DNA of 64,000 bases, from NCBI GenBank assembly GCA_964439835.1, contig CAYTPQ010000003.1:55468-119467 (forward strand), written 5' to 3'. How positions within the stretch are numbered: the first letter of the stretch is position 1; every line of letters starts with the position of its first letter. The stretch comes from an uncultured Ectothiorhodospiraceae bacterium. GTDB lineage: Bacteria > Pseudomonadota > Gammaproteobacteria > JAABTG01. Shown one piece after another: positions 1 through 64,000 of this stretch. The notes beneath the pieces are model-generated. The model searched no databases and was not told where the DNA came from. It saw nothing but the letters and a program-made list of their open reading frames with translations. The position numbers were made by a program, and so were the translations under genes.

Positions 1-807
1 CAGACCGGATCCCCGGGCCCGGCGGGGGCATCCGGGGCGGCCGTGCGTAGGCCCGGCGAGACCGCCGACAGTCGGGGCCCCACCCGCCCGGCTGCAGCGA
101 CCGGGCCGACCCGCGGCAACGGCGGACCCTCGCCGGCACCGGGTCCCTGGTCGCCGGGCGAGTCAGGGGCCGAGGCCTACCTGCGCGAGCTGGGCTGGCG
201 CGAGTTCGGCCACCACGTGCTGTTCCACTTTCCGCACACCGCCGATGCCCCCCTGGACCGCCGCTTCGAGGCCTTTCCCTGGCGGCGAGACTACGGCGCC
301 CTGCTCTCGGCCTGGCAGCGAGGGCGCACCGGGGTGCCGCTGGTGGACGCGGGGATGCGGGAGCTCTGGGCGACCGGCTGGATGCACAACCGCGTGCGGA
401 TGGTGGTGGCCTCGTTCCTGACCAAGAACCTGCGCATCCCCTGGCAGGAGGGCGCCCGCTGGTTTTGGGACACGCTGGTGGACGCCGACCTCGCGAACAA
501 CACCCTGGGCTGGCAGTGGGCCTCGGGCTGTGGGGCCGACGCGGCGCCCTACTTCCGGGTCTTCAACCCGGTGCTCCAGGGCGAGCGCTTCGACCCGGCC
601 GGCGCCTACGTCCGGCGCTGGGTGACGGAGCTGGCACGGGTGCCCGACCAGTGGCTACACCACCCCTGGGAGGCACCGCCTGCAGTGGTGGCAGGCGCCG
701 GCGTCCGGCTCGGCGCGGACTACCCCGCGCCGGTCGTCGACCTGAAGGAGAGCCGCGAGGAGGCCCTCGCCGCCTACCGCGCGGTGACCGGCAACGAGGG
801 GCGGTGA
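1..807 (+). CDS. phrB: Deoxyribodipyrimidine photolyase/cryptochrome, C-terminal FAD-binding part (5' end lies outside the window)
   Basis: Translation carries a photolyase FAD-domain signature (WREFGHHVLFHFP...TGWMHNRVRMVVASFLTKNLRIPWQEGARWFWDTLVDADLANNTLGWQWASGCGADAAPYFRVFNP). The frame is open to base 1, so the gene is truncated by the window edge. Confidence 0.8.
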   Translation, partial: QTGSPGPAGASGAAVRRPGETADSRGPTRPAAATGPTRGNGGPSPAPGPWSPGESGAEAYLRELGWREFGHHVLFHFPHTADAPLDRRFEAFPWRRDYGALLSAWQRGRTGVPLVDAGMRELWATGWMHNRVRMVVASFLTKNLRIPWQEGARWFWDTLVDADLANNTLGWQWASGCGADAAPYFRVFNPVLQGERFDPAGAYVRRWVTELARVPDQWLHHPWEAPPAVVAGAGVRLGADYPAPVVDLKESREEALAAYRAVTGNEGR

Positions 808-823
808 TCGCCGGGAGGGGGGG

Positions 824-1618
824 TCAGTCCGCGCTGAGGCCCGCCCGGCGCAGGAGGGCGGCGGCGAAGGTCGCCGGGATGGCGTAGGTGATACCACTCG
901 GCTCCTTGAGCAGGTTCTCCTTGCTCTCCTTGACGAAGACCTTGTTGATAACGCCGACCACCACCCCGCTGTCCGGGTGATAGAGGGGGCTGCCGCTGTT
1001 GCCCGGGTAGGCGGTGGCGTCGAGCTGGAAGACGTCGTAGGGCGAGCCCAGGCGCTGTATGACTTTCGGGTCCAGAGTCTTCGCGCTGATCTGCGGGGTC
1101 GCGATGGGCGTGATGGCCGAGACCATCGCCTGGTGGGTAACCGGCCGCATCCCCAGCACGATACCGAGGGGGAAACCGGTGAAGGCGTAGCGCTCCCCTT
1201 CCCGCACCCGTCCCGAGTCCCCGAGCCGCAGGGCCGGCAGGGGAGCGCCCTGGAACGACAGCAGGGCGACGTCGTGCTCCGGGTCGGTCGCCACCACCGT
1301 CGCCTCCCGCACCCCCTCACGCCCCCCCGCGCCGGTCAGCACCGCCAGGAACTCCTTGCGCTCCTGGTCGAGGGACACCGGGATGACGTGGGCGTTGGTG
1401 ATGGCGTGGCGCCCGTCCCCCACCACGAAGCCGGTGCCAGTGAACTGCCCCGGCGGGCGCCGGGTCAGCTGGACGGTGCCGACGCCGAGGACACTCGGCT
1501 TGACCCGAGCGATCGTCTCGGGCAAGCCGGCCCGGGCCGGCAGCGCCAGGGCCGCGACAAGCAGGGCCGATGCAAGGACCGCGGCCAGCGAGCGAGAAAC
1601 GGTTGCGGCGTAGAACAC
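824..1618 (-). CDS. Trypsin-like S1 serine protease (HtrA/DegP-related, no PDZ), secreted
   Basis: Signal peptide (LAAVLASALLVAALALPARA), GTGFVVGDGRHAITNAHV and GNSGSPL active-site motifs. The ORF-track start at 1744 would read through a repeat element, so I placed the start at the GTG (1618) just before the signal peptide. The start is uncertain. Confidence 0.65.
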   Translation of the reverse strand: MFYAATVSRSLAAVLASALLVAALALPARAGLPETIARVKPSVLGVGTVQLTRRPPGQFTGTGFVVGDGRHAITNAHVIPVSLDQERKEFLAVLTGAGGREGVREATVVATDPEHDVALLSFQGAPLPALRLGDSGRVREGERYAFTGFPLGIVLGMRPVTHQAMVSAITPIATPQISAKTLDPKVIQRLGSPYDVFQLDATAYPGNSGSPLYHPDSGVVVGVINKVFVKESKENLLKEPSGITYAIPATFAAALLRRAGLSAD

Positions 1619-1629
1619 CGGGGAAGCAA

Positions 1630-1700
1630 CCACGAAGGACACGAAGAACACCAAGATGTATTCGTCTAAACAAATCTTTGTGTTCTTCGTGTCCTTAGTA
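1630..1700. repeat. Family C hairpin element, copy 1. Arms CCACGAAGGACACGAAGAACAC / GTGTTCTTCGTGTCCTTAG around an AT-rich loop
   Basis: Inverted repeat with a low-GC loop (ccaagatgtattcgtctaaacaaatctttg). A second copy lies at 5439-5570. It sits in the 5' region of the protease gene. Confidence 0.6.
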
Positions 1701-1740
1701 GTTAATCCGTATCCCGTGCAGCACCAAGGTAAACCTGGGG

Positions 1741-1965
1741 TCAACCCACCAGGTGGCGCTTGATGACGTCGATGTCGACCACCCGGTCCTCGCTCCGTTC
1801 CGCGCGCTCGGTCCGCTCCAGCGCGAGCCGGACCTCCTTCAGCGACTCCAGGTAGCGCTCGACCGCCTCGCGGACCACGTCGGACCGGGCGCGGCGAAGG
1901 TCATTGGCCGTGCGGTCGAGCTCGGCGATCAGCTCATCCGGGAAGCGTGCAGTGATGTACGGCAT
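1741..1965 (-). CDS. Ribbon-helix-helix (CopG/ParD-like) small DNA-binding protein. No cognate toxin is adjacent
   Basis: 74-aa ORF MPYITARFPDELIAELDRTANDLRRARSDVVREAVERYLESLKE..., with ATG at 1965. The RHH call is from the motif pattern. Confidence 0.5.
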   Translation of the reverse strand: MPYITARFPDELIAELDRTANDLRRARSDVVREAVERYLESLKEVRLALERTERAERSEDRVVDIDVIKRHLVG

Positions 1966-2015
1966 GACAACCCCCAGCGCGTGTCGATCCCCAACTGTCC
2001 GTGCGGCCTGCGCGT

Positions 2016-3131
2016 CTAACCGGCCCCGCGCGACTCGCGGTCCCACAGCACCTTCACGATCCGCTCCGCCGCGTGCCCGTCCCACAGCTCCGGGCGCCGG
2101 CCGACCTTACCCTGACCGTCGATGACCCGGTTCGCCTCGGCCAGGATCCGCTCGGGGTCCTGGCCGGCGAGCACGTTGGTGCCCTCGGTCACCGTGATCG
2201 GGCGCTCGGTGTTCTCGCGCGCCGTGACACAGGGGACACCCAGGGCGGTGGTCTCCTCCTGGATGCCGCCCGAGTCGGTCAGCACCAGACGAGCATTGTC
2301 CATACACTTTAAAAAGTCCAGGTAACCCAGCGGATCTACGAGCTTGAGGTCCCGGAAATCCCGCAGCCCCCGCTCCAGCCGGAACTCCCCTAGCTTGGCC
2401 CGGGTACGTGGGTGGATGGGAAAGACCACGGGCAGGCGCACCGACAGCGCCCCCAGGACCTCCAGCAGCCCAGCCAGGGTGTCGCGGTCGTCGACGTTCG
2501 AAGGCCGGTGCAGGGTGACCAGTGCGTAGCCGCGGGGGCTCAGACCCAGGTCTTCGAGCACCGGGCTGCGGCTCGCCTTCTCCCGGTGCCTGAGCAGCGA
2601 GTCGATCATCACGTTGCCGACGAAGAAGACCCGCTCCTCTGGGATCCCCTCCCGGCGCAGGTTCTCCAGCGCCGTGCGCTCGGTGGTGAAGAGGTAATCC
2701 GAGATCTGGTCGGTCAGGACCCGGTTGACCTCCTCTGGCATGCCGCGGTCGTAGGAGCGCAGGCCCGCCTCCACGTGGACGAGCTTGACGCCCATCTTCA
2801 CCGCGACCAGCCCGCAGGCGATGGTCGAGTTGACGTCACCGACCACCAGGACCAGGTCGGGCTTCAGCTGCTTCATCTCGCGCTCGAAGGCGATCATGAC
2901 CTTGCCGGTCTGCTCGCCGTGGCCACCGGAGCCGACGCCGAGGTACACGTCCGGCTTCGGCAGGCCCAGGTGGTCGAAGAAGAGCTGTGACATCTTGTGG
3001 TCGTAGTGCTGACCGGTGTGCACCACCAGCGGCTCGATCCCCGGCTGGGCCCGCATCGCCTCCCAGAGGGGGGCAACCTTCATGAAGTTCGGGCGGGCGC
3101 CGACGACGTTGACGATCTTGAGCGCGGGCAT
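2016..3131 (-). CDS. wecB: UDP-N-acetylglucosamine 2-epimerase (non-hydrolysing)
   Basis: MPALKIVNVVGARPNFMKVAPL...HTGQHYD...DSGGIQEE is full-length WecB/MnaA-like. The start was chosen at the internal Met that matches the family N-terminus. Confidence 0.9.
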   Translation of the reverse strand: MPALKIVNVVGARPNFMKVAPLWEAMRAQPGIEPLVVHTGQHYDHKMSQLFFDHLGLPKPDVYLGVGSGGHGEQTGKVMIAFEREMKQLKPDLVLVVGDVNSTIACGLVAVKMGVKLVHVEAGLRSYDRGMPEEVNRVLTDQISDYLFTTERTALENLRREGIPEERVFFVGNVMIDSLLRHREKASRSPVLEDLGLSPRGYALVTLHRPSNVDDRDTLAGLLEVLGALSVRLPVVFPIHPRTRAKLGEFRLERGLRDFRDLKLVDPLGYLDFLKCMDNARLVLTDSGGIQEETTALGVPCVTARENTERPITVTEGTNVLAGQDPERILAEANRVIDGQGKVGRRPELWDGHAAERIVKVLWDRESRGAG

Positions 3132-3474
3132 GGGGCAGTGGTAGGCGGGGTTTCCTGACCCGGAAGGAAGCGGGCGATGGCCGGGAGAGCGGCCGCTCCG
3201 GCCGGTTCTAAAGCGCCTCGCCGGGGGGGTCGCTAACGGCGGCACGGCGACCGGGCGTTGAATTGTACACGAGACCGAGAGCTAGGGGCCCGAAGAGAAG
3301 GTCTCCAGCGGTCCTCGGAGCAGAGTGCGGGCCACCCGTAGGGCCCTCCGGTCCCGGACAACGGGCAGGCGTGAGCGCCTGGGGACCTCGGCCTACAATC
3401 TGCCGGCGGCAGAGCAGGCCGCGCCGGCCACCGAACGCGTGCCCGACGACCGCTGGCCCCCTACTGGAGCGGAG

Positions 3475-4551
3475 ATGGGACCCCAAGGCTACACACTGTT
3501 GGTCACTGGCGGCGCCGGGTTTATCGGCTCGGAGGTCGTGCGCCAGGTCATCGCCGAGACCGACTGGACCGTGGTCAACGTCGACAAGCTGACCTACGCC
3601 GGCAATCTGGAATCCCTCGAGTCGGTCGCCGCCGACCCGCGCTATTACTTCGAGCGCGTCGACGTCTGCGACGCCGCGGCCGTGCAGGGCCTGTTCGCGC
3701 GCTACCGCCCCGACGCGGTCATGCACCTGGCCGCCGAGAGCCACGTCGACCGCTCGATCGACGGGCCGGCCGAGTTCATCCAGACCAATGTCTGGGGCAC
3801 CTACACCCTGCTGCAGGAGGCCCTGCGTCACTGGCGCACGCTCCCCGACGAGGAGCGCACGACCTTCCGCTTCCATCACGTCTCGACCGACGAGGTCTAC
3901 GGCTCACTGGGGGCAACCGGGCTCTTTACCGAGGAGACCCCGTACGCCCCCAACTCGCCCTATTCCTCGAGCAAGGCCGCCTCCGACCACCTGGTGCGGG
4001 CCTGGCACCACACCTACGGGCTACCGGTGGTCACCAGCAACTGCTCGAACAACTACGGCCCGTTCCAGTTCCCGGAGAAGCTGATACCGCTGGTCACGCT
4101 CAACGCGCTCGAAGGCAAACCGCTGCCGATCTACGGCCAGGGCGACAACGTGCGCGACTGGCTCTACGTCGGGGACCACGTGCGCGCGCTGCGCCGGATC
4201 CTGACGGCCGGCACACCGGGCGAGACCTACAACGTCGGCGGCAACAACGAGCGCACCAACCTGGAGGTCGTGCAGACGATCTGCGCGGTGCTGGACGCGC
4301 TGCGGCCGGACTCGCCCTACCGGCCCCACGCACAACTGATCACCTTCGTCACCGATCGTCCCGGCCACGACAAGCGCTACGCGATCGACGCCACCAAGAT
4401 CGCCCGCGAGCTCGGCTGGACGCCGGCGGAATCGTTCGAGTCGGGCCTGCGCAAGACCGTGCAGTGGTACCTGGACAACCCGCGCTGGTGGCAGCGCGTG
4501 CAGGACGGCAGCTATCAGCGCGAGCGACTGGGTCTCGGAGGCAGCGCATGA
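3475..4551 (+). CDS. rfbB: dTDP-glucose 4,6-dehydratase
   Basis: TGGAGFIGS Rossmann motif and YSSSKAASD catalytic motif. There is an SD (ggagcggag) before the ATG at 3475. Confidence 0.92.
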
Positions 4552-5423
4552 AGGGCATCATCCTCGCCGGCGGCAGCGGCACGCGGCTCTACCCGCTGAC
4601 CCAGGTGGTCAGCAAGCAGCTGCTGCCGGTCTACGACAAACCGATGGTCTACTACCCGCTGTCCACGCTGATGCTGGCGGGGATCCGGGAGATCCTGATC
4701 ATCTCCACGCCCCAGGACCTCCCGCGCTTTCGCGAGCTGCTCGGCAGCGGCGCCCAATGGGGTCTCGATCTCGCCTACGCCGAGCAGCCGCGGCCCGAAG
4801 GTCTCGCCCAGGCTTTCGTCATCGGCGCGCCGTTCGTCGGCGCCGACACGGTCTCCCTGGTACTCGGCGACAACATCTTCTACGGCCACCGCATGGCGAC
4901 CGTGCTGCAGCAGGCCGCGCGCGAGCGCGAGGGCGCGACCGTGTTCGGCTACTACGTCCGTGACCCCGAGCGCTACGGCGTCGTCGCCTTCGACGCCAGC
5001 GGGCGCCCGAGCCAGATCGTCGAGAAGCCGAAGGTCGCGCCGTCCAACATTGCCGTCACGGGGCTCTACTTCTACGACAACGAGGTGATCGAGGTCGCGC
5101 GCAACCTCAGGCCCTCGCCGCGGGGTGAGCTCGAGATCACCGACGTCAACGCCCATTACCTGGCACGGGGCCAGCTGCGGGTCGAGATGCTCGGCCGCGG
5201 CACCGCCTGGCTCGACACCGGCACCCACGAGTCGCTGCTGAAGGCCGGCCAGTTCGTGCAGCTCCTGGAGGAGCGCCAGGGGCTCAAGGTCGCCTGCCCC
5301 GAAGAGATCGCCTGGCGCATGGGCTACATCGACGACGAGCGCCTGGAGGCACTGGCCGCGCCGCTGGCGAAGAGCGGCTACGGCGAGTACCTGCTGGAGA
5401 TGCTGCGGCGGGGGGGACTATGA
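4548..5423 (+). CDS. rfbA: Glucose-1-phosphate thymidylyltransferase
   Basis: [18 protein letters not shown]... The ATG overlaps the rfbB stop as ATGA. Confidence 0.92.
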
Positions 5424-5438
5424 GCGGCAAACAACAGA

Positions 5439-5570
5439 GAACACCACAAAGGACACGAAGCGAATTGAAGGAGAAGCGAATGCGGCGACCAATCCGGGGC
5501 CTGCCGAGAGGCGTCAGCGGCGCTCCCGTTCTTTCAGCCTCCCTTCTTGTTCTTCGTGTCCTTCGTGGTT
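5439..5570. repeat. Family C hairpin element, copy 2, intergenic between rfbA and rfbC
   Basis: Arms gaacaccacaaaggacacgaag ... cttcttgttcttcgtgtccttcgtggtt share the GGACACGAAG core with the copy at 1630-1700. Confidence 0.55.
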
Positions 5571-5580
5571 TATCCGCTCC

Positions 5581-6132
5581 GTGAAGACCCAACAGACCGC
5601 ACTCCCCGGCGCGCTGATCCTGGAGCCGAAGGTCTTCGGTGACGCCCGTGGGTTCTTCATGGAGACCTGGAACCGGCGGCGCTACGTCGAGGCCGGCCTG
5701 CCCGGCGAGTTCGTCCAGGACAACGTCTCGTTCTCCCAACACGGCGTGCTACGCGGGCTGCACTACCAGCACCCGAACGCCCAGGGCAAGCTCGTCTACG
5801 TCCTCCAGGGCGAGGTCTTCGACGTGGCCGTCGACGTGCGGGTCGGCTCGCCGACCTTCGGGCGCTGGGCCGGGGTCACGCTCTCGGCGGAGAACCGGCG
5901 CCAGTTCTGGGTCCCGCCCGGATTCGCCCACGGCTTCTGCGTGACCGGCGAGACCGCGCTCTTCTGCTACAAGTGCACCGAGCTCTACGCCCCGGAGCAC
6001 GAGGGCTCGATCCTCTGGAACGACCCCGCAATCGGCATCGCCTGGCCGCTGGAGCACCCGGCGCTCTCGGCCAAGGACGCGGCGGCGCCGCCGCTGGCCG
6101 AGATAAGCCGCGCGCGCCTGCCGCCGGCGTGA
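5581..6132 (+). CDS. rfbC: dTDP-4-dehydrorhamnose 3,5-epimerase
   Basis: RmlC cupin motifs (DARGFFMETW, RGLHYQ, FWVPPGFAHGF) and a GTG start. No rfbD follows. Confidence 0.9.
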   Translation: MKTQQTALPGALILEPKVFGDARGFFMETWNRRRYVEAGLPGEFVQDNVSFSQHGVLRGLHYQHPNAQGKLVYVLQGEVFDVAVDVRVGSPTFGRWAGVTLSAENRRQFWVPPGFAHGFCVTGETALFCYKCTELYAPEHEGSILWNDPAIGIAWPLEHPALSAKDAAAPPLAEISRARLPPA

Positions 6133-6238
6133 GCCCCGCGCACCCGTCAGGCCCGCGGGGAGAGCGAGGCGTCAAGCCCCCGCCAGCTCCCGGCGATAAT
6201 GTTGGGAGACGCTTGCCGATGACCGGAGGCCGCTGACC

Positions 6239-7810
6239 TTGCTCCTTCACCACTTCGTTCGCGACCGGGCCGAGCACCGGCCCGAGGCGACTGCGCTGCG
6301 CTTGCGCGGCGAGGCCCTCGACTACGGCGAGCTGCAGGCCCGCATCGAGGCCTTCGCGCGGGGGCTCGTCGGTCTCGGCCTCGGTCCCTCCGAGCGCGTC
6401 GCCGTCTACCTGCCCAAGCGGTTCGAGACGGTGGTCGCGCTGTTCGGCGCCGCGGCGGCGGGCGGCGTGTTCGTGCCGGTCAACCCGCTGCTCAAGCCAG
6501 CCCAAGTCACCTATATCCTGAAGGACTGCAACGTCCGGGTGCTGGTCACCTCCGGGGACCGCCTGCCAATCCTCGCCGAGGGGCTGCGCGAGTGCCACGA
6601 CCTGCACACGGTCGTGCTGGTGGACGGCGTGCCAGAGGAGGCCCTCGGCCATGTGCGGGCACTGCCGTGGGCGGCGCTCGCCGAGGTCGACGGCGGCGCC
6701 ACGCCCCACCGCCGGATTGACATGGACATGGCGTCGATCCTGTACACCTCGGGCAGCACCGGGCGACCGAAGGGCGTGGTGCTCTCCCACCGCAACATGG
6801 TGACCGGGGCGCTGAGCGTCGCCGAGTACCTCCAGAACGTGGCCGAGGACCGCCTGCTGGCGGTGCTGCCGTTCAGCTTCGACTACGGCTTCAGCCAGCT
6901 CACGACCGCCTTCTCGGTGGGCGCGAGCGTCTCGCTGATGGACTACCTGCTGCCCCGCGACGTGGTGAAGGCGGTGGCCCGCGACCGCATCACCGGCCTC
7001 GCCGCGGTGCCGCCGCTCTGGGTCCAGCTCGCGCCGCTGGACTGGCCGGCCGATGCGGTGGAGAGCCTGCGCTACCTGACCAACTCCGGCGGCGCCATGC
7101 CGACCCGGGTGACCACGCGCCTGCGCGAGGCGCTGCCGAGGACACGCGTGTTCCTGATGTACGGGCTGACCGAGGCCTTCCGCTCGACCTATCTGCCGCC
7201 CGAGGAGCTGGACCGCCGCCCGGAGTCGATGGGCAGAGCCATCCCCAACGCCGAGATCCTGGTGGTACGCGAGGACGGCTCTCCCTGCGCCCCCGGCGAG
7301 CCCGGCGAGCTCGTACACCGCGGCTCGCTGGTCGCCATGGGCTACTGGAACGACCCCGAGCGGAGCGCCGAGCGCTTCAAGCCGGCGCCGGGCCAGCCGG
7401 CGGAGGTACCGCTGACCGAGATGGCGGTGTGGTCGGGCGACACCGTGCGCACGGACGAGGACGGTTTCCTGTACTTCGTCGGCCGGCGCGATGAGATGAT
7501 CAAGACCTCGGGCTACCGGGTGAGCCCGACCGAGGTCGAGGAGGTGCTTTACGCGAGCGGCCTGGTCGCCGAGGCCGCGGCCCTCGGCCTGCCGCACCCG
7601 ACCCTCGGCCAGGGGATCTGCGCCGTGGTCCAGCCCCGCGACGCCGCCTTCGACCCGGAATCCCTGCTGGCCGCCTGCAAGCGCGAGCTGCCGAACTTCA
7701 TGGTCCCGTTGCAGGTGGTGACCCGTGACGCCCTGCCGCGCAACCCGAACGGCAAGATCGACCGGCGTGCCCTGGCCGACGGCCTGCAGGGGCTCTGGGT
7801 CGAGTCGTGA
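6239..7810 (+). CDS. AMP-forming acyl-CoA ligase. It resembles the exosortase-A-system-associated ligase family
   Basis: Adenylate-forming motifs YTSGSTGRPKGV and GYRVSPTEVE...NGKIDR. The context, followed by a DapDC-fold decarboxylase and an AsnB-like gene, matches the exosortase-associated trio. The family assignment is from memory, not a search. TTG start. Confidence 0.8.
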   Translation: MLLHHFVRDRAEHRPEATALRLRGEALDYGELQARIEAFARGLVGLGLGPSERVAVYLPKRFETVVALFGAAAAGGVFVPVNPLLKPAQVTYILKDCNVRVLVTSGDRLPILAEGLRECHDLHTVVLVDGVPEEALGHVRALPWAALAEVDGGATPHRRIDMDMASILYTSGSTGRPKGVVLSHRNMVTGALSVAEYLQNVAEDRLLAVLPFSFDYGFSQLTTAFSVGASVSLMDYLLPRDVVKAVARDRITGLAAVPPLWVQLAPLDWPADAVESLRYLTNSGGAMPTRVTTRLREALPRTRVFLMYGLTEAFRSTYLPPEELDRRPESMGRAIPNAEILVVREDGSPCAPGEPGELVHRGSLVAMGYWNDPERSAERFKPAPGQPAEVPLTEMAVWSGDTVRTDEDGFLYFVGRRDEMIKTSGYRVSPTEVEEVLYASGLVAEAAALGLPHPTLGQGICAVVQPRDAAFDPESLLAACKRELPNFMVPLQVVTRDALPRNPNGKIDRRALADGLQGLWVES

Positions 7811-7879
7811 AGGCACCCACGCGCACCCCGCCACCCCGGCGCACGCACCCGCCCGCCCCGAGCCGAATCCGGTGACCCC

Positions 7880-9112
7880 ATGACCGAGCGCCCGACCCAC
7901 GCCCCGATGGACCAGTTCGCCGTGGTCGACGACTGCCTGCAGGTCGGCGGCGTGGCCCTCCCGCGGCTCGCCCGGCGCGTCGGTCAGACCCCTTTCTACG
8001 CCTACGACCGCCGGCTGATGAGCGAGCGCGTCGCACTCCTGCGTGCGGCCCTGCCACCCGGCGTCAGCCTGCACTACGCGGTCAAGGCCAACCCCATGCC
8101 GGCGGTGGTCCAGCACCTGGCGGGCCTGGTCGACGGGCTCGACGTGGCCTCCCTCGGCGAGCTGCGGACGGCCCTCGACACCGGCACCAGTCCCCACGTC
8201 ATCAGCTTCGCCGGCCCGGGCAAGACCGAGCGCGAGCTGGCCGCGGCGATGGCCTCCGGGATCACGATCAACCTGGAGAGCGAGGGCGAGCTGGAGCGGG
8301 CGGCCCGGGTCGGCGGCGAGATGGGCGAGCGTCCCCGCGTCGCCGTGCGCGTCAACCCGGACTTCGATCTGAAGTCATCGGGCATGAAGATGGGGGGCGG
8401 ACCCAAGGCCTTCGGCGTGGACGCCGAGCGGGTGCCGGCGATGCTGAATCGCATCGGCACGCTTTCGGTCGACTTCCAGGGCTTCCACATCTACTCGGGC
8501 TCCCAGAACCTGCGCGCCGAATCGATCGTCGAGGCCCAGACCCGCACCTTCGAGCTCGCCTTGCGCCTGGCGGCGCACGCGCCAGGGCCCGTGCGCCTGC
8601 TCAACATCGGCGGCGGCTTCGGCATTCCCTACTTCCCCGGCGATCGCCCGCTCGACCTCGGGCCGGTGACGGAGAACCTGCGGGCGCGTCTTCCGGAGGT
8701 TCGCCAGCGGCTCCCCCAGGCGGAGGTCGTGATCGAGCTCGGGCGGTATCTGGTCGGAGAGGCCGGCGTCTACGTCTGCGAGGTGATCGACCGCAAGGTC
8801 TCGCGCGGGCAGGTCTACCTCGTCACCAACGGCGGCCTGCACCACCATCTGGCGGCGTCCGGAAACTTCGGCCAGGTGATCCGCAAGAACTATCCGGTGG
8901 TGGTCGGCAACCGCGTGCGCGGCAACGAACGCGAGATTGCGAACGTCGTCGGCCCGCTCTGCACACCGCTCGACATCCTGGCCGAGAAGACCGAGCTCGC
9001 GCGGGCAGACGTCGGCGACCTGATCGCGGTCTTCCAGTCTGGGGCGTACGGACTCACCGCAAGCCCGCTCGGCTTCCTCAGCCACCCAAAAGCGCTGGAA
9101 GTGCTCGTCTAG
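7880..9112 (+). CDS. PLP-dependent decarboxylase of the Orn/DAP/Arg decarboxylase fold. It resembles the exosortase-A-associated decarboxylase
   Basis: YAVKANP PLP-lysine motif, a GGGFGIPY region and C-terminal CTPLD...GAYG, which is DapDC-like. Confidence 0.85.
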   Translation: MTERPTHAPMDQFAVVDDCLQVGGVALPRLARRVGQTPFYAYDRRLMSERVALLRAALPPGVSLHYAVKANPMPAVVQHLAGLVDGLDVASLGELRTALDTGTSPHVISFAGPGKTERELAAAMASGITINLESEGELERAARVGGEMGERPRVAVRVNPDFDLKSSGMKMGGGPKAFGVDAERVPAMLNRIGTLSVDFQGFHIYSGSQNLRAESIVEAQTRTFELALRLAAHAPGPVRLLNIGGGFGIPYFPGDRPLDLGPVTENLRARLPEVRQRLPQAEVVIELGRYLVGEAGVYVCEVIDRKVSRGQVYLVTNGGLHHHLAASGNFGQVIRKNYPVVVGNRVRGNEREIANVVGPLCTPLDILAEKTELARADVGDLIAVFQSGAYGLTASPLGFLSHPKALEVLV

Positions 9113-9184
9113 CAGCGACCGGGTCGCGCCGTGCGCCGGCGTCCGGCGGGGCGTCATCGCCGGACGTGGCTGCCGGTCTCCGGA

Positions 9185-9259
9185 GATTCTTCTAGGCCGG
9201 TCTTACCTTAGGTCAAACTACCTAACTAGCTGTTTGTAATAAATAATCCACGTCGATTT
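9185..9259 (+). promoter_or_regulatory. AT-rich intergenic region. Putative promoter/leader of the LuxR-type gene, with a strong SD (aaggagg) at its 3' end
   Basis: Local GC drops sharply against the ~70% background (...gtttgtaataaataatccacgtcgatttttgttggcaaggagg). No confident -35/-10 pair could be called. Confidence 0.3.
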
Positions 9260-10534
9260 TTGTTGGCAAGGAGGACCGGATGGGCTATCTTTCGATTTCG
9301 TGTTGTGGCCCTTGGATGGGTATCCTTCGATCAGTCGGTAGGGACTGCCGTTACACCGAGCAACGCGGGTTCCGGGGGAAGGGTGCCGCGAAGCGGCGAC
9401 GAGTTGTTGCCGGTATTGCAGTGCCTCTGCGATGCGGCGCTCGACGACATGGCATGGGGGCGCTTCCTCGAGGCCCTCTGCAGGAGCACGAGCAGCGTAG
9501 AAGCTGACCTATTCGTCGTCGACCCCCTCACGACACGCTGCACCAGCTGCATCAGCTACGACCTGGAGAAGAACTGGGTCGGTCGTTGTGACCTACAGGC
9601 GAGCGACAAGTGCGTGTGGGTGCAGTTTCGCCCCGCTCTCCAACCTGCGGACGACTCCGTCGGGACGCCCCAGGTGCGGGAAATCAGTGCCTGTCCGACA
9701 GGGATATCGGTCGTCTTCGGCGCAGTCCCGCCGAATCCGCGGCTGTCCGTCACGGAGCTGTGGCGTCACGACGGTCGGCAGGCTTACCTGGCTCTGAGGC
9801 GCAAGGATGATTCGCCACTGGCCGGCGAGCACGCAGAGACCCTCGACGCCATCCTTCCTTTCCTGCGGCGGGCGTTCCTGGTCGCCTACCGGCTGGAGAG
9901 CGGTGAGCGACGCAATGCGATGCTCGTGCGCGCTATCGAGCACAGCACCACCGGAATCACGCTGCTCGAGGCCCACGGCCAGATTGTCTATACCAATCAG
10001 GCCGCCCGCGAAATCCTGACCCAGGACGACGGGCTATTCGCCGAGGGGGGGCGACTGCGCGCCTCGCGCAAGGCCGACGACGACGCGTTGCAGGACCTGG
10101 TGCGCCGCGCTGCAGGGTCGATCCCGGATCATCAGCCGCTCATCGGCGGCATCATCGCTGTGCCCCGGCGCTCGGGCCAGGCGCCCTACACGGTCGCGGC
10201 GGTACCCGTGCGTCTGGAACCGACAGCGCTGCGCAACGACGAGGCAGTCGCCACCGTGTTCCTCTCGGACCCCACCGCGCTGCACGACATCAGTGACACG
10301 CACATCCGACGTATCTACCGGCTGACCCCCAAGGAGGCGCAACTCGCGGTCCTCCTCACCAGGGGCGCAACGGTGGCGGCAGCCGCCACCGAACTCGGCA
10401 TGGCAGAGAAGACCGCCCGCATCCACCTGCAAGGGCTATTCCGGAAGACCGGCACCCGCCGGCAGGTGGACCTCGTGCGCGTGCTCCTCCACAGTGCAGG
10501 CCCCACCCGCTCTCCCACCAGAGAAGCGATCTAG
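9260..10534 (+). CDS. LuxR-family transcriptional regulator: large N-terminal domain of unknown type plus a C-terminal LuxR/GerE HTH
   Basis: C-terminal LTPKEAQLAVLLTRGATVAAAATELGMAEKTARIHLQGLFRKTGTRRQVDLV is a LuxR-type HTH. The 5' end is uncertain. The strong SD+ATG at 9280 is in a different frame, and the long ORF begins with TTG. Confidence 0.6.
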   Translation: MLARRTGWAIFRFRVVALGWVSFDQSVGTAVTPSNAGSGGRVPRSGDELLPVLQCLCDAALDDMAWGRFLEALCRSTSSVEADLFVVDPLTTRCTSCISYDLEKNWVGRCDLQASDKCVWVQFRPALQPADDSVGTPQVREISACPTGISVVFGAVPPNPRLSVTELWRHDGRQAYLALRRKDDSPLAGEHAETLDAILPFLRRAFLVAYRLESGERRNAMLVRAIEHSTTGITLLEAHGQIVYTNQAAREILTQDDGLFAEGGRLRASRKADDDALQDLVRRAAGSIPDHQPLIGGIIAVPRRSGQAPYTVAAVPVRLEPTALRNDEAVATVFLSDPTALHDISDTHIRRIYRLTPKEAQLAVLLTRGATVAAAATELGMAEKTARIHLQGLFRKTGTRRQVDLVRVLLHSAGPTRSPTREAI

Positions 10535-10739
10535 CCGCCAGCCGGCATCCGGCCCACCGTCGCCCGCCGCAGCCACAGGCCTTGTGGGGGCACGAGGTCA
10601 ACGGCAAGTTTCCGAACGGGACGCTCAAGGCAGTGTAGGCTGCCGCCGACATGCTCGGGAATCCGGGCCACCTCGCTGCTAGAGGCGAGCCTACCGTCCC
10701 CAACCTCACGCACCACGGTCAGACCAAAGGCCAAGCCAC

Positions 10740-12680
10740 ATGTCCAGGTACTCGGCGGAGCCCGCACAAGACGCTTCACCCGGTTCCCGCCCCCCGCCGG
10801 CCCGTCCCGTCGACTCGAACTGGCTCTGCGGGGTCTTCGACCCGACCGCGGCCGTGCCCCCGAGCGAACGCCTCGGGCCGATGGCAGCGACTGCACCGGC
10901 CTCGGCCCGTCCCGCCACCGCCGCCACCGCCAACGGCTGCACCGTCGCGGCCCACTGGGCGGCCACGGCCGAGGGCCTGCTGGTCGGCGTGGCGGGACAC
11001 CCGTACTGGGACGGGGCGCCCACGGACCTCCCGCAGGACCCCGCCGCGGCGCTGGCAGTTCTCTATCGCCGCATGGGCGAGCGCTGCCTGGCCCCGCTGC
11101 GCGGCGCCTTCACGGTGGCCGTCTACGACCCCGCGGCCGGGACCGGCCTGCTCGCCATCGACCGCATCGGCCAGCACCACCTGTACTACGCGCAGGTCGG
11201 CGAGGCCCTCGCCTTCGGCTCCTCCGCCGACGCGGTGCTGGCCTTCCCGGGCGTGCCGCGCGAGCTCTCCCACGACGCCCTGTTCCAGTACCTGTACTTC
11301 CACATGATCCCGAGCCCGGGGACGGTCTACCGCGCGGTCTCCAAGCTCGAAGGCGCCCACTGCCTCCTCTTCCGCCCCGGCCGCGTCGAGGTCCGTCCCT
11401 ACTGGCGCCCGACCTTCGTCGAGACCTGGGGCGGCCGCGATCAAAGGGGTCTGACCCCATCGGTCCGCGATCAATGGGGTCAGACCCCTTTGATCCGGGC
11501 AGCGGGGGAAGAGCTGCGGGCGCTGCTCCAGGCGGACGTCGCCCGCTACTGCGACCTCCCCGGGGTCGGCGCCTTCTTGAGCGGGGGGCTCGACAGCTCG
11601 ACCGTCGCCGGTCTCCTCGCGCGGGTCCGGCCCGGGGAGGCCCACACCTACTCGGTCGGGTTTGCCGAGGAGCAGTACAACGAGCTGCCTTACGCGCACC
11701 TCAGCGCCGACTGGTTCAAGACCACCCAGCACGACGTCATCGTCTGCCCCGACGACGCCCTCACCGCCGTTGCCACGGTCGCAGCGGCCTTTGACGAGCC
11801 CTTCGGCAACTCCTCGGCGCTCGCCGCCTACTTCTGTGCCAAAGCCGCGCGGGCGGACGGCGTCACCCGGCTCATCGCCGGCGACGGCGGCGATGAGCTC
11901 TTCGCCGGCAACGAGCGCTACGGCAAGCAGCTGGTGTTCGAGGCCTATTTCCGGCTGCCGGTGGCGCTGCGCCGGGGCCTCCTGGAGCCACTGCTGCTCG
12001 GCATCCCCGCCCTCGATCGGGTCCCGTTGGTGAAAAAAGGCGTGAGCTACGTGCGCCAGGCGCTCGTGCGGCTGCCCGACCGCTTCGACACCTACAGCTA
12101 CCTGCACCGGCACCCCCTCACCGAGATCTTCCAGCCGGACTTCCTCGCCAGCGTCGACACCGGGGCCCCGTCGCGCGCGATGCAGGCGCTCTGGGACGCG
12201 GTGCCCGGCGCCAGCACCGTCAACCGGATGCTGTTCCTCGACTGGAAGAAGACCCTGCAGGACAACGACCTGGTCAAGGTCAACCGCATGGCCGAGGCCG
12301 CGGGGGTCGAGGTCGTCTACCCGATGCTGGACGACGCGGTGGTGGAGCTCTCCTGCCGGGTACCGAGCCGGCTGAAGCTGAAACCGGGGCAGCTGCGCTA
12401 CTTCTACAAAGAGGCGATGCGCGGGTTCCTGCCGCCCGAGACCCTGAGCAAGAAGAAGCACGGCTTCGGCCTGCCGTTCGCCATCTGGATCACGAGCCAC
12501 CGGCCGCTGCAGGAGCTCGCCTACGACAGCGTGCTGGCCCTGCGCGACCGCCCCTACCTCCGGCCCGAGTTCTTGGAGAGGGCGATCCGCCTTCATCAGC
12601 ACGATACGGCGGTCTACTACGGCGAGCTGGTCTGGATCCTGATGATGTTGGAGCAGTGGCTGCGCTCTCGCGGTCTCTGA
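10740..12680 (+). CDS. Asparagine synthetase-like glutamine amidotransferase. It resembles exosortase-A-associated amidotransferase 1
   Basis: Class-II GATase region (LCGVFD...), AsnB PP-loop SGGLDSS and a C-terminal AsnB domain. It contains an in-frame family A repeat (11437-11496). An N-terminal extension lies before the catalytic Cys. Confidence 0.8.
   Translation: MSRYSAEPAQDASPGSRPPPARPVDSNWLCGVFDPTAAVPPSERLGPMAATAPASARPATAATANGCTVAAHWAATAEGLLVGVAGHPYWDGAPTDLPQDPAAALAVLYRRMGERCLAPLRGAFTVAVYDPAAGTGLLAIDRIGQHHLYYAQVGEALAFGSSADAVLAFPGVPRELSHDALFQYLYFHMIPSPGTVYRAVSKLEGAHCLLFRPGRVEVRPYWRPTFVETWGGRDQRGLTPSVRDQWGQTPLIRAAGEELRALLQADVARYCDLPGVGAFLSGGLDSSTVAGLLARVRPGEAHTYSVGFAEEQYNELPYAHLSADWFKTTQHDVIVCPDDALTAVATVAAAFDEPFGNSSALAAYFCAKAARADGVTRLIAGDGGDELFAGNERYGKQLVFEAYFRLPVALRRGLLEPLLLGIPALDRVPLVKKGVSYVRQALVRLPDRFDTYSYLHRHPLTEIFQPDFLASVDTGAPSRAMQALWDAVPGASTVNRMLFLDWKKTLQDNDLVKVNRMAEAAGVEVVYPMLDDAVVELSCRVPSRLKLKPGQLRYFYKEAMRGFLPPETLSKKKHGFGLPFAIWITSHRPLQELAYDSVLALRDRPYLRPEFLERAIRLHQHDTAVYYGELVWILMMLEQWLRSRGL
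11437..11496. repeat. Family A palindromic element, copy 1, inserted in frame inside the AsnB-like CDS
   Basis: gatcaaaggggtctgaccccat-cggtccgc-gatcaatggggtcagacccctttgatc. The half-sites are reverse complements of each other. It is translated as ...DQRGLTPSVRDQWGQTPLIR... Confidence 0.75.
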
Positions 12681-12847
12681 GCCTGCTCTCTGGGGAGACC
12701 CTGCAGAGGTCGTCACCCCGGCGGAAGCCGAGGTCCAGCGTGCTGATTCCTATGGATTCCGGCCTATGCCGGAATGACGAAGGGGAAGGCGTTAAGGGCT
12801 TCCAATACGGGACATCGGTCCCCGGCGCCCCTGGCCCGAGACGCGCG

Positions 12848-14752
12848 TCAGTCGGCCTCCCGGCCCACGCGGGACGGTAGGGCGAAAGCGCTCGGCGCGC
12901 CCTCGATCTCCTTCAGCCGCGCATCGCCTGCGGCGGCCTCGCCGGTGGTGAGGCGCGCCGGCTCCCGCACCTCCTCCTCCGCCTGCTGGAGTGCCCACAT
13001 CCGGGCGTAGAGGCCGTCCGCGGCCAGCAGGTCGTGGTGACTGCCCTGCTCCACCACCCGGCCCTGGTCCAGCACCAGGATCCGGTCGGCATCGACGATG
13101 GTCGACAGGCGGTGGGCGATGACGAGCGTGGTGTGCTCGGCCGCCACCTCGTCCAACGCCCTCTGGATGGCGCGCTCGGCCCGGGTGTCGAGGGCCGAGG
13201 TGGCCTCGTCGAAGATCAGGATCGGAGAGGCCTTGAGGATCACCCGGGCAATCGCCACCCGCTGCTTCTCGCCGCCGGAGAGCTTCAGGCCGCGCTCGCC
13301 GACCACCGTGTCGTAGCCCTGGGGCAGGGAGGCGATGAAGTCGTGAATGTGGGCCAGCCGGGCCGCGCGCTCGACCTCCTCGCGCGAGGCATCGGGGCGG
13401 GCGTAGGCGATGTTGTAGTAGATGCTGTCGTTGAACAGCACCGTGTCCTGGGGGACGATGCCGATGGCCGAGCGCAGGCTCGCCTGAGTGACCTCCCGCA
13501 GGTCCTGGCCATTGACGGTGACCCGCCCCCCGGTCACGTCGAAGAAGCGGTACAGCAGGCGGGCGAGGGTCGACTTGCCGGCCCCGCTCGGGCCGACCAC
13601 CGCGACCTTGGTCCCGGGGCGGATCTCGAAGTCGACCCCGCGCAGGATTGCGCGGTCGGGCTGGTAGGCAAAGTCCACCCCCTCGAAGCGCACCCCGCCG
13701 GCACCGACCGCCAGCGCGGGCGCCCCCGGCCGGTCCCGGATCTCGGGCTCCCGGTTCAGTAACCGCACGAGCAGGTCCATGTCCGCCAGGGCGTACTTGA
13801 TCTGGCGGTAGACGATCCCGAGGAAGTTGAGCGGGATGAAGAGCTGCAGCAGGAAGGCGTTGACCAGTACCAGGTCGCCGAGGGTCATCGTGCCGGCCAC
13901 CACTCCCCGGGCGGCGAAGACCATCAGCAGCGTCACGCCGACGGCGATGATCGCCCCCTGGCCGAAGTTCAGGGCCGACATGGAGGTCTGGCTCTGGACC
14001 GCGGCGTGCTCCCACCCGGCCAGGGTGTGGTCGTAGCGCCGGACCTCGCTGCCCTCGTTGCCGAAGTACTTGACCGTCTCGTAGTTGATCAGGCTGTCGA
14101 CCGCCTGGGTGTTGGCCTCGGACTCGAGCCGGTTCATCTCGTGGCGGAAGTGCATGCGCCAGTCGGTGATGGCGAAGGTGAACCAGACGTAGACCGCCAC
14201 CGTGGCGAACGTGACCAGGGTGAAGACGGGGTCGTAGCGGGTCAGCAGGATCGCGGCGACCAGGCCGAACTCCACCAGCGTCGGCAGCACGTTGAAGACC
14301 ATGTAGTTCAGGATGGTGCTGACGCTGCGGGTGCCGCGCTCCAGGTCGCGGAAGATGGCCCCGGTCTTGCGCTCCAGGTGGAAGCGCAACGACAGGTCGA
14401 GCAGGTGCGAGAGCACCCGGTCCGAGAGCCGGCGCATCGCGCGGTAGCGGACCTTGGCGAAGACCGCGTCGCGCAGCTCGTTGAAGAAGGCCGCGGCCAT
14501 CTTGAGCGCGCCGTAGGCCGCGAGCAGCGCGACCGGCAGGACCAGCTCCGGGTGCCGGCCCGGGTCCAGGGCGTCGACGATGTCCTTCAGCACCAGCGGC
14601 ACGCCGACGTTGGCGACCTTCGCGAGCAGCAGCGAGCCGAGCGCCAGCAGCACCCGGCCCCGGTACTCCCAAACGTAGGGCAGCATCGCCCGGACGTTCC
14701 GGAGGTCGTCCCGGTCTTTGTGCGGGTCTTCGGTGTAGCCGGTGGCGAACAT
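12848..14752 (-). CDS. ABC transporter, fused permease/ATPase (ATM1/HMT1-like exporter)
   Basis: Six-TM domain followed by Walker A GPSGAGKST, signature LSGGEKQR and Walker B ILIFDEATSALD. Confidence 0.85.
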   Translation of the reverse strand: MFATGYTEDPHKDRDDLRNVRAMLPYVWEYRGRVLLALGSLLLAKVANVGVPLVLKDIVDALDPGRHPELVLPVALLAAYGALKMAAAFFNELRDAVFAKVRYRAMRRLSDRVLSHLLDLSLRFHLERKTGAIFRDLERGTRSVSTILNYMVFNVLPTLVEFGLVAAILLTRYDPVFTLVTFATVAVYVWFTFAITDWRMHFRHEMNRLESEANTQAVDSLINYETVKYFGNEGSEVRRYDHTLAGWEHAAVQSQTSMSALNFGQGAIIAVGVTLLMVFAARGVVAGTMTLGDLVLVNAFLLQLFIPLNFLGIVYRQIKYALADMDLLVRLLNREPEIRDRPGAPALAVGAGGVRFEGVDFAYQPDRAILRGVDFEIRPGTKVAVVGPSGAGKSTLARLLYRFFDVTGGRVTVNGQDLREVTQASLRSAIGIVPQDTVLFNDSIYYNIAYARPDASREEVERAARLAHIHDFIASLPQGYDTVVGERGLKLSGGEKQRVAIARVILKASPILIFDEATSALDTRAERAIQRALDEVAAEHTTLVIAHRLSTIVDADRILVLDQGRVVEQGSHHDLLAADGLYARMWALQQAEEEVREPARLTTGEAAAGDARLKEIEGAPSAFALPSRVGREAD

Positions 14753-14904
14753 GGCGCTCTGAAGTCGGAGATCCGCATTATAGGCCGGCGGGCACCTCCT
14801 ACCCCCGCCGGCCGCTTCCCGGCTTGACCTCCGTGCCTGTTCGCCTCGTCGGCGCTGACCTATGCTTCCACGGCCCTGACCAACGGCAGTGGAGGTGGGC
14901 CTCG

Positions 14905-15864
14905 ATGGCGGATCTGAGCGAGCTGGAGCGCTTTCCGGTCAGCGTCTTTTCGGTGGTGATGGGGCTGGCGGGCCTGGCCCTCGCCCTGGGTGCGGCGGCG
15001 GGTGACCTCGGGCTGGGCACTGCGCCTGCCCTGGCGGTGACCCTGCTGGCGAGCGCCGTGTTCCTGGCGCTCGCGGTCCTCTACGGGGTCAAGCTCGTGC
15101 GCTACCGTTCCGCCGTGGTCGCGGAGTGGAACCACCCGGTCAAGCTGGCCTTCTTCCCGACCTTTTCGATCAGCCTGACCTTGCTGGCGGCGGCCTGGCT
15201 GCCCCACGCCCCCCGTCTCGCCCAGGCGCTGGTCGTCGCCGGCGCCGCACTGCAACTGGTGTTCACGATTGCGGTGCTCTCGGCCTGGCTCTACCACACG
15301 CGGTTCGAGATCCAGCACAGCAACCCCGCCTGGTTCATCCCGGTGGTCGGGAACATCCTGGTGCCGATCCCAGGCGTCGCCCTGCTGTCCGCAGAGACCG
15401 CCTGGTTCTTCTTCAGCGTGGGCCTGGTGTTCTGGCTGCTGCTGTTCGCCGTGCTCTTCTACCGCGTCATCTTCCACGCGCCGCTTGCCGAGAAGCTGAT
15501 GCCGACCTTCTTCATCTTCATCGCCCCCCCGGCGGTCGGCTTCGTCGCCTACCTGGCGTTGACCGGGACCCCGGACCCCTTCGCGCGGGTCCTTTACTAC
15601 ACGGCGCTGTTCCTGACCCTGCTGCTGCTGGTGCAGCTGCCCCGCTTCTCGCGCCTGCCCTTCAGCCTCTCCTGGTGGGCCTACTCCTTCCCGCTGGCCG
15701 CCGTGACGGTCGCCTCCAGCCTCATGTCGGCGCACACGGGACTCGCCTTCTTCCAGTATGTGGCGACTGCGCTCCTGGCCCTGCTGCTGTTCCTGGTGGG
15801 CCTGCTGTTGGTGCGCACCGCCGCCGCCACCCGCCACCACGGCCTGGCGCTCGACGAGGCCTGA
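14905..15864 (+). CDS. TDT-family transporter (TehA/Mae1/SLAC1-like; tellurite-resistance/C4-dicarboxylate transporter family)
   Basis: About 10 predicted TM helices with TehA-like sequence (FPVSVFSVVMGLAGLALA...NPAWFIPVVGNILVP). SD ggaggtgg before the ATG at 14905. Confidence 0.75.
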   Translation: MADLSELERFPVSVFSVVMGLAGLALALGAAAGDLGLGTAPALAVTLLASAVFLALAVLYGVKLVRYRSAVVAEWNHPVKLAFFPTFSISLTLLAAAWLPHAPRLAQALVVAGAALQLVFTIAVLSAWLYHTRFEIQHSNPAWFIPVVGNILVPIPGVALLSAETAWFFFSVGLVFWLLLFAVLFYRVIFHAPLAEKLMPTFFIFIAPPAVGFVAYLALTGTPDPFARVLYYTALFLTLLLLVQLPRFSRLPFSLSWWAYSFPLAAVTVASSLMSAHTGLAFFQYVATALLALLLFLVGLLLVRTAAATRHHGLALDEA

Positions 15865-15880
15865 ACCGCCGTGACGTCGA

Positions 15881-15955
15881 TCACCGCAGAGGCGCAGAGG
15901 CGCAGAGGTATATCCGTGAGCTTTTCTCTGCGCCTCTGCGCCTCTGCGGTGAAAC
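15881..15955. repeat. Family B hairpin element, copy 1. 26-nt near-perfect inverted repeat CACCGCAGAGGCGCAGAGGCGCAGAG with a 20-nt AT-rich loop
   Basis: tcaccgcagaggcgcagaggcgcagagg-tatatccgtgagcttttct-ctgcgcctctgcgcctctgcggtg. It lies between the TDT gene and the RND membrane-fusion gene. Confidence 0.75.
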
Positions 15956-15957
15956 GT

Positions 15958-17040
15958 ATGCGCGCGCGCGCCCTGTTCGCCGCAAGTGGTCAGCGCTGGG
16001 TCGCCCTTGGGACCGCCCTCCTGCTCGTTGCCTGCTCGCCCTCCCCCGCGCCGCCCTCGGCCCAGACCGCCCGGGAGGCCCGCGTACACCTGGTCGAGGT
16101 GGCGACCGCAGCGACCCGGCCGGTGGAGCGGACCAGCGTGAACACCGGGACCCTGAAGGCCCGCCGCCTGCTGCGGGTCTTCACCCAGGAGGAGGGTCGC
16201 ATCACCGCGCTGCCCTTCTTCGAGGGCGACCGGGTCCGCAAGGGCGAGGTGGTGCTGCGCCTGGACGAAGCCCTCCTAAAGACCCAGCTCGACAAGGCCG
16301 TCGCGAGCCGCCAGCAAGCCGACATCGACCTCAAGCGCCTGCAGGGCCTGACCGGCCGTCAACTCGTGTCCGAAGACGAGATCGCCCGGGCGCGCACCGC
16401 CGTCGAGATCGCCCGGGCCGAGGAGGCCGCACTGCAGACGCGCCTCGGGTACGCCGTCGAGCGCGCGCCCTTCGACGCCGTGGTGAGCGCGCGGCTGGCC
16501 GAGCCGGGGGACGTGGTGGCGCGTCACACCCACGTGCTGACCCTGACCGACCCGACATCGCTGGTGACCGAGGTGCCAGTCTCCGAGCTGGTGACCCCCT
16601 ACCTGAAGATCGGGGACCCGGCCGAGGTCCGGGTCGACGCCCTCGGCGCAGCGACCCTAAACGGTCGGATCCTGCGCATCCACCCCGCGCTTGAGGCGCG
16701 CCAGCGCCGGGGGCTGGTGGAGGTGGGCCTGGAGCCCGTGCCGCCGGGTGCACAGGCGGGGCAGTTCGCCCGCGTCACCCTGCGCATCGACGAGGGCGAG
16801 CGGCTGCTGGTGCCGTTCGCGGCCCTGCAACGCGACCGGGACCGCGAGCTCGTGTACCGGGTCGGCGCCGACGGCCGGGTCACCCGTGTGAGCGTGCGCA
16901 GCGGGACCCGCCACGGCAACGCGGTGGAGGTCCTGGAGGGACTCTCCCCCGGCGATACGGTGGTCACGCGCGGCTTCCTCGGCCTGCGCGACGGCCTGAA
17001 GGTCCAAGTGGTGGCGCCGGCCTCCGACCGCAGCGGCTGA
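15958..17040 (+). CDS. RND efflux membrane fusion (periplasmic adaptor) lipoprotein, HlyD family
   Basis: Lipoprotein signal MRARALFAASGQRWVALGTALLLVAC. The coiled-coil and beta-barrel domains are typical of AcrA/MexA-like proteins. The start was placed after the repeat, since the ORF-track start at 15871 reads through the element. Confidence 0.85.
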   Translation: MRARALFAASGQRWVALGTALLLVACSPSPAPPSAQTAREARVHLVEVATAATRPVERTSVNTGTLKARRLLRVFTQEEGRITALPFFEGDRVRKGEVVLRLDEALLKTQLDKAVASRQQADIDLKRLQGLTGRQLVSEDEIARARTAVEIARAEEAALQTRLGYAVERAPFDAVVSARLAEPGDVVARHTHVLTLTDPTSLVTEVPVSELVTPYLKIGDPAEVRVDALGAATLNGRILRIHPALEARQRRGLVEVGLEPVPPGAQAGQFARVTLRIDEGERLLVPFAALQRDRDRELVYRVGADGRVTRVSVRSGTRHGNAVEVLEGLSPGDTVVTRGFLGLRDGLKVQVVAPASDRSG

Positions 17041-17050
17041 CGCGCGGATT

Positions 17051-17127
17051 CCACCGCAGAGGCGCAGAGATATATCTCCATGTTTTCACCGATCAATCCT
17101 CTGCGTCTCTGCGCCTCTGCGGTGAGC
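17051..17127. repeat. Family B hairpin element, copy 2
   Basis: ccaccgcagaggcgcagaga-tatatctccatgttttcaccgatcaatcct-ctgcgtctctgcgcctctgcggtg, lying between the membrane-fusion gene and the RND pump gene. Confidence 0.75.
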
Positions 17128-17150
17128 AACCCCGGCGGACGGGCGAGCTC

Positions 17151-20100
17151 GTGACCCGGCCGTCCGGCAAGGCCGAGCCACCCCACACCGCCGGCGGTCT
17201 GGCCGGCTGGTCGATCCGCCACCCGATCGGGGTGGTGATGCTGTCCCTCGCGGTGGTCGTGCTCGGGGTCTTCGCGGCCTCTCGGCTGGGCATCGACCTG
17301 CTGCCGCACATCGTGTACCCGGAGATCGGGGTCCGGGTCACGGACCCGGGGGTGCCCGCGGTGATCATGGAGGACCAGGTGACCCGCCCGCTCGAGGAGG
17401 CCCTGGCGGCGACGGAGGACGCCATCGCGCTGCAGTCACAGAGCACCGAGGGGCGGAGCAGCGTCGACCTCTCCTTCGCCTACGGCACCGACGTGGACCA
17501 GGCCCTGCGCGACGCCAGCAGCCGGCTGGACCGGGCCAAGCGCCTGCTGCCAACCACCGTCGAGCCGGCCACCATCTTCAAGCGCGACCCCTCCCAGATC
17601 CCGGTGGTGGAGCTGGTGATCGCCTCGCCCCTGCGCGACCCGGTGGCGCTTCGGACCTGGGTCGACGACGTCTTCGCCCGCTGGTTCATCAACCTTCCCG
17701 GCGTCGCCGCCACCGAGGTCGGCGGCGGGCTGGTGCGGGAGATCCACATCCTGCCCGACCAGCAGCGCCTGGCGGGGCTGGGGTTGACGGTGGAGGACCT
17801 GGCGCGCGCGGTCGCGGCGGCGAACCGGGACACCCCAGGCGGGCGCCTGCGTGCGGAGGGCACGGACCTGGTAGGACGCACCAGCGGCCGGTTCGCGGGC
17901 GTCGCGGAGCTGGCCGACCTGCCGCTGGACCTCCCGGGACTCCCGGGCGAGGCGCCGGTCCTGCGTCTGGGCGAGGTCGCCGAGGTCATCGACACCCACG
18001 AGGACGAGCGGCTGCGGGTGCGGGTGAACGGCACCGCCGGCATCAAGCTCTCGGTCCAGAAGCAGCCGCAGGCCAACACAGTCGAGGTGGTCGACGGCGT
18101 CCTCGCGCGCCTCGCCTGGCTGCGGGACCAGGGGCTGGTGCCCGCCGACGTCACCGTGGTCACGGTCGACGAGCAGGCGCGCTACGTCCGCCAGGCCCTG
18201 GCCAACGCCCGGGACGCGGTCGTGAGCGGGGCCGTGCTGGCGATGCTCGTGGTTTATCTGTTCCTCGGCAGTGTCACGCGCACGCTGGTCATCGGCAGCG
18301 TCATTCCGATCGCGGTGATGGTGACCTTCGTGCTGATGGACGCCGGAGGCCTGACACTCAACATCATGTCGCTCGGCGGACTCGCCCTCGGCGTCGGCCT
18401 GCTGGTCGACAACACCATCGTGATGTTGGAGAACGTGGTCCGTCACCAGTCGGCCGGCGAACCGGCGGGGGAAGCCCCGCTCGCCGCCGCCCGGGAGGTG
18501 CAGGGGGCGCTGGTGGCCTCGACCTCGACCAACCTGGCCGCGGTGCTGCCGTTCCTGTTCGTCGGCGGGCTGGTCGGCCTGCTCTTCCGGGAGCTGATCT
18601 TCACCATCTCGGCGGCAACCCTGGCCTCCCTGGTGGTCGCCCTGACCCTGGTGCCGGCGCTCACGGCGAGGTCAGCCCCGTCCGCACCGGGCCGCCTGCG
18701 GCGCGGCGTGGACCGGGCGGTGGACGCCCTGGGCTCGGGCTACGCCCGGCTGGTCGCCCTGACCCTGCGGGTCCCCTGGCTACCTCCGCTCGTGCTCGGG
18801 GCCGTGCTCGCGGCCACCCTGCCGACCTTCCTGACCGGCAAGCAGGTCTTCTTCCCGGACATGGACGAGGGGCGGATCTCGGTCAGCGTGGTGGCCGACC
18901 CCGGCATCCCGCTCGACGAGATGGACAGCCGGGTCGGGCGACTGGAGGCGCTCCTGCTCGCCCAGCCAGAGGTGGTCAACGTCTACGCCCAGGTCGGGGG
19001 CAACGTCTTCGGCCGCTCGCAGTTCGAGTCGCCTAACCGCGCCACCCTGTCGGTGTACCTGGTGCCGGCCGACCGGCGAACGGTCAGCACCGACGGTTGG
19101 ATCCAGCGGATGCAACGGGAGGTCGCCGCACTGAAGCTCGCCGGGACCACGGTGCGGATGACCAGCCAGGGGATCCGGGGGATCCGCTACAGCCGCGGGG
19201 ACGAGAGCCTGAGCGTGCGAGTACGCGGACCGGACCTGGAGGTCCTGGCCCGCCTCGGTGAAGAGGCGGTGGAGCGCATCCGGGACCTGCCGGGCCTGCG
19301 CAACGTCCAGCACTCGCTGGAGGAGGTCCGCCAGGAGCTGTCGGTGCGGGTCGACCGGGAGCGTGCCGCCGCCCTCGGCCTCACGGTCGAGGAGGTGGGC
19401 CGGGCGGTCCAGATTGCCCTAGAGGGGCGCGTGATCTCGGACTTCCTCGACGGCGACCGCCGGTTCGACGTGCGCCTGCGCCTGCCGCCGCTGGAGTTCA
19501 GCAGCGCCGCCGCCCTCGAGGGGCTGCTGCTCTACCCGCCGGCGGGCGAGCGGGCGCCGGTTTACCTCGGCGACGTGGCCCGGGTGGAGCTCGCCCCGGC
19601 CCCGGTCACCATCCGGCGCGACCAGCAGCAGCGGATCGTCGAGGTGAGCGCGAGCCCGACCGGTGAGCGTACCCTTGGCGAGGTCAGTGCGGAGGTCTGG
19701 GCGAGGCTCGCCGATATGCCGCTGCCCGAGGGTTACTCCCTCTACGACGGTGGGACCTTGAAAGCCCTGCAGGAGAGCCAGGGGCAGGGGCGGGCGATGC
19801 TCGGGCTGGCGATCTTCCTGGTGCTGGTCGTGATGGCGGTGCAGTACGAATCGCTGCGAAATCCCTTGGTGGTGCTGGTGAGCGTGCCGTTCGCGGCCAT
19901 CGGCGTGGCGCTGGCGATCCGGGCCCTCGATCTGCCCCTCTCGATGCCGGTCTGGCTCGGCCTCATCATGCTGGCGGGGATCGTGGTCAACAACGCCATC
20001 GTGCTGGTGGAGTACGTCGAGCAGGCCCGGGCCCGCGGGGCCGCGCGGGACGAGGCCATCGTCGAGGCGGCCCGGCTGCGCCTGCGGCCGATCCTGATGA

Positions 20101-20573
20101 CCACCCTGACGACGGTGGTCGGCATGCTGCCCCTGGCGCTGGGCGTCGGCCAGGGCTCGGAGATGCTGCGTCCCCTCGCCCTCACCATCGTCTGGGGCCT
20201 GGCCTTCTCGACCCTGGTCACCCTCATCCTGATCCCTGCGGTCTACCGCCTGGCCCACCCGATCAATGGGGTCAGACACCTTTGGTCGGGGGTTGAGGTC
20301 GCCCGACCAAAGGTGTCTGACCCCATTGATCGCTCGTACCCGTCGCTGCAGTCGTCCGAGCTGGCGGCCAGAGCGGACGTGGAGCCCTCCCCCCCGGCGG
20401 CGGGCGGCCAAACACCGTGGGACTCACTGCCGGCAGAGCAGCAGACGCGCCTGCGGGTCGAGTACGGCCGCTACCTGGACTCGCTACCGCCCACCTGCTC
20501 GCTCGAGGAGAAGAACGCCCGCTTTGCCCGCTGGCTGGCGGAGCGCGGCGTGGTCTACGTCCCGCCGCAATAG
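17151..20573 (+). CDS. RND efflux pump inner-membrane component (HAE1/AcrB family), with an in-frame family A repeat and an ~80-aa C-terminal extension
   Basis: 12-TM AcrB-like architecture (IRHPIGVVMLSLAVVVLG...). TM12 ends at about aa 1035. The repeat at 20261-20331 follows, and the frame stays open for a further 80 aa. Confidence 0.85.
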   Translation: MTRPSGKAEPPHTAGGLAGWSIRHPIGVVMLSLAVVVLGVFAASRLGIDLLPHIVYPEIGVRVTDPGVPAVIMEDQVTRPLEEALAATEDAIALQSQSTEGRSSVDLSFAYGTDVDQALRDASSRLDRAKRLLPTTVEPATIFKRDPSQIPVVELVIASPLRDPVALRTWVDDVFARWFINLPGVAATEVGGGLVREIHILPDQQRLAGLGLTVEDLARAVAAANRDTPGGRLRAEGTDLVGRTSGRFAGVAELADLPLDLPGLPGEAPVLRLGEVAEVIDTHEDERLRVRVNGTAGIKLSVQKQPQANTVEVVDGVLARLAWLRDQGLVPADVTVVTVDEQARYVRQALANARDAVVSGAVLAMLVVYLFLGSVTRTLVIGSVIPIAVMVTFVLMDAGGLTLNIMSLGGLALGVGLLVDNTIVMLENVVRHQSAGEPAGEAPLAAAREVQGALVASTSTNLAAVLPFLFVGGLVGLLFRELIFTISAATLASLVVALTLVPALTARSAPSAPGRLRRGVDRAVDALGSGYARLVALTLRVPWLPPLVLGAVLAATLPTFLTGKQVFFPDMDEGRISVSVVADPGIPLDEMDSRVGRLEALLLAQPEVVNVYAQVGGNVFGRSQFESPNRATLSVYLVPADRRTVSTDGWIQRMQREVAALKLAGTTVRMTSQGIRGIRYSRGDESLSVRVRGPDLEVLARLGEEAVERIRDLPGLRNVQHSLEEVRQELSVRVDRERAAALGLTVEEVGRAVQIALEGRVISDFLDGDRRFDVRLRLPPLEFSSAAALEGLLLYPPAGERAPVYLGDVARVELAPAPVTIRRDQQQRIVEVSASPTGERTLGEVSAEVWARLADMPLPEGYSLYDGGTLKALQESQGQGRAMLGLAIFLVLVVMAVQYESLRNPLVVLVSVPFAAIGVALAIRALDLPLSMPVWLGLIMLAGIVVNNAIVLVEYVEQARARGAARDEAIVEAARLRLRPILMTTLTTVVGMLPLALGVGQGSEMLRPLALTIVWGLAFSTLVTLILIPAVYRLAHPINGVRHLWSGVEVARPKVSDPIDRSYPSLQSSELAARADVEPSPPAAGGQTPWDSLPAEQQTRLRVEYGRYLDSLPPTCSLEEKNARFARWLAERGVVYVPPQ
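20261..20331. repeat. Family A palindromic element, copy 2, in frame in the C-terminal tail of the RND pump ORF
   Basis: gatcaatggggtcagacacctttggtcggg-ggttgaggtc-gcccgaccaaaggtgtctgaccccattgatc, translated as ...INGVRHLWSGVEVARPKVSDPID... Confidence 0.75.
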
Positions 20574-20773
20574 CGTGTAGAAACGGGGACGCTCTGGTCT
20601 TCCCCCTTCCCCCGGCGCCTGGGGATCGGCCCGGGTACCCGAGCAAGGGCGTGGTCGCGGCGGTAGCGGGAAAACCAGAGTGCCCCGCGCACCCACGCCC
20701 CGCCCGGCCCTCGGGCGTATCGAGTACACTGCTGCGGTCTACGGCCAACCCTCTGCCGCCCGGCCCGAGCTCG

Positions 20774-23581
<2,808 letters not shown>

Positions 23582-23612
23582 ATCGACCCGTTCCCGATCG
23601 AAGGAGGATGTC

Positions 23613-24749
23613 ATGTCCCACCGTGCACCGAATTCCGCAACCGCCCACCGCCGGACCGTTCTCCTCGCCCGCACGCTGGGAGCCGCCGTCTTGATCGCGT
23701 CCCTGCCCGGCCTGCCCGCCCTCGCCCAGACCGAGCCCGCCGCGGGACCCGGTCCAGCCGCCGTGGCGGACGCCGACCGTCTGCAGCAGGAGATCGACGC
23801 CCTCAAGCGTCAGCTCGGGGCCCTGAAAGACGAGGCCAGCGCCGCCGCGGCGAAGCTCTCCGGTGAGAAGGACACCCTGGCGAAGGACCTGACCGAGGCC
23901 AAGAAGGCCCTGGGCCGAGCCGAGGCCGAGCGGGACGCGAAGGCTGCGGCCGTCGCCCAAGTGGAGAAGGCCCGGACGGAGGCCGATCAGGCGGCCAAAG
24001 ACGCCCAGGCAAAGCTCGCGGCGACGGAGAAGGCCTGGGCGGAAAAGGTCGCCGCCGCCGAGAAGTCAACGGCCGAGAAGCTGGCGGCCGCCGAGCAACG
24101 CATGAAGGAGCTGGGGGACCGGGCCGAGGCGGCCGCGAAGGACGCGGCAGACCGGGTCGCGGCGGCGGAGAAGGCTGCCGCCGAGCGTCTGGCGTCGGCG
24201 CAGGCCGAGGCGAAGGCCCAGGCCGAGCGGGCAACGACGCTCGCCGCCGAGCGCGACGCGGCGGCCAAGGCCCGCGAGGCGGCCGAGCAGGCGCTCGCCG
24301 GCGCCAAGTCCGCGGCAGCGACCGCAGAGGCCGCGCTGGGGACGCTGAAGGGCCGGGTCGCCGCCCTCGAGACCTCCCTGGAAGACGCCCGCTCGCGGGT
24401 GCCGGTCGGCCAGGGCGGCGCCTTCACCCTCGAACAGGCCCAGGGCCTGGCGGCGCAGGCCGGGGCAGCCTACGTCGCCGCCGCGAAAGAGGCCAGGGAG
24501 AAACCGTCAGCCGCGACCCGCGCCGCCGCCGACGAGGCGATGCAGCGCCTGCGTGCGGCGCAGCTCGACGTGGCCCGCATCATCGGCGCCCGCGGCGTCT
24601 ACCCGTTGCGCAAGGAGGACACCCTGGCGATCGTATCGGCCCGCTTCTACGGCAGCCCCAACCGTTGGCCGGCGATCTTCGAGGCCAACAAGGCCGTGCT
24701 GGGGAACCCCGACCAGGTGCTGCCGGGGATCACCGTCGTGGTCCCCTGA
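23613..24749 (+). CDS. Secreted Ala/Glu/Lys-rich coiled-coil protein with a C-terminal LysM peptidoglycan-binding domain
   Basis: Signal peptide (TVLLARTLGAAVLIASLPGLPALA), a long low-complexity repetitive coiled-coil (AAAEKxAAEK...) and a C-terminal LysM (DTLAIVSARFYGSPNRWPAIFEANK). Confidence 0.7.
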   Translation: MSHRAPNSATAHRRTVLLARTLGAAVLIASLPGLPALAQTEPAAGPGPAAVADADRLQQEIDALKRQLGALKDEASAAAAKLSGEKDTLAKDLTEAKKALGRAEAERDAKAAAVAQVEKARTEADQAAKDAQAKLAATEKAWAEKVAAAEKSTAEKLAAAEQRMKELGDRAEAAAKDAADRVAAAEKAAAERLASAQAEAKAQAERATTLAAERDAAAKAREAAEQALAGAKSAAATAEAALGTLKGRVAALETSLEDARSRVPVGQGGAFTLEQAQGLAAQAGAAYVAAAKEAREKPSAATRAAADEAMQRLRAAQLDVARIIGARGVYPLRKEDTLAIVSARFYGSPNRWPAIFEANKAVLGNPDQVLPGITVVVP

Positions 24750-27372
24750 GGTCCGGACGCCGAGGTCCAGCCCCCGCGGTCGGCACGGCCCGCCAGGGGT
24801 CCTCGGGCCAGGGGTGCTTCGGGTAGCGGCCGCGGAGCTCTCGGCGCACCTCGGGGTAGGTGCGCTCCCAGAAGCTCCGCAGATCGCGGGTCACCTGCAT
24901 CGGCCGCCCGGCGGGCGACAGCAGGTGTAGGGTCGCCGCCACCTCGCCCCAGCAGACCCGGGGCGTGTCGGCGAGCCCGAACATCTCCTGCAGCTTGACC
25001 GCCAGCACAGGCGGCTCGCCGGGTACGTAGGCGAGCCGGCGCCGCGCCCCGCTCGGCACCTGGACGTGGGTGGGGGCACCCTCCTCCAGGCGCCGGCGCC
25101 AGTCCCCGCCGATGGCAGCTTGTACGAGCGGCTGCAGCACGGCGACCAGGTCGAGCCGCTGGAGGTGGTCCAGGCGCATCATGCCCACGAGCCAGGGCGC
25201 GAGCCATTCCGCGAGGGTCTCCGACAGCACGGCGTCCGAGAGGTCGGGCCAGGATTCCCCGGGACGCCAGGCCCGCAGGGACAACACCCTCGCCTGCAGC
25301 TCGCGGGCGGCGTCGGTCCAGGGCAGGACCGCCAGCCCGCGTCGGCGGACGCCTTCGAGTAGGGCCACCCGCAACCGCCCGGAGTCCGGCCGGTCCAGCG
25401 GCCGCGTCGACAGCAGGAGTGCGCCCAAGCGCTCCTCCAACCGCGCAACTACCGTTCCGTCCCGGTCGTCCCACTCGACCACCTCCACCGTCTCGCGACA
25501 TCCGGCCGACGCCGACGCCAGGGCGTCGGCGTCCAGGGCCACCGCGAGGAACACCCGCCCGTCCGCCGCCCTCGCTTCCAGGGAGGCCGCCACCAGATAC
25601 TCCTCACGGGCCAGCGGGTCGCCGTCGGGCAGGCGGGCACCGCGGCCGCCCGCGAGCCGATAGCGGCTGCCGTCTGCGCCCTGGCGCTGGCCGATCCGGT
25701 CCGGGTAGGCGAGCGCCAGCAGCAGTCCCGGGCCTGTTCGGCCGGGGCGCACCGCACTCGGCTCGCCCTCCCCTCGTCCCCGGGTCCCCGTTTTCGGGTG
25801 GGGGCCTTCCCGCTCTGCGCCGACCAGCTGTCGAGCCTGACGGGCCGCCCGGTCGACCCGGGCGCAGGCCGCCGGGTCCGCCCCGACGGCACGGGCGCCC
25901 GCGTCTCCGTGCCGGCGCCAGCGGCGCAGGGCCTCGAGGCGGTCGGCCACGTCGGTCGACCGCAGCGGCCCGCCGCCGCGCAGCACGTCGCGCTCGGACA
26001 GAAGCGCCGCCAGGTCCGCGCCCAGGGACTCCTCTCCCGCCTGCGCCGCCCCCAGGAGCATCCGCGCCAGCCGCGGGTGGAACGGCAGCCCCGCCATACG
26101 CCGGCCCGCGGCCGTGACGCGTCCCGCGGAGTCGAGCGCCCCGAGCGAGACCAGCAGCTCGCGCGCCTGGGCGAAGGCGCCGGCCGGGGGCGGGTCGATC
26201 CAGCGCAGGTTCGCCGGGTCGGCCACGCCCCACTGGGCCAGCTCCAGGGCCAGCGTCGCCAGATCCGCCTCCAGGATCTCCGGCGGGGTGAAGGCCAGCA
26301 GCCCGCGCTGGGTCGTCTCCGTCCAGAGGCGGTAGGCAACGCCCGGGGCCAGCCGCCCGGCACGCCCGGCCCGCTGGTCGGCCGAGGCGCGTGAGACGCG
26401 GAAGGTCTCCAGCCGCGTTAGGCCGCTCGCCGGGTCGAACCGGGGCCGTCGGGCGAGGCCCGAGTCGACGACCGCCCGCACCCCCTCGATGGTGAGGCTG
26501 GTCTCGGCGATGGGCGTCGCCAGCACCACCCTCCGGCGGCCCACCCCGGAAGGCCGCAGCGCCCGGTCCTGGGCCTCCCCCGGCAGGTCGCCGTACAGCG
26601 GCACGACCTCCGTGTCCGTCAGATCCGCCAGGCGGTCCGCCGTCGCCCGGATCTCGCCGCCCCCCGGCAGGAAGGCCAGCACGTCGCCGGCGTGGGCGGC
26701 CAGCGTCCGCCGGACCGCGTCGGACACCGTGTCCGGGACCGGGCGGGTCGGCTCCCGGGCCAGGTAGGAGACCTCCACCGGGAAGGACCGACCGCCACCG
26801 GACACGACCGGGGCCCCGCCCAGCACCCGGGCGGCCGCGGCCGTATCGAGGGTGGCCGACGACAGCAGCAGCCGCAGGTCCTCGCGCAGCCCGCCCTGGA
26901 CGTCGAGCACCAGGGCAAGGGCCAGATCGAGCAGCAGACTGCGCTCGTGGGCCTCGTCCAGCATCACCAGGCCGACGCCCTCCAGTGCCGGGTCGCCCTG
27001 CAGACGGCGGAGCAGGATGCCCTCCGTGACCACCTCGATCCGGGTCCGCGCCGAGACCCGCTGGTCGAACCGCACCCGGTAGCCGACCGTCTCCCCGACC
27101 CGCTCGCCGAGCAGGTCCGCCATCCGGGTCGCGGCGGCCCGCGCCGCCAGCCGCCGCGGCTCGGACACCAGGATCGACCGCCCCGCCAGCCAGGGCTCGC
27201 CGAGCAGGGCCAACGGCACCAGGGTGGTCTTGCCCGACCCCGGCGGCGCCGCCAGTACCGCCGACCACCCGCGCGGCAGGGCCGACTTCAGCCGGCCATC
27301 CCCCGCCAGCACCTCCCGCAGCTCGGGCAGGACCTCTCGAATCGGCAGGTCGGGGAGGGCAAGGTCGATCAT
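24730..27372 (-). CDS. hrpB: ATP-dependent RNA helicase HrpB (DEAH-box)
   Basis: Walker A APPGSGKTT, DEAH box (VMLDEAHERS) and the HrpB-specific C-terminal domain. SD gagga before the ATG at 27372. Confidence 0.85.
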   Translation of the reverse strand: MIDLALPDLPIREVLPELREVLAGDGRLKSALPRGWSAVLAAPPGSGKTTLVPLALLGEPWLAGRSILVSEPRRLAARAAATRMADLLGERVGETVGYRVRFDQRVSARTRIEVVTEGILLRRLQGDPALEGVGLVMLDEAHERSLLLDLALALVLDVQGGLREDLRLLLSSATLDTAAAARVLGGAPVVSGGGRSFPVEVSYLAREPTRPVPDTVSDAVRRTLAAHAGDVLAFLPGGGEIRATADRLADLTDTEVVPLYGDLPGEAQDRALRPSGVGRRRVVLATPIAETSLTIEGVRAVVDSGLARRPRFDPASGLTRLETFRVSRASADQRAGRAGRLAPGVAYRLWTETTQRGLLAFTPPEILEADLATLALELAQWGVADPANLRWIDPPPAGAFAQARELLVSLGALDSAGRVTAAGRRMAGLPFHPRLARMLLGAAQAGEESLGADLAALLSERDVLRGGGPLRSTDVADRLEALRRWRRHGDAGARAVGADPAACARVDRAARQARQLVGAEREGPHPKTGTRGRGEGEPSAVRPGRTGPGLLLALAYPDRIGQRQGADGSRYRLAGGRGARLPDGDPLAREEYLVAASLEARAADGRVFLAVALDADALASASAGCRETVEVVEWDDRDGTVVARLEERLGALLLSTRPLDRPDSGRLRVALLEGVRRRGLAVLPWTDAARELQARVLSLRAWRPGESWPDLSDAVLSETLAEWLAPWLVGMMRLDHLQRLDLVAVLQPLVQAAIGGDWRRRLEEGAPTHVQVPSGARRRLAYVPGEPPVLAVKLQEMFGLADTPRVCWGEVAATLHLLSPAGRPMQVTRDLRSFWERTYPEVRRELRGRYPKHPWPEDPWRAVPTAGAGPRRPDLRGPRR

Positions 27373-27446
27373 AAGTATCCTCAATTGGCGTGGGGTCTTC
27401 TGCACAAATTAGACTTTGGTTGTATACGCCTTCGCGAGCGCTCCCC

Positions 27447-30341
27447 ATGCAGGACCCTGCTGCCCGCTCCGACCTCGACGTCGGTCGCGTCGAGGTCAAG
27501 AACACCACGTGCTACATGTGCGCCTGTCGCTGCGGGATCCGGGTGACGGTCCGCGACGGCCAGGTCCGCTACATCCAGGGCAACCCCGACCACCCCCTGA
27601 ACCGCGGCGTCATCTGTGCCAAGGGGGCCTCGGGGATCATGAAGCAGTACTCGCCCGCCCGGCTCACCGTGCCCCTGCGGCGCAAGCCGGAGGCGGTGCG
27701 CGGCGAAGGCCAGTTCGAGGCGATCTCCTGGGACGAGGCCTTCCACACCCTGGAGGACCGCCTGGCGCGTATCCGGGCCGAGGACCCCCGGCAGTTCGCG
27801 CTCTTCACCGGGCGCGACCAGATGCAGGCCTTGACCGGACTCTTCGCCAAGCAGTTCGGCACCCCGAACTACGCCGCCCACGGCGGGTTCTGCTCGGTCA
27901 ACATGGCCGCCGGGATGATCTACACCATCGGCGGCTCGTTCTGGGAGTTCGGCGGGCCGGACCTGGAGCGCGCCAAGCTCTTCGTGATGCTCGGCACCGC
28001 CGAGGACCACCACTCGAACCCGTACAAGATCGCCATCTCCAAGCTCAAGCGCAGCGGCGGCCGGTTCGTCTCCGTGAACCCGGTGCGCACCGGCTACTCG
28101 GCCATCGCCGACGAGTGGGTGCCGGTCCGCCCCGGCACGGACGGCGCGCTGCTGCTGGCCTGGATCCGGGAGATCCTCCACCAGGGCCTGTACGACCGGG
28201 ACTTCCTGATCCGCTACACCAACGCCGCCGAGCTGGTCGACCTGACCCCGGGGGGCGGCGACGAAGGGCTGTTCGTGCGCGGGGCCGCGCCGATCGAGCC
28301 GGGCTGCTTCGACCCCCAGAACAAGCTCTGGTGGGACCGGGTCACCAACCAGCCGGTCACCACCCACGCCGAGGGCGCCGACCCCTACCTGCTCGGGTCC
28401 TTCCGCCTGGGTGACGGCCGCCCGGTCAAGCCCGCCTTCCAGCTGCTGAAGGAGCGGGTCGAGGACTACACGCCCGAGTGGGCCGAGGGGATCACCGGCG
28501 TGCCCGCGGCGACCATCCGCCGGCTCGCCCACGAGATGGGGGTCACCGCCCGCGACCAGCGAATCGAGCTGCCGATCCCCTGGACCGACTGCTGGGACCA
28601 GGAGCACGGCTCGGTCACCGGCAACCCGGTGGCCTTCCACGCCATGCGCGGGCTCGCCGCCCACTCGAACGGCTTCCAGACCATCCGCGCCCTGGCGGTC
28701 CTGATGACGCTGCTCGGCACCATCGACCGCCCGGGCGGCTTCCGGCACAAGCCGCCGTTCCCCCGCCCGATCCCGCCCTGCGCCAAGCCGCCGAAGGGGC
28801 CCCAGGACGTCCGTCCGGGGGAGCCGCTCACCGGGATGCCGCTCGGCTGGCCGGCCTCTCCCGACGACCTGGCGGTGGACGAGGCGGGCGAGCCGCTGCG
28901 GATCGACCGGGCCTTCTCCTGGGAGTACCCGCTGGCGGTCCACGGGCTGATGCACAACGTCATCACCAACGCCTGGCGGGGCGACCCCTACCGGATCGAC
29001 ACCCTGCTGATCTTCATGGCCAACATGGCCTGGAACTCGACCATGCACACGGCCGAGGTCCGGCAGATGCTGGCGGACCGGGACGGGCAAGGCGAGTACC
29101 GCATCCCGTTCCTGGTAGTGGCGGACGCCTTCCAGTCGGAGATAACGGCCTTCGCCGACCTGGTTCTCCCGGACACCACGTACCTGGAGCGCCACGACGT
29201 GATGTCGATGCTGGACCGGCCGATCTCGGAGTTCGACGGCCCGGTCGACTCGGTCCGCATCCCGGTGGTCTCGCCCAAGGGCCAGTGCAAGCCGTTCCAG
29301 GAGGTGCTGATCGAGCTCGGCTCGCGCCTGCGGCTGCCGGCCTTCCTGAACCCGGACGGGACCCGGCGGTACCGGGACTACCCGGACTTCGTCGTCAACT
29401 ACGAGACCGAGCCGGGCAGCGGGATCGGCTTCCTCGCGGGCTGGCGCGGCAAGGGCGGCGAGCGCTTCATGCGCGGCGAGCCGAACCCCCGACAGTGGGA
29501 CATGTACGCCCAGAACGGCGCCTTCTTCCACTACGAGCTGCCGCGCTCGTTCCAGTACATGCGCAACTGGAACAAGGGCTACCTGAACTGGGCCCGCCAC
29601 CACGGCCTGACCCGCTTCGCCGAGCCCATCACCATCCACCTGTACTCGGAGGTCTTGCAGCGCTTCCGGCTCGCCGCCGAAGGCCGGCGCCCGGGCCGCC
29701 AACCACCCGAGCGCCTGCGCGAGCGGGTGCGCACGCACTTCGACCCGCTGCCCTTCTACAGCGAGCCATTGGAGTCCCAGCTAGTGGACACCCAGAGGTA
29801 CCCGCTGAACGCTGTCACCCAGCGGCCGATGGCGATGTACCACTCCTGGGACAGCCAGAATGCGTGGCTACGCCAGATCCATGCCCACAACTACCTGTTC
29901 GTGCACCCGAAGGTGGGCCACGCGGGCAGCTTCGACGACGGCGACTGGGTGTGGGTGGAGTCGGTCTGGGGACGGGTGCGCTGCATGGCCCGCTTCTCGG
30001 AGGGCGTCGAGCCCGGCACGGTCTGGACCTGGAACGCCATCGGCAAGGCGCCGGGCGCCTGGGGGCTGTCGCCGAAGGCCAACGAGGCCCGCCTGGGATT
30101 TCTCCTGAACCACGTGATCGGCGAGGAGCTGCCCGCCCACGCCGCCGGTGAGCACGTCTCCAACTCGGACCCGGTGACCGGCCAGGCGGCCTGGTACGAC
30201 GCCCGCGTGCGGGTCTACCGGGCCGACCCGAGCGAGCCGCGGCGGACCTCGCCGGAGTTCAAGGCGCTGAGGCCCTACCCGGGGATGGAGCCGCGCCGGG
30301 GCCGGTGGCTCACCTTCGTGGCGGGTATGTTCGGCAAATGA
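27447..30341 (+). CDS. Molybdopterin-dependent oxidoreductase catalytic subunit (DMSO reductase family; PsrA/PhsA/TtrA-like). No Tat signal is detectable
   Basis: N-terminal [4Fe-4S] motif CYMCACRCG and bis-MGD domain architecture. It is followed by FeS and NrfD-like subunit genes. The N-terminus MQDPAARSDLDVGRVEVKNTTC has no RRxFLK motif and no hydrophobic core. Confidence 0.85.
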   Translation: MQDPAARSDLDVGRVEVKNTTCYMCACRCGIRVTVRDGQVRYIQGNPDHPLNRGVICAKGASGIMKQYSPARLTVPLRRKPEAVRGEGQFEAISWDEAFHTLEDRLARIRAEDPRQFALFTGRDQMQALTGLFAKQFGTPNYAAHGGFCSVNMAAGMIYTIGGSFWEFGGPDLERAKLFVMLGTAEDHHSNPYKIAISKLKRSGGRFVSVNPVRTGYSAIADEWVPVRPGTDGALLLAWIREILHQGLYDRDFLIRYTNAAELVDLTPGGGDEGLFVRGAAPIEPGCFDPQNKLWWDRVTNQPVTTHAEGADPYLLGSFRLGDGRPVKPAFQLLKERVEDYTPEWAEGITGVPAATIRRLAHEMGVTARDQRIELPIPWTDCWDQEHGSVTGNPVAFHAMRGLAAHSNGFQTIRALAVLMTLLGTIDRPGGFRHKPPFPRPIPPCAKPPKGPQDVRPGEPLTGMPLGWPASPDDLAVDEAGEPLRIDRAFSWEYPLAVHGLMHNVITNAWRGDPYRIDTLLIFMANMAWNSTMHTAEVRQMLADRDGQGEYRIPFLVVADAFQSEITAFADLVLPDTTYLERHDVMSMLDRPISEFDGPVDSVRIPVVSPKGQCKPFQEVLIELGSRLRLPAFLNPDGTRRYRDYPDFVVNYETEPGSGIGFLAGWRGKGGERFMRGEPNPRQWDMYAQNGAFFHYELPRSFQYMRNWNKGYLNWARHHGLTRFAEPITIHLYSEVLQRFRLAAEGRRPGRQPPERLRERVRTHFDPLPFYSEPLESQLVDTQRYPLNAVTQRPMAMYHSWDSQNAWLRQIHAHNYLFVHPKVGHAGSFDDGDWVWVESVWGRVRCMARFSEGVEPGTVWTWNAIGKAPGAWGLSPKANEARLGFLLNHVIGEELPAHAAGEHVSNSDPVTGQAAWYDARVRVYRADPSEPRRTSPEFKALRPYPGMEPRRGRWLTFVAGMFGK

Positions 30342-30344
30342 AGC

Positions 30345-30433
30345 ATCAAAGGGGTCAGACTCGATTGATCCACCGGCGACCCGACCGATGCCTGCGACCC
30401 GGCCGGGATCAATCGAGTCTGACCCCTTTGATC
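30345..30433. repeat. Family A palindromic element, copy 3, intergenic between the oxidoreductase A and B subunit genes
   Basis: atcaaaggggtcagactcgattgatcc-...-ggatcaatcgagtctgacccctttgatc. Confidence 0.7.
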
Positions 30434-30447
30434 GCGGGGGCGCCGTC

Positions 30448-31179
30448 GTGACGCAGCTTGCGCTTGTCATCGACCTGAATGTGTGCGTGGGCTGCCATGC
30501 CTGTGTCACCAGCTGCAAGGAGTGGAACACCTCCGGCTGGGCCGGGCCCCTGTCCGACGAGCGGGCCTACGGCCCCGACCCGACCGGCACCTTCTTCAAC
30601 CGGGTGCAGACCTTCGAGGTGGGCGAGTACCCCAACACCGAGGTGGTGCACTTCCCGAAGAGCTGCCTGCACTGCGAGGACCCGCCCTGCGTGCCGGTGT
30701 GTCCGACCGGGGCGTCCTACAAGCGGCCCGAGGACGGCATCGTGCTGGTGGACTACGACAAGTGCATCGCCTGCAAGTACTGCTCCTGGGCCTGCCCGTA
30801 CGGCGCCCGCGAGGTCGACGCCCGCCAGCGGGTGATGAAGAAGTGCACGCTCTGCGTCGACCGCATCTACGACCGGCGCCTGCCGGAGGCCGAGCGCAAG
30901 CCGGCCTGCGTGCTGGCCTGCCCCACTGGGGCCCGACTCTTCGGCGACGTGCACGACCCGGACTCCGAGGTGTCGGTGGCCATCCGCGAGCTCGGCGGCT
31001 ACCCCCTGATGCCGGAGTGGGGCACCCGGCCGGCCAACCACTACCTGCCGCGGCGCAAGACCCGCATCCGGCTGCACGAGGACGAGCTGATGCGGGCCGA
31101 CAACCCGCTGCGCAAGGAGGGCCTGTTGCCCGAGCCGCCGCCGGGGCAGCACACCCTGGACGACGTCATGAGCTGGTAG
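30448..31179 (+). CDS. 4Fe-4S ferredoxin-type electron-transfer subunit (DmsB/PsrB family)
   Basis: Four Cys clusters (CVGCHACVTSC, CLHCEDPPCVPVC, CIACKYCSWAC, CTLC...CVLAC). A GTG start was chosen immediately after the repeat, and it is uncertain. Confidence 0.75.
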   Translation: MTQLALVIDLNVCVGCHACVTSCKEWNTSGWAGPLSDERAYGPDPTGTFFNRVQTFEVGEYPNTEVVHFPKSCLHCEDPPCVPVCPTGASYKRPEDGIVLVDYDKCIACKYCSWACPYGAREVDARQRVMKKCTLCVDRIYDRRLPEAERKPACVLACPTGARLFGDVHDPDSEVSVAIRELGGYPLMPEWGTRPANHYLPRRKTRIRLHEDELMRADNPLRKEGLLPEPPPGQHTLDDVMSW

Positions 31180-31186
31180 GCGATCC

Positions 31187-32167
31187 ATGCACCCCGCCCT
31201 CTCGGTCATCTTCCTCACCACCCTCCTCGGCGTCGGCCAGGGGCTGTTCCTCGCCCTCTACACCGGGCAGGTGTACTCGCTGGCGCGGATCCTGCCGGCC
31301 CAGGACAGCGTTGCCTTCTACGGCGTCGGCAGCGCTATCGCCCTGGCCTTCCTGGTCGCCGGCCTGATCGCCTCGTTCTTCCACCTGGGGCGTCCGGAGC
31401 GCGGCTGGCGCGCCGCCGCCCGCTGGCGGACCTCCTGGCTTTCGCGCGAGGTGATCATCCTGCCCCTGGTGATGGGGCTCGTCGCCCTCTACGGGCTCGC
31501 CCACTGGATGGGGCTGACCCACCCCCTGTTCACGATCGCGGGCGCCTACCCGGTGGACCCGACGGTCCTGATTGGTCTCGCGGCTACCGTCGGGACATTT
31601 CTGCTGTTCGTTGCAACGGCGATGATCTACGCGAGCCTCCGGTTCCTAGAGGAGTGGCACTCGCCGCTGACGGTCTTCAACTACGTGCTCCTCGGCGGGG
31701 CCTCCGGCTTCACCCTGGCCGCCGCCTTCGCGGCCTGGTCGGGGGTGGACCTGGTCGGCTTCTACGGGGTGTGGGCGGTGATCCTGACGCTGGCGGCCCT
31801 GGTGAGCCGCGGGGCCTCGCTCGCGCGCAACGCGCGGCTGCGGCACAAGTCCACGCCGCAGAGCGCGATTGGCGTGCGTCACCCGCGGATCCGCCAGATT
31901 GCGCAAGGTGCCATGGGCGGGTCGTTCAACACCCGGGAGTTCTTCCACGGCCGGGGGCCGGTGTTCTTCCGGGCCGTGCGGCTGACGTTCCTGCTCCTGG
32001 TCTTCCCGGCGCCGATCGTGTTGCTGGCGGTGGCCTACGGCATGGCCTCGCCGACGCTGCCGGTGATTGCCTTCCTGGTGCAGTACGCGGGGCTGCTGGC
32101 GGAGCGCTGGTACTTCTTCGCCGAGGCGCGGCACCCCCAGAACCTGTACTACCAGTCCATGGCTTGA
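31187..32167 (+). CDS. Integral-membrane anchor subunit of the oxidoreductase (NrfD/PsrC/DmsC-like)
   Basis: About 8 TM helices, lying immediately downstream of the FeS subunit gene. Confidence 0.7.
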   Translation: MHPALSVIFLTTLLGVGQGLFLALYTGQVYSLARILPAQDSVAFYGVGSAIALAFLVAGLIASFFHLGRPERGWRAAARWRTSWLSREVIILPLVMGLVALYGLAHWMGLTHPLFTIAGAYPVDPTVLIGLAATVGTFLLFVATAMIYASLRFLEEWHSPLTVFNYVLLGGASGFTLAAAFAAWSGVDLVGFYGVWAVILTLAALVSRGASLARNARLRHKSTPQSAIGVRHPRIRQIAQGAMGGSFNTREFFHGRGPVFFRAVRLTFLLLVFPAPIVLLAVAYGMASPTLPVIAFLVQYAGLLAERWYFFAEARHPQNLYYQSMA

Positions 32168-32183
32168 CGGACGGGGGGCAGGC

Positions 32184-32282
32184 CCCCGGTACGGTCCCGC
32201 GGGACACGCCGCAAGTACGTCCCTGTAGGCTCGTCTGCCGCCATCCATGGCGTCAGACGGTCCCGCGAAACCGTACCGGGGA
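32184..32282. repeat. Family D ~100-bp nested-hairpin element, copy 1 (subtype 1)
   Basis: cccggtacggtcccgcgggacacgccgcaagtacgtccctgtaggctcgtctgccgccatccatggcgtcagacggtcccgcgaaaccgtaccgggg. It has terminal and internal inverted repeats and lies between convergent genes. Confidence 0.75.
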
Positions 32283-32357
32283 CCTGCGTCCAACTGGTCG
32301 GTTGCCTCGGCAAAGCGCGCCCAAAGTACCGCTGGGATTTCCCGGGAGACCGGGAAG

Positions 32358-33713
32358 CTAGGTGACGCCGCGGGCGTTGAGGGCGCGGGCGAGGGCCCGG
32401 TCGGCGTGGTGGATGTGGGCGAGCAGCCACTCCTTGATCCCCACCAGGGTGCGGGACAGGCCGTCCGACTCGAGCCGGCGGTCGAGGGCCGAGAGCTCGC
32501 TCAGGAGCCGCTGGTGCTGCTCTCGGTGCACGTCGGCGCCACCGACGGCGTGGGTGGCCATGAGGGCCTCCTCGGTCGCGAAGTGCAGGGCGGTGTAGCC
32601 CGTCAGGTCGGCGAGCAGCATGCGCACCGTCGCGGTCTCCTCGGCGGCGGCAATCGCCCGCGCCAGGGCGTTCACCCGGGAGACCATCTCCCGGTGCTGC
32701 GCGTCGATCACCGTGACGCCGATCTCGTGATCGGCTGACCAGGCGATCAGGGGCACCTCGCGCGACGAGGCGAGGGGCGTGCTGTCGTCGGCGAAGGTGT
32801 AGCAGCCCTTGCCGCGCTCCTTGCTGGCGTACATCGCGCCGTCGGCCGCCGCCAGCAGCGCGTCCACGGTGAGGCCGTGGGCCGGGCAGATCGCCAGGCC
32901 GACGCTAGCGCCGACCCGCACCGAGCCTTCGCCCAGTTCGACGGGCTCGGCGACTGAAGCGACCACTTTGGCGGCAATGCGCTCGAGGGCCGGGCGCTGG
33001 GTGGCGCGGTTGAGCAGCACGGTGAACTCGTCACCACCCATGCGTGCCACCGTGTCAGACTCGCGCACGCAATCCAGCAGGCGGCGCGCGACCACCTTCA
33101 GGACCGTGTCGCCCGAGTCGTGGCCGCGGCTGTCGTTCACGTCCTTGAAGCCGTCCAGGTCCAGGAGCATCAGCGCGAAGCCCTCGCCGTAGCGGCGGGC
33201 GTGGTGGACGGCCTGGGTGACGCGGTCGAGCAGCAGGGCCCGGTTGGGGAGACCGGTGAGCGCGTCGGAGAAGGCGAGCTGGTGGAGCTCGCGCTCGGCC
33301 CGCACCCGGTCGGTGACGTCAGCGAGCATGCCGACCACCACCGCGTGGCCGTGGTCGCGGATCCGCCGGCCCGACGCCTCCACCTCCATGACGCTGCCGT
33401 CCCGGCGCAGGGCGGCGAACGTCAACGGCGCGTCCTGGCCTTCTCCCCGGCGAAGGCCGGCGAGCCAGGCGGCCACCCGCTCCCGGTCCTGCAGGGCGAC
33501 CAGGTCGGCGAGCGGCCGGCCGGCCGGGGACTCCCCGGGGCGATAGCCAAATACGCCGGCAAACCGGGCGTTCGACGAGACCAGCCGCTCGTCCTCGAGC
33601 ACGAAGACGCCAATGAGGGACTGCTCGACCAGTGCCCGGTAACGAAGGGCCGTCTCCCGCAGCTCGGTCAGATCGTCCACCACCGCCACCGACTCCAGGC
33701 CCGCACCGCGCAT
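32358..33713 (-). CDS. Diguanylate cyclase with an N-terminal PAS domain and a C-terminal bacteriohemerythrin domain (PAS-GGDEF-Hr)
   Basis: GGDEF motif (ARMGGDEFTV). C-terminal hemerythrin His/Glu ligands (HF..EE..M, HREQH, AHIHHAD). SD gagggga before the ATG at 33713. Confidence 0.8.
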   Translation of the reverse strand: MRGAGLESVAVVDDLTELRETALRYRALVEQSLIGVFVLEDERLVSSNARFAGVFGYRPGESPAGRPLADLVALQDRERVAAWLAGLRRGEGQDAPLTFAALRRDGSVMEVEASGRRIRDHGHAVVVGMLADVTDRVRAERELHQLAFSDALTGLPNRALLLDRVTQAVHHARRYGEGFALMLLDLDGFKDVNDSRGHDSGDTVLKVVARRLLDCVRESDTVARMGGDEFTVLLNRATQRPALERIAAKVVASVAEPVELGEGSVRVGASVGLAICPAHGLTVDALLAAADGAMYASKERGKGCYTFADDSTPLASSREVPLIAWSADHEIGVTVIDAQHREMVSRVNALARAIAAAEETATVRMLLADLTGYTALHFATEEALMATHAVGGADVHREQHQRLLSELSALDRRLESDGLSRTLVGIKEWLLAHIHHADRALARALNARGVT

Positions 33714-33898
33714 CCCCGCGTCCCCTCTGCGACCGCGGGAAGAATGAAACACAGGTTAAGCGACGGGACAAGCCCCGGCAGCGGTAAGCGCCCAGGCCTC
33801 CCGCGGCCACGGCAGCGAGGAGGTTGCAGGCCGGAGCGACGTCCGGAACGCGCGGTCGGGCTCCGGTGCGGAAACGGACCGTGCGGATGCGAGCCGCG

Positions 33899-35167
33899 TC
33901 AGCTGTCGCCGGCGGGCACCCGCAGGACCTGGCCGGCCTGGACCCGGTCAGGCCGCCGCAGACCGTTCATCGCCATCAACTGCCGGTGACTCACGCCGTA
34001 GCGGGCAGCGATGTCGGAGATGGTCTCGCCCCGGCGCACCCGGTGCTGGCGCACGGTGGGCTTCGGCCGCACGACGTCGCGCACCGCCCGCCAGGTGTTT
34101 TCGCCCGCGGCCGCGCCGGGGGCCGCGACCGCCGTCGGGGCCTCCTGGGGCTCCAGCCGGCGCAGGGGTCCGAAGTGGACATGGGCCTGGCGGTCGACCT
34201 CCAAGGCCGCGAGGAACGACACGTAGAAGTTGCGCGAGGCGAAGCCGAAGGCGGGCCCGGAGTACTGGCGCACGATGGTGACGATGTCGTCGGTGCCCAT
34301 CTCGCGCACGGCCCGCACCACGCCCCCCGCGCCGTGGTTGTAGGCCGTGAGCGCGAGCGGCCAGCTGCCGGTCAGCTCGTGGTTGCGCCGCAGCAGCCGC
34401 GCCGCCGCCTCGGAGGCGCGGAACGGGTCCAGACGCTCGTCGGTGAAACGGTCGATGCGCAGGTACTGCTTGCCGGTAGGCACCGTGAACTGCCAGAGGC
34501 CCGCGGCCCCGGCGTGGGAGCGGGCACCGGGGTTGTAGGAGGACTCCACGTGGGGCAGTGCCGCGAGCTCGACCGGCAGGCCGAGGGACTTCAGGGTCGT
34601 CTCGATGTGGTCCCGCCAGAGGCCAGACCGCACGTACCCGTCGCGGAACTTGTCGGCCTGTCCGCGCTGAAAGCGCACCCGGTCGGCCGCCTCGCGCAGG
34701 GCCTCTTGGGATGTCTCCGACCCCCAGGCAGCCAGCGCCCGCGCCTCCTCCGGAGAGAGGTCCGCGCGCTTGCCGTCGGCCAGGTTCCGCAGGGCCTCAC
34801 GGTACTTCTCCACCGCCTCAGACACCCGTGCCTTCCCGTCCGCCGGCTCTGCCTCCGGCTCGGGCTGCAGGACCTCGTAGACCACATCCAGCCGCCGGTT
34901 GTCGTGGACAAACCCGCCGCGGGTGTCGACCTCCGTGAATACCCGGATCCAGAACCGTACGTCGGGCTCCAGCTCGGGCGGGCGGGGAAAGGCCGCGGGG
35001 TCCGCCTGGTAGGCAGGGGCACCGAGCGGCAGGCCGAGTCCAAAGACCCAGGGCGCCAGGGCCAGGAGTCGCCAGGCCTGCGACCTGTTTCGACGTGGGG
35101 GCTTGCGGGTCGCATCCCTGGAGGGGCGGGGGTCGGAAGTGCGGACGGGCGAGGGGCACGAGTCCAT
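33899..35167 (-). CDS. mltD: Membrane-bound lytic murein transglycosylase (MltD/Slt-domain) with a C-terminal LysM
   Basis: SLT domain (GLWQFTVPTG, AYNHGAGGV) and a C-terminal LysM (HRVRRGETISDIAARYGVSHRQLMAMNGL). Confidence 0.8.
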   Translation of the reverse strand: MDSCPSPVRTSDPRPSRDATRKPPRRNRSQAWRLLALAPWVFGLGLPLGAPAYQADPAAFPRPPELEPDVRFWIRVFTEVDTRGGFVHDNRRLDVVYEVLQPEPEAEPADGKARVSEAVEKYREALRNLADGKRADLSPEEARALAAWGSETSQEALREAADRVRFQRGQADKFRDGYVRSGLWRDHIETTLKSLGLPVELAALPHVESSYNPGARSHAGAAGLWQFTVPTGKQYLRIDRFTDERLDPFRASEAAARLLRRNHELTGSWPLALTAYNHGAGGVVRAVREMGTDDIVTIVRQYSGPAFGFASRNFYVSFLAALEVDRQAHVHFGPLRRLEPQEAPTAVAAPGAAAGENTWRAVRDVVRPKPTVRQHRVRRGETISDIAARYGVSHRQLMAMNGLRRPDRVQAGQVLRVPAGDS

Positions 35168-35427
35168 GGCGGGGGCTCCTGGCGGGACAGGGACCTGGCA
35201 ACGGCCGGGGCGGTGTTGACCGGGACATCGGCAGGAGCGGGCGGAGCTTCAGCGCGGACAGACCACCCTCGGCCGCGCAGCGTGTCAGGGCCAGCCCCCC
35301 CAGGGTCCGTGACGGGACGGCGGGAGGGTCGCCGGGCCCGGTACACGCAGGCCCTCGGGGCGCGGGTGTCCGGTCGACCGGCCGCCCGCGGCACGGACAG
35401 GCCGACGCGATCCCGCCGCCGGCCCCG

Positions 35428-35775
35428 CTACTCGGAGACCTCCAGGAGCTCGACCTCGAACAGGAGCGTCGCGTTGGGCGGAATCACGCCGCCCGCACCG
35501 CGGGCGCCGTAGCCCAGCTCGGCAGGGACGGTGAGCCGGCGCTTGCCGCCGACGCGCATACCGGTGACACCCTCGTCCCAGCCCTTGATCACGTAGCCCG
35601 TGCCCAGAGGAAAGCCGAACGGCTCGCCGCCGACGCTGGAGTCGAACTGCCGCCCGTCCTCCAGCCAGCCGGTGTAGTGGACCTTCACGAAGCAGCCGGG
35701 GCCGTGGGCCAGGTCGCCGCTGCCCTCTACCAGGTCCTCGTACGCCAGCCCCGTCGCCGTCGTCACCTGCGCCAT
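35428..35775 (-). CDS. FKBP-type peptidyl-prolyl cis-trans isomerase
   Basis: FKBP domain (VKVHYTGWLEDGRQFDSS...GFPLGTGYVIKGWDEGVTGMRVGGKRRLTVPAELGYG). SD ggaggagg before the ATG at 35775. Confidence 0.8.
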   Translation of the reverse strand: MAQVTTATGLAYEDLVEGSGDLAHGPGCFVKVHYTGWLEDGRQFDSSVGGEPFGFPLGTGYVIKGWDEGVTGMRVGGKRRLTVPAELGYGARGAGGVIPPNATLLFEVELLEVSE

Positions 35776-35897
35776 CGTCACGCCTCCTCCCCAAGGGAGC
35801 GCCACTGCACCACAGGCCGTAGCCGGGGGCAACCCTGGCGCAGTGGGGGATCCGACCGCTAGACTCGGGATTGACCCGCCATACTCGGAGGAGCCCC

Positions 35898-36323
35898 ATG
35901 GGCACGGAAGTCGAGAGCCTCACCCCGCGGCAGGCCTGGGACCTGATCCAGAAGGACGCCCGGGCCGTCCTGGTCGACATCCGGTCGACGATGGAGTACC
36001 TGTTCGTGGGCCATCCCCAGGGCGCGGTGCACGTCCCCTGGATCGACGAGCCCGAGTGGGTCGTGAACCCGCACTTCGTCACCGACATCCGCAAGCTCAT
36101 GCTCGGCGGCGCCGTCTGCGACGAGGAGGAGGGCTGCGCCCCCGTCATTCTGATCTGCCGCAGCGGAAAGCGCTCCAAGGAGGCCGGCCGGGCGCTGACG
36201 AAGGCCGGCTTCCGCAACGTCTACCACGTGGACACCGGCTTCGAGGGCGACCTGGACGAGCACCACCACCGCAGCACCCGGGGCGGCTGGCGCTTCGAGG
36301 GGCTGCCGTGGGAGCAGTGCTGA
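35898..36323 (+). CDS. Rhodanese-domain sulfurtransferase (single domain)
   Basis: Rhodanese fold with an active-site loop (ICRSGKRS). SD ggagga before the ATG at 35898. Confidence 0.75.
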   Translation: MGTEVESLTPRQAWDLIQKDARAVLVDIRSTMEYLFVGHPQGAVHVPWIDEPEWVVNPHFVTDIRKLMLGGAVCDEEEGCAPVILICRSGKRSKEAGRALTKAGFRNVYHVDTGFEGDLDEHHHRSTRGGWRFEGLPWEQC

Positions 36324-36412
36324 AGACGCTTCGACCAAGGCAACAAGACGGGCCGACAAGGAGCGGGCCGAGCGTCCGGGCCATCGGCTGGTAGGGTCTC
36401 TCGCGGGCTGCT

Positions 36413-37579
36413 TTGGGAGTCAGGGGACCCGGAGACCCATCGGCTAGCCTGACGGTGAGCACAACACACCTTCCGATCGTGGAGGTCCTGGGCGTGGCCT
36501 CGGCCTTCGCCGTCGACGGCGAGCCGGTCGCCGCAGAGCCCCTGAGAGTCGGGCTCATCCACGAGAGCCACGTGGTGACGTGCCGCGCGCCGGACGGTGC
36601 CCGCCGCTACCTGCTGCAGCGGATCAACACCGAGGTCTTCCGCTCGCCCGAGCAGGTCATGGGCAACCTGCTGCGGGTGACGACCCATCTGCGCCGCAAG
36701 CTCACCGAGACGGGGGCCACGGAGCCGGACCGCCGGGTGCTGACGGTGGTCACCGCCCGCGACGGGGGCGCCTGGCGGGTGGACGGCGCCGGACGGTGGT
36801 GGCGCGCCTACGCCTTCGTCGAGGGCGCCCGGTCCTACGACCGCCCGCCCTCGGCAGAGACGGCCAGGCGGGCGGCCGCCGCCTTCGGCCGCTTCGTCGC
36901 CGAGCTTGCGGACCTGCCCACACCCCGGCTGCACGAGACCCTCCCCGGCTTCCACGACAGCCCCGCCCGCTACCGGGCGCTGGAGGCGGCGGCCGATGCC
37001 GACCCCTTGGGCCGCGTCGCCTCGGTCCGGGAGGATCTCCGCGCCCTGGGGTCCCGGCGTGACTTGCTGGGCGTGATCCAGCAGGCCGCCGACCGGGGCG
37101 AGGTACCGGAGCGGGTGGTACACAACGACACCAAGCTGAACAACGTCTTGTTTGACGTCGCGACCGGTGAAGCACTCTGCGTCGTCGACCTGGACACGGC
37201 GATGCCGGGCCTCGCGCCCTACGACTACGGCGACCTGGTGCGCTCGGCCGCGAGCGAGGCCCCGGAGGACGCCCGCGACCCCGCCACGATGCGCCTCAGC
37301 CTGCCGCTGCACCGGGCGGTGACGCAGGGCTGGCTCGAGCCGATGGCAGCGCTACTGACCCCGGCCGAGGCGGAGCTGCTGCCACTCGCCCCGCTCGTCG
37401 TCACCCTCGAGCTCGCCGCCCGCTTCCTGACGGATTACCTGGACGGCGACCGCTACTTCCGCACCGCCTACCCCGGCCACAACCTCGACCGCTGCCGAGC
37501 CCAGCTGGCCCTCGCGGCGGACCTGGAGCGCCACCAGGCCACCCTGGCCACCGCCGTACGTGAGGCACTGGGCGGCTGA
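36413..37579 (+). CDS. Aminoglycoside-phosphotransferase (APH)-fold kinase, possibly a sugar or small-molecule kinase
   Basis: Brenner motif HNDTKLNNVLFD and a downstream VDLD metal-binding motif. The start is uncertain (TTG at 36413 or GTG at about 36455). Confidence 0.6.
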   Translation: MGVRGPGDPSASLTVSTTHLPIVEVLGVASAFAVDGEPVAAEPLRVGLIHESHVVTCRAPDGARRYLLQRINTEVFRSPEQVMGNLLRVTTHLRRKLTETGATEPDRRVLTVVTARDGGAWRVDGAGRWWRAYAFVEGARSYDRPPSAETARRAAAAFGRFVAELADLPTPRLHETLPGFHDSPARYRALEAAADADPLGRVASVREDLRALGSRRDLLGVIQQAADRGEVPERVVHNDTKLNNVLFDVATGEALCVVDLDTAMPGLAPYDYGDLVRSAASEAPEDARDPATMRLSLPLHRAVTQGWLEPMAALLTPAEAELLPLAPLVVTLELAARFLTDYLDGDRYFRTAYPGHNLDRCRAQLALAADLERHQATLATAVREALGG

Positions 37580-37825
37580 GGCCCCCAGCGCCGGCGCTTT
37601 CCGCCCGGCATCAACCGCTCCCGCCCCCCTGCGAGCGGGATCCCGGGGCGGCCGAGCCGCTCCCCGCCCGTTCATGACCGGGATCAAGGTTTGCCCTCCG
37701 CCACCCCTTTAGACTGCCAACCCCAATATGTAGTGTCTCTAATAGAGCAGAGCCCCAGCATCCTGTAGGCGCGTGAGCCAACGCGACCTGCAGCGGAGCG
37801 CCAGGGGCCTTCCGGGAGGAACCGC

Positions 37826-39859
37826 ATGAGCGCCGTCATCGCCCCGCGTCCCGCGACGCTGCCGTCCCGTATCGTCAAGCGCGACGGCCGCCCCGTCCCC
37901 TTCGACGCCGACCGCATCTACTCGGCCCTCCTGCGGGCCGGTCAGGCGACCGGCGAGTTCGCGGAGGACGAGGCCCGCCTGATCACGGCGCAGGTAGTCA
38001 AGGTCATCAGCCACCGCTTCGGACCCGAGGAGCCGCCGACCATCGAGCGGGTGCAGGACATGGTCGAGCAGGCCCTGATCAGCGCCAACCACCTCCAGAC
38101 CGCCCGCGCCTACATCGTCTACCGCGAGCAGCACAAGCGCCTGCGCGAGGACCGCCGCACGCTGGTGGACGTGGAGAGCTCGATCCGCGAGTACCTGGAC
38201 CGGGTCGACTGGCGGGTGTCGGCCAACGCCAACCAGGGCTACTCGCTGGGCGGGCTGATCCTGAACACCTCCGGCAAGGTCGTCGCCAACTACTGGCTCT
38301 CCCACGTCTATCCGCCCGAGATCGGCAACGCCCACCGGGAGGGCGACGTCCACATCCACGACCTGGACATGCTCGCCGGCTACTGTGCGGGCTGGTCGCT
38401 ACGCACGCTCCTCACCGAGGGCCTGAACGGCGTTCCCGGCAAGGTCGAGGCCGGGCCTCCGAAGCACATGTCGAGCGCAGTGGGCCAGATCGTCAACTTC
38501 CTCGGCACCCTGCAGAACGAGTGGGCGGGGGCCCAGGCCTTCAGCTCGTTCGACACCTACATGGCGGCCTTCGTGCGCAAGGACCGCCTCGGCTACCGCG
38601 AGGTCAAGCAGTACGTCCAGGAGCTGATCTACAACCTGAACGTCCCGTCGCGCTGGGGGACCCAAACACCGTTCACCAATCTCACCTTCGACTGGGTCTG
38701 CCCGGAGGACCTGCGCCCGCAGGTGCCGATCATCGGCGGCCAGGAGATGCCGTTCACCTACGGCGACCTACAGGCCGAGATGGACCTCATCAACCGCGCC
38801 TACATCGAGGTGATGACGGACGGTGACGCCAAGGGCCGGGTCTTCACCTTCCCAATCCCGACCTACAACGTCACCCCCGACTTCCCCTGGGAGAGCGAGA
38901 ACGCCGACCGGCTGTTCGCGATGACCGCGAAGTACGGCCTGCCCTACTTCCAGAACTTCGTGAACTCCGATCTGAAGCCCAACATGATTCGGTCCATGTG
39001 CTGCCGTCTGCAGCTCGACCTCCGCGAGCTGCTCAAGCGCGGCAATGGACTCTTCGGATCGGCCGAGCAGACGGGGTCGGTGGGGGTCGTGACCATCAAC
39101 TGCGCGCGCCTGGGCTATCTGTTCCCCGGCGACGAGACCGGCCTCTACGCGCGCCTCGACCAGCTCCTCGACATCGCCCGCAACAGCCTCGAGATCAAGC
39201 GCAAGGTGATCCAGCGTCATATCGACGCCGGGCTCTTCCCCTACACGAAGCGCTACCTCGGCACCCTGCGCAATCACTTCTCGACCATCGGCGTGAACGG
39301 GATCAACGAGATGATCCGCAACTTCACCGCCGGCGACGAGGACGTCACCACCGCCTGGGGCGAACAGTTCGCCTCGCGGTTCCTGGACCACATTCGCGCG
39401 CGGATGGTCGAGTTCCAGGAGGTGACGGGCCACATGTACAACCTGGAGGCGACACCGGCCGAGGGCACGACCTACCGCTTCGCGAAGGAGGACCGCAAGC
39501 GCTTCCCCGGGATCCTGCAGGCCGGCTCGCCGGAGGCGCCCTACTACACCAATTCCTCGCAGCTCCCGGTCGGCTTCACCGACGACCCGTTCGAGGCCTT
39601 GGAACGGCAAGAGAAGCTACAGAAGAAGTACACCGGCGGCACCGTGCTGCACCTGTACATGAGCGAGCGGATCTCCAGCGCCGACGCCTGCCGCCAGCTG
39701 GTCAAGCGCGCGCTGGAGCGCTTCCGCGTCCCGTACATCACGGTGACGCCAACCTTCTCGATCTGCCCGAAACACGGCTACCTGTCGGGCGCCCACGAAT
39801 TTTGCCCGCTCTGCGACGAGGAGGCCCTCGCCCGCAAGCAGGCCGCGGCGGTCCATTGA
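37826..39859 (+). CDS. nrdD: Anaerobic ribonucleoside-triphosphate reductase (class III) large polypeptide with an N-terminal ATP-cone. It ends after the Zn-ribbon, before the glycyl-radical motif
   Basis: ATP-cone (VKRDGRPVPFDADRIYSAL), NrdD core and a C-terminal CPKHGY...CPLC zinc ribbon. There is no RVxGY glycyl-radical motif in this ORF. SD gggagga before the ATG at 37826. Confidence 0.85.
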   Translation: MSAVIAPRPATLPSRIVKRDGRPVPFDADRIYSALLRAGQATGEFAEDEARLITAQVVKVISHRFGPEEPPTIERVQDMVEQALISANHLQTARAYIVYREQHKRLREDRRTLVDVESSIREYLDRVDWRVSANANQGYSLGGLILNTSGKVVANYWLSHVYPPEIGNAHREGDVHIHDLDMLAGYCAGWSLRTLLTEGLNGVPGKVEAGPPKHMSSAVGQIVNFLGTLQNEWAGAQAFSSFDTYMAAFVRKDRLGYREVKQYVQELIYNLNVPSRWGTQTPFTNLTFDWVCPEDLRPQVPIIGGQEMPFTYGDLQAEMDLINRAYIEVMTDGDAKGRVFTFPIPTYNVTPDFPWESENADRLFAMTAKYGLPYFQNFVNSDLKPNMIRSMCCRLQLDLRELLKRGNGLFGSAEQTGSVGVVTINCARLGYLFPGDETGLYARLDQLLDIARNSLEIKRKVIQRHIDAGLFPYTKRYLGTLRNHFSTIGVNGINEMIRNFTAGDEDVTTAWGEQFASRFLDHIRARMVEFQEVTGHMYNLEATPAEGTTYRFAKEDRKRFPGILQAGSPEAPYYTNSSQLPVGFTDDPFEALERQEKLQKKYTGGTVLHLYMSERISSADACRQLVKRALERFRVPYITVTPTFSICPKHGYLSGAHEFCPLCDEEALARKQAAAVH

Positions 39860-39869
39860 GGAAAGAGAA

Positions 39870-39936
39870 CCGCAGAGGCGCAAAGGCGCAGAGAGGATTG
39901 GTGGGATCGATGCTTCTCGGCGTCTGCGTGTCTCGG
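39870..39936. repeat. Family B hairpin element, degenerate copy 3, between the two nrdD pieces
   Basis: ccgcagaggcgcaaaggcgcagagagg...ctcggcgtctgcgtgtctcgg. The left arm matches copies 1 and 2, and the right arm is decayed. Confidence 0.5.
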
Positions 39937-39974
39937 TAGCAACCGAGTGAGAACAAGAGGAGAGGAAACTGACG

Positions 39975-40142
39975 ATGAGTGAGGGGAGAATCGAGCTGAG
40001 CGAGACCGAGCGCACCCGCTGCGAGGTGTGGACGCGGGTGATGGGCTACCACCGGCCGGTCTCCGCCTTCAATCCCGGCAAGCAGTCCGAGCACCGCGAG
40101 CGCACGCCCTTCCAGGAGCGGCGCTGTGCGGCGCTGCGGTGA
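39975..40142 (+). CDS. 55-aa ORF carrying the NrdD glycyl-radical motif, apparently the detached C-terminal module of nrdD
   Basis: It is not in the ORF track (<60 aa). Own translation: MSEGRIELSETERTRCEVWTRVMGYHRPVSAFNPGKQSEHRERTPFQERRCAALR. It matches the NrdD C-terminal glycyl-radical region (RVxGY...NxGKQxE..R). Strong SD aagaggagagg 8 nt before the ATG. Confidence 0.6.
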   Translation: MSEGRIELSETERTRCEVWTRVMGYHRPVSAFNPGKQSEHRERTPFQERRCAALR

Positions 40143-40204
40143 GGGCACCGCATCCGCAAATTCATTAGGGCCGGCTGAGAATCCCTGCACCGGGCTTCAA
40201 GCAG

Positions 40205-40305
40205 GTTTCCGGTGCGGTTTTGCGGGACCGTATGCCGCCTGGATGGCGGCATACGAGCCTACAGGGACGTATTCACGGCGCGTCCCGCGGGACCGCACCG
40301 GGAAT
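40205..40305. repeat. Family D nested-hairpin element, copy 2 (subtype 2, reverse orientation)
   Basis: Its reverse complement aligns with copy 4 (cccggtgcggtcccgcgggac.cgccgtgaatacgtccctgtaggctcg.atgccgcc...). It lies between convergent genes. Confidence 0.7.
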
Positions 40306-40346
40306 CTGCTGGCACGGTGGCGAGACCGTAGTCTTTCGCCTGCTCA

Positions 40347-41993
40347 TCAGGCGCTCCGCAGTCGGACCAAGCGGATGACGATGACGGCCGCGATCGGTAG
40401 CAGGAAGCCGATGGCCATCGCGGTGAGCATCAGGTCGCCGAGCTGCCCGTAGTCCGCGGGGACCTTCACTGCACCGGTCGCCGCGTCCTTCACCTCCCGG
40501 GTGACCACGAAGACCTGGTTCAGGTACTTCGTGCCCAGCTGGCTCGCCGACAGGGCCAGATTGGTGAAGGAGGCCATCACCGCGAAGAACGTGGCCTTCA
40601 GGCCGGCGGGGGCCGAGTTCGCGATCCAGGCGAGCATCGGCACCATCGCCACCTGCCCGAGCGGCGACTCGAGCGCAGTGTCGACCAACGCGATGAACCG
40701 GGCATCGACCACCCCACCGGTGACCGCCGCGGTCCACTCGTGGAGTCCGTGGTACATCCCGACAATCGGCAGGTACAGCACGGTGGCTGCAATCGTCAGC
40801 GTGACCACCACGTACGCGATGGACCGCTCGGCCATGAAGCGCCGGAACAGGAACAGGCCGACCAGGGTCAGACCGCTGCTGATGAGCGAGAGCACGGCCA
40901 GGAACTGCTGGTCGAAGCCGAGCTCGTCGATCATCCACCAGGTCTGGCCTGCGCCGGGCGTCGGCATGGCGCGGTAGACGAAGATCACGATCGCCGTGCC
41001 CACCAGCACCCGCCGCGCGTCCGGGTCGAGCACGCGGACCAGGCGGCCCATCAGGAACAGCACGATCGCCATCGACCCGGCGAAGATGATCTCCTGGTCG
41101 TAGGGCACGTCGCTCAACCCCAGGCCGATGGTGAACGCGACGAACGCGAGGCTGCCGCCCAGGATCCACCAGTTGGGCTCGGTGCGCTGGGGCTCGCCGT
41201 CCATCAGGAGCCGGGCCCGGGAGTCCGCGATCCCGGTGCGGCCTAGCTCGCGAAGGGCGCGGCGCCGCAGGTGGGCCGCCAGCCCGACGCCCAGCACCGA
41301 GATGACGGGGATGACGAGCGCCAGTTCGTAGATCCGGATATAGGCCGCCAGCTTGTCCGATTCGGACATCTTCGCGACCCCGTCGAACACGTACACGTTG
41401 AGGAGCGAGACCAGGACGCCACCGCCGATGATGGCGACCCGCCCCAGCGTCTGCATCGTCGTGTGCATGAGCTTGCGCGCGGCGGCGTCCACCGGCTCGC
41501 CGCGGCTGTCGACCCGGGGCACCGCCTCTACCGTCATCGCGTCGGCGACCACGTCCTGCAGGACGTAGCCGACCGGCGCCAGCAGGGCGCTCGTCACATA
41601 CCAGGCGTCCACCGGCATCACGGTAGCCATGGCAGCCGGCGCGGCCAGCAGGTTGACCATGATCAGAATGCTGGCCGCAATCAGGCCGGCCCCGAGGAAC
41701 ACCAGCAGGGCCTTGAAGCGCCAGAGCAGGTCGACCAGGTGCCCGAGGGGCATCTTCAGCGCCCAGGGGATCCCGGCCCAGAACCCGAGGGCCGCCAGGA
41801 AGGCCGCCGAGAGGCCCAGGTAGTCCTTGACGAAGAAGGTTCCGACGATGGCGGTCAGGCCGGACACCCCGGCCGCCAGGTAGACCATGAGCGGCGGCAG
41901 GTAGGACCACCGCATCTGCCGGCCGAGGTCGGCGACGTTGCGGTCCCACCAGCCCCGGAGCCCGGTTGTGTCGGTCTGCGCACCCACGATCAT
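40347..41993 (-). CDS. BT1-family (folate-biopterin transporter family) membrane transporter
   Basis: 12-TM protein with a BT1 signature near the N-terminus (FFVKDYLGLSAAFLAALGFWAGIPWALKMPLGHLVD). SD aggggag before the ATG at 41993. Confidence 0.7.
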   Translation of the reverse strand: MIVGAQTDTTGLRGWWDRNVADLGRQMRWSYLPPLMVYLAAGVSGLTAIVGTFFVKDYLGLSAAFLAALGFWAGIPWALKMPLGHLVDLLWRFKALLVFLGAGLIAASILIMVNLLAAPAAMATVMPVDAWYVTSALLAPVGYVLQDVVADAMTVEAVPRVDSRGEPVDAAARKLMHTTMQTLGRVAIIGGGVLVSLLNVYVFDGVAKMSESDKLAAYIRIYELALVIPVISVLGVGLAAHLRRRALRELGRTGIADSRARLLMDGEPQRTEPNWWILGGSLAFVAFTIGLGLSDVPYDQEIIFAGSMAIVLFLMGRLVRVLDPDARRVLVGTAIVIFVYRAMPTPGAGQTWWMIDELGFDQQFLAVLSLISSGLTLVGLFLFRRFMAERSIAYVVVTLTIAATVLYLPIVGMYHGLHEWTAAVTGGVVDARFIALVDTALESPLGQVAMVPMLAWIANSAPAGLKATFFAVMASFTNLALSASQLGTKYLNQVFVVTREVKDAATGAVKVPADYGQLGDLMLTAMAIGFLLPIAAVIVIRLVRLRSA

Positions 41994-42124
41994 CTCCCCT
42001 CCGCGCTCCTGGATCAGCCCACCGCAACCCGCGGCCAGGGCTCTGGGCGGCGGCGCCGCCACCTGCAGACCCCCGCCGGCCCATCGGAGGCAGAGCGGCC
42101 CGGGCGCACGAGTATACTGGCCGC

Positions 42125-42814
42125 ATGCTGGAAATCGGCGGCTTCACCCCGCTCACCACGATCGACTTCCCCGGCCGCCTGGCCGCCGTGGTGTTCTGCC
42201 AGGGCTGCCCCTGGCGCTGCCGCTACTGCCAGAACGCGCACCTGATCCCGGCCGCGGCCGAGGCGCCCGTGGCCTGGGAGGACGTCGTTCGTTTCCTGGA
42301 GCGCCGCGTGGGTCTGCTCGACGGGGTCGTATTCAGCGGCGGCGAGCCCACGCTGCAGGCCGGCCTCGGCGATGCCCTGCGCCAGGTCCGGACCCTCGGC
42401 CTGGCGACGGGCCTGCACACGGCCGGCCCCTACCCGGACCGCCTCGCTGCGGTGCTGCCCCTGCTCGACTGGGTGGGGCTCGACGTCAAGGCGCCCGCGT
42501 CCGCCTACGCGGCGCTGACCGCGGGCGGAGCGCCCAGCGGGGAGCGGGCCTGGGAGAGCTTGAGCCGGCTCCTGGCGAGCGGCGTCGCCTACGAGGTGCG
42601 CACGACCGTTCACCCCGACCTGCTGACGCCGGAGGACCTCCTGAGCCTGTCGCACGAGCTCGCGGCAGCGGGCGTCACGGACTACGTTCTACAGGAGTGC
42701 GTGGACGGCCACTGCCTGGACCCCACGCTCTCGCGCCCGTCGCGGATCCCGGAGGCGGTCTCCGGGCCCCTGTCACGCCTCTTTCCCCGCTTCAGCATCC
42801 GGCGCACCGCCTGA
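42125..42814 (+). CDS. nrdG: Anaerobic ribonucleotide reductase-activating protein (radical SAM)
   Basis: CQGCPWRCRYC radical-SAM cluster motif and a GGEP SAM-binding motif, at NrdG-like size. Confidence 0.85.
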   Translation: MLEIGGFTPLTTIDFPGRLAAVVFCQGCPWRCRYCQNAHLIPAAAEAPVAWEDVVRFLERRVGLLDGVVFSGGEPTLQAGLGDALRQVRTLGLATGLHTAGPYPDRLAAVLPLLDWVGLDVKAPASAYAALTAGGAPSGERAWESLSRLLASGVAYEVRTTVHPDLLTPEDLLSLSHELAAAGVTDYVLQECVDGHCLDPTLSRPSRIPEAVSGPLSRLFPRFSIRRTA

Positions 42815-42957
42815 AGCCCGCCGGCGGTCGGGACCTGCGGAGAGTCCCGGCCCGCCCTGGCAGCAGCGATTGATGTGCATCATCCTGTGGTATCGTTCTG
42901 TTTCTGTATGCTGTTGTGTTCTTGAAGACGGGTCCCAGAGGGCCCGCCGGAGTACCG

Positions 42958-44145
42958 ATGGACAGTACCGACCCGATCCAGTCCTCCTTCCCCCCCCTCA
43001 AGATCAGGGACCGCAATCTATTGCCCATCGTGCAGGGAGGCATGGGGGTCGGGATATCCGGGCACCGGCTCGCCGGGGCGGTCGCCCGGGAGGGTGCCGT
43101 CGGTACCATCGCGTCCGTGGAGCTCCGGCGCCTCCACCCCGACCTGATGGACCGGGTCGGCAAGGCGCGCGACCACGACGCGATCACCGCCACCAACCTG
43201 GAGGCCCTGGACCGGGAGATCCAGGGGGCGCGGGCCATTGCGGGGCCCGGCGGGTTCATCGCCGTGAACGTCATGAAGGCGGTCAAGCACTACGCCGACC
43301 TGGTCCGCCAGGCCTGCCGCAGCGGGGCCAATGCCATCGTGATGGGGGCCGGGCTACCCATGGACCTGCCTGAGCTGGTCGAGGGGCACGACGAGGTCGC
43401 CCTGATCCCGATCCTGTCCGAAGAACGGGGCGTGCGCGCGGTGCTGAAGAAGTGGATGCGCAAGGGCCGCCTGCCGGACGCGATCGTGATTGAGCACCCC
43501 CGGTACGCCGGCGGTCACCTGGGGGCCACGCGGATCGAGGAAGTTACCGACCCGCGCTTCGACTTCGCCCGTGTCCTGGAGGCCATCCGGGAGGTGTTCA
43601 AGGGCCTTGGTCTGGCGACCGACCGCATCCCGCTCATCCCGGCCGGCGGCATCAACGCCTTCGAGCGGGTGAAGGAGCTATTCTCCTGGGGCGCGGCGGC
43701 GGTCCAGATCGGCACGCCCTTCGCCGTAACCGTAGAGGGCGATGCCCACCCCAACTTCAAGCGGGTGCTGGCCCAGGCGGGCCCCGAGGACATCGTCACC
43801 TTCATGAGCGCGGCCGGTCTGCCCGCCCGTGCGGTCCTGACGCCCTGGCTCAAGCGCTACCTGGCCCGCGAGGAGCGGATCCGGGCGCGGGCGAACCCGG
43901 AGAAGGCCCACTGCGGACGCCAGGTCGAGTGCCTGTCGTTCTGCGGCCTGAAGGACGGGGACGGGGCCGCCGGGCAGTTCTGCATCGAGACCCAACTCGC
44001 CGCCGCCCAGCGCGGCGACGTGGAGCTGGGCCTGTTCTTCCGCGGCTCGGAGAGCCTGCCGTTCGGCGAGGAGATCCGCTCCGTGCACGACCTTCTGCGC
44101 TACCTGCTCACGGGAGTCCGGCCGGGCACAGCAGCGGCGGCGTGA
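42958..44145 (+). CDS. Nitronate monooxygenase / NAD(P)H-dependent flavin oxidoreductase (NMO/FabK-like)
   Basis: PIVQGGMGVGIS FMN-binding start motif and TIM-barrel NMO family features. Confidence 0.75.
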   Translation: MDSTDPIQSSFPPLKIRDRNLLPIVQGGMGVGISGHRLAGAVAREGAVGTIASVELRRLHPDLMDRVGKARDHDAITATNLEALDREIQGARAIAGPGGFIAVNVMKAVKHYADLVRQACRSGANAIVMGAGLPMDLPELVEGHDEVALIPILSEERGVRAVLKKWMRKGRLPDAIVIEHPRYAGGHLGATRIEEVTDPRFDFARVLEAIREVFKGLGLATDRIPLIPAGGINAFERVKELFSWGAAAVQIGTPFAVTVEGDAHPNFKRVLAQAGPEDIVTFMSAAGLPARAVLTPWLKRYLAREERIRARANPEKAHCGRQVECLSFCGLKDGDGAAGQFCIETQLAAAQRGDVELGLFFRGSESLPFGEEIRSVHDLLRYLLTGVRPGTAAAA

Positions 44146-44152
44146 GGCGCAG

Positions 44153-45052
44153 TCAGGTCCCTGCGATCCGGTCGTAGTAGCGCCCGCGGTAGAGGAGCCG
44201 GCGGCGCGCCGGATCGGGGTCGTCGGTAAAGGCCGTGCGGGTGTGCAGCACGTTGTTGCACACCAGGCCCCACCCCGGCTCTAGGCGGGCCCGGAAGATC
44301 AGGGGCGAGTCCGACTCGAGCGACCTTCCCAGGAAGGCGACTGCCTCCTGCACGATCGGGTCGTCCTTCCAGACGATGTTGCGCTTGCGCCGCGTATAGC
44401 GCATGTGCAGCCGGCCGTCCGGCCGGACCTCGAACACCGGTACGCTGCGCTCGGGGCGGATCGTGCCGCCCTCGTCGGCGTTGGCCGGGATGGTCATCGC
44501 GTCCGGCGACATCAGGGCGCAGACGTAGTCGGGGTTCTCGTCCCGCAGCCAGAGGTAGGCGATCTCCTGGTCCAGCAGGGCGTTCTCCCCCCCCTCCCGC
44601 GCCGCGTGCACACAGTGCAGCATCATGCCGAGCACGGCCTGGTCGGGGGCGTTGTAGTAGCCGTCGGTGTGCCAGTCGATCGCCCGCGAGGTGTAGGGGA
44701 TGTAGCCGGTGCGCGGCCCCTCGTCGGCGACGCGCAGCGGCGTGATGGCGTCCTCGTCCGCGTTCAGATTGTGGTCCAGCCGGTGGAGGCCGAGCTGCGC
44801 CCCGGCTGAGCGCAGGATGTCGCGGTCGGCGTCGTGGCCGCAGGGGCTCGCGTAGATGGCCATGTTCGCCCGTCGGCAGCGGTCCACGAGCGCCGCGTGC
44901 TCTGCGGCCGAGAGGCGGCGCGGGTCCCGGACCTCCACCACCAGTTCCTCGAGGCGAGCCGGGTACGCGGCGAGCCGGGCATCCCGCCAGACCCGGTAGG
45001 CCCGGTCGTCGCGCAGATCGAACGGCCCGCCTTCGGCATGGGCAGTGGTCAT
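44153..45052 (-). CDS. TauD/TfdA-like Fe(II)/2-oxoglutarate-dependent dioxygenase
   Basis: H-x-D facial-triad motif (IDWHTDGYY), at TauD-family length. The substrate is unknown. Confidence 0.6.
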   Translation of the reverse strand: MTTAHAEGGPFDLRDDRAYRVWRDARLAAYPARLEELVVEVRDPRRLSAAEHAALVDRCRRANMAIYASPCGHDADRDILRSAGAQLGLHRLDHNLNADEDAITPLRVADEGPRTGYIPYTSRAIDWHTDGYYNAPDQAVLGMMLHCVHAAREGGENALLDQEIAYLWLRDENPDYVCALMSPDAMTIPANADEGGTIRPERSVPVFEVRPDGRLHMRYTRRKRNIVWKDDPIVQEAVAFLGRSLESDSPLIFRARLEPGWGLVCNNVLHTRTAFTDDPDPARRRLLYRGRYYDRIAGT

Positions 45053-45059
45053 GGTCTCC

Positions 45060-46031
45060 TCACTGGGCAGCGACGCGGACGGCGGGTCTGGCCGTCGGAC
45101 GCGACGTCCAGCCCGAGGCAGGTTGCGGCGCCGCGGGTACGCAGCGCCGGGCCAGCTCGCCCTCGATGGCGTTCAGGACGCGCCACTTGAGGGCGCACCA
45201 GTCGGGCGCCAGCAACACGGCGCGGGGCGCCGTGCCGGTCAAGCGATGGAACTCGACCCTGGGCGGCGTCGCCTCCACCAGGTCGCACGCCGTGTGTACG
45301 TACTCCTCGAGTGTGAGGGGCTGGTAGCCGCCTCGCCGCCACTCGGCCGCGAGTCGCGTGCCCCGCACCACGTGCAGGGGGTGCAGCTTGAGGCCGTCCA
45401 CCCCCAGGTCGACGACCCGCTCCAGGCTCACCCGGCTGTGCCAGGACGACTCGCCGGGCAGCCCCACGATCAGATGGGTGCAGAGGGACAGGCCGCGGGC
45501 ACGCACCGCCAGGGCCGCCGCCCGGTACTCCGCGAAGCCGTGACCCCGGTTGACCCGGCGCAGGGTCTCGTCGAAGGCGGACTGAAGACCGAGCTCCACC
45601 CAGACCTCCCGGCCTGAGTCCCGGTAGCCGGCCAGCAGATCGAGCACTGCGGCGTCGACGCAGTCCGGCCGGGTCCCCACCGCGAGACCGACCACGTCGG
45701 GCTCGGCAAGGGCCTCGCGGTAGATCCGGTCGAGGTGGTCGAGCTCGCCATAGGTGTTCGTGTAGGCCTGAAAGTACGCGATGAAGCGTCGTGCGCCCGT
45801 CCGCCGGCGGATGACCGCGCGGCCTGCCGCGATCTGGCCCGCGACAGTCAGGGGCTCGCGCCCGTTGGGGCTGAAGGAGGCGTTGTTACAGAACGTGCAG
45901 CCACCGCGTCCCCGGCTCCCATCCCGGTTCGGGCAGGTGAACCCGGCGTCGATGGCCACCTTGTGGACCCGCTCGCCATACCGACGCAGGAGGGCCTGGC
46001 CGAAGGTGTTGACGTGGTGGGCGAGCGTCAT
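45060..46031 (-). CDS. Radical SAM protein, TIGR01212/YhcC-like family
   Basis: CPNRDGSRGRGGCTFC cluster motif and an N-terminus that aligns to the YhcC start (HHVNTFGQALLRRYGERVHKVAIDAGFTC). It ends 8 nt before the dioxygenase gene. Confidence 0.8.
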   Translation of the reverse strand: MTLAHHVNTFGQALLRRYGERVHKVAIDAGFTCPNRDGSRGRGGCTFCNNASFSPNGREPLTVAGQIAAGRAVIRRRTGARRFIAYFQAYTNTYGELDHLDRIYREALAEPDVVGLAVGTRPDCVDAAVLDLLAGYRDSGREVWVELGLQSAFDETLRRVNRGHGFAEYRAAALAVRARGLSLCTHLIVGLPGESSWHSRVSLERVVDLGVDGLKLHPLHVVRGTRLAAEWRRGGYQPLTLEEYVHTACDLVEATPPRVEFHRLTGTAPRAVLLAPDWCALKWRVLNAIEGELARRCVPAAPQPASGWTSRPTARPAVRVAAQ

Positions 46032-46214
46032 AGGGAGGGGGTCTCGGTCGACCCCGGCCGGGGTCACGGTGAGCGCCACCCGGCGCACTTTCCGATTCTA
46101 GCGGTCCGGGCCCCGGTGTGCCCATTGACGGCGATCAACGCGCTCCAAACGCAAGGACCCCGCCTGGTCACCCAGGCGGGGTCCTCAACGACTACTGCTG
46201 GGCGGCGTGGCCGG

Positions 46215-46784
46215 TTACTTCATGATGACCGCGTCGACGTCGACCTCGGCACGGCGGTTCTTGGCGCGGCCTTCGGCGGTCTTGTTCGACGCCACCGGCT
46301 GCGACTCGCCGAAGCTCTTGGTGGTGACCTTGGAGGCCGGCACGCCCCTGGACACCAGGTAATCCTTAACGGTGTCCGCACGGCGCTGACCAAGCGCCAT
46401 GTTGTAGGCCTCGGTGCCGATGCTGTCCGTGTGGCCGCTCACGGTGATCATGGTCAGCTCCGCGCCCTTCATGCGGGCCAGCAGGTCATCCAGCACCTGC
46501 TTGCCGGCCGGCTTGAGCTGGTACTTGTCGAAGTCGAAGTGCGTGGCACCCTCCAGGACCGCCTTGTCCTTGTACTTCTCGGCCTTCTTCTGCTCGGCGA
46601 CCTTCTCGCACTCCGGGTAGGCATCCTTCTGGCGGTAGACGCTCTTCACACACTCGCCGAAGGTGTCCTTCGCCGGCTTGCCGTACGTGTCGTACATATA
46701 CCCCGGCTTCTCCTGCGCGGACGCAGTACCTACGGCCAGCATGGAAGCGGCCAGTACGCTGATCGCCATCAGATGTTTATGCAT
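46215..46784 (-). CDS. OmpA-family peptidoglycan-associated protein (signal peptide plus an OmpA C-like domain)
   Basis: Signal peptide MHKHLMAISVLAASMLAVGTASA. OmpA_C motifs (HTDSIGTEAYNMALGQRRADTV, ASNKTAEGRAKNRRAEV). Confidence 0.8.
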   Translation of the reverse strand: MHKHLMAISVLAASMLAVGTASAQEKPGYMYDTYGKPAKDTFGECVKSVYRQKDAYPECEKVAEQKKAEKYKDKAVLEGATHFDFDKYQLKPAGKQVLDDLLARMKGAELTMITVSGHTDSIGTEAYNMALGQRRADTVKDYLVSRGVPASKVTTKSFGESQPVASNKTAEGRAKNRRAEVDVDAVIMK

Positions 46785-46987
46785 TGGTATGCTCCGTTCC
46801 CAGATTTAGAAAACTCTCACCACCGGAAGAAGCCGTCGTCGCCTGTCAACCCGCCCACGCACGACTCCCCAGGCCCAACCCCGATTGGCGGCCTGAGGCC
46901 CCCCGACAACTCCGATAGTGTGACTACCGGCGTAAAGGATATACAGCTTCCAGCCTTCAGGCAAGCTTAGCGCTGTAAGTTAACACG
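46785..46987. promoter_or_regulatory. ~200-bp lower-GC intergenic region between the sigma-54 regulator gene 3' end and the ompA-like gene 5' end
   Basis: Reduced GC, with a TTGACA hexamer on the minus strand upstream of the ompA-like ATG. No clean sigma-54 -24/-12 element was found by eye. Confidence 0.3.
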
Positions 46988-48367
46988 TCAGGTGTCTTCA
47001 AGTCCACCCGCAGGTTTGAACAGGGCGGGGTCGAGCTGGTGACGCCGCAGCAGCTTGTAGAAGTCCGTTCGGTTCCGATCCGCCAGCCGGGCGGCGTGGC
47101 TGACATTGCCCCGGGTGATCTTGAGCAAGCGGATCAGGTACTCGCGCTCGAAGTCGGTGCGCGCCTCCTCCAGCGACGGAAACTCCGCAGGCTGCGATCG
47201 CAGGGCCCGCTGCACCAGCGTGGCGGAGATCAGCGGTGTCGTGGAGAGTGCGAAGGCCTGCTCGACGACATTCGCCAGCTGTCGGACGTTGCCGGGCCAG
47301 GGTGCCGCCACCAGCAGCTCCATGGCGTCCGGGGCGAAACCGTCGACCTGCTTGCGGCTGGTGGCCCGCAGTCGCCCCAGGAAGTGAGAGGCCAGCAGCG
47401 GGATGTCCTCCCGCCGCTGGGCGAGGGAGGGGATGTCCAGGACCACCACGTTCAGCCGGTAGTAGAGGTCTTCCCGGAAACGACCCGACCGGACCTCCTG
47501 TTCCAGGTCACGGTGAGTGGCGGAGATCACCCGCACGTCCACGGGAAATGATCGGGTGCTGCCGACGGGACGCACCTGCCGGTCCTGGAGTACCCGCAGG
47601 AGTTTGACCTGCAGCGAGGCCGGCATGTCTCCGATCTCGTCCAGGAAGATCGTCCCCCCGTGGGCGGCCTGGAACAGCCCGGGCGTGTCGCGGACCGCGC
47701 CCGTGAAGGCACCCTTGGCGTAGCCGAAGAGCTCCGACTCCATCAGGGGCTCGGGGATGGCGGCGCAATTGAAAGCGACGAAGGGGCGTTCGCGCCGCTC
47801 GCTCGCCTGGTGGATCGCCTTGGCCAGCAGCTCCTTGCCGGTCCCGCTGGCGCCGCGGATCAGGACGCTCGCGCCGCTGTCGGCCACCAGTCGGGCCTGA
47901 CACAGCAGCTCTTCCATGGCCGGGCTGCAGGTGACGACCTCGCGACGCCAGGCCTGGGCCTCGTCACAAGGGGCGGCCTCCTGCCCCGCCACGCCACTCA
48001 CCCGGACCGCGCGCTCGACCTGCTCGATCACCTCGCGCCCCTCGAAGGGCTTGGTGAGGAAGGCGAATACGCCACCACGGGTGGCTGCGACCGCGTCGGG
48101 GATGGTGCCGTGGGCAGTGAGCATGAGCACGGGCAACGCAGGGCGTCGCTGCCGGATCGCCTCGAACAGCTCCAGACCGTCCATCCCCTCCATGCGCAGG
48201 TCGGTGACAACAGCTTGGGGGCGGTCGACCTCGAGCCGGCCGAGGGCCTCCGCCCCGCTGCCGGCGCTGACCGTCTCGAAGCCGGCGGCCCGCAGCCGCA
48301 ATTCCAGCAGCTTCAGGACGTCCGGGTCGTCATCGACTAGGAGGACTCTGCCCTTGCTCCGGCTCAT
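46988..48367 (-). CDS. Sigma-54-dependent response regulator (NtrC family; GlrR/QseF-like)
   Basis: REC domain (VLLVDDDPDV...D), AAA+ sigma-54 activator domain (GESGTGKE-like GASGTGKELLAKAIH, ESELFGY) and a C-terminal Fis-type HTH. Confidence 0.85.
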   Translation of the reverse strand: MSRSKGRVLLVDDDPDVLKLLELRLRAAGFETVSAGSGAEALGRLEVDRPQAVVTDLRMEGMDGLELFEAIRQRRPALPVLMLTAHGTIPDAVAATRGGVFAFLTKPFEGREVIEQVERAVRVSGVAGQEAAPCDEAQAWRREVVTCSPAMEELLCQARLVADSGASVLIRGASGTGKELLAKAIHQASERRERPFVAFNCAAIPEPLMESELFGYAKGAFTGAVRDTPGLFQAAHGGTIFLDEIGDMPASLQVKLLRVLQDRQVRPVGSTRSFPVDVRVISATHRDLEQEVRSGRFREDLYYRLNVVVLDIPSLAQRREDIPLLASHFLGRLRATSRKQVDGFAPDAMELLVAAPWPGNVRQLANVVEQAFALSTTPLISATLVQRALRSQPAEFPSLEEARTDFEREYLIRLLKITRGNVSHAARLADRNRTDFYKLLRRHQLDPALFKPAGGLEDT

Positions 48368-49025
48368 CGGGAGGACGTACCGACACGGGGGCGCCGCGAC
48401 GCGACTCCAGGGTGCTCTCGATCTTGCGCAGCTCCTCCAGCTGGCGCTGGCGGGTTGCGGCCTCGCTTTGCTCGCGCGCGAGGGCGCGCTGCAGAGACAG
48501 CACGCGCTGCTCCAGGTCGCGGCCGTGCGCGAGTGACTGCTTCAGGTCCCGTTCGAGCCCCGCGATCCGCTGGCGCCTCTCCTTCTGGTCCTCCAGCGCC
48601 GCGTTCAGGCGGTACTCCCGATCGATTGCGGCGGACAGCAGGACCTCGAGGAGCTGGCAAAGATCGCGAACCCCGGCGTCCACCGCCTCGGACCGCTGCC
48701 CCTGCAGCAGCGTCAGGGCTCGGCGCTCGTCCTCGGCCGGGCCACCCGGCATCGCGAGCAGGAGGGCGAGCTGCATCCGGTGCGTTGGGCTAGGGTCCGC
48801 CGCGTAGGCAGCCCGGCGGCGCTCGAGCTCGCGAGCGAGCTCCGCCTTGGGGAGCCCACGCACGCGGCTGAAGTAGGCCAGCGCGTGGGCCACGTCGGCG
48901 GTGCAGACGTCGGGCGCCGGGCCGGCGGGGGACCCGGAGGACAGACCCGGCGCGGGGCCCGATACGCAGCCCCCCAGGGCGGACAGGGCCGCGAATCCAA
49001 CAAGGAGGCGAAGCGCGGGTCTCAT
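48330..49025 (-). CDS. Lipoprotein with a coiled-coil, QseG/YfhG-like, between the kinase and the regulator
   Basis: Lipobox LSALGGC and a coiled-coil C-terminal half. Its position between a 2-TM HAMP histidine kinase and a sigma-54 regulator mirrors the E. coli glrK-yfhG-glrR order. The start overlaps the kinase stop as ATGA. Confidence 0.5.
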   Translation of the reverse strand: MRPALRLLVGFAALSALGGCVSGPAPGLSSGSPAGPAPDVCTADVAHALAYFSRVRGLPKAELARELERRRAAYAADPSPTHRMQLALLLAMPGGPAEDERRALTLLQGQRSEAVDAGVRDLCQLLEVLLSAAIDREYRLNAALEDQKERRQRIAGLERDLKQSLAHGRDLEQRVLSLQRALAREQSEAATRQRQLEELRKIESTLESRRGAPVSVRPPDEPEQGQSPPSR

Positions 49026-50485
49026 GGCGCCCTGGCGGTGACGAGTGCGGAAGGCAGTGTGACCCGGAAGTGGGTCCCGGGGCCAGCGTCGTCAATGATG
49101 CGGATTTCCCCGCCGTGTGCAATGGCGCACTCGCGGGCGATGGCCAGGCCGAGGCCGGTCCCCTGGACCGGCCCACCCGGCTGGATGCGGCCCTGATAGA
49201 ACGGATCGAAGACCCGCGATCGGTCCGCGACCGGAATGCCGGGGCCTTCGTCCTGGACCTCCAGGCCCACGCCGTCCTGGTCCTCGCTCAGGCGGACGTC
49301 GATTCGGCCGCCCTTCGGCGAGTACTTGACCGCGTTGGAGACCAGGTTGTCCAGCAGGGCCCGCAGCCGGGCCCGGTCGCCCTGCAGCGTGATCGGCTCG
49401 ACGGCCAGGCGAAAGCGCAGCCCCCGGGCGAGCGCGCCGACCCGGTGGTCGGTCACGACCGCGCGGGCGAGCTGGTCCAGGCGCACCGGCTCGCGCCGGA
49501 CCTCTGCGCTGCGCACCTCCGGCAAGCGGCTGAAGGCGAGCAGGTCCTCAATCAGCTTCTGCAGGCGCAGGGCGTTGTTGTGCAGGATCTCTGTCACCTC
49601 CCGTTGCTGCTCGTTCAGCGGGCCCACCACCTGCTCGGCCAGCAGCTCGGCCCCTTCGCGCAGTGCCGTGAGAGGGGTCTTGAGCTCGTGGGAGACGTGG
49701 CGCAGGAAGGACTTCTTCTCCTCCTCCAGCTCGAGTAGCCGCGTGCGCAACCATTCGAGCCGCTCCCCGAGGGTTTCCAGGTCCCGGGGCCCGCGGACCT
49801 GAACCGGGGCGTAAAGCTCGCCGTCACCGAGCAGGCGAATCGCGTGGTCGAGCTGACCGAGCGGACGCGCGATCAGGAACAGGAACAGGCCGGCCAAGGC
49901 CACCACCAGAGGCACCACGCCAAGGGCCTGCCAGACCAGGAACTGCTGGGCCTGACCCGCCATCTCCCGCAGCACCTCGACACCGTGGCCGACGCCGGCG
50001 TTGGCCTCGGCCAGGATCCGGCGAGCCAGCTCCGCGAGGTGCACGAACTCGCCCACCGCGGCTTCGGACCGGCTGGGGTCCAGCTCCTGCCCGCGCAGGG
50101 TCTCGAACAGGCGGCGCTCGCGCTCGGCCAGCTCCTGCAAGCGCAGGCGGGCCTCGGCGTCGTCCTCCAGCGCCAGCATGTAGGTGACGGTGCCCTGGAG
50201 CTCGGCGTGCGTCTTGTCGTAGGCCGCCAGCCGCGATTCGTCCTTCAGGACCAGATACTGGCGGACGTTGCGCTCCATGCCGGTCAACTCGTCGACCAGG
50301 TTCCTGCCGCCGTGGGTGAGCTGGACGGTCCGGTAGACGGCGTCCTCGCTCTGGCGTGCCAGCCGCTCGACCTGCAGCGAAGCGAGCAGGATGGCCGCCA
50401 GCAGCGGCAGCGCCACCGCCAGGAAGCCGACCAGGACCAGGGTCAGGAAGGAACGCGGCCTGATGGACCGGATGACTGGCATCAT
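49022..50485 (-). CDS. Sensor histidine kinase (2 TM, periplasmic domain, HAMP, HisKA, HATPase; GlrK/QseE-like)
   Basis: Two TM helices flank a ~160-aa periplasmic domain. H-box (LRHVSHELKTPLTAL) and G-boxes (GTGLGLAIA). Start at the MMPVIRS Met pair. Confidence 0.8.
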   Translation of the reverse strand: MMPVIRSIRPRSFLTLVLVGFLAVALPLLAAILLASLQVERLARQSEDAVYRTVQLTHGGRNLVDELTGMERNVRQYLVLKDESRLAAYDKTHAELQGTVTYMLALEDDAEARLRLQELAERERRLFETLRGQELDPSRSEAAVGEFVHLAELARRILAEANAGVGHGVEVLREMAGQAQQFLVWQALGVVPLVVALAGLFLFLIARPLGQLDHAIRLLGDGELYAPVQVRGPRDLETLGERLEWLRTRLLELEEEKKSFLRHVSHELKTPLTALREGAELLAEQVVGPLNEQQREVTEILHNNALRLQKLIEDLLAFSRLPEVRSAEVRREPVRLDQLARAVVTDHRVGALARGLRFRLAVEPITLQGDRARLRALLDNLVSNAVKYSPKGGRIDVRLSEDQDGVGLEVQDEGPGIPVADRSRVFDPFYQGRIQPGGPVQGTGLGLAIARECAIAHGGEIRIIDDAGPGTHFRVTLPSALVTARAP

Positions 50486-50630
50486 GGGTGGGGGCAAACC
50501 GCCCGTTGCGGGCGCGGCTGGGGCGTCGGGCGGATCCAGCCACAGTATAGGGCCTCGGCGGGGCCACGGCCCGCGCGGTGCTACTATCCTCCCCAGAGTC
50601 CTCCGCAGAGGACCCCGCCGCGAGGTGACC

Positions 50631-51425
50631 ATGCTGCCCGACTTGACGGCCCTCGCCCACGTCGTCCGTGGGGTCGCCCGCGCTGAGCTGCTGCCGCGCT
50701 TCGGGCTGGTGGAGCGCCATCTCAAGCTCGACGGCAGCATTGTGACCGACGCCGACCACGCCTCCCAGGCGGGACTGCAGGCCGTGCTCAAGCGGCGCTG
50801 GCCGGGTTACGGGATGCTCGCCGAGGAATCGACAGCGGAGGAACAGGCCCGCCAGCTCGCCGAAGGGGGCGGGGGGCTGTGGGTCGTCGACCCGCTCGAC
50901 GGGACTAGCAACTTCGCCGCCGGTCTCCCCTACTTCGCCGTCTCGGTCGCCCTGGTGGCGGGCGCCGAGACTCTCGTGGGCGTGGTCTACGACCCGGTGC
51001 GTGACGAGTGGTTCGGCGCGGTGCGGGCGAGCGGGGCGTACCGCAACGGCGCGCCGCTGCCGCCCCCCCCACCGCCACCGCCCATGCGGTCGGCGCTCGC
51101 CGTGGTCGACTTCAAGCGGTTGCCCCCGGAGCTGGCGACCCGGCTGGCGACCGCACCCCCCTACGGCTCCCAGCGCAGCCTCGGCGCCGTTGCACTGGAC
51201 TGGTGCTGGCTCGCGGCCGGGCGCTTCCACCTGTACCTGCACGGCCGGCAGCGGCTCTGGGACTACGCCGCCGGCGAGCTGGTCCTGCGCGAGGCCGGCG
51301 GGCTGGGCTGCACGCTGGAAGGCGGCGCAGCCCCCCGGCCGTCGCTCACACCGCGGTCGGCGGTCGGCGCCTTTGACCCGGCCCTGTTCGCCGAGTGGAC
51401 CACCTGGCTGGGGGTGCCACCCTGA
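50631..51425 (+). CDS. Inositol-monophosphatase family phosphatase (SuhB/CysQ-like)
   Basis: Motifs VVDPLDGTSNF and WDYAAG. SD gaggtga before the ATG at 50631. Confidence 0.75.
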   Translation: MLPDLTALAHVVRGVARAELLPRFGLVERHLKLDGSIVTDADHASQAGLQAVLKRRWPGYGMLAEESTAEEQARQLAEGGGGLWVVDPLDGTSNFAAGLPYFAVSVALVAGAETLVGVVYDPVRDEWFGAVRASGAYRNGAPLPPPPPPPPMRSALAVVDFKRLPPELATRLATAPPYGSQRSLGAVALDWCWLAAGRFHLYLHGRQRLWDYAAGELVLREAGGLGCTLEGGAAPRPSLTPRSAVGAFDPALFAEWTTWLGVPP

Positions 51426-51606
51426 GCCACTTCGCGCCGCCCACCGCCCTGATCGCCGCCGGGGCTTAAAGGAGCAGCGGGCGGAGCCGCTAAGTCCGGG
51501 GCGACAGAGACCACGCAGACGCCCAAGAGACCCCGAGCGCCCCAACCGGCCGCGACGGGGCGAAGGCCCTCTGCCCATTCATGGGGTGGGATCGCTTCAC
51601 CGGCGC

Positions 51607-54042
51607 ATGGCCGTAACCGCAACCGACGCGACCCGACCTTGGCCGGAGGCCCAACCGGCGGCCAACGCCCATAGGGACGACGACCACCGCACGGAGCAGC
51701 TCCGGCTCCTCTACGCCCAGTCACCGGCACCGCTCCTCGCCAGCGTCTTCATGTCGGCGGTCACCGCGGGCGTGCTCGCACGCCAGGGACCCGCATTGCC
51801 ACTCCTGGGCTGGTGGCTCGCCCTCACGGTCGTGACCGTCCTGCGGCTGCGCTTGATCGCCCTTTTCAAACGCCAGGACCCGGCGCGCCAGAACGAGCCG
51901 CGGTGGCTGAACGCCTACCACTTCGGCGCCTTGGCCGCCGGGGTCGCCTGGGGTGTGCTCGCCCTGTTCCTCGACTTCGCCTGGCCGCTGCCCTACCAGC
52001 TCTTGCTCTACGCCATGCTGGTCGGCGTCGCCACCGCCGGGATCTCCAACAACGGCGCCCTCGGGTCCGCCTACGCGGCGTTCCTGGTCCCCTGCCTGCT
52101 GCCGCTCGCGATTCGCTCGCTGCTCGCCCCGGAGACGGTGCTCGTCACCATGGGGGTCATGCTCCTGATCCTCGGCGTGATGCTCCTCTCCGTCGCGGGT
52201 AGCTTCGAGCGGGCCCTGCTGCGCTCGCTGGCGCTGGCGAGCGACCGGGCCCGCCTGCTGGACCGGGTCTCGCGAGCCCACGAGGCGCTCGCGGCCGAGG
52301 CCGGTGACCGCAAGCGGGCAGAGGCGGAGCTGTTGCGCGAGAAGGAGCGCGCCCAGGTGACCCTGCACTCGATCGGCGACGGCGTGATCACCACCGACAC
52401 CGCCGGTGCCATCGACTACATGAACCCGAGTGCCGAGCGGCTGACCGGCTGGACCGTGGAGGAGGCAAAGGGACAGCCGCTGGCGCAGGTCTACCCCCTG
52501 CACGACGAGGCAACCCGGGAGCCGCTGGGGGGGCTCGCGGACACGGCGCGGCGGCTCGAGTCGACGCTCCAGGCGCGCGAGCCGCAGCTCCTGCGCCGGC
52601 GCGACGGCGAGGAGTTCGCCGTCACCCAGACCGTCACGCCGATCCGCGGCCCTAGAGGCGACGCACTCGGCTCGGTGCTGGTGTTCCGCGACGTGACCGA
52701 GACCCGAAGCCTCGCCCGCCGCCTGGCCTACCAGGCCAGTCACGACACCGTCACCGGCCTCCTGAACCGCCGGGAGTTCGAGGCCCGCCTGGCCCACGCC
52801 CTGGAGGTCGCGCACAACGAGGCGAGGCAGCACATCTGCCTGTACATGGACCTCGACCAGTTCAAGCTGGTCAACGACACCTGCGGCCACGCCGCCGGAG
52901 ACGACCTGCTACGCCAACTGGCGGTGCTGATGCACGGTCGTCTGCGGGAGTCCGACGCCCTGGCCCGCCTCGGCGGCGACGAGTTCGGGGTGTTGCTCGA
53001 GGGCTGTCCGCTGCAGCAGGGGATCGAGATCGCCGAGGCCCTGCGGGCGGGAGTACGCGACTACCGCTTCGTGTGGGAGGACAAGACCTTCGAGATCGGC
53101 GTCAGCATCGGTATCGTCGCCGTGACCGGCGACTGGGAGAGCGTCGGCAGCATCATGAGCGCCGCGGACGTCGCCTGCTACGCCGCGAAGGACCTGGGCC
53201 GCAACCGCATTCACGTCTATCAGGACACCGACCTGGACCTGGCCCGGCGGCACGGCGAGATGCAGTGGGTCTCCCGGATCACCCAGGCCCTCGGCGAGAA
53301 CCGCCTCGAGCTCTTCTACCAGGACATCGTCGCGGTGCAGAGCGAGACCAACCTGCGGCACTCCGTCGAGATCCTGGTGAGGATGCGGGACGAGCGCGGG
53401 GAGCTGGTGCCGCCCGGCGCCTTCCTGCCGGCCGCCGAGCGTTACAACCTGATGCCGACCATCGACCGCTGGGTCGTGCACCACTGCTTCCGCTGGCTTG
53501 CGGCCCAGCCGAGCCTCGAGGGCGTGCTGATCGGCATCAACCTCTCGGGGACGACGCTCAGCGACGACAACTTCCTGCCGTTCATCCGCGAGCAGTTCGA
53601 GCGCTTCCGCGTACCCCACGAGACAGTTTGCTTCGAGATTACCGAGACCGCCGCCATCGCCAACCAGGCGGCGGCTTCCCAGTTCATCCGTGAGCTCCGG
53701 GCGATGGGCTGCTGGTTCGCCCTGGACGACTTCGGCAGCGGACTGTCGTCGTTCGCCTACCTGAAGAACCTGCCGGTCGACTACCTCAAGATCGACGGCA
53801 GCTTCGTGCGCGACATGTTGCACGACCCCTACGACCGGGCGATGGTCGCCGCCATCAACGAGGTCGGCCACCGCATGGGCATCCGCACCATCGCGGAGTT
53901 CGTCGAGAACCCAGAGACATTGCACGCCCTGGCCGACCTCGGCGTCGACTACGCCCAGGGCTGGGCCCTGGGCAAGCCGAGGCCGCTGCACGAGGCCACG
54001 GCGGCTGCGTTTCGCCTGCCGCTGCAGCAGGCCTCCGCATAA
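51607..54042 (+). CDS. Membrane-anchored signalling protein: N-terminal multi-TM sensor domain, PAS, GGDEF and EAL
   Basis: About 7 N-terminal TM helices, a PAS region (HSIGDGVITTD), GGDEF (LARLGGDEFGVLL), and EAL-domain motifs (EILVR, FEITE, DDFGSG). The start is at Met-203 of the ORF-track ORF. Confidence 0.85.
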   Translation: MAVTATDATRPWPEAQPAANAHRDDDHRTEQLRLLYAQSPAPLLASVFMSAVTAGVLARQGPALPLLGWWLALTVVTVLRLRLIALFKRQDPARQNEPRWLNAYHFGALAAGVAWGVLALFLDFAWPLPYQLLLYAMLVGVATAGISNNGALGSAYAAFLVPCLLPLAIRSLLAPETVLVTMGVMLLILGVMLLSVAGSFERALLRSLALASDRARLLDRVSRAHEALAAEAGDRKRAEAELLREKERAQVTLHSIGDGVITTDTAGAIDYMNPSAERLTGWTVEEAKGQPLAQVYPLHDEATREPLGGLADTARRLESTLQAREPQLLRRRDGEEFAVTQTVTPIRGPRGDALGSVLVFRDVTETRSLARRLAYQASHDTVTGLLNRREFEARLAHALEVAHNEARQHICLYMDLDQFKLVNDTCGHAAGDDLLRQLAVLMHGRLRESDALARLGGDEFGVLLEGCPLQQGIEIAEALRAGVRDYRFVWEDKTFEIGVSIGIVAVTGDWESVGSIMSAADVACYAAKDLGRNRIHVYQDTDLDLARRHGEMQWVSRITQALGENRLELFYQDIVAVQSETNLRHSVEILVRMRDERGELVPPGAFLPAAERYNLMPTIDRWVVHHCFRWLAAQPSLEGVLIGINLSGTTLSDDNFLPFIREQFERFRVPHETVCFEITETAAIANQAAASQFIRELRAMGCWFALDDFGSGLSSFAYLKNLPVDYLKIDGSFVRDMLHDPYDRAMVAAINEVGHRMGIRTIAEFVENPETLHALADLGVDYAQGWALGKPRPLHEATAAAFRLPLQQASA

Positions 54043-54149
54043 CCGTCGAATAAACGACCCCGTCGTCATTCCGGCAAAGGCCGGAATCCAGACGAAACCG
54101 ACGTCTGGACGCCGACCGTCTGCCGGGCGGCAAGCCGCCCCGAAGCGTC

Positions 54150-55424
54150 CTAACGTGCAGCCGCCAGGGCCTGGTCGACGTCGGCCAGGATGTCGTCCAC
54201 GTGCTCGATCCCGATCGATAGCCTGACCAGGTCCGGACTCACCCCCGCGCGCGCGAGCTCCGCCGGCGAGAGCTGGCGGTGGGTCGTGGTCGCCGGGTGG
54301 CAGGCGAGCGACTTGGCGTCACCAATGTTCACCAGGCGGACCACCAGCTTCAGGGCGTCGATGAAACGCGCCCCGGCCTCCGCCCCGCCCTTGATCCCGA
54401 AGCTGAGGATGCTGGCGGCGCGCCCGCCCATGTAGCGCTGCAGCACGGCGTGGTCGGGGTGGTCCTCCAGGCCCGCGTAGCGTACCCAGCTCACCTGCGG
54501 GTGGCCCTGGAGGTGCCGGGCCACGGCCAGGGCGTTCTCGCAGTGGCGGTCCATGCGCACCGGCAGGGTCTCGATCCCTTGCAGGATCAGGAAGGTGTTG
54601 AAGGGCGACAGGGCCGCACCCATGTTGCGCAGCGGCACCACCCGCGCTCGGCCGATGTAGGCCGCCGGCCCGAAGGCCTCGGTGTAGACGACGCCGTGGT
54701 AGGACACGTCCGGCTCGTTCAGGCGCGGGAAGCGGTCGCGGTGATCGGCCCAGGGGAACCGGCCGCTGTCGACGATGGCCCCGCCAATGCTGTTGCCGTG
54801 CCCGCCCATGTACTTGGTGAGTGCGTGCACCACGATGTCGGCGCCGTGCTCGAAGGGGCGGCAGAGGTAGGGGGTCGGCACCGTGTTGTCGACGATGAGC
54901 GGCACGCCGCGGGCGTGCGCCACCTCGGCCAGCGCCCCGAAGTCGACGACGTTGCCCGCCGGGTTGCCGATCGACTCGCAGAAGACCGCCTTGGTACGGC
55001 TGTCGATGAGCCGCGCGATCCCCTCGACGTCCCGGTAGTCGGCGAAGCGCACCTCGATCCCGAGCCGCGGCAGGGTGTGGGCGAACAGGTTGTAGGTGCC
55101 GCCGTAAAGCTGTGAGGTGGTGACGACATTGTCGCCGGACTCGGTGATGGTGAAGATCGCGTAGGTGATCGCGGCCATCCCCGAGGCCACCGCGAGAGCC
55201 CCCACGCCACCCTCCATCTCCGCCACGCGTTGCTCGAGCACCGCGGTGGTCGGGTTCATGATTCGGGTGTAGATGTTGCCGGCGACCTTCAGGTCGAACA
55301 GGTCGGCCCCGTGCTGGGTGCTGTCGAAGGCGTAGGAGGTGGTCTGGTAGATGGGCACCGCCACCGCCTTGGTCGTCGGCTCTGGCGCGTACCCGCCGTG
55401 AATCGCAATGGTCTCGATCTTCAC
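54150..55424 (-). CDS. metY: O-acetylhomoserine aminocarboxypropyltransferase (O-acetylhomoserine sulfhydrylase)
   Basis: Cys/Met-metabolism PLP enzyme family, with PLP-lysine context (ALTKYMGGHGNSIGG). GTG start with a strong SD (gaggagggggagagg). Confidence 0.88.
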   Translation of the reverse strand: MKIETIAIHGGYAPEPTTKAVAVPIYQTTSYAFDSTQHGADLFDLKVAGNIYTRIMNPTTAVLEQRVAEMEGGVGALAVASGMAAITYAIFTITESGDNVVTTSQLYGGTYNLFAHTLPRLGIEVRFADYRDVEGIARLIDSRTKAVFCESIGNPAGNVVDFGALAEVAHARGVPLIVDNTVPTPYLCRPFEHGADIVVHALTKYMGGHGNSIGGAIVDSGRFPWADHRDRFPRLNEPDVSYHGVVYTEAFGPAAYIGRARVVPLRNMGAALSPFNTFLILQGIETLPVRMDRHCENALAVARHLQGHPQVSWVRYAGLEDHPDHAVLQRYMGGRAASILSFGIKGGAEAGARFIDALKLVVRLVNIGDAKSLACHPATTTHRQLSPAELARAGVSPDLVRLSIGIEHVDDILADVDQALAAAR

Positions 55425-55494
55425 CCCTCTCCCCCTCCTCGTGTAGAGCGTTCTGTGGTCCCAAGCGGGTAGGCTCCCGCCCGGCTCGCCAATT

Positions 55495-55692
55495 CTACCG
55501 TTCGGGCGGCTCGCCCGGGCGCGCGGGCGGCCCCGCGCCCACGACCGCGTCGGGCCCCTCGCCACCGGGCGGTTCGGCCGACGCCCGCCCTTGTAGGTCC
55601 CGGCGGATCCCCTCAGCGCGCCCCGTCTCCCGCCCGACGTAGTAGCCGAGCGCCAGCAGGCCCGCGCCGACCAGCGCCTTCACCCACAGCAT
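55495..55692 (-). CDS. Small hypothetical protein with one N-terminal TM helix
   Basis: ORF-track ORF only. Its N-terminus is hydrophobic and the rest is Gly/Pro-rich. Coding status is doubtful. Confidence 0.2.
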   Translation of the reverse strand: MLWVKALVGAGLLALGYYVGRETGRAEGIRRDLQGRASAEPPGGEGPDAVVGAGPPARPGEPPER

Positions 55693-55746
55693 GGCGACAC
55701 CTCCGCGCGTTCCGGTTCACACCGCCTGCGGGTAGACTAGCAGCCG

Positions 55747-55969
55747 GCGGGGGCGCGCGCTGGCAGGTAGCGTCCTACTCCAGGTCGCCCTGAGCTTCCT
55801 CATCCTGGTCGGCGTCGCGCTGATCGGGGAGGGCTTCGAGTTCCACATCCCACGGGGCTACATCTACTTCGCGATGGCCTTCTCGGTGGTGGTCGAGATG
55901 TTGAACCTCCGGGTCCGCAAGCGCGCGGCCGCCCCCGTGCGCCTGCACCGGCAGATGCCGGACGGCTGA
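55747..55969 (+). pseudogene. Remnant of a TerC-family integral membrane protein gene: only the C-terminal ~70 codons, with no start codon
   Basis: The open frame after a TAG reads ...LQVALSFLILVGVALIGEGFEFHIPRGYIYFAMAFSVVVEMLNLRVRKR..., which matches the C-terminal TM segments of TerC/YoaE-like proteins. There is no ATG/GTG and the N-terminal ~250 codons are absent. Confidence 0.4.
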
Positions 55970-55977
55970 GGGTTGCC

Positions 55978-56253
55978 GTGGCGAGCCTCCGGGTCAGCTG
56001 GCCCCACGAAAAGGGCGACGACCTCGCGCGCCAGGCCGTCGAGGCCGTGGCCCGCGACCTGCAAGGCCAGCTGGGGGCGTCGTACGCGTGGGAGGGCGCA
56101 GCCCTGCGCTTCCGCGCAACCGGCGCGAAGGGCTCGATCCGCATCGTGCCCGGCGCGGTCGTCGTGGAGGTCGACCTGGGCCTCGCGCTGCTGCCGTTCC
56201 GCAGCCGGATCGAGCAGGAGGTCCGCAGCCGGCTGTCCAGCGCCCTGGCCTGA
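55978..56253 (+). CDS. Small PHA-system protein (the 'putative polyhydroxyalkanoic acid system protein' family, ~90 aa)
   Basis: 91-aa ORF ...YAWEGAALRFRATGAKGSIRIVPGAVVVEVDLGLALLPFRSRIEQEV... resembles that family. Assignment is from memory. GTG start. Confidence 0.55.
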   Translation: MASLRVSWPHEKGDDLARQAVEAVARDLQGQLGASYAWEGAALRFRATGAKGSIRIVPGAVVVEVDLGLALLPFRSRIEQEVRSRLSSALA

Positions 56254-56267
56254 GGGGCGGGGGAGTC

Positions 56268-57038
56268 CTAGGGGCGCAGGCGCGCGGCCGGGTCCTGGCG
56301 ATAGAAGGCGGCGAGCTGGGCGTAGACCTCGGGGTAGGTCGCTTGCACGTCGTGCGGGTGCAGGAAAAAGGCCTCCGTCAGCACGGCGAAGAATTCCCCC
56401 GGGTCGTCCGCCGCGTAATCGTCGAAGGGGACCTCCTCGCCGCGGTCGACCCGGTGCCAGAAGTCTTCGTAGGCCCGCGTGAAGGCCCTGGTCCACACCT
56501 CCCGGGACATCCCCGCGTGGAGCGGCGGCATGCCGTTGGCCTCGCCGTTCAGGAGGTCGAGCTTGTGGGCCATCTCGTGGACGACGACGTTGCCCCACTC
56601 CTCGCCCTCGGCCCCCAGCTCGACGTCGGTCCACGAGAAGATCGCGGGGCCCTCCGGCCACGACTCCCCGGAGAGCTCCCGGTCCGCCTCGTGCGCCACC
56701 CCGTCCTCGTCCACCCACTCGTGGCGGGCGACGAACTCGTCCGGGTAGAGCACCACGGTGACCCACCCGCGGTACCAGTCGAGCCCCAGGTGGAGAATGG
56801 GTACGCAGGCCTGGACCGCGACGAGGCGGCGCATCCGGTCATCGACCGCTAGGCCGCCGGCCCCGTGGATCGACTTGCGGCGCAGGAAAGCAATCGCCAC
56901 CTCGCGAAGACGGGCCAGTTCGTCGGGGGGATACGCCTCGAGGAGTGGCAAGCGCTCCACCAGCGAGTCCCACTCCTGCCCGGGAAAGGTCTCGGCCCCC
57001 GACGCCCCGGTCAGCCACTGCTTGAGGTGCCCCAGCAC
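56268..57038 (-). CDS. mtfA: MtfA-like zinc metallopeptidase (peptidase M90; Mlc titration factor family)
   Basis: HEMAH zinc-binding motif, at MtfA length (~256 aa). Confidence 0.8.
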   Translation of the reverse strand: MLGHLKQWLTGASGAETFPGQEWDSLVERLPLLEAYPPDELARLREVAIAFLRRKSIHGAGGLAVDDRMRRLVAVQACVPILHLGLDWYRGWVTVVLYPDEFVARHEWVDEDGVAHEADRELSGESWPEGPAIFSWTDVELGAEGEEWGNVVVHEMAHKLDLLNGEANGMPPLHAGMSREVWTRAFTRAYEDFWHRVDRGEEVPFDDYAADDPGEFFAVLTEAFFLHPHDVQATYPEVYAQLAAFYRQDPAARLRP

Positions 57039-57143
57039 GGCGGTGTCCGTCAGGATGGCCGCCAGACCCGGCAGGCGCAGGCCGTCGCCGCGCCATCCGC
57101 CGGGCGTCCGGGGGGTCGCGCAAGCCGCGTCGCGCGACCCACC

Positions 57144-58169
57144 CTACGGAGCGCTCCCCGGCGCAAGCGCTGAGCTCGCAGGGGCAGGCGCACCCCCACC
57201 GATCTCCTCTTCGACCAGGTAGCCCGGGCGACCCTTGACCTCGTCGTAGATGCGGGCGACGTACTCGCCGAGGATGCCGAGGCTGATCATGATCGAGCTG
57301 CCAGTGAAGAGCAGGGTGATCTCGATGGTCGCGTAGCCGGAGACCGAGGTCCCGGTGAACCAGGACCAGAGCGTCTCGACCGCCACCACCACCGCGAACA
57401 GCAGCGTGAGGACGCCGAGCACCGTGACCAACCGCAGCGGCAGGCTGGTGAAGGACACGATGCCGGTCGCCGCCAGGTCGAAGAGCCGGGCGAAGGACCA
57501 GGCGCTTCGCCCCTTCGACCGCGGCGGGACGTCGAAGGTCACGGTGTCCTGGCGGAAGCCCACCCACCGCGTCAGCGCCCGGTAGAAGCGCTGGCGCTCC
57601 GGGAGCTGGCGCACGATCACGTCGACCGCCAGCCGGTCCAGCAGGGTGAAGTCCGAGGCGTGCCGCATCTCGATGCCGGCGAGCCAGCGCATCAGGCGGT
57701 TGAAGGCCGAGGAGGCGAGCCGGTCGCGGCGGCGGGCCCCGGACGCCTTGCGTTTGACCCCATGGACGACCCGCGCCCCCTGCCGCCAGCGCGCCACCAT
57801 CTCCCGGATCAGGGCCGGTGGGTGCTGGAGGTCCGCGTCCATGGTGATGACCGCGTCGCCCGTCGCCGCCCGCAGACCGGCCAGCAGGGCCGCCTCCTTG
57901 CCGTAATTGCGGCTGAGCCGAACCCCCCGTAGACCGGGGTAGCGGGGGAGCAGATCCCGCAGCCGCTCGAAGGTGCCGTCCCGGCTGCCGTCGTCCACCA
58001 CAATGACCTCGTGGGCGAGCCCGCACTCCCCCAGGACGGCGTAGACCGCGTCGAGCACGGCCCCCAGGCCGGCCTGCTCGTCTTTGGCCGGGATCACTAC
58101 CGAGAGTCGCGGCCCCTCGCCGGGGCGGGCCGCGCGAGCGGGCGGAACGGGCGAGAGCTGGGCCGTCAC
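57144..58169 (-). CDS. Family-2 glycosyltransferase with C-terminal TM helices (polyprenyl-phosphate hexose/HexNAc transferase; ArnC/GtrB/DPM1-like)
   Basis: GT-A fold motifs (LSVVIPAKDE, VVDDGSRDGT, DADLQHPP) and two C-terminal TM helices. A GTG start was chosen at 58169, and longer upstream starts are possible. Confidence 0.8.
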   Translation of the reverse strand: MTAQLSPVPPARAARPGEGPRLSVVIPAKDEQAGLGAVLDAVYAVLGECGLAHEVIVVDDGSRDGTFERLRDLLPRYPGLRGVRLSRNYGKEAALLAGLRAATGDAVITMDADLQHPPALIREMVARWRQGARVVHGVKRKASGARRRDRLASSAFNRLMRWLAGIEMRHASDFTLLDRLAVDVIVRQLPERQRFYRALTRWVGFRQDTVTFDVPPRSKGRSAWSFARLFDLAATGIVSFTSLPLRLVTVLGVLTLLFAVVVAVETLWSWFTGTSVSGYATIEITLLFTGSSIMISLGILGEYVARIYDEVKGRPGYLVEEEIGGGAPAPASSALAPGSAP

Positions 58170-59074
58170 GACATCCTCCCCGCGCCGGGGTTTGACCGGG
58201 CCGCGACCGGGGCGTCGGCCAGATCGCGGAAACGGACCGGGCGAACGCCCCGCGCCTCGCAGCGGGCCCGGAAACCCGGTCCGGCAAGGAGCTGCCGCTC
58301 CTCGTCCCAGTGGTGGAAGGCCAGCAGGCGCGGGTCGCGGACCTCGGCCGCGTCCCGGTAACCGGGGTGACACATAAGCTCGTAGACCCTCCCCGGCGCC
58401 AGGCGGTCCAGGCGGGCGTCCAGTTCATCGGCGGACAGCCGCCCGCTCACGCCGGCGCCGACGAGGGTTGGGCCGCGGGAGGGACCTCCGCCCCCCTGGA
58501 GCAGCGCCAGCGCCTGCAGAACCGCGCTCCGCGCGAGGGCCCCGAGCCGGTGCCCGGACGCCGTGCGCCACTCCGGGGTCACGAAGCGGACAAAGACGAC
58601 GCCGTACTCCCCGGCGAGCGCCCGTACCCGGGGGAACAGGGTCGGCAGCATGTGCACGTGCTCGTGACCGTTCAGGAACCGGACCGCGAGCCCCAGGCCG
58701 AGACAGCGCTCAATCTGGGCCCGCAGCTCCGCCACCACGTCGGCCGGCCTCAGCGCCCCGCTGAGCAGGGCCCCGAGCAGTCCGGCCCGGCCGGGAAACC
58801 GGCCGCCGCGTGGGGCCAGCCGGACGCGCATGCCGGACGTCAGGGGTTCACCCAGGGTCAGGTTCAGGTGCACGCCGACGTCCACCTCCGGCCGCTCGCG
58901 CAGGGCGGGGGCGTACTCCACCAGGGCTGGGCCGTTGGCGAGCACGCCCGTCGCGGTCACCGCCCCGCCGTCGACCGTCGCGAGAATCCCCCGCGTCACG
59001 GCCCGGAAATAGCCGTAGTCGTCGGCGTTCACCACCAGCCGCGGGGGGACAGGTTCCGGCACGGGAGGGGTCAT
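58166..59074 (-). CDS. YdjC/ChbG-family carbohydrate deacetylase (NaxD/HpnK-like)
   Basis: N-terminal NADDYG motif and a YdjC fold. It overlaps the glycosyltransferase start by 4 nt. Confidence 0.8.
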   Translation of the reverse strand: MTPPVPEPVPPRLVVNADDYGYFRAVTRGILATVDGGAVTATGVLANGPALVEYAPALRERPEVDVGVHLNLTLGEPLTSGMRVRLAPRGGRFPGRAGLLGALLSGALRPADVVAELRAQIERCLGLGLAVRFLNGHEHVHMLPTLFPRVRALAGEYGVVFVRFVTPEWRTASGHRLGALARSAVLQALALLQGGGGPSRGPTLVGAGVSGRLSADELDARLDRLAPGRVYELMCHPGYRDAAEVRDPRLLAFHHWDEERQLLAGPGFRARCEARGVRPVRFRDLADAPVAARSNPGAGRMS

Positions 59075-59303
59075 CGGCGGGCGACTGGACTCCGGCGGCC
59101 GGGTTGCTCGCCCGAGCGGCCCCGGCCGCGGGAGGGCGCGAGCGGCCGGCCCCGGAGGGGATCGGCTCCCGTATCCTAGGCGGCCCCCTGAGGGGGTTCA
59201 AGCCGCCGCCCTGACGCGCGGCACGCCGCGCGCAATACCAAAGAACGGGCGGGGGCGACGCCCTTTTCGGGTATCATCTCCCGTCGCCACCGTTGCCAAG
59301 GGG

Positions 59304-59828
59304 ATGCGGGCCTTGGACAAGCTGATCCACCTTTTCCTTGAGGTCCTGCTGCTGCGCAAGGGCCCGCAGGACCTTCCGACCGCGCCCTTCCTCTTGTACC
59401 TGACCCTTGGACTCCACGCCCTCTCGGGCGTTGCCCTCGCCTTCGCGTACCAGCCACCGTTCGCCGCGCTGGCCCTCGGCATCACCGACACCGCGCTGCT
59501 GGCGCTGCTCACCGGCTCGTTGCTCTACCTCCAACGCCGCCAGGCGCGGCTGGTGCAGACCCTGACGGCGCTGGCCGGGACCGGCTTCGTGCTCGCCCTT
59601 GCAGCCCTCGCGCCGACCTGGTGGCTCGCGCACGCGCACGAGGCGGGTTCGGAGGCGGGCCTGCCGGCCTTCGCCCTGCTGGGCCTGGTCCTCTGGAGCC
59701 TGGTCGTGACCGGCCACGTCCTGCGTCACGCCCTCTCCGCACCTCTGATCGTGGGGGTGCTGATCGCAATCGTCTTCTACTGGGTGGCCCTCAACGTCCA
59801 GGACGCCCTGTTCCCTCTGGCCGACTGA
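59304..59828 (+). CDS. Hypothetical integral membrane protein (about 5 TM helices)
   Basis: ORF with several hydrophobic helices. It ends 4 nt before mpl. No family was recognised. Confidence 0.45.
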   Translation: MRALDKLIHLFLEVLLLRKGPQDLPTAPFLLYLTLGLHALSGVALAFAYQPPFAALALGITDTALLALLTGSLLYLQRRQARLVQTLTALAGTGFVLALAALAPTWWLAHAHEAGSEAGLPAFALLGLVLWSLVVTGHVLRHALSAPLIVGVLIAIVFYWVALNVQDALFPLAD

Positions 59829-59832
59829 CCGC

Positions 59833-61203
59833 GTGCATCTCCACATCCTCGGCATCTGCGGGACCTTCATGGGCGGTGTGGCCCTGCTGGCCCGCGCCCG
59901 CGGTCACCGGGTGACCGGCGCGGACGCCAACGTCTACCCGCCGATGAGCGACCAGCTCGCCGAGGCCGGCATCGCCCTCACGGAAGGCTGGGACCCGGCT
60001 GCGATCGACCCTACCCCGGACGTGGTGGTGGTGGGCAATGCCCTGTCCCGGGGTAACCCGTCCGTCGAGTACGTGCTCGACCGCGGCCTGCCCTACGCAT
60101 CCGGCCCTCAGTGGCTCGCCGAGCAGGTGCTGCGGGACCGCTGGGTGATCGCGGTCGCCGGCACCCACGGCAAGACCACCACCAGCAGCATGCTGGCCCA
60201 GATCCTGGACCGGGCCGGGCTCGACCCGGGTTTCCTGATCGGCGGCGTCCCCGTCGACTTCGGCGTATCCGCCCGGCTCGGCGGCGGCGGGTGCTTCGTG
60301 GTCGAGGCCGACGAGTACGACACCGCCTTTTTCGACAAGCGCTCGAAGTTCGTGCACTACCGCCCCCGAACCGCGGTCCTCAACAACCTGGAGTACGACC
60401 ACGCGGACATCTTCCCGGACCTGGCGGCGATCGAGCGCCAGTTCCACCACCTGGTGCGGACCGTCCCGGGTAGCGGCCTGATCATCCGGCCGGCCGGCGA
60501 CGAGGCCCTCGACCGGGTCCTCGCCCTGGGCTGCTGGACGGCGGTCGAGGAGACCGGCAGCTCTGCCGGGTGGGAGGCCAGGCTGCTGGAGGCCGACGGC
60601 AGCCGCTTCGAGGTGCGCTGGGCGGGCCAGCCGGTCGGCACCGTCCAGTGGGGCCTGCTCGGCGACCACAATGTCGCCAACGCCCTGTCGGCGATCGCCG
60701 CCGCCCGCCACGCCGGCGTCGAGCCGGCGGCGGCCTGCGCGGCGCTCGGCGACTTCCGCAACGTCCGGCGCCGGCTCGAGCCGCGGGGACGGGTGAACGA
60801 CGTGACCGTATACGACGACTTCGCCCACCACCCGACCGCCATCCGCACCACCTTGGAAGGCCTGCGCCGGCACGTCGGCGGCTCCCGGGTGGTCGCCATC
60901 CTGGAGCCCCGCTCCAACACCATGCGGCTCGGTGTCCACCGGGATCAGCTCGCCGGGGCGCTGGCCCCGGCGGACCTGGCCATCGTCTACGCGCCACCGG
61001 ACCTCGGCTGGGACGCCTCGGCCGCGGTTGCGCCGCTCGGGGACCGCGGCCGGGTCTTCGACCGCCTGGAGGACATCGTGCGCCACGCGGCGGACGCCGC
61101 TCGGCCCGGCGACCACCTGGTGGTGATGAGCAACGGCGCCTTCGGCGGCCTGCACGGCAAGCTATTGCAGGCCCTCGGCGACTCGGCGAGGGTCTCGCCG
61201 TGA
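59833..61203 (+). CDS. mpl: UDP-N-acetylmuramate:L-alanyl-gamma-D-glutamyl-meso-diaminopimelate ligase
   Basis: Mur-ligase family with an N-terminus MHLHILGICGTFMGGVALLA and ATP-binding GTHGKTTT. Mpl-like throughout. Confidence 0.88.
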   Translation: MHLHILGICGTFMGGVALLARARGHRVTGADANVYPPMSDQLAEAGIALTEGWDPAAIDPTPDVVVVGNALSRGNPSVEYVLDRGLPYASGPQWLAEQVLRDRWVIAVAGTHGKTTTSSMLAQILDRAGLDPGFLIGGVPVDFGVSARLGGGGCFVVEADEYDTAFFDKRSKFVHYRPRTAVLNNLEYDHADIFPDLAAIERQFHHLVRTVPGSGLIIRPAGDEALDRVLALGCWTAVEETGSSAGWEARLLEADGSRFEVRWAGQPVGTVQWGLLGDHNVANALSAIAAARHAGVEPAAACAALGDFRNVRRRLEPRGRVNDVTVYDDFAHHPTAIRTTLEGLRRHVGGSRVVAILEPRSNTMRLGVHRDQLAGALAPADLAIVYAPPDLGWDASAAVAPLGDRGRVFDRLEDIVRHAADAARPGDHLVVMSNGAFGGLHGKLLQALGDSARVSP

Positions 61204-61790
61204 GCCCCCGGACGGTCGCCCTGTTCCCGCTCAACACGGTGCTGTTTCCGGAGGGGCCGCTGCCGCTGCGGATCTTCGAGCCGCGCTACCTGGAGCTGGT
61301 GAGCCACTGCATGCGCACCGGCGACTGCTTCGGGGTGTGTCTCATCGAGAGCGGTAAAGAGGTCGGCGAGGCCCCGAAGCCTCACGAGATCGGGACGCTG
61401 GCGCGGATCGTGGACTGGCACCGGCTGCCGGACGGGCTGCTCGGGATCACGGCGGTCGGCGAGACGCGGTTCCGAATCCTGTCGCACCGGGTGCTGCCGA
61501 GCCAGCTGATCGAGGCCGAGGTCGAGCCCCTACCGGCCGAGGCGGCGGCGCCTCTCCCGGACGACTTCATCCCGCTGGCCGACTTCCTGCGCCAGCTGAT
61601 CAAGCACGTCCCGCACCTGTTCAAGGACCAGGCCCTGAAGTACGGCGACGCCGGCTGGGTCGCCGGCCGGCTCACCGAGCTGCTGCCCTTCCCCCTGGAC
61701 CACAAGCAGGCCCTGCTGCAGCTCGACGACCCGCTGCGGCGGCTGGAGCGGGTGCGGGCGCTGATGGGGGCGATGAACGTTCGGTTGTGA
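61200..61790 (+). CDS. Lon-protease N-terminal (LON substrate-binding) domain protein
   Basis: VALFPLNTVLFPEGPLPLRIFEPRYLELV is a typical LON N-domain start. The GTG overlaps the mpl stop as GTGA. Confidence 0.7.
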   Translation: MSPRTVALFPLNTVLFPEGPLPLRIFEPRYLELVSHCMRTGDCFGVCLIESGKEVGEAPKPHEIGTLARIVDWHRLPDGLLGITAVGETRFRILSHRVLPSQLIEAEVEPLPAEAAAPLPDDFIPLADFLRQLIKHVPHLFKDQALKYGDAGWVAGRLTELLPFPLDHKQALLQLDDPLRRLERVRALMGAMNVRL

Positions 61791-61843
61791 TCGGTTGCGC
61801 GGCGGCTACAAGACATCGCAAGCCGCGAGGTAGGCGGGCAGGT

Positions 61844-61942
61844 CCCCGGTACGGTCCCGCGGGACACGCCGCAAGTACATCCCTGTAGGCTCGTCTGCCG
61901 CCGTCCCTGGCGTCAGACGGTCCCGCAAGACCGTACCGGGGA
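61844..61942. repeat. Family D nested-hairpin element, copy 3 (subtype 1)
   Basis: Near-identical to copy 1 (ccccggtacggtcccgcgggacacgccgcaagtacatccctgtaggctcgtctgccgccgtccctggcgtcagacggtcccgcaagaccgtaccgggga). Confidence 0.75.
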
Positions 61943-62135
61943 CCTGCTCGAAGGTTGGCGCGAGAATCCTAGGAGCATGTCGGACTTCGCCGCGCCGCGA
62001 GATCCCAGGCGCACAGCTCGAGTTTCTCAATCGCCATCAGCCCCAGACTTCGCGTAGACGGGCCCAAGTTGCTCACGATCTTCGCTTACCGGGAGTGCCG
62101 AAAGCGAGGATGCGAAGAACCGCTCGTCCGGACTC

Positions 62136-63005
62136 TCAGGTCTCTCGACGGGAGACGGCGAGGAGCAGTGCGTCCAGGGCCCGGGTCGGCAGCAGGCGGC
62201 GCGCGACGGCGAAGAAGCGGGTGGGGACGGTCACGGGGTAGCGGGCCTTCGGGCGGCGGCTCTCGAGGGCGTGCACCACCGCGGGGAGGACCGCCTCGGG
62301 GCCGAGGGTGAAGGGGGCGACGGGACCGGGGGTGGTCAGCCGACGCTCCATGGCGAGGTAGGTCTCCCGGTGGGGGCTCGCGTCGCGGCGGACGTTGCGG
62401 CGGTAGGCCTCGAAGGCGTGCTCGCGGAAGCGGCTGCGGATCGGGCCGGGCTCCACCAGGGAGACGTGGATGCCGGTGCCCGCGAGCTCCAGGCGCAGGG
62501 TGTCGGTCAGGCCCTCCAGGGCGAACTTGCTGGCGTTGTAGGCACCGCGGTAGCGCAGGGTCACCAGGCCGAGCAGGGAGCTGTTCTGGATGATGCGACC
62601 CTCGCCGCGGGCGCGCATGGCCGGCAGCACCCGCGTGATCAGCTCGTGGACGCCGAACAGGTTGGTCTCGAACTGCGCCCGCAGGGCGTCCCGGGAGAGG
62701 TCCTCCAGGGCCCCGGCCTGGCCGAAGCCGGCGTTGTTGAATAGCCCGTACAGGCGCCCGCCGGTGCGATCCAGCAGCTGTTCGACGGCCGCGTTGATCG
62801 AGCCCGAGTCGTCCACGTCCAGGCGCAGGGCATCCAGCCCCTCGCCGGCGAGCTCGGCGACGCTCTCCTCCCGGCGTGCGCTGGCGAACACCCGGTAGCC
62901 GCGCGCGAGCAGCCCCCGCGCAACCGCCCGCCCGATCCCGCTGGAGCAGCCGGTGATCAGGACCGGCCGGCCCTGACCCCGCCCTAGGGCCTTTTCGGTG
63001 CTCAT
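62136..63005 (-). CDS. Short-chain dehydrogenase/reductase (SDR family)
   Basis: TGCSSGIGRAVA cofactor motif, NNAG, and catalytic YNASKFAL. Confidence 0.85.
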   Translation of the reverse strand: MSTEKALGRGQGRPVLITGCSSGIGRAVARGLLARGYRVFASARREESVAELAGEGLDALRLDVDDSGSINAAVEQLLDRTGGRLYGLFNNAGFGQAGALEDLSRDALRAQFETNLFGVHELITRVLPAMRARGEGRIIQNSSLLGLVTLRYRGAYNASKFALEGLTDTLRLELAGTGIHVSLVEPGPIRSRFREHAFEAYRRNVRRDASPHRETYLAMERRLTTPGPVAPFTLGPEAVLPAVVHALESRRPKARYPVTVPTRFFAVARRLLPTRALDALLLAVSRRET

Positions 63006-63046
63006 CGGATCAACGCCTGTGAAGAAATTGACCCGCGCGGCAGGCT

Positions 63047-63142
63047 CCCGGTGCGGTCCCGCGGGACACGCCGTGAATACGTCCCTGTAGGCTCGGATGC
63101 CGCCGTCCGGGCGGCATACGTTCCCGCGAAACCGCCCCGGGA
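63047..63142. repeat. Family D nested-hairpin element, copy 4 (subtype 2)
   Basis: cccggtgcggtcccgcgggacacgccgtgaatacgtccctgtaggctcggatgccgccgtccgggcggcatacgttcccgcgaaaccgccccggga. Confidence 0.7.
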
Positions 63143-63180
63143 TCCTGCTCGACGGTGTTCCCGAACACTTCTTCGTGGGC

Positions 63181-63768
63181 TCAGGGGTTCAGAAGGCGGG
63201 TGTGCCAGCCCCCGTGGCCTTTCTCGTACACGACCCGCTGGTGCAAGCGGTGCTCGCCTGCGGTCCAGAACTCGATCCGGTCCGGGACCACCCGGTAGCC
63301 CGACCAGTGCACCGGCCGGGGCACGTCACGGCCGGCGAAGCGGGCCTCGAAGCGGGCGTAGCGCTCCATCAGTTCGTGGCGGGAGGCGAGGGGCTCGGAC
63401 TGCCAGGAGGCCCAGCCGCCGATCTGGCTCTCCCGGGGCCGGCTCGCCCAGTAGGCGTCCGCCTCCTCCGGCGCCACCGCCTGGACGTCCCCCTCGACGT
63501 TGACCTGTTCCTTGAGCGGCTGCCAGAAGAAGCAGAGCGCCACGCGCGGGCGCGCCGCGAGCTGTCCGCCCTTGCGGCTCAGGGTATTGGTGTAGAAGAC
63601 GAAGCCCCGCTCGTCGATCCCCTTCAGCAGGATGGTGCGAATCGACGGCTTGCCCGCGGCGTCTACGGTAGCCACGGTCATCGCGGTGGGGTCCGGCAGG
63701 TCGGTCTGCATCGCCCGCCCGAGCAGGTTCTGGAAACGGTGGATGGCTTCGACGTAGAGGTCGGTCAT
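63181..63768 (-). CDS. pdxH: Pyridoxamine 5'-phosphate oxidase
   Basis: PNPOx motifs (TVDAAGKPSIRTILLKGIDERGFVFYTNTLSRKG, and RIEFWTAGEHRLHQRVVY near the C-terminus). Confidence 0.9.
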   Translation of the reverse strand: MTDLYVEAIHRFQNLLGRAMQTDLPDPTAMTVATVDAAGKPSIRTILLKGIDERGFVFYTNTLSRKGGQLAARPRVALCFFWQPLKEQVNVEGDVQAVAPEEADAYWASRPRESQIGGWASWQSEPLASRHELMERYARFEARFAGRDVPRPVHWSGYRVVPDRIEFWTAGEHRLHQRVVYEKGHGGWHTRLLNP

Positions 63769-63772
63769 GGGG

Positions 63773-64000
63773 TCACCTCGAGGACTCTGCCGCGAGCAGG
63801 GCCGCGTAGCCCTCCCGGTAGGTGGGGTAACGGAAGCGGAAACCGCTCGCGACCAGGCGGTCGTTGCGGCAGCGCTTGTTGCCCCGCTGCGGGCTGGCGG
63901 CCGCGTCGCTCACCCGCCCCGGCCGGGCAACGCCCATGCGGTCCGCGAGCCAGTCCCGCACCTCGCAGTCGGCGGCGGGGGCGCCGTCGACGCCCAGGTA
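63773..64000 (-). CDS. 3' end of a YfcH-like (TIGR01777-type) NAD-dependent epimerase/dehydratase-family gene. The 5' part lies outside the window
   Basis: The C-terminal ...LVASGFRFRYPTYREGYAALL resembles the DUF1731 tail of YfcH-type proteins. The frame is open to the window edge. Confidence 0.45.
   Translation of the reverse strand, partial: YLGVDGAPAADCEVRDWLADRMGVARPGRVSDAAASPQRGNKRCRNDRLVASGFRFRYPTYREGYAALLAAESSR

Follow-up and report, generated by a model that had tools for sequence, protein, structure and literature searches.

Genes in the window

The window, by which we mean the whole stretch of 64,000 nt that was analyzed, contains a ligase, a PLP decarboxylase and an AsnB-like gene that follow wecB and rfbBAC, with a LuxR-type regulator before the last of the three. 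All genes are found at the coordinates given in an earlier note on this DNA, and the GC content by codon position backs the gene calls (GC3 is 0.91-0.94 for the genes, and 0.78 for the regulator).

824..1744, minus strand: trypsin-like serine protease (S1/HtrA-like, no specific family); Pfam Trypsin_2, weak NCBIfam matches
2016..3245, minus strand: wecB, UDP-N-acetylglucosamine 2-epimerase; TIGR00236, 331.4 bits vs. cut-off 210.15
3496..4551, plus strand: rfbB, dTDP-glucose 4,6-dehydratase; TIGR01181, 493.9 bits vs. 365.1
4548..5423, plus strand: rfbA, glucose-1-phosphate thymidylyltransferase; TIGR01207, 479.4 bits vs. 360.65
5581..6132, plus strand: rfbC, dTDP-4-dehydrorhamnose 3,5-epimerase; TIGR01221, 256.5 bits vs. 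155.75
6239..7810, plus strand: exosortase-A-system-associated adenylate-forming ligase; AMP-binding and AMP-binding_C domains, TIGR03098, 805.9 bits vs. 592.35
7880..9112, plus strand: exosortase-A-system-associated PLP decarboxylase, BtrK-like; Orn/DAP/Arg decarboxylase fold, TIGR03099, 629 bits vs. 478.45
9383..10534 (ORF from 9260; called product 383 aa), plus strand: regulator, PAS-like and GerE/LuxR-type; GerE 25.6 bits, weak PAS match
10740..12680, plus strand: AsnB-like adenylating enzyme; Asn_synthase domain, synthetase domain intact, glutaminase domain dead
12848..14752, minus strand: MsbA-like fused ABC exporter, convergent with the AsnB-like gene; ABC_membrane and ABC_tran domains

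The four sugar-nucleotide genes wecB, rfbB, rfbA and rfbC alike exceed their equivalog cut-offs. The rfbB ORF opens at 3325 and its family match begins at residue 58; the rfbA ORF opens at 4464, with the match beginning at residue 29-30. No RmlD-like sequence is found by tblastn in the whole 64 kb, nor in the related loci L006, L093 and L094, and the gene set is present as the earlier note had described it, the missing rfbD included. The ABC exporter scores 417 bits for MsbA (TIGR02203), under the cut-off of 602. We treat it as context only: relatives do not keep it, and synteny with L006 stops at the stop codon of the AsnB-like gene.

Using tblastn, we find no homologue of the carrier protein (ACP), hydrolase 1, hydrolase 2, EpsB or PEP_O_lig in the window, and no full-length homologue of PrsK, whose queries matched only the generic kinase domain at 49022-50806. 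Among the annotated ORFs of the window there is no exosortase-like or PEP-CTERM-like gene, and in the locus of a relative no exosortase-system gene lies within ~6 kb past the left edge. No flippase, polymerase or glycosyltransferase is near the trio; the sole glycosyltransferase in the window is a GT2 at 57144-58424, ~45 kb off. The response regulator at 46988-48541 has GlrR as its top-scoring model (615 bits) and falls short of PrsR (374.5 bits vs. 502.6 needed), and the histidine kinase at 49022-50806 is a generic kinase, in agreement with the earlier description of this pair as GlrK/GlrR-like rather than PrsK/PrsR.

Sequence evidence for each gene

The trio had been proposed to consist of exosortase-A-associated enzymes, and by profile scores this holds for two of the three genes. 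The ligase passes TIGR03098 and reaches at most 318 bits on any fatty-acid ligase model, all far under their cut-offs, so that FadD is rejected and we assign it as a bona fide member of the exosortase-A-associated family. It is nearest in kind to stand-alone or NRPS amino-acid adenylation enzymes. Its best PDB matches are the A domains of LgrA (296 bits) and the entries 3wvn/3wv4 (209.5 bits), which we take to be VinN, the name in the PDB table being only 'Non-ribosomal peptide synthetase'; beta-aminoacyl-ACP synthetases are also close. The core motifs are intact (TSGSTGRPK, FDYGF, YGLTE, GRRDEMIKTSG, NGKI), and neither the amino-binding Asp nor the catalytic Lys varies. The predicted pocket residues, DYSATSM..K, are the same as in 33 orthologues, some of them in full XrtA-type loci, with the alignment of residues 330/331 being unreliable.

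The decarboxylase likewise passes its family model (TIGR03099) and not the lysA equivalog (233.4 bits, below 297.9), and it too is assigned as a bona fide family member. Its closest solved relative is BtrK, the L-glutamyl-[BtrI ACP] decarboxylase, an enzyme whose substrate is glutamate held on a carrier protein (268.6 bits, with the top DAP decarboxylase in the PDB at 170.8). The family profile gives the same picture, 405.8 bits for BtrK vs. 298.5 or less for DAP decarboxylases. The PLP lysine K69, H203, E286, C361, D365 and Y390 are invariant.

The third gene does not belong with the exosortase A amidotransferases: it scores 272.6 bits for TIGR03108 vs. a cut-off of 816.9. It also misses the AsnB equivalog TIGR01536 (215 vs. 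267.1 bits) and has no glutaminase site. Both matches begin only at residue 108. The PP-loop SGGLDS is kept. In this gene no start codon lies beside a Cys, and the N-terminus of its family reads MxG[LIVF]CGW, or lacks the Cys. When the family is aligned to a true TIGR03108 protein, Cys1 is unaligned, the Arg49 region is deleted in 30/32 members, Asn74 is replaced by Gly in 32/32, and Glu76 by Pro in 28/32. The protein belongs to a separate, unnamed AsnB-like family in which every glutaminase catalytic residue is lost. Locus L086 encodes a member of this family, XrtA and also a true TIGR03108 protein (1028.4 bits). The closest solved relatives are the TsnB9 hydroxyamidotransferase, AsnB, beta-lactam synthetase and CarA. 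Of the "AsnB-like amidotransferase" of the earlier note, the first half stands and the second does not, because the glutaminase site is destroyed.

The regulator matches neither EpsA (TIGR03020) nor any other NCBIfam model above noise, and only 18 homologues are found in 5.8 billion proteins. None of the 90 related loci L001-L090, the close relative L006 among them, has the gene. It sits after the decarboxylase in the close relative L091/L093 with 62% identity, where the ligase has 88% and the decarboxylase 86%. A promoter-like site lies at 9263-9291. The regulator is restricted to the window's closest relatives and evolves fast; the interruption of the trio by a LuxR gene is real here, and it is a feature of those relatives rather than of the cassette.

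The cassette in other loci

How often do these genes occur together? In our main survey of 80 species-representative loci, the ligase adjoins the decarboxylase in 73. An AsnB-like gene is present in 28/80, and it is the usual gene straight after the decarboxylase, directly 3′ of it on the same strand in 20/80, mostly in XrtA-type contexts. Because of this adjacency, the co-occurrence of the trio is not chance. ACP is found in 39/80 loci and hydrolase 1 or 2 in 35/80 (TIGR03100, 310 bits; TIGR03101, 263.9 bits), so that about one locus in two has the carrier protein and the hydrolases beside the pair. PrsK/PrsR are present in 15/80 (892.8 and 681.1 bits), EpsB_2 in 13/80, and PEP_O_lig_1 in 13/80. 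The order of the trio recurs across classes of Proteobacteria, and the trio is found time and again as a cassette of XrtA-type loci, as had been claimed. In its fullest form the cassette has hydrolase 1, hydrolase 2, ACP and sometimes a GNAT gene pointing to the left, and the ligase, decarboxylase and AsnB-like genes pointing to the right. The window has the right-hand half only.

The earlier observation that no exosortase is in reach is true, but says little alone: just 1/84 loci (the 80 representatives, three loci from homologue look-ups and the window) has XrtA 10 kb or less from the decarboxylase. Seven XrtA-system markers were also considered (ACP, hydrolases 1 and 2, PrsK, PrsR, EpsB_2 and PEP_O_lig_1). 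A trio with none of these in reach is found only in the window and in L006. Among 48 full-flank loci, only L031 has an AsnB-like gene without ACP or hydrolases, and L031 still has EpsB-PrsK-PrsR.

The block from the protease through wecB and rfbBAC to the ligase and decarboxylase is kept in three related genomes (the window, L006 and L091/L093) at ~80-90% protein identity, wecB being syntenic in L006, L093 and L094. The region 3′ of the decarboxylase is different in each of the three, with the AsnB-like and LuxR genes each present or absent. L006 additionally has hldE (717 bits) and, downstream, GtrA, FdtA/acetyltransferase and GT2 genes. In Competibacteraceae we find orphan ligase-decarboxylase pairs amid fatty-acid oxidation and type VI secretion genes, with the AsnB-like gene elsewhere; the pair is kept across many of these genomes at 74-77% identity. 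A neighbor-joining tree makes the all-orphan Competibacteraceae clade the sister of a clade formed by the window, L091 and L006. These two orphan clades are nested among gammaproteobacterial sequences with XrtA-type neighbors, and detachment is therefore derived. The dN/dS values of the trio (0.22 for the ligase vs. L006, 0.22 for the decarboxylase, 0.26 for the AsnB-like gene) are similar to those of the flanking sugar-nucleotide genes: all three are genuine, intact genes that evolve under purifying selection.

A proposed chemistry

The exosortase A system comprises gene clusters by which bacteria build a sticky sugar-and-protein coat. Judged by its sequences, the gene set here is an ordinary, known one. 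It is biochemically uncharacterized, and in the literature searched we find no characterized member of TIGR03098, TIGR03099 or the AsnB-like family; homology now allows a likely chemistry to be put forward. Since the decarboxylase is nearest to BtrK and the ligase resembles VinN-type adenylation enzymes, the comparison suggests decarboxylation on a carrier protein, followed by amide formation. The ligase would adenylate an Asp/Glu-type amino acid, one that has a second carboxylate, and attach it through a thioester to a small, dedicated carrier protein. The decarboxylase would remove the alpha-carboxylate of the tethered amino acid, giving an omega-aminoacyl thioester of the beta-alanyl or 4-aminobutyryl type. 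Such a thioester is what BtrJ/BtrI/BtrK leave in butirosin and VinN/VinL/VinO in vicenistatin, and in the VinN-VinL-VinO logic thioester formation must precede decarboxylation (PMC11284099). The AsnB-like enzyme, using ATP, would form an amide bond with an amine not derived from glutamine, in the position of BtrJ or VinM, the second ligase, by which the free amine is capped; another possibility is that it attaches the unit to a polymer carboxylate. The alpha/beta-hydrolases would transfer or release the product. We infer the substrate class, the carrier-protein dependence and the role of the AsnB-like enzyme from these homologies.

Weighing the explanations

We favor, with a probability of roughly 0.55, the reading that the region holds a piece, now detached, of the accessory cassette that belongs to an exosortase A (XrtA/PEP-CTERM) exopolysaccharide system, with the missing partners (ACP, hydrolases, XrtA) presumably encoded elsewhere in the genome. 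Several observations count against it: the 64 kb hold no carrier protein, hydrolase 1/2, PrsK/PrsR, EpsB, PEP-CTERM or XrtA gene; the marker-free trio is confined to the window and L006; and rfb genes adjoin the ligase both in the window's relatives and in the distant metagenome locus L154 (44% GC), there as rfbA-C-D-B, another arrangement. Such adjacency could point to a genuine functional link with dTDP-sugar metabolism.

The earlier note had suggested a stand-alone surface-polysaccharide module. Spelled out, such a module would decorate LPS/O-antigen, or a different surface polysaccharide built from the wecB/rfbBAC products, without an exosortase and with the PAS-LuxR protein for local regulator. 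The block kept in three genomes, the rfb linkage in L154, the sugar genes of L006, the exporter that comes next, the 64 kb without an XrtA marker, and a LuxR gene after the decarboxylase in two of three close relatives all fit this idea. However, a self-contained module is unlikely, because no part of the 64 kb encodes the carrier protein or hydrolase 1 or 2, while the nearest characterized homologues use carrier-protein-bound substrates. Moreover, orthologues in XrtA loci have the same ligase pocket, glycosyltransferase, flippase and polymerase are not nearby, the region 3′ of the decarboxylase varies, the Competibacteraceae pair does not sit among sugar genes, so that the tie to them is not stable, and in L154 the rfb linkage is within an XrtA-type context, with hydrolase 1 ~3 kb downstream of the decarboxylase. 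That the trio is instead a relic of a broken-up XrtA locus, persisting by inertia with the pathway dead after the loss of its partners, would explain the missing ACP and hydrolases, the orphan state of the whole Competibacteraceae and window clade, and the variable content 3′ of the decarboxylase. We consider it improbable: the three ORFs are full length with intact catalytic motifs and constrained dN/dS, and the pair is kept throughout many Competibacteraceae genomes.

A small secondary-metabolite or RiPP-type cluster unrelated to polysaccharide (lasso-peptide-like, or making a siderophore- or aminoglycoside-side-chain-like product) is very improbable. In its favor, a fused ABC exporter faces the AsnB-like gene in convergent orientation, the AsnB-like protein is weakly similar to the lasso cyclase model NF033535, and BtrK and VinN, to which the decarboxylase and ligase are similar, are antibiotic-pathway enzymes; but the cyclase score, 114.5 bits, is far under the cut-off of 525, no leader-peptidase (B) gene is among the annotated ORFs, no precursor-peptide gene turned up in what was not a systematic screen of small ORFs, the window has no PKS, NRPS or aminoglycoside genes, and the exporter is not kept in relatives. 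Dozens of genomes have the same three families amid PrsK/PrsR and EPS genes. We give hardly any credence to generic housekeeping neighbors (a FadD-type acyl-CoA synthetase, LysA and AsnB), in spite of generic Pfam domains and JGI annotations of homologues as 'diaminopimelate decarboxylase' and 'asparagine synthase', given the family scores of the ligase and decarboxylase, the failed AsnB equivalog with its missing glutaminase site, and the recurrent gene order.

The neighboring protease

The trypsin-like protease is a repeated neighbor of the ligase-decarboxylase pair in Gammaproteobacteria. Homologues with 51-59% identity occur in eight genome loci: in L016, L019, L063 and L071 they adjoin the ligase and diverge from it, and in L020, L030, L038 and L057 they lie no more than ~7 kb from the decarboxylase. 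Gammaproteobacteria usually have the protease and ligase adjoining and divergent, whereas in this window wecB and rfbBAC sit between them. In metagenome loci L107, L149 and L152 the protease adjoins the ligase gene, and in 9/80 metagenome loci the next gene after it encodes an XrtA-type EpsB_2 glycosyltransferase (TIGR03013, 572.5 bits in L152).

Gene content of the window

Because the window is about 71% G+C, its ORF lists are full of spurious frames; the gene series was picked out by codon-position GC, and identities were taken from NCBIfam and Pfam.

Genes at the start of the window (strand in brackets)
up to 807 (+): 3′ end of a photolyase gene
824-1744 (−): trypsin-like protease
2016-3245 (−): wecB
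3496-6132 (+): rfbB, rfbA and rfbC
6239-7810 (+): adenylate-forming ligase (LIG)
7880-9112 (+): PLP decarboxylase (DEC)
9260-10534 (+): regulator ORF, the called product starting at 9383
10740-12680 (+): AsnB-like protein (ASNL)
12848-14752 (−): MsbA-like ABC exporter, convergent

The series goes on after the exporter with TehA, an RND efflux pair and PEP carboxylase, and the remaining genes include a molybdopterin oxidoreductase, GGDEF/EAL proteins, NrdD, a GlrR-like regulator, an O-acetylhomoserine sulfhydrylase and a Mur-ligase-family protein. The annotated genes in the rest of the window have no relation to protein sorting or exopolysaccharide synthesis. Across the window we found no tRNA and no Rfam family, and there is a single short tandem repeat in the first 16 kb. 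The earlier note had described a ligase, decarboxylase and AsnB-like trio, interrupted by a LuxR-type regulator, following wecB and an rfb set that lacks rfbD. The NCBIfam and Pfam identities agree with that description, the absence of rfbD included: there is no RmlD-like sequence in the 64 kb.

Some other features of the window are worth recording. c-di-GMP signalling, a frequent control of exopolysaccharide production, is abundantly represented, with a PAS-GGDEF-hemerythrin protein at 32358-33755 (−) and a large GGDEF-EAL protein at 50746-54042 (+). The sole glycosyltransferase of the window is a GT2 enzyme, distant from the trio, in a run with M90 metallopeptidase and YdjC-like genes (56268-59197, −). 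A 598-aa ORF at 40347-42143 (−) has a strong coding signal (GC3 0.93) and no NCBIfam match at E ≤ 1e-10. The 457-aa ORF at 23376-24749 (+; GC3 0.86) has no Pfam match and overlaps the PEP carboxylase and HrpB genes at their ends; it is unlikely to be a gene.

The ligase and the decarboxylase

LIG scores 805.9 bits against TIGR03098, the AMP-forming acyl-CoA ligase family associated with the exosortase A (XrtA) system (cut-off 592.35), and the match runs over residues 2-513 of the protein and positions 1-515 of the 517 in the profile. DEC, on the same strand after a gap of 70 bp, scores 629 bits against TIGR03099, the corresponding pyridoxal-dependent decarboxylase family (cut-off 478.45). The earlier note had assigned all three proteins to exosortase A families, and for these two of the three the assignment is borne out by scores above the exosortase-A-specific cut-offs. 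Generic identities fit less well: DEC reaches 233.4 bits against the diaminopimelate decarboxylase model for LysA (TIGR01048, cut-off 297.9), and LIG stays far under the cut-offs of all fatty-acid ligases. DEC carries the PLP-binding lysine and the catalytic residues, and a family alignment of 25 sequences, with the window protein as reference, shows K69, H203, E286, C361, D365 and Y390 to be invariant. LIG, DEC and ASNL are all intact, with dN/dS of 0.22-0.26 when compared with the related locus L006. The nearest named relatives are Competibacteraceae (74-77%), with a best species-representative match of 76%.

The LIG-DEC pair of the window is therefore a member of known, biochemically uncharacterised XrtA accessory families. 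In the open literature that could be searched, we found no paper that names TIGR03098 or TIGR03099 and none on the chemistry of either enzyme; neither exosortases together with the decarboxylase or acyl-CoA ligase, nor Competibacter together with exosortase or PEP-CTERM, led to any LIG or DEC chemistry.

The best solved relatives of LIG are NRPS adenylation domains, 3wvn/3wv4 (209.5 bits; structures of VinN) and beta-aminoacyl-ACP synthetases. The equivalents of its amino-binding Asp235 and of Lys517 are invariant in 79 orthologues, and the predicted pocket, DYSATSM..K in a Stachelhaus-type code in which positions 330/331 are not reliably alignable, is identical in 33 orthologues, many of them from full loci. 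With this alignment anchored on a GrsA fragment, the pocket reading is limited to Asp235, Lys517 and seven intermediate positions. For DEC, the best solved relative is BtrK, the L-glutamyl-[BtrI ACP] decarboxylase (PDB 2j66, 7ru7), with 268.6 bits from the single sequence vs. at most 170.8 for structures of DAP decarboxylases. With a family profile, BtrK rises to 405.8 bits and the others to at most 298.5.

A recurrent cassette in XrtA-type loci

The 25-sequence DEC alignment led to 80 species-representative genome loci, taken with flanks of up to 10 kb to either side. All their ORFs were clustered, and the cluster representatives annotated.

Genes near DEC in the 80 species-representative genome loci
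LIG adjacent to DEC: 73
86-aa ACP with a DSM motif: 39
Hydrolase 1 or 2 (TIGR03100, 310 bits; TIGR03101, 263.9 bits): 35
PrsK/PrsR (892.8 and 681.1 bits): 15
EpsB_2 (TIGR03013): 13
PEP_O_lig_1 (TIGR03097): 13
ASNL, anywhere near: 28
ASNL, directly 3′ of DEC on the same strand: 20

The fullest layout has hydrolases 1 and 2 and then the ACP, all leftward, followed by LIG, DEC and ASNL, all rightward, with a GNAT gene sometimes between ACP and LIG. Zoogloea, Thauera and Janthinobacterium, XrtA-type floc formers, have this layout in full, and L077 and L046 are among the loci with the cassette ACP. From these counts, the trio recurs as a real cassette in XrtA-type loci, as the earlier note had proposed, but its third member is not the protein that was named there.

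When only the 48 loci whose left and right flanks both reach 8 kb or more are considered, 36 have at least one of seven XrtA-system markers (ACP, the two hydrolases, PrsK, PrsR, EpsB_2 and PEP_O_lig_1) and 12 have none. ASNL occurs without ACP or hydrolases in just one of these 48 loci (L031), which still has EpsB-PrsK-PrsR. Of 84 clustered loci (the 80 plus L001, L004, L006 and the window), a single one has XrtA itself no more than 10 kb from DEC. The observation that no exosortase is in reach does hold for the whole 64 kb; given that ratio, it is weak evidence by itself.

The third gene

ASNL had been taken for the amidotransferase of the XrtA/PEP-CTERM system. TIGR03108, the model for that protein, is indeed its best-scoring model, but the 272.6 bits are far under the cut-off of 816.9, and the equivalog for glutamine-hydrolysing asparagine synthase (TIGR01536) also fails, with 215 bits vs. 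267.1. Both matches begin only at about residue 108. In the window protein, the Cys of a CGVF motif is residue 30; it is preceded by a CTC codon, and the nearest start is an ATG 28 codons upstream. The homologues, some 50 in number, begin with MxG[LIVF]CGW or with a variant in which Phe, Asp or Ala replaces the Cys, or are truncated; the Cys is never residue 2, being found at position 4-6 or missing.

We aligned the family to the true TIGR03108 protein of L086 (1028.4 bits), a locus that has both an ASNL and a true TIGR03108 amidotransferase, the latter adjoining XrtA (TIGR03109, 296.2 bits). Over 32 sequences, the Arg49 region is deleted in 30, Asn74 becomes Gly in all 32, Glu76 becomes Pro in 28, and Asp98 becomes Pro or His in most. 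Like TIGR03108 proteins and AsnB, ASNL has the two-domain AsnB architecture with a conserved synthetase domain, in which the SGGLDS PP-loop is kept; unlike them, it lacks the N-terminal Cys and the equivalents of these four residues. Judged from its sequence, ASNL is a member of an unnamed AsnB-like family that has no glutaminase site and is distinct from the named XrtA amidotransferase. Current models do not tell the two apart.

The closest solved relatives by profile are the TsnB9 hydroxyamidotransferase (7ylz, 131.5 bits) and E. coli AsnB (103.7), followed by human asparagine synthetases (about 68), beta-lactam synthetase (1jgt, 56.9) and CarA (1q15, 49.3). Glutamine-dependent asparagine synthetases thus stand in this list alongside TsnB9, beta-lactam synthetase and CarA. 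TsnB9, beta-lactam synthetase, the carbapenam synthetase CarA and lasso-peptide cyclases all carry out an amide-forming step without glutamine-derived ammonia: the carboxylate is adenylated at the expense of ATP and then attacked by a non-glutamine nitrogen. The similarity of ASNL to these enzymes is remote, and unlike them it has no lasso, beta-lactam or hydroxamate pathway genes nearby. A lasso-peptide cyclase would be the wrong name for it (NF033535, 114.5 bits vs. 525); among the annotated window ORFs there is no lasso B-protease, and no precursor gene was identified.

We note two further observations on this gene. Its 3′ two-thirds (window 11097-12659 vs. L006 10286-11848) are 89% identical at the DNA level, when other syntenic genes are at 78-83%, which could reflect stronger constraint or recent exchange. 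And at L010 (10001-13250, Methylomagnum ishizawai), where no ligase-decarboxylase pair is near, a gene of this glutaminase-dead family precedes a GT4 glycosyltransferase gene and a 55-aa ORF whose match to the PEP-CTERM domain is weak, a hint that the ASNL family belongs to the PEP-CTERM world.

Missing partners and detachment

Searching the 64 kb by tblastn with up to 12 representatives per family, we found no homologue of the ACP, the hydrolases, EpsB or PEP_O_lig, and none of PrsK beyond the shared kinase domain; the window also has no XrtA or PEP-CTERM gene. One apparent ACP match (54903-55004, E 4e-4) was dismissed, as it falls within the gene for the O-acetylhomoserine sulfhydrylase. Nor does an ACP hide between ligase and decarboxylase in relatives: the 340-bp gap in L006 is a low-complexity repeat and not a gene, and the 94-aa ORF found there in L154, a metagenome locus, encodes a DUF2442 protein. 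The L006 repeat (8100-8438) reads LSIYLSIYLSIY in one frame; the gap in the window has only 70 bp. The response regulator at 46988-48541 scores 374.5 bits against PrsR (TIGR02915, cut-off 502.6) and 615.4 against GlrR, and for the kinase at 49022-50806, PrsK (TIGR02916, cut-off 300) is missing from the best 25 of 65 families. The response regulator is GlrR-like rather than PrsR, in agreement with the earlier note.

An XrtA locus abutting the left edge would have made this the ordinary border of a standard locus. None is there in L094, a relative in which a MFS transporter, a cyclase-like protein and a PilZ-DUF1631 protein lie beyond the photolyase. In a NJ tree, the window, L091 and L006 are sister to Competibacteraceae, all of them orphan pairs, and this group falls within gammaproteobacterial sequences whose neighbours are of the XrtA type. 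Thus, detachment is a derived trait of the whole clade, and the arrangement in the window is a detached one, typical of that wider clade, with local sugar-nucleotide genes and a private regulator. The earlier note had suggested a stand-alone surface-polysaccharide module. As the window has no ACP, the trio probably needs genes from other parts of the genome, which argues against a self-contained module. If the genome lacks xrtA, such orphan copies would be natural experiments on the module acting alone.

A trypsin-like protease as a neighbour

The protease gene at the start of the window has homologues in 8 genome loci: it is divergent from LIG and adjoins it in L016, L019, L063 and L071; in a further four loci its distance from DEC is at most about 7 kb. 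EpsB_2, the XrtA-type priming glycosyltransferase, comes directly after the protease gene in 9 of 80 metagenome loci (572.5 bits in L152), with PrsK/PrsR further on in L166/L167. Besides the four already named, the loci in which the protease adjoins LIG-DEC or EpsB_2 are L149, L152, L162, L165-L167 and L170-L172. The protein belongs to no specific curated family and may be a part of gammaproteobacterial XrtA loci that has so far gone unrecognised.

In L154 (10013-20780, from a metagenome contig of 44% GC), the protease is followed by rfbB-rfbD-rfbC-rfbA, with rfbD present, then the ligase, the DUF2442 ORF and the decarboxylase, and after these two repeat/beta-helix proteins and hydrolase 1. 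Linkage of rfb genes to the pair is thus found again well away from the lineage of the window, and also inside an XrtA-type context.

A possible carrier-protein pathway

The window adds no new system; what is gained comes from the comparison. Three leads stand out: a BtrK-like DEC family that points to a carrier-protein-tethered amino acid substrate, a usual third partner from an unnamed AsnB-like family, and a protease as a further recurrent neighbour in Gammaproteobacteria. From the homologies and the gene order we infer a substrate, a dependence on ACP and a role for ASNL, as follows. LIG would charge the cassette ACP with an amino acid of the Asp/Glu type, attached through the side-chain carboxylate. 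DEC would then strip the alpha-carboxylate of the ACP-bound amino acid, a BtrK/VinO-type substrate suggested by homology and by the ACP gene beside orthologous pairs in 39 of 80 loci. ASNL, presumably unable to use glutamine, may make an amide bond to the resulting amine or couple the unit to a carboxylate, and the hydrolases may transfer or release the product.

Taken together, LIG, carrier protein, DEC and ASNL could form a new pathway for placing an omega-amino-acyl or amide group on the XrtA exopolysaccharide, one that in the Competibacteraceae-related lineage of the window would have left the XrtA locus, come to lie with dTDP-sugar genes under a PAS-LuxR regulator of its own, and perhaps been turned towards LPS. 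We regard this full reading as a long shot, with a probability of about 15%. The substituent, for instance beta-alanyl or 4-aminobutyryl, might even serve exosortase A as the amine acceptor in the attachment of PEP-CTERM proteins. In wastewater and soil bacteria, the XrtA/PEP-CTERM system drives the formation of flocs and biofilms.

How close is this to systems already described? With the XrtA/PEP-CTERM (EpsH type 1) cassette the window shares the curated cut-offs passed, adjacency, orientation, the predicted LIG pocket and the AsnB-like gene downstream, as in many XrtA-type loci. It differs in having no ACP, hydrolases, PrsK/PrsR, EpsB_2, PEP_O_lig_1 or XrtA in the 64 kb, in the dTDP-sugar genes between the pair and its usual protease neighbour, and in the PAS-LuxR gene after DEC. 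In butirosin biosynthesis (BtrI, BtrJ and BtrK, which are ACP, ligase and decarboxylase), the likeness is that DEC is nearer to BtrK than to any other solved protein, and that the cassette elsewhere has a small ACP and a loading ligase, which fits the butirosin scheme in which the amino acid is decarboxylated while tethered. BtrJ is an ATP-grasp ligase, whereas the loading enzyme here is an adenylating enzyme of the ANL superfamily, and there are no aminoglycoside genes.

In the vicenistatin pathway, the ACP VinL first receives 3-methylaspartate from VinN; decarboxylation by the PLP enzyme VinO takes place only after this loading, and the amine that VinO frees is then acylated by a second ATP-dependent enzyme (PMC11284099). 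VinN/VinL/VinO(/VinM), from the beta-amino-acid macrolactams, thus resembles the cassette in its stand-alone adenylation enzyme, stand-alone ACP and PLP decarboxylase acting after thioester formation. But there is no polyketide synthase here, the candidate second enzyme is AsnB-like and not an A-domain, and the setting is Proteobacteria and exopolysaccharide instead of Actinobacteria and antibiotics.

Close relatives and the regulator

L006, at about 80% protein identity, has wecB, rfbBAC, hldE (717 bits), LIG, DEC and ASNL, and no LuxR gene. L091/L093 (LIG 88%, DEC 86%) has the protease, wecB, rfbBAC, LIG, DEC, a LuxR gene (62%), and then a GDSL lipase and an ABC ATPase; ASNL is absent there. 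The PAS-LuxR regulator family has 18 matches and is absent from the 90 other loci (L001-L090). It is not EpsA (TIGR03020), which gives no match even at E ≤ 0.1; the only matches are generic GerE ones of at most 24 bits. Insertion of the LuxR gene by a mobile element was rejected, its flanks having no repeats of note. The regulator of the window (9383-10534) is 62% identical to that of L091 (5980-7155), when the flanking LIG and DEC are at 88% and 86%, and its GC3 is 0.78 vs. 0.91-0.94 for its neighbours; it is either fast-evolving or separately acquired.

What the first reader, a model, noticed from the sequence alone, without database searches (positions are those of the whole stretch)
11437..11496. 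Palindromic MITE-like element (family A) inserted in frame inside two protein-coding genes, RPE-style
A roughly 60-90-bp element with termini GATCAA(A/T)GGGGTC(A/T)GAC.C and reverse-complementary halves occurs three times: 11437-11496, 20261-20331 and 30345-30433. Copy 1 sits inside the AsnB-like amidotransferase ORF and copy 2 inside the C-terminal tail of the RND pump ORF. Both keep the reading frame, adding ...DQRGLTPSVRDQWGQTPLIR... and ...INGVRHLWSGVEVARPKVSDPID... Copy 3 is intergenic. In-frame insertion of palindromic repeats into ORFs is what Rickettsia RPEs and some Neisseria Correia elements do, and it is rarely annotated. It adds novel peptide loops to proteins, and here the loops carry a shared GSDPFD/QWGQTPL-like signature. 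The same element in three unrelated contexts argues that it is mobile.
Basis: seen in the sequence. Interest (0 to 1): 0.72.

Follow-up and report, generated by a model that had tools for sequence, protein, structure and literature searches.

The report
REP doublets inserted in frame in genes
The three palindromic repeats are real copies of a small mobile hairpin element (a REP doublet, or REPIN) whose tyrosine transposase gene sits between the same repeats in other bacteria; one copy adds a tolerated 19-residue loop to an asparagine-synthase-like enzyme, which is a known kind of event.

Summary
There are three inverted doublets of a 25-27-nt imperfect palindrome, at 11439-11495, 20261-20331 and 30344-30433, and none in shuffled sequence.

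Copy 1 is a true in-frame insertion of 57 nt (19 codons). It lies in the interdomain linker of an AsnB-like amidotransferase. Ninety of 95 homologues have 7-10 residues there and the window has 27. Four close relatives carry double, single or decayed versions at the same site, and the gene stays under purifying selection.

Copy 2 is not an internal loop. It starts where more than 100 RND homologues end, in the spacer before a small gene that is free-standing elsewhere. The long ORF exists only because no stop codon intervenes.

Copy 3 lies between two genes of an operon.

The unit (ATCAATGGGGTCAGACTCGATTGAT) recurs nearly unchanged in many Gamma- and Betaproteobacteria and in some other lineages. 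It brackets a Y1/HUH tyrosine transposase (RAYT) gene at fixed positions, about -77 nt from the start and -11 nt from the end, on both sides in 23 of 80 homologue loci. The element is therefore a REPIN-type miniature of a RAYT cassette, closest to the published TIRYT type. It is not an RPE or a Correia element. In-frame insertions recur in other genomes. The phenomenon is published, so this is a new member of a known kind.

The parts
11439..11495 (.). Copy 1: doublet of two 27-nt near-perfect palindromic units (11439-11465 and 11469-11495) with a 3-nt spacer. It is 57 nt, exactly 19 codons, encoding DQRGLTPSVRDQWGQTPLI.
   Evidence: The insertion is shown.
10740..12680 (+). AsnB-like amidotransferase ORF that hosts copy 1. 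Domains: GATase_7 and Asn_synthase. The best NCBIfam match is the XrtA/PEP-CTERM amidotransferase TIGR03108, but below its cut-off. The start codon is not verified: homology begins near 10824, and 10740 is the first ATG.
20261..20331 (.). Copy 2: doublet of 71 nt, with perfectly complementary 31-nt arms at 20260-20290 and 20302-20332. The inner half of each unit is the variant ACACCTTTGGTC, which removes the TGA that the canonical unit has in this frame.
17151..20258 (+). RND efflux permease gene proper. Homologues end within about 2-20 residues after YRLAH (about 20258), which is at the left edge of copy 2. The mechanical ORF runs on to 20573.
20379..20573 (+). Probable separate small gene, with a candidate GTG start at 20379. 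It belongs to a family of free-standing 55-105-aa proteins (...PWDxL..LRVEYGxYLDxLPPTCSLEEK..RFARWLAE.GV). It is in frame with the pump ORF through copy 2, with no stop codon between them.
   Evidence: There is no Pfam match. The start codon is inferred.
30344..30433 (.). Copy 3: canonical doublet of 90 nt (units 30344-30370 and 30407-30433). It is intergenic, lying 2 nt after the stop of the molybdopterin oxidoreductase ORF (27390-30341) and before the 4Fe-4S subunit ORF (probable GTG start at 30448, ending at 31179).

Best explanation
The three copies are REPIN-type elements. Each consists of two copies of a 25-27-nt imperfect palindrome (canonical form ATCAATGGGGTCAGACTCGATTGAT) in inverted orientation around a short variable spacer.

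In other genomes the same unit brackets the gene for a Y1/HUH tyrosine transposase of the RAYT type; the flanking repeats match the published TIRYT-type motif. A '+' unit lies about 77 nt upstream of the gene, and a '-' unit overlaps its last codons. The doublets therefore look like transposase-less miniatures of that cassette.

Inferred mechanism: the transposase recognises the folded single-stranded hairpin. It then cuts and rejoins it, probably at replication forks, spreading doublets without target-site duplication.

The unit has no stop codon in 4 of its 6 frames, and the genome is about 70% G+C. Insertions into coding DNA can therefore stay open.

- Copy 1 inserted 57 nt (19 codons) into the flexible linker between the glutaminase and synthetase domains of an AsnB-like amidotransferase. 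This happened in an ancestor shared with related organisms. It has been tolerated since then and remodelled by in-frame 30-nt deletions and point decay.
- Copy 2 sits at the 3' end of an RND pump gene, in the spacer before a small downstream gene. The two ORFs are fused only on paper, or possibly in fact.
- Copy 3 is an ordinary intergenic copy inside an operon.

What is shown: the repeat structure, the insertion, its age, the loop location and the transposase association in other genomes. What is inferred: the transposition mechanism, the presence of the transposase in the source genome, and translation of the copy 2 read-through.
For: Repeat and hairpin structure.

Insertion at copy 1: 90 of 95 homologues have 7-10 residues between FVE and GEEL. 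The window has 27, which is 8 + 19.

Same-site variants in relatives:
- L001 has a diverged 57-nt doublet.
- L003 has a single 27-nt unit.
- L006 has a single unit.
- L004 has a 27-nt decayed segment, 14/27 identical to the unit.

Gene integrity: dN/dS is 0.21-0.31 between these genes.

Structure: the AlphaFold2 model has mean pLDDT 92.4. The lowest 10-residue blocks are residues 201-220 (59 and 56), which hold the insert. They are unstructured and lie between the last strand of the glutaminase domain and the first helix of the synthetase domain. Pfam places the start of Asn_synthase at residue 230.

Distribution: an exact doublet pattern found 69 loci in many Gammaproteobacteria MAGs, Thauera sp. 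UBA6194 (14 doublets), Deefgea isolates, Methylophaga, Legionella anisa, Mariprofundus and others. They share one canonical unit.

Transposase association:
- ORFs next to the doublets in four genomes match Pfam Y1_Tnp (53 bits, cut-off 23; L067 ORF) and, best of all NCBIfam families, REP_Tyr_transpos (L067 and L029 ORFs).
- In L067 the gene has a doublet 63 nt upstream and a unit overlapping its stop codon.
- Among 80 metagenomic homologue loci, 31 have a '+' unit upstream, mostly at about -72 to -88. Twenty-five have a unit at or just after the 3' end, the '-' unit at -11 in 18 of them. Twenty-three have units on both sides.

Recurrent in-frame insertion elsewhere: doublets lie inside TmcA-like, HemN-like radical SAM, RimK-like, acyl-CoA-synthetase-like, NadD, DEAD helicase and FtsX-like genes. 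In five of the seven a Pfam domain spans the insert or domains lie on both sides.

Literature:
- Intragenic REP dimers encoding 20-30 aa, and TIRYT genes flanked by inverted repeats with a GGGGWSAS motif (ours reads GGGGTCAG), are described in PMC3733652.
- In-frame REP insertions, and the link between subclass 2.1 and TIRYT, are described in PMC6006769.
Against: - No transposase gene of this type is in the window or in the relatives' loci. Its presence in the source genome is therefore unproven.
- The NCBIfam REP_Tyr_transpos scores (76 and 69 bits) are just below the curated cut-off of 80.
- The unit lacks the GTAG or CGTC tag of classical REPs.
- The copy number in the source genome is unknown; there are only 3 doublets in 64 kb.
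- 45 of the 80 transposase homologue loci show no unit at up to 4 mismatches.
- The units of copy 1 are symmetrical variants (GGGGTCWGACCCC), not the canonical asymmetric unit.
- No transposition has been observed. The copy 1 site is old, so it says nothing about current activity.
Confidence: 0.8

Rival explanations
1. The element is a classical MITE, meaning a deletion derivative of a DDE-type insertion sequence. Or it is a member of the Rickettsia RPE or Neisseria Correia families, as the first reader suggested by analogy.
For: It has terminal inverted repeats, is small (57-90 nt), occurs in unrelated contexts and is inserted in frame like RPEs.
Against: There are no direct target-site duplications at any of the three copies. 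The only gene repeatedly bracketed by the unit is a Y1/HUH tyrosine transposase, not a DDE enzyme. Each arm is itself a hairpin-forming palindrome, as in REPs. The hosts are Gamma- and Betaproteobacteria of many genera rather than Rickettsia or Neisseria. The comparison with RPE and Correia sequences was made from memory only, not by alignment.
Confidence: 0.04
2. The repeats are host-selected structural motifs, for example protein-binding sites, mRNA-stabilising hairpins or translational-coupling hairpins. On this view their palindromy is maintained by selection, they spread mainly by recombination or gene conversion, and the transposase association is incidental.
For: Arm complementarity is perfect in copies 2 and 3 even though the inner sequence differs from the canonical unit. 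There is a compensatory GGAG...CTCC change within one arm in L001. Copy 3 lies 2 nt after a stop codon inside an operon, the typical position of REPs thought to act on RNA (PMC3733652). The insert in the AsnB-like gene is about 91% identical between the window and L001 (49 of 54 arm positions, my count on the sequences), although dS is 0.45.
Against: The stereotyped bracketing of the transposase gene in 23 of 80 loci, and across distant taxa, is hard to explain without a mechanistic link. Relatives tolerate single, double and decayed versions at the AsnB site, so nothing specific is required there. The variants could simply have been copied from variant master copies; similar variants exist in L006, L010 and L038. 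A host function and transposase-driven spread are not mutually exclusive.
Confidence: 0.12
3. The segments in the two ORFs are ancestral coding sequence that merely resembles the intergenic repeat, or the match is due to chance.
For: Four relatives have related sequence at the same AsnB site. A relative of the pump also has an open fusion to the small gene.
Against: Ninety of 95 AsnB-like homologues lack the segment, and the excess length equals exactly one or two units. No units occur in shuffled sequence. The same 25-mer occurs intergenically and in unrelated genes in many taxa. The pump relative has a different repeat, not this one, in the spacer.
Confidence: 0.02

Closest known systems
REP / REPIN-RAYT systems (Nunvar 2010, PMC2817692; Bertels & Rainey 2011, PMC3116915; Ton-Hoang/Corneloup 2021, PMC8266576)
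   Same: The units are short imperfect palindromes. They are arranged as inverted doublets around a short spacer that fold into a long hairpin. Most copies are intergenic, and there are no target-site duplications. A Y1/HUH tyrosine transposase gene is flanked by the same units. Units and doublets both occur.
   Different: There is no GTAG (or CGTC) tetranucleotide at the foot of the hairpin. The unit sequence is almost identical across different classes of bacteria, whereas REPs are usually species-specific. Apparent copy numbers are modest. The transposase gene is bracketed by single units in inverted orientation at fixed distances, more like the ends of an insertion sequence.
TIRYT / 'TIRtron' tyrosine transposases (Di Nocera et al. 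2013, PMC3733652). Quentin et al. 2018 (PMC6006769) equate these with TnpA-REP subclass 2.1, to which they also assign nearly all of Bertels' RAYT Group 1.
   Same: The transposase gene is flanked by terminal inverted repeats rather than GTAG REPs. The published repeat motif GGGG[AT][CG]A[CG] fits GGGGTCAG in our unit. The repeats form moderately abundant families, organised as singles, dimers or clusters. The protein is longer than E. coli RAYT, with a C-terminal extension. The host range is wide.
   Different: I could not place the transposase in subclass 2.1 or Group 1 by phylogeny. No HTH or Bac_DnaA_C domain was detected in its C-terminal part. I found no published record of this particular 25-nt unit. 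In the parts of PMC3733652 that I read, in-frame gene insertions are described for GTAG and CGTC REPs and are not mentioned for TIRYT repeats.
Intragenic REPs and Rickettsia palindromic elements (RPE), as summarised in PMC3733652
   Same: Palindromic repeats are inserted in frame in functional genes. They are often dimers encoding 20-30 residues, and the insertions are proposed to sit in flexible linkers or loops. The same is true here for the AsnB-like protein and for at least seven genes in other genomes.
   Different: The RPE families belong to Rickettsia, and PMC3733652 assigns RPE-4 and RPE-6 to the CGTC class, which has no associated transposase. Here the unit has neither tag, does have an associated transposase, and is mostly intergenic.
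IS200/IS605 insertion sequences and their miniature derivatives
   Same: The transposase has the HUH and Y motifs and matches Pfam Y1_Tnp. The ends are subterminal hairpins rather than simple inverted repeats. There are no target duplications. The cassette layout is unit, gene, inverted unit.
   Different: NCBIfam scores the protein far better as a REP-associated transposase (76 bits) than as IS200 (23 bits, cut-off 55). In the loci I looked at, each genome showed one transposase gene but many doublets (I did not count transposase copies per genome), and the two ends are the same unit inverted.
Neisseria Correia elements
   Same: They are small inverted-repeat elements that are sometimes co-transcribed with genes or lie inside them.
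   Different: From memory, Correia elements are 100-155 bp with 26-bp inverted repeats and a TA duplication, and no tyrosine transposase is associated. None of the three copies has a duplicated TA, and the termini differ.

Membership tests
REP/REPIN-RAYT system | The unit is a short (about 20-40 nt) imperfect palindrome able to fold as a single-stranded hairpin. | tested here: met
   The units are 25-27 nt. In the canonical unit ATCAATGGGGTC pairs with the reverse complement of GACTCGATTGAT at 10 of 12 positions. Folding z-scores are -7.4 to -12.2.
REP/REPIN-RAYT system | Two units lie in inverted orientation around a short spacer (a REPIN doublet). | tested here: met
   All three window copies have this form, as do 76 doublets in 69 loci of other genomes. 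Spacers between the 25-nt units range from 2 to about 40 nt.
REP/REPIN-RAYT system | A cognate Y1/HUH tyrosine transposase gene is flanked by the same repeat. | tested here: met
   This holds in other genomes. In L067 there is a doublet 63 nt upstream and a unit overlapping the stop codon. Of 80 homologue loci, 23 have units on both sides, mostly near -77 and at -11. It could not be tested for the source genome, and no such gene is in the window.
REP/REPIN-RAYT system | The transposase scores as a RAYT rather than as an IS200 transposase. | tested here: inconclusive
   NCBIfam REP_Tyr_transpos gives 76.2 and 69.3 bits against a cut-off of 80. IS200 gives 22.9 bits against a cut-off of 55. Pfam Y1_Tnp gives 53 bits against a cut-off of 23. 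The HVH and Y...NP motifs are visible in the sequence.
REP/REPIN-RAYT system | A conserved GTAG (GT[AG]G) tetranucleotide sits at the foot of the hairpin (classical REPs). | tested here: not met
   There is no GTAG or CGTC next to the units in any of the 79 doublets listed. The flanks are purine-rich on the left and pyrimidine-rich on the right.
REP/REPIN-RAYT system | High copy number, dispersed through the genome and mainly extragenic. | tested here: inconclusive
   There are 3 doublets in 64 kb of the window. Thauera sp. UBA6194 has at least 14 exact doublets in 12 loci. About 60 of 76 doublets elsewhere are not inside long ORFs. No whole-genome count for the source organism is possible.
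TIRYT / TIRtron (TnpA-REP subclass 2.1) | The inverted repeats flanking the gene carry the motif GGGG[AT][CG]A[CG]. | tested here: met
   The unit contains GGGGTCAG. The motif is taken from PMC3733652 and PMC6006769.
TIRYT / TIRtron (TnpA-REP subclass 2.1) | The protein clusters with subclass 2.1 / Group 1 and has an HTH-like C-terminal domain. | tested here: inconclusive
   The protein has about 100 extra C-terminal residues, but Pfam finds no HTH or Bac_DnaA_C match even at E<=10. No reference sequences were available for a tree.
Classical MITE | Terminal inverted repeats plus direct target-site duplications, and derivation from a DDE-type IS. | tested here: not met
   Inverted termini are present, but the flanks of the three copies are not direct repeats. 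The associated enzyme is Y1/HUH.
Rickettsia palindromic elements (RPE) | Sequence membership in families RPE-1 to RPE-8 of Rickettsia. | not tested
The host range found here and the absence of the CGTC tag that PMC3733652 assigns to RPE-4 and RPE-6 both argue against membership.
Rickettsia palindromic elements (RPE) | In-frame insertion into genes that remain functional (the behaviour, not family membership). | tested here: met
   Copy 1. Other genomes.
Neisseria Correia element | 26-bp inverted repeats with a TA target duplication, 100-155 bp long. | tested here: not met
   The lengths here are 57-90 nt, and there is no duplicated TA at the borders. The Correia features are recalled from memory.

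The most novel reading that the evidence does not exclude
This could be a single REPIN-RAYT lineage of the TIRYT type whose 25-nt recognition hairpin has stayed almost invariant while spreading across several classes of bacteria. Because the unit is stop-free in 4 of its 6 frames, the lineage would repeatedly seed 9-28-residue inserts into housekeeping enzymes. The inserts carry the signatures GSDSID, SIESDPID, QWGQTRLI and SSLTPLI. Hairpin complementarity would remain under selection even inside coding DNA. If so, this would be a widespread and easily traceable source of new protein loops. It would also give the first defined cognate repeat, with a fixed -77/-11 geometry, for a transposase subclass for which Quentin et al. 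2018 (PMC6006769) found no REP-like sequences near the gene.
Probability: 0.25. Interest if true: 0.6.

Novelty: new member of a known kind. Interest (0 to 1): 0.42.

Why it matters
Annotation: the 1140-aa 'pump' is probably a pump gene plus a separate small gene, joined through a repeat. The 19 odd residues in the amidotransferase come from a repeat and are not a functional motif.

Biology: the AsnB site gives a dated series of one in-frame REP insertion in five related organisms, in double, single and decayed forms. This shows how such inserts are tolerated and eroded in a flexible linker.

More broadly, the unit and its fixed placement around a tyrosine transposase gene give a concrete substrate for biochemical tests of a poorly characterised transposase group. 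The conserved peptide signatures could also be used to flag repeat-derived inserts in protein databases.

Tried and rejected
- A full-text search for the unit sequence found only unrelated primer matches. The supplements of PMC3733652 do not contain it.
- Rfam at gathering thresholds found nothing in the window.
- tblastn with the two transposases found no copy in the window or in the relatives' loci.
- Clustering ORFs across the 69 loci mostly recovered common signalling and transport domains. Only one small cluster was informative, and it was the transposase.
- Pfam has no family for the small downstream protein.
- phmmer of the transposase against PDB sequences found nothing.
- I first took 10824 as a TTG/CTG start of the AsnB-like gene. 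The codon there is CTC, so the start is unresolved.
- I considered a Tn3-type origin, because GGGGTCTGAC resembles the start of the Tn3 inverted repeat (from memory). I dropped it because the conserved unit extends 6-7 nt beyond the GGGG and there is no 5-bp duplication.
- I considered that TTGAT at the unit ends might be a cleavage or target motif, as I recall for ISDra2. The paper I consulted does not contain that sequence, so this remains an untested lead.
Full report
**1. The observation**

Each is an inverted doublet of a 25-27-nt unit.

| Copy | Coordinates | Length | Left arm | Spacer | Right arm |
|---|---|---|---|---|---|
| 1 | 11439-11495 | 57 nt | GATCAAAGGGGTCTGACCCCATCGGTC | CGC | GATCAATGGGGTCAGACCCCTTTGATC |
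| 2 | 20261-20331 | 71 nt | GATCAATGGGGTCAGACACCTTTGGTC | 17 nt | exact reverse complement of the left arm |
| 3 | 30344-30433 | 90 nt | CATCAAAGGGGTCAGACTCGATTGATC | 36 nt | GATCAATCGAGTCTGACCCCTTTGATC |

In copy 2, perfect complementarity extends over 31 nt.

The 17-nt half-site at up to 3 mismatches gives 14 matches against 0.23 expected, and 12 of them lie in these copies. A search with three 25-mer variants at up to 6 mismatches finds exactly six units in the window and none in 20 shuffles. As single-stranded DNA the copies fold far better than shuffled versions, with z-scores of -7.4 to -12.2. Rfam has no match.

**2. Copy 1 is a real, old, in-frame insertion**

ORF 10740-12680 has GATase_7 and Asn_synthase domains. 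Its best NCBIfam match is the XrtA/PEP-CTERM amidotransferase, well below the cut-off. The 57 nt are exactly 19 codons, encoding DQRGLTPSVRDQWGQTPLI.

I aligned 95 homologues and measured the stretch between the conserved FVE and GEEL.

| Stretch length | Sequences |
|---|---|
| 7-10 residues | 90 homologues |
| 12 residues | 1 homologue (P0004) |
| 17 residues | 2 homologues (P0001, P0003) |
| 27 residues | the window and P0002 |

The excess is exactly one unit (9 codons) or a doublet (19 codons).

The DNA of the four closest relatives shows the following at the same site:
- L001 (P0002) has a diverged doublet, with a compensatory GGAG...CTCC change in one arm.
- L003 (P0001) has a single unit, AATCAAAGGGGTCTGACCCCATCGATC.
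- L006 (P0004) has a single unit, GATCAAAGGGGTCAGACACCTTCGATC.
- L004 (P0003) has 27 nt that match the unit at only 14 of 27 positions.

By synonymous distance the window is closest to L003, and L001 lies outside that pair. The simplest history is therefore an ancestral doublet from which L003 lost 30 nt. The 6-nt direct repeat GATCCG at the ends of both arms would allow exactly that deletion (my inference from the sequences).

dN/dS between these genes is 0.21-0.31, so the gene has stayed under purifying selection with the insert in place.

An AlphaFold2 model built from the 95-sequence alignment has mean pLDDT 92.4. Its lowest 10-residue blocks are residues 201-220 (59 and 56; numbering from 10824), which hold the insert. 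They are unstructured and lie between the last strand of the glutaminase domain and the first helix of the synthetase domain.

That test comes out in favour of an insertion.

**3. Copy 2 is at the end of the pump gene, not inside it**

The RND profile matches end at residue 1032-1038 of the 1140-aa ORF. More than 100 homologues cover only about 73% of the last 390 residues. Their C-termini fall 2-20 residues after YRLAH, which is at the left edge of the doublet.

The last about 50 residues of the ORF belong to a family in which nearly all of the 114 cluster representatives found are free-standing proteins of 44-132 aa, most of them 55-105 aa. A GTG at 20379 would give a product of typical length (inferred).

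In this reading frame the canonical unit would read INGVRLD and then TGA. The window's variant (TTTGGTC instead of ATTGATC, mirrored in the other arm) has no stop, so the ORF runs on.

The closest relative found (P0121/L076) also shows an open fusion. Its spacer is filled by a different tandem repeat of about 85 nt, not by this element.

Whether the pump really carries the extension cannot be decided here. At about 70% G+C an open stretch of about 60 codons is not unlikely by chance (my rough estimate is about 1 in 3).

**4. Copy 3**

Copy 3 is the canonical form. It lies 2 nt after the stop of a molybdopterin oxidoreductase ORF and ahead of the 4Fe-4S subunit ORF. This is an ordinary intra-operon intergenic position.

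**5. What the element is**

*Distribution.* I scanned one genome per species for the exact doublet pattern. The scan returned 69 loci:
- many Gammaproteobacteria MAGs;
- Thauera sp. UBA6194 (12 loci, 14 doublets);
- Deefgea isolates, Methylophaga and Legionella anisa;
- Mariprofundus, Gallionellaceae and Rhodocyclaceae;
- single bins labelled Inquilinus, Gemmatimonadaceae and Planctomycetales. Contamination of these bins cannot be excluded.

Almost all of these doublets share one unit, ATCAATGGGGTCAGACTCGATTGAT. It is followed by a variable spacer and then the inverted unit. The unit is an imperfect palindrome whose asymmetry is conserved across taxa.

*The associated gene.* Clustering ORFs across these loci picked out one small family lying beside the doublets in four genomes.
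- It matches Pfam Y1_Tnp (53 bits, cut-off 23; tested on the L067 ORF).
- Its best NCBIfam match is REP_Tyr_transpos (76 bits for the L067 ORF and 69 bits for the L029 ORF, cut-off 80).
- The HUH and Y...NP motifs are visible in the sequence.

In L067 the gene has a doublet 63 nt upstream, and a unit overlaps its stop codon. Its C-terminal ...INRV is encoded by the repeat.

*The decisive test.* I fetched 80 metagenomic loci encoding homologues 48-59% identical to this protein. One search gave these counts:

| Feature | Loci (of 80) |
|---|---|
| The unit present at up to 4 mismatches | 35 |
| A '+' unit upstream, mostly at -72 to -88 from the start | 31 |
| A unit at or just after the 3' end (the '-' unit at -11 from the end in 18) | 25 |
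| Units on both sides | 23 |

The doublets therefore have the same orientation as the two ends of a unit-gene-unit cassette, with the gene missing. This is the REP/REPIN-RAYT arrangement.

*Comparison with the literature.*
- The unit lacks the GTAG tag of classical REPs.
- It contains GGGGTCAG. This fits the motif GGGG[AT][CG]A[CG] reported for the inverted repeats around 'TIRYT' tyrosine transposases (PMC3733652).
- Quentin et al. equate TIRYT with TnpA-REP subclass 2.1, to which they also assign nearly all of Bertels' RAYT Group 1 (PMC6006769).
- I could not test that placement by phylogeny, and no HTH domain was detected in the C-terminal part.
- The symmetrical arms of copy 1 (GGGGTCWGACCCC) look like what Quentin et al. 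call a 'double foot', which a central deletion within an inverted dimer would produce. This is an inference.

*Other points.* None of the three copies has direct target-site duplications. No transposase gene of this type lies in the window.

**6. In-frame insertions recur**

The unit has no stop codon in 4 of its 6 frames (read directly from the sequence). Of the 76 doublets in other genomes, most are not inside long ORFs. About ten sit inside ORFs that extend at least 60 codons on both sides. Seven of these were checked against Pfam and are real genes.

| Locus | Gene type |
|---|---|
| L072 | TmcA-like |
| L021 | HemN-like radical SAM |
| L064 | RimK-like |
| L074 | CoA-ligase/ATP-grasp |
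| L036 | NadD-like |
| L032 | DEAD helicase |
| L038 | FtsX-like permease |

In five of them (L072, L021, L064, L074, L036) a domain spans the insert or domains lie on both sides. In L032 and L038 the Pfam matches lie on one side only.

The inserted peptides repeat the same signatures: (S/K)MGSDSID, QWGQTRLI, SIESDPID and QSSLTPLI.

**7. Mechanism**

By analogy with characterised RAYT and IS200/IS605 enzymes (PMC6006769, PMC8266576), the transposase would bind the folded single-stranded unit. It would then cleave and rejoin it, most likely on the lagging-strand template. This is inferred, not shown.

A host role for the hairpins is not excluded. Possible roles include mRNA stabilisation or translational coupling at copy 3, or selection for complementarity. 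I rate this as the main rival or complement.

**8. Novelty**

In-frame intragenic REP dimers encoding 20-30 residues, proposed to lie in flexible linkers, are described in PMC3733652 and noted again in PMC6006769. The transposase type and its repeat motif are also published.

Possibly new:
- this specific unit, which I did not find in the searchable literature;
- its near-invariance across classes of bacteria;
- the fixed -77/-11 geometry;
- the five-genome decay series at one protein site.

Verdict: a real feature that is well explained and is a new member of a known kind. It is of moderate interest.

Noticed in passing
window 32173-32287, 61833-61947, 63035-63149, and 40200-40310: A second palindromic repeat family of about 115 nt, with arms such as GCAGGCCCCCGGTACGGTCCCGCGGGAC / GTCCCGCGAAACCGTACCGGGGACCTGC. 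There are three to four copies, and two of them are 94% identical. It is unrelated in sequence to the element studied here.
   Followed up: no
window 15881-15952 and 17052-17124: A third hairpin repeat, CACCGCAGAGGCGCAGAG... / ...CTCTGCGCCTCTGCGGTG. One copy is at the 5' end of the ORF called for the membrane-fusion protein (15871-17040) and one is between that gene and the RND pump gene. The first may wrongly extend the annotated N-terminus (...TAEAQRRRG...LCASAV...).
   Followed up: no
window 1628-1703 and 5443-5576: A fourth, A+T-richer hairpin repeat, AACCACGAAGGACACGAAGAACAC... / ...GTGTTCTTCGTGTCCTT.GT.GTT. It lies in gaps of synteny with the relative L001.
   Followed up: no
L076 630-815: In the closest pump relative, the spacer between the pump and the small gene holds two tandem copies of about 85 nt (...GGGGACATCCCGGGTTTCCC...CCCGGGCAACAGGCGAAGCCGGCGGTGAGGGG). 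It is also open in frame, so this intergenic spot seems to attract different repeats in different lineages.
   Followed up: partly
window 20379-20573; P0241-P0354: A small conserved protein family (about 55-105 aa; motif LRVEYGxYLDxLPPTCSLEEKxxRFARWLAExGV) with no Pfam model. A few long proteins contain 6-12 tandem copies of the motif (P0248, P0315, P0337, P0342).
   Followed up: partly
L067 5153-5177; L049 410-434; 18 of the 80 loci L077-L156: The last four codons and the stop of the transposase gene (...INRV*) are encoded by the repeat unit itself. The enzyme's C-terminus and its own recognition hairpin therefore overlap.
   Followed up: partly
L008 104-2596 (minus strand): A large repetitive, adhesin-like ORF (831 aa within the locus) carries two separate copies of the doublet in frame: ESMGSDSINTSAQGHETAAPIVVTESDPID and ESMGSDSIDAQARETAAPIVAIASDPID. 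The ORF was not checked against Pfam.
   Followed up: no
Flanks of doublets in L017, L025, L050, L053, L057, L062, L071, L073, L021, L049, L060: Many doublets are adjoined by partial extra copies of their own termini, for example aatggggtcaaa|ATCAATGGGG or ATTGAT|tctgaccccatt. These may be traces of nested insertion or of the cleavage and rejoining site.
   Followed up: no
window 10740-10830 and alignment A1, columns 1-10: Many homologues of the AsnB-like protein have LFG or LDG instead of the N-terminal catalytic Cys (LCG) of glutamine amidotransferases. In the window the codon aligned with the relatives' start is GTC, not a start codon. The glutaminase activity and the true start of this subfamily are therefore uncertain.
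   Followed up: no

Follow-up and report, generated by a model that had tools for sequence, protein, structure and literature searches.

The two hairpins that lie between the genes of an efflux operon in this uncultured Ectothiorhodospiraceae bacterium are probably palindromic elements without any open reading frame (ORF), which were inserted into the operon and would affect its expression at the RNA level. They are best read as ORF-less copies of a palindromic mini-element. The family to which it belongs is apparently undescribed, occurs in phages and in many bacterial phyla, and has a coding form with a GxxExxY gene between its arms. An earlier note on this DNA had described the hairpins correctly, but had not recognised that a pan-bacterial family encloses GxxExxY genes. 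Throughout the text, the window is the whole stretch of DNA analysed (64 kb); palindromes are given without strand.

The first gene codes for a SLAC1/TDT-family transporter (TDT; 14824-15864, + strand; PF03595, E = 8.6e-55); it ends with the stop codon TGA at 15862-15864, its start being uncertain, and hairpin 1 lies downstream of it. Between the two hairpins is the gene of a HlyD-type periplasmic adaptor (membrane-fusion protein, MFP; 15958-17040, + strand), and after hairpin 2 that of an AcrB-type RND pump (conserved part 17151-20259, + strand; PF00873 matches residues 19-1036). The ORF of the pump continues to 20573 through an unrelated palindrome. The gene context is the one described before, TDT, MFP and RND with one hairpin in each intergenic gap, of 93 nt (TDT-MFP, hairpin 1) and 110 nt (MFP-RND, hairpin 2). 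Only 5 nt separate the 3' end of hairpin 1 from the ATG of the MFP gene at 15958, and 26 nt that of hairpin 2 from the GTG of the RND gene at 17151. We have placed the MFP start at this ATG from the lipoprotein-like N-terminus MRARALF...LLLVAC. The spurious N-terminal extension suspected here is real (the ORF from 15871 reads VTSITAEAQRRRGISVSFSLRLCASAVKRMRARALF), and gene callers do mis-start the adaptor inside the hairpin: public MFP calls reach 14 codons into hairpin 1, and the public call P0001 begins inside its loop (MSFSLRLCASAVKR-MRARALF). Such hairpins yield spurious ORFs (e.g., SLRLCASAVK, TAEAQRRRG), and recognising the family would clean the annotation.

Both hairpins were confirmed at the places indicated, by arm complementarity and by folding. 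Hairpin 1 (15881-15952) is a CACC-capped palindrome with three CGCAGAGG octamers per arm; its arms (15881-15907 and 15926-15952) are 27 nt long, 100% complementary and separated by an AT-rich loop of 18 nt. Hairpin 2 (17052-17124) has arms of 19 nt (17052-17070 and 17106-17124), also 100% complementary, with 35 nt between them that include, on the 3' side, an extra degenerate unit CTCTGCGT (17098-17105), so that two CGCAGAGG octamers follow CACC on the left versus three on the right. In both hairpins the arms carry a CACC cap followed by CGCAGAG(G) units in tandem. With regard to the lengths given before, the perfect arm of 19 nt was borne out, but the other measures 27 nt and not 26; the loops are AT-rich as described, but the second is 35 nt long, or 27 nt when the degenerate unit is assigned to the arm. 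The G+C content of the loops is 39-43%, versus 71% for the window. The folding energies, computed for both strands as had been proposed, make both hairpins very stable: -64.1 (+ strand) and -63.9 (- strand) kcal/mol for hairpin 1 (z = -9.9 and -13.5), -41.6 and -48.8 kcal/mol for hairpin 2 (z = -6.3 and -7.4), and none of 200 shuffled sequences folded as well as either. No flanking direct repeats are visible around the two hairpins.

A way to recognise the origin of the hairpins is to compare the same gene junctions in related genomes. In three orthologous operons (loci L003-L005, with 72-73% MFP identity) the MFP|RND junction is a GTGA or TAGTG overlap, while the TDT|MFP junction is a 4-nt overlap in L005 and a called gap of 38 nt in L004 and 70 nt in L003. 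A heptamer hairpin was found at neither junction in these three loci. Since the genes of the orthologous operons are overlapping or closely spaced and have no hairpins there, the hairpins of the window are insertions. L003 does have a CACAGAG-type hairpin, located at another junction that is empty in the window. Among the closer relatives, both hairpins are present in L001 (96% identity), where the 93-nt gap of hairpin 1 differs by 3 substitutions and the left arm of hairpin 2 has three units (an indel of one 8-nt unit with respect to the window), and L002 (91% identity) has a decayed hairpin 2 at the same MFP|RND junction. In the scenario that we propose, the TDT|MFP and MFP|RND junctions of an ancestor of this lineage would each have received one element, without duplication of the target. 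Such an element is made of a (T)TCACC cap, 2-5 tandem heptamers (C-R-C-R-G-A-G; here CGCAGAG) and the inverted array, around a variable AT-rich interior.

The same comparison bears on the idea that the hairpins bracket the MFP gene as a unit, as the earlier note had it. In one reading, the hairpins would be recombination sites that make this gene a mobile cassette, in the manner of integron attC sites. Single genes bracketed by a left and a right array do exist, in phage contigs and in the case of GxxExxY (see below), and the left arm of hairpin 1 is complementary to the right arm of hairpin 2. However, each gap holds a complete palindrome rather than a half-site, there is no attC-type GTTRRRY core in the sequence, and the order TDT-MFP-RND is the same, with orthologous genes, in the relatives without hairpins. 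Because the gene order is conserved where the hairpins are absent, we reject the cassette as extremely improbable; the gene is flanked by two independent insertions.

Other copies are present within the window itself. The core CGCAGAGGCGCAGAG, allowing up to 2 mismatches, was found 9 times versus 0.85 expected, a number reached by none of 100 shuffled sequences. The decayed third copy that had been noticed between the nrdD pieces was found at 39868-39938 (AACCGCAGAGGCGCAAAGGCGCAGAGAGG ... CTTCTCGGCGTCTGCGTGTCTCGGT; weak fold, z = -2.8), before the detached glycyl-radical C-terminus. It sits in an interruption of nrdD of ~190 nt, with the CPLC motif of the Zn ribbon on one side and the glycyl-radical segment on the other, and the two ORF pieces align with the contiguous residues 525-610 and 612-641 of the Thermotoga NrdD (4coi). 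Two further palindromes are relatives at the level of a superfamily. One is built from CACGAAG-type units (AACCACGAAGGACACGAAGAACACCAAG...; 1628-1703) and has 35-nt arms, 86% complementary, with a 6-nt loop; the other, from CACAAAG/CACGAAG units (5443-5569), has 18-nt arms and an interior of 91 nt that opens with GAAGGAG...ATG. Arms of the CACGAAG type also flank GxxExxY genes in L190, L197 and L203. The window thus contains three CGCAGAG-type copies and two CACGAAG-type relatives, and no GxxExxY gene was found within its 64 kb.

Outside the window, the exact 18-mer of the arm, CACCGCAGAGGCGCAGAG, is present at no fewer than 120 genome loci of many phyla, which include, among the matches listed, Acidobacteriota, Planctomycetota, Chloroflexota, Burkholderiales, Desulfobacterota, Bacteroidia, Firmicutes, Nitrospirota and others. 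One of the loci belongs to an isolate, Thiohalophilus DSM 16326. We estimate that chance would produce ~17 matches to a uniform 18-mer in 596 Gb. With the copies in the window and the 41 viral contigs in which the arm sequence was also found, additional copies are abundant, contrary to what the earlier note had named as grounds against a regulatory or mobile role, and this abundance supports a mobile origin. The census already contradicts the view that the hairpins are local regulatory structures, attenuators or processing sites, that evolved in this host and are unrelated to any mobile element. Their position at both junctions of one operon, their conservation in L001 and their great stability would suit such a view, but identical arms at at least 120 unrelated loci of many phyla and in phages, the absence from the orthologous operons, loops of foreign base composition and the lack of a U-tract for termination make it highly improbable.

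The copies behave as a family. Among the matches listed, a complementary partner was located within 3 kb for 102 of the 141 arm matches, in most cases at a distance of 49-200 nt. We have defined the family operationally by a (T)TCACC cap, at least two tandem CRCRGAG units spaced 8-9 nt, and a reverse-complement array ending in GGTGA(A). The signature is present in hairpin 1 (TCACC-(GCAGAGGC)x3...GGTGA), and both hairpins belong to the family by their cap and heptamer arrays, their intergenic location, the lack of a target duplication and their absence from the orthologous sites. The preference for intergenic regions is general, with 18% of 88 short copies lying within long ORFs versus 72% of random positions (p = 5.6e-25). 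The termini read TT|CACC...GGTG|AA in 75-85% of 55 copies. These frequencies are not population estimates, given that the first set of loci was chosen by the exact 18-mer and the second comprises the best 80 of 585 relatives of a single GxxExxY subtype. Nested and tandem copies exist, and one phage contig has two related copies between structural genes. An all-against-all BLAST of the retrieved loci gave no near-identical elements in different contexts, the viral contigs searched contained no empty site of the phage hairpin in L212, and neither search yielded a pair of filled and empty sites with exact boundaries. At gathering thresholds Rfam had no match in the window, and at E-value thresholds it returned only sub-threshold generic miRNA-precursor hairpin models; neither of two 15-mers from the arm sequences turned up in a full-text literature search.

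Small size, terminal inverted repeats, many copies and one internally deleted intermediate (L064, see below) are also what would be expected of a classical MITE, that is, a deletion derivative of an insertion sequence with a DDE transposase, moving by cut-and-paste. Yet none of the 55 family copies is flanked by a direct repeat of at least 3 nt, as left by target-site duplication, and no transposase-sized element was found among arm pairs up to 1.6 kb apart; in these the interior consisted of GxxExxY, of other repeats, or of ordinary host genes flanked by two distinct hairpins. There is hardly any probability left for a MITE, and we keep to a family of palindromes that insert without target duplication.

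The gene most often found between the arms gives a further clue. Complete GxxExxY genes are enclosed by identical arms in L118, L029 and L064, and these arms begin with CACCGCAGAGGCGCAGAGG, equal to hairpin 1 over at least 19 nt. The enclosed proteins match TIGR04256 (E = 4.5e-46) and PF13366 (E = 6e-44); they are ~125 aa long and have a PD-(D/E)XK nuclease fold with an invariant D...E-x-K. In this coding form the purine-rich arm is located directly before the start codon and the complementary arm directly after the stop codon. In order to examine the association independently of the arm sequence, 77 GxxExxY genes were picked from metagenomes by protein similarity alone. Inverted heptamer arrays (score of at least 16) flank 56 of them, while shuffled sequences did not exceed 13 and none of 60 other ORFs of the same loci reached 16 (maximum 10.5; p = 3.5e-21). 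The consensus CRCRGAG was derived from these arms, chosen independently of their sequence: anchored only on RAG and the periodicity, the units gave C (93%), R, C (97%), R, G (83%), A, G, with a period of 8-9.

The sizes of the element interiors are bimodal (0-150 nt and 350-450 nt). In L064 (4460-4585) an internally deleted copy that keeps ~20 N-terminal codons adjoins a full-length frameshifted copy. Of 52 interiors of 40-250 nt, this was the only one with a GxxExxY remnant above the shuffled background, the other 51 having none; the origin of short copies by deletion of GxxExxY-bearing ones is therefore shown once and is not general. Phage contigs carry other cargoes between the arms (Gp49/66, a Tad2-like protein and ORFs of no assigned kind), and the basic unit of the family may be the arms and not GxxExxY.

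A structure prediction of GxxExxY from 30 close homologues was too poor for a fold search (mean pLDDT 56), a profile search of PDB sequences gave no relative, and comparison with PADLOC and PHROGs produced only a marginal Cas4b match (E = 0.024) in the former and no match in the latter. The family is very large (in one search, each of the 8000 candidates scored reached E < 1e-5), and a survey of the superfamily lists it as 'unknown, multiple transfers' (PMC3424549). Beyond this survey, the searchable literature on GxxExxY, PF13366 and TIGR04256 contained only incidental mention and no link to the arms, and that on PF05635 and TIGR02436 nothing on flanking repeats.

The nature of the enclosed gene also bears on whether these are REP/REPIN-type elements, dispersed by a RAYT transposase (Y1 HUH). 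Those elements too are intergenic palindromes in many copies, without target duplication and possibly in doublets. In the family described here, however, the gene found between the arms is GxxExxY (PD-(D/E)XK) and not a Y1 transposase, the termini are TTCACC...GGTGAA with no GTAG-type head, and the arms are heptamer arrays instead of a single imperfect palindrome of 20-40 nt. The same arm sequence is moreover found across many phyla, and REP sequences are lineage-specific. A REP/REPIN origin is very unlikely.

What the inserted elements may do to the operon can be judged from their position and fold. On transcription, each would form a long perfect duplex, of 27 bp and 19-21 bp, that would abolish the ancestral translational coupling. 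Stem 1 would also bury, at its 3' end, GGTGA, the one sequence of the MFP gene that resembles a Shine-Dalgarno site. The duplexes would be open to cleavage by RNase III and would hinder 3' exonucleases, and the three cistrons would be expressed from separately processed mRNA segments, as is the case for Correia elements, REP/BIME and the intervening sequences (IVS) of 23S rRNA. In Coxiella, the intervening sequence has a terminal stem of 28 bp that RNase III cleaves (PMC4990558), and Correia elements bind RNase III and are either cut or protected by it (PMC2649163). Effects on RNase processing, stability or translation, as the earlier note had suggested, are plausible and fit both a stem located 5 nt before the ATG and the conservation of the gaps in L001. 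An intrinsic terminator was considered as well. The sequence after the stems (AAACGTATG and AGCAACCCC on the + strand, TCGACGTC and GAATCCGC on the - strand) contains no U-tract on either strand and the terminator scan flagged neither stem; because no U-tract follows, we reject a Rho-independent terminator, and with it the attenuator of the earlier note in the sense of intrinsic termination.

The hairpins might instead be inert relics, old selfish palindromes tolerated between cistrons without any effect on the expression of the operon. The comparison with relatives cuts both ways here. The hairpin 2 gap in L002 has diverged by 37%, about as much as the four-fold sites of the neighbouring MFP gene (32%), a decay at about the synonymous rate that favours the absence of long-term constraint on this hairpin. 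In the shorter term, between the window and L001, the two gaps have changed five-fold less than four-fold sites (2.5% substitutions versus 12.3%, p = 1.3e-5). In the family as a whole, G-U mismatches between the arms of 45 cargo-bearing elements are no more frequent on the sense strand than A-C mismatches (62 versus 70, p = 0.54), so there is no signature of selection on RNA pairing. The decay of the third copy of the window and the occurrence of the same elements in phages and in intergenic regions of all kinds would also be expected of relics. On the other hand, a perfect 27-bp stem 5 nt before a start codon, in place of a tighter junction (an overlap in L005), is hardly neutral for translation, and we regard relics devoid of any effect as unlikely. 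Judging from the predicted folds, the hairpins probably change the cutting and translation of the operon mRNA. The tightly packed efflux genes, overlapping or closely spaced in the relatives, are now parted by very stable stems, and therefore the stoichiometry of adaptor to pump is probably set differently than in the relatives without hairpins.

A broader and more tentative proposal concerns the way in which the elements spread. GxxExxY could, as a hypothesis, be the enzyme that moves them. They would then be undescribed single-gene mini-cassettes of bacteria and phages, with heptamer-array ends, that move without target duplication by means of GxxExxY and leave behind ORF-less hairpins in great number, which rewire operon mRNAs such as that of the efflux genes; we consider this possible but doubtful. 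If true, it would provide a function for PF13366/TIGR04256, among the most abundant uncharacterised families of small proteins in metagenomes, and the same arms would carry accessory genes of phages, including a Tad2-like anti-defence gene. The association itself (56 of 77 genes versus 0 of 60 controls) provides the first testable idea for the function of this very large family and suggests how small palindromes of the same sequence reach unrelated phyla and phages.

Several known systems resemble the elements in part. Homing endonuclease genes, free-standing or intron-borne, are likewise small nuclease genes of sporadic occurrence, located between or within host and phage genes, without target duplication, and they include enzymes of the PD-(D/E)XK type such as I-Ssp6803I. 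They are not known to have enclosing inverted repeats of heptamer arrays or to leave abundant ORF-less hairpins behind; the nuclease role of GxxExxY is a predicted one. REP stem-loops stabilise the upstream mRNA against 3' exonucleases, as in malE-malF of E. coli. Like the elements described here, REP/BIME and REPIN-RAYT are intergenic palindromes, often located in operons, without target duplication and with a dedicated gene (REPINs are reviewed in PMC3116915). A REP is, however, a single palindrome, imperfect and 20-40 nt long, that has a conserved head, is confined to one species or genus and is linked to a Y1 HUH transposase, whereas here the gene is of the PD-(D/E)XK type and the arm sequence is common to many phyla.

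The Correia elements (CREE/NEMIS) of Neisseria are also small palindromes next to genes. They are restricted to Neisseria, duplicate a TA target and contain a conserved core with an IHF site. The elements described here have no target duplication, arms made of heptamer arrays, a distribution over many phyla and a coding form. Correia elements are co-transcribed with the adjacent genes, and their hairpins bind RNase III and change the expression of the neighbours (PMC2649163). The IVS of the 23S rRNA (Leptospira, Coxiella, Salmonella), which we have compared by description, share with the elements a long stem (~28 bp) formed by terminal inverted repeats, a loop that may hold one small ORF (~120 aa) and a sporadic, horizontally spread distribution; their stem is cut in the middle by RNase III, without religation (PMC4990558). 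They are located in helices 9, 25 or 45 of the 23S rRNA (no rRNA match was found in the window) and their ORF codes for the four-helix-bundle protein S23p (PF05635), while the elements described here lie between protein genes, once inside nrdD, with arms made of heptamers and GxxExxY as their usual ORF.

Both hairpins of the efflux operon described in the earlier note are present, with perfectly complementary arms. Hairpin 1 lies in the 93-nt gap between the SLAC1/TDT transporter gene (14824-15864) and the HlyD-type adaptor gene (15958-17040); its arms (15881-15907 and 15926-15952) are 27 nt each around a loop of 18 nt, and the stem ends 5 nt before the adaptor ATG. Hairpin 2 lies in the 110-nt gap between the adaptor and the AcrB-type pump gene (from 17151), and its 19-nt arms (17052-17070 and 17106-17124) are separated by 35 nt containing one additional degenerate unit on the 3' side. 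In both, the arms consist of a CACC cap and then tandem CGCAGAGG units, and the loops have a G+C content of 39-43% (vs 71% for the window). The RNA folds reach about -64 kcal/mol on each strand for hairpin 1 (z = -9.9 and -13.5) and -42 and -49 kcal/mol on the two strands of hairpin 2 (z = -6.3 and -7.4), and no shuffled sequence folded as well as either. The window contains 9 occurrences of the 15-nt arm core (0.85 expected), and two further palindromes of the same build, with CACGAAG-type units, are found at 1628-1703 and 5443-5569. The N-terminal extension of the adaptor in the ORF track (VTSITAEAQRRRG...SLRLCASAVK), called spurious in the earlier note, runs into hairpin 1, as does the public gene call P0001.

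Relatives of the operon were found by an adaptor protein search, and their contigs were fetched and the junctions compared. The closest (L001, 96% identity) keeps each hairpin at its junction, hairpin 1 with one substitution in the arm and one in the loop, and hairpin 2 with a left arm of three units vs two in the window, an 8-nt unit indel. In L002 (91% identity) hairpin 2 is clearly decayed. Three more distant operons (L003, L004 and L005, 72-73% identity) have the gene order unchanged (ABC transporter, TDT, adaptor, pump). In all three the adaptor overlaps the pump (GTGA or TAGTG); between TDT and adaptor there is an overlap in L005 and a distance of 38 nt in L004 and 70 nt in L003, and no heptamer hairpins were detected at either junction. 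This comparison shows that the two elements entered junctions whose genes overlap or lie close together in more distant relatives. L003, without hairpins 1 and 2, has a same-build CACAGAG-type hairpin (2912-2993) between the S24 peptidase and ABC transporter genes, a junction with no such element in the window, so that the lineages hold elements at different sites of one conserved neighbourhood. Between the window and L001 the two gaps differ at 5 of 203 positions (2.5%) vs 61 of 496 four-fold sites (12.3%) in the three flanking genes (p = 1.3e-5); the hairpin-2 gap is 37% diverged from that of L002, and the adaptor four-fold sites 32%. Constraint is thus seen in the short term, not in the long term, and arm-to-arm or copy-to-copy correction could be an alternative source of the short-term conservation.

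Palindromes of other families were also observed in the window. One (CGATCAATGGGGTCAGACACCTTTGGTCGGG, perfect 31-nt arms) is found at 20260-20332, starting exactly at the end of the AcrB Pfam match, and also at 11431-11503 and 30345-30432. The pump ORF has no stop at 20260; it crosses the palindrome and is fused in frame to a downstream ORF of ~60 aa, the counterpart of which in L003 is a separate 59-aa gene (10301-10480). With hairpins 1 and 2, all three junctions of the gene cluster therefore hold palindromic insertions, of two families. A third family (GCAGGTCCCCGGTACGGTCCCGCGGGAC ... reverse complement) has three copies (61835-61950, 32178-32287 and 40200-40310), in which arms measuring 28-31 nt flank a constant 53-54-nt spacer.

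The decayed third copy noticed between the pieces of nrdD was located at 39868-39938, within a split region spanning 37826-40140. The main ORF (37826-39859, 677 aa) ends in ...CPLCDEEALARKQAAAVH and a stop, just past the CPLC zinc motif. A 55-aa ORF from 39976, which reads MSEGRIELSETERTRCEVWTRVMGYHRPV... and has a GAGGAGAGG ribosome site of its own, carries the glycyl-radical segment (RVMGY). In Thermotoga NrdD (4coi) the matching residues, 525-610 for the first piece and 612-641 for the second, are contiguous, which places the decayed hairpin in an interruption of ~190 nt that separates the Zn ribbon from the glycyl-radical segment. A heptamer-array element appears to have entered the nrdD coding sequence and split the gene.

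Outside the window, one scan of a species-representative genome collection gave at least 120 loci with the exact 18-mer CACCGCAGAGGCGCAGAG. Those listed come from Acidobacteriota, Planctomycetota, Chloroflexota, Desulfobacterota, Bacteroidia, Firmicutes, Nitrospirota, Gemmatimonadota, Verrucomicrobiota and others, also from Burkholderiales and Rhodocyclales, and one is from a cultured isolate. They share an architecture: a (T)TCACCGCAGAGG start, more CGCAGAG-like heptamers 1-4 nt apart, a variable interior and the exact reverse complement, ending in GGTGA(A). Whole elements are mostly 49-200 nt, and the arms are often perfectly complementary including the spacers (e.g. 39 nt in L091). Only 18% of 88 short copies are inside a long ORF vs 72% of random positions, and the two neighbouring genes of a short copy point the same way in 41 cases, are convergent in 11 and divergent in 7. 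The termini are TT/CACC...GGTG/AA, the left flank being A-rich and the right one T-rich, and flanking direct repeats of 3 nt or more were found in 0 of 55 copies. The 18-mer is also contained in 41 viral contigs, and a pair of related ~120-nt copies lies between structural genes of one phage contig. Tandem or nested copies occur, e.g. in L079, L089, L107 and L109. Some CGCAGAG-hairpin interiors (L033 6290-6434, L042 3540-3930, L079 2530-2810, L109 245-695) contain other repeat-like sequence or, nested within them, a second heptamer hairpin that is of a different subtype (CATGAAG units in L079), which suggests that the loops too serve as insertion targets. The hairpins had no Rfam matches, and the arm sequence was not found in the full text of the searchable literature. 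Hairpins 1 and 2 are very probably inserted members of this widespread palindromic family.

In loci where the partner of an arm was 330-610 nt away, the interior was a single ORF. In L118 (5703-6158), L029 and L064, arms identical in sequence to the hairpin 1 arms surround a gene of ~125 aa matching TIGR04256 'GxxExxY protein' (E = 4.5e-46) and PF13366 PDDEXK_3 (E = 6e-44); the purine-rich arm extends as far as the Shine-Dalgarno sequence and ATG, and its complement comes after the stop codon. In L064 an internally deleted copy, with ~20 N-terminal codons left, adjoins a full-length but frameshifted one, and in L080 and L055 the GxxExxY genes are flanked by variant arrays. For the reverse test, 80 metagenome loci (the best 80 of 585 relatives of one subtype) were picked on GxxExxY protein similarity alone, and 77 had adequate flanks. 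An inverted repeat between the 150 nt upstream and the 150 nt downstream scored at least 16 (shuffled maximum 13 or less) for 56 of the 77 genes and for 0 of 60 control ORFs in the same loci (maximum 10.5; p = 3.5e-21). The units of these arms (CACAGAG, CGCAGAG, CACGGAG, CGCAAAG, CACGAAG, CGCCGAG) follow the consensus C(93%)-R-C(97%)-R-G(83%)-A-G with a period of 8-9 nt, usually behind TTCACC or TTAACC, and the interior lengths of all arm pairs have two modes, 0-150 nt and 350-450 nt. In P0001, the call P0002 and many GxxExxY entries (134-177 aa) the called start often falls within the left arm or upstream of it; such mis-called starts append arm-encoded residues (e.g. SLRLCASAVK, TAEAQRRRG) to real proteins.

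The GxxExxY family is very large (8000 of 8000 scored candidates at E < 1e-5), and its invariant D67, E77 and K79 make up the PD-(D/E)XK catalytic pattern. According to a survey (PMC3424549), the family is of unknown function and has been transferred between bacterial divisions multiple times. That GxxExxY is the enzyme mobilising the arms is a speculative hypothesis, which we consider rather doubtful. The same kind of arms surround a Gp49/Sf6-gp66 family protein (PF13876) in viral contigs L207 (9455-9895), L218 and L227, a Tad2-like (Thoeris anti-defence 2) domain protein (PF11195) in L234 (365-660), and ORFs of unknown family in L222 (2110-2500) and L236 (6430-7010), each a single small phage gene. 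In L234 the sole in-frame start precedes the left arm, which would be translated. A recognisable GxxExxY remnant was found in 1 of 52 interiors of 40-250 nt (the L064 copy), and there is no GxxExxY gene in the 64-kb window. Given these other cargoes, the single remnant and the lack of the gene in the window, the arms may be the basic unit and GxxExxY the dominant cargo. We assign the window hairpins to a family defined operationally as heptamer-array palindromes with a form that encloses GxxExxY; no description of it was found in the searchable literature.

Since the palindrome is the same on both strands, any transcript carries a purine-rich array 5' and a pyrimidine-rich array 3'. Arm mismatches in 45 oriented cargo-bearing elements were G-U in 62 cases and A-C in 70 (p = 0.54), and this lack of a G-U excess gives no sign of pairing kept specifically at the RNA level. 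Positions C1, C3, A6 and G7 of the unit are strongly conserved, beyond the needs of pairing, which suggests sequence-specific recognition of the heptamer units.

In the tricistronic transcript of the efflux operon, each element would fold as a long perfect duplex and would end translational coupling between the cistrons. The only Shine-Dalgarno-like sequence of the adaptor (GGTGA, 6 nt upstream of the ATG) is part of stem 1. Duplexes of 27 and ~20 bp are in the size range cut by RNase III. The intervening sequence of Coxiella has a 28-bp terminal stem cut by this enzyme mid-stem (PMC4990558), and Correia hairpins are bound by it and cut or protected (PMC2649163). Cleavage would release the adaptor start site. 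It would also leave the upstream segment with half a stem at its 3' end, a known barrier to exonucleases. The chances that the hairpins have a real effect on processing and translation of the operon mRNA seem to us evenly balanced. Attenuation in the form of intrinsic termination is unlikely because no U-tract follows either stem.

Compared with known classes of element, the family lacks the defining head sequence of REP/REPIN, and its gene partner is non-Y1; it also lacks the target duplication of DDE-type MITEs and the U-tract of intrinsic terminators. The nearest known system in architecture is the 23S rRNA intervening sequence, which shares the terminal-inverted-repeat stem, the optional single small ORF and the sporadic spread, as well as the RNase III cutting proposed by analogy for the window hairpins, but differs in location and ORF family. 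In the effect to be expected on nearby genes, Correia elements and REP/BIME come closest.
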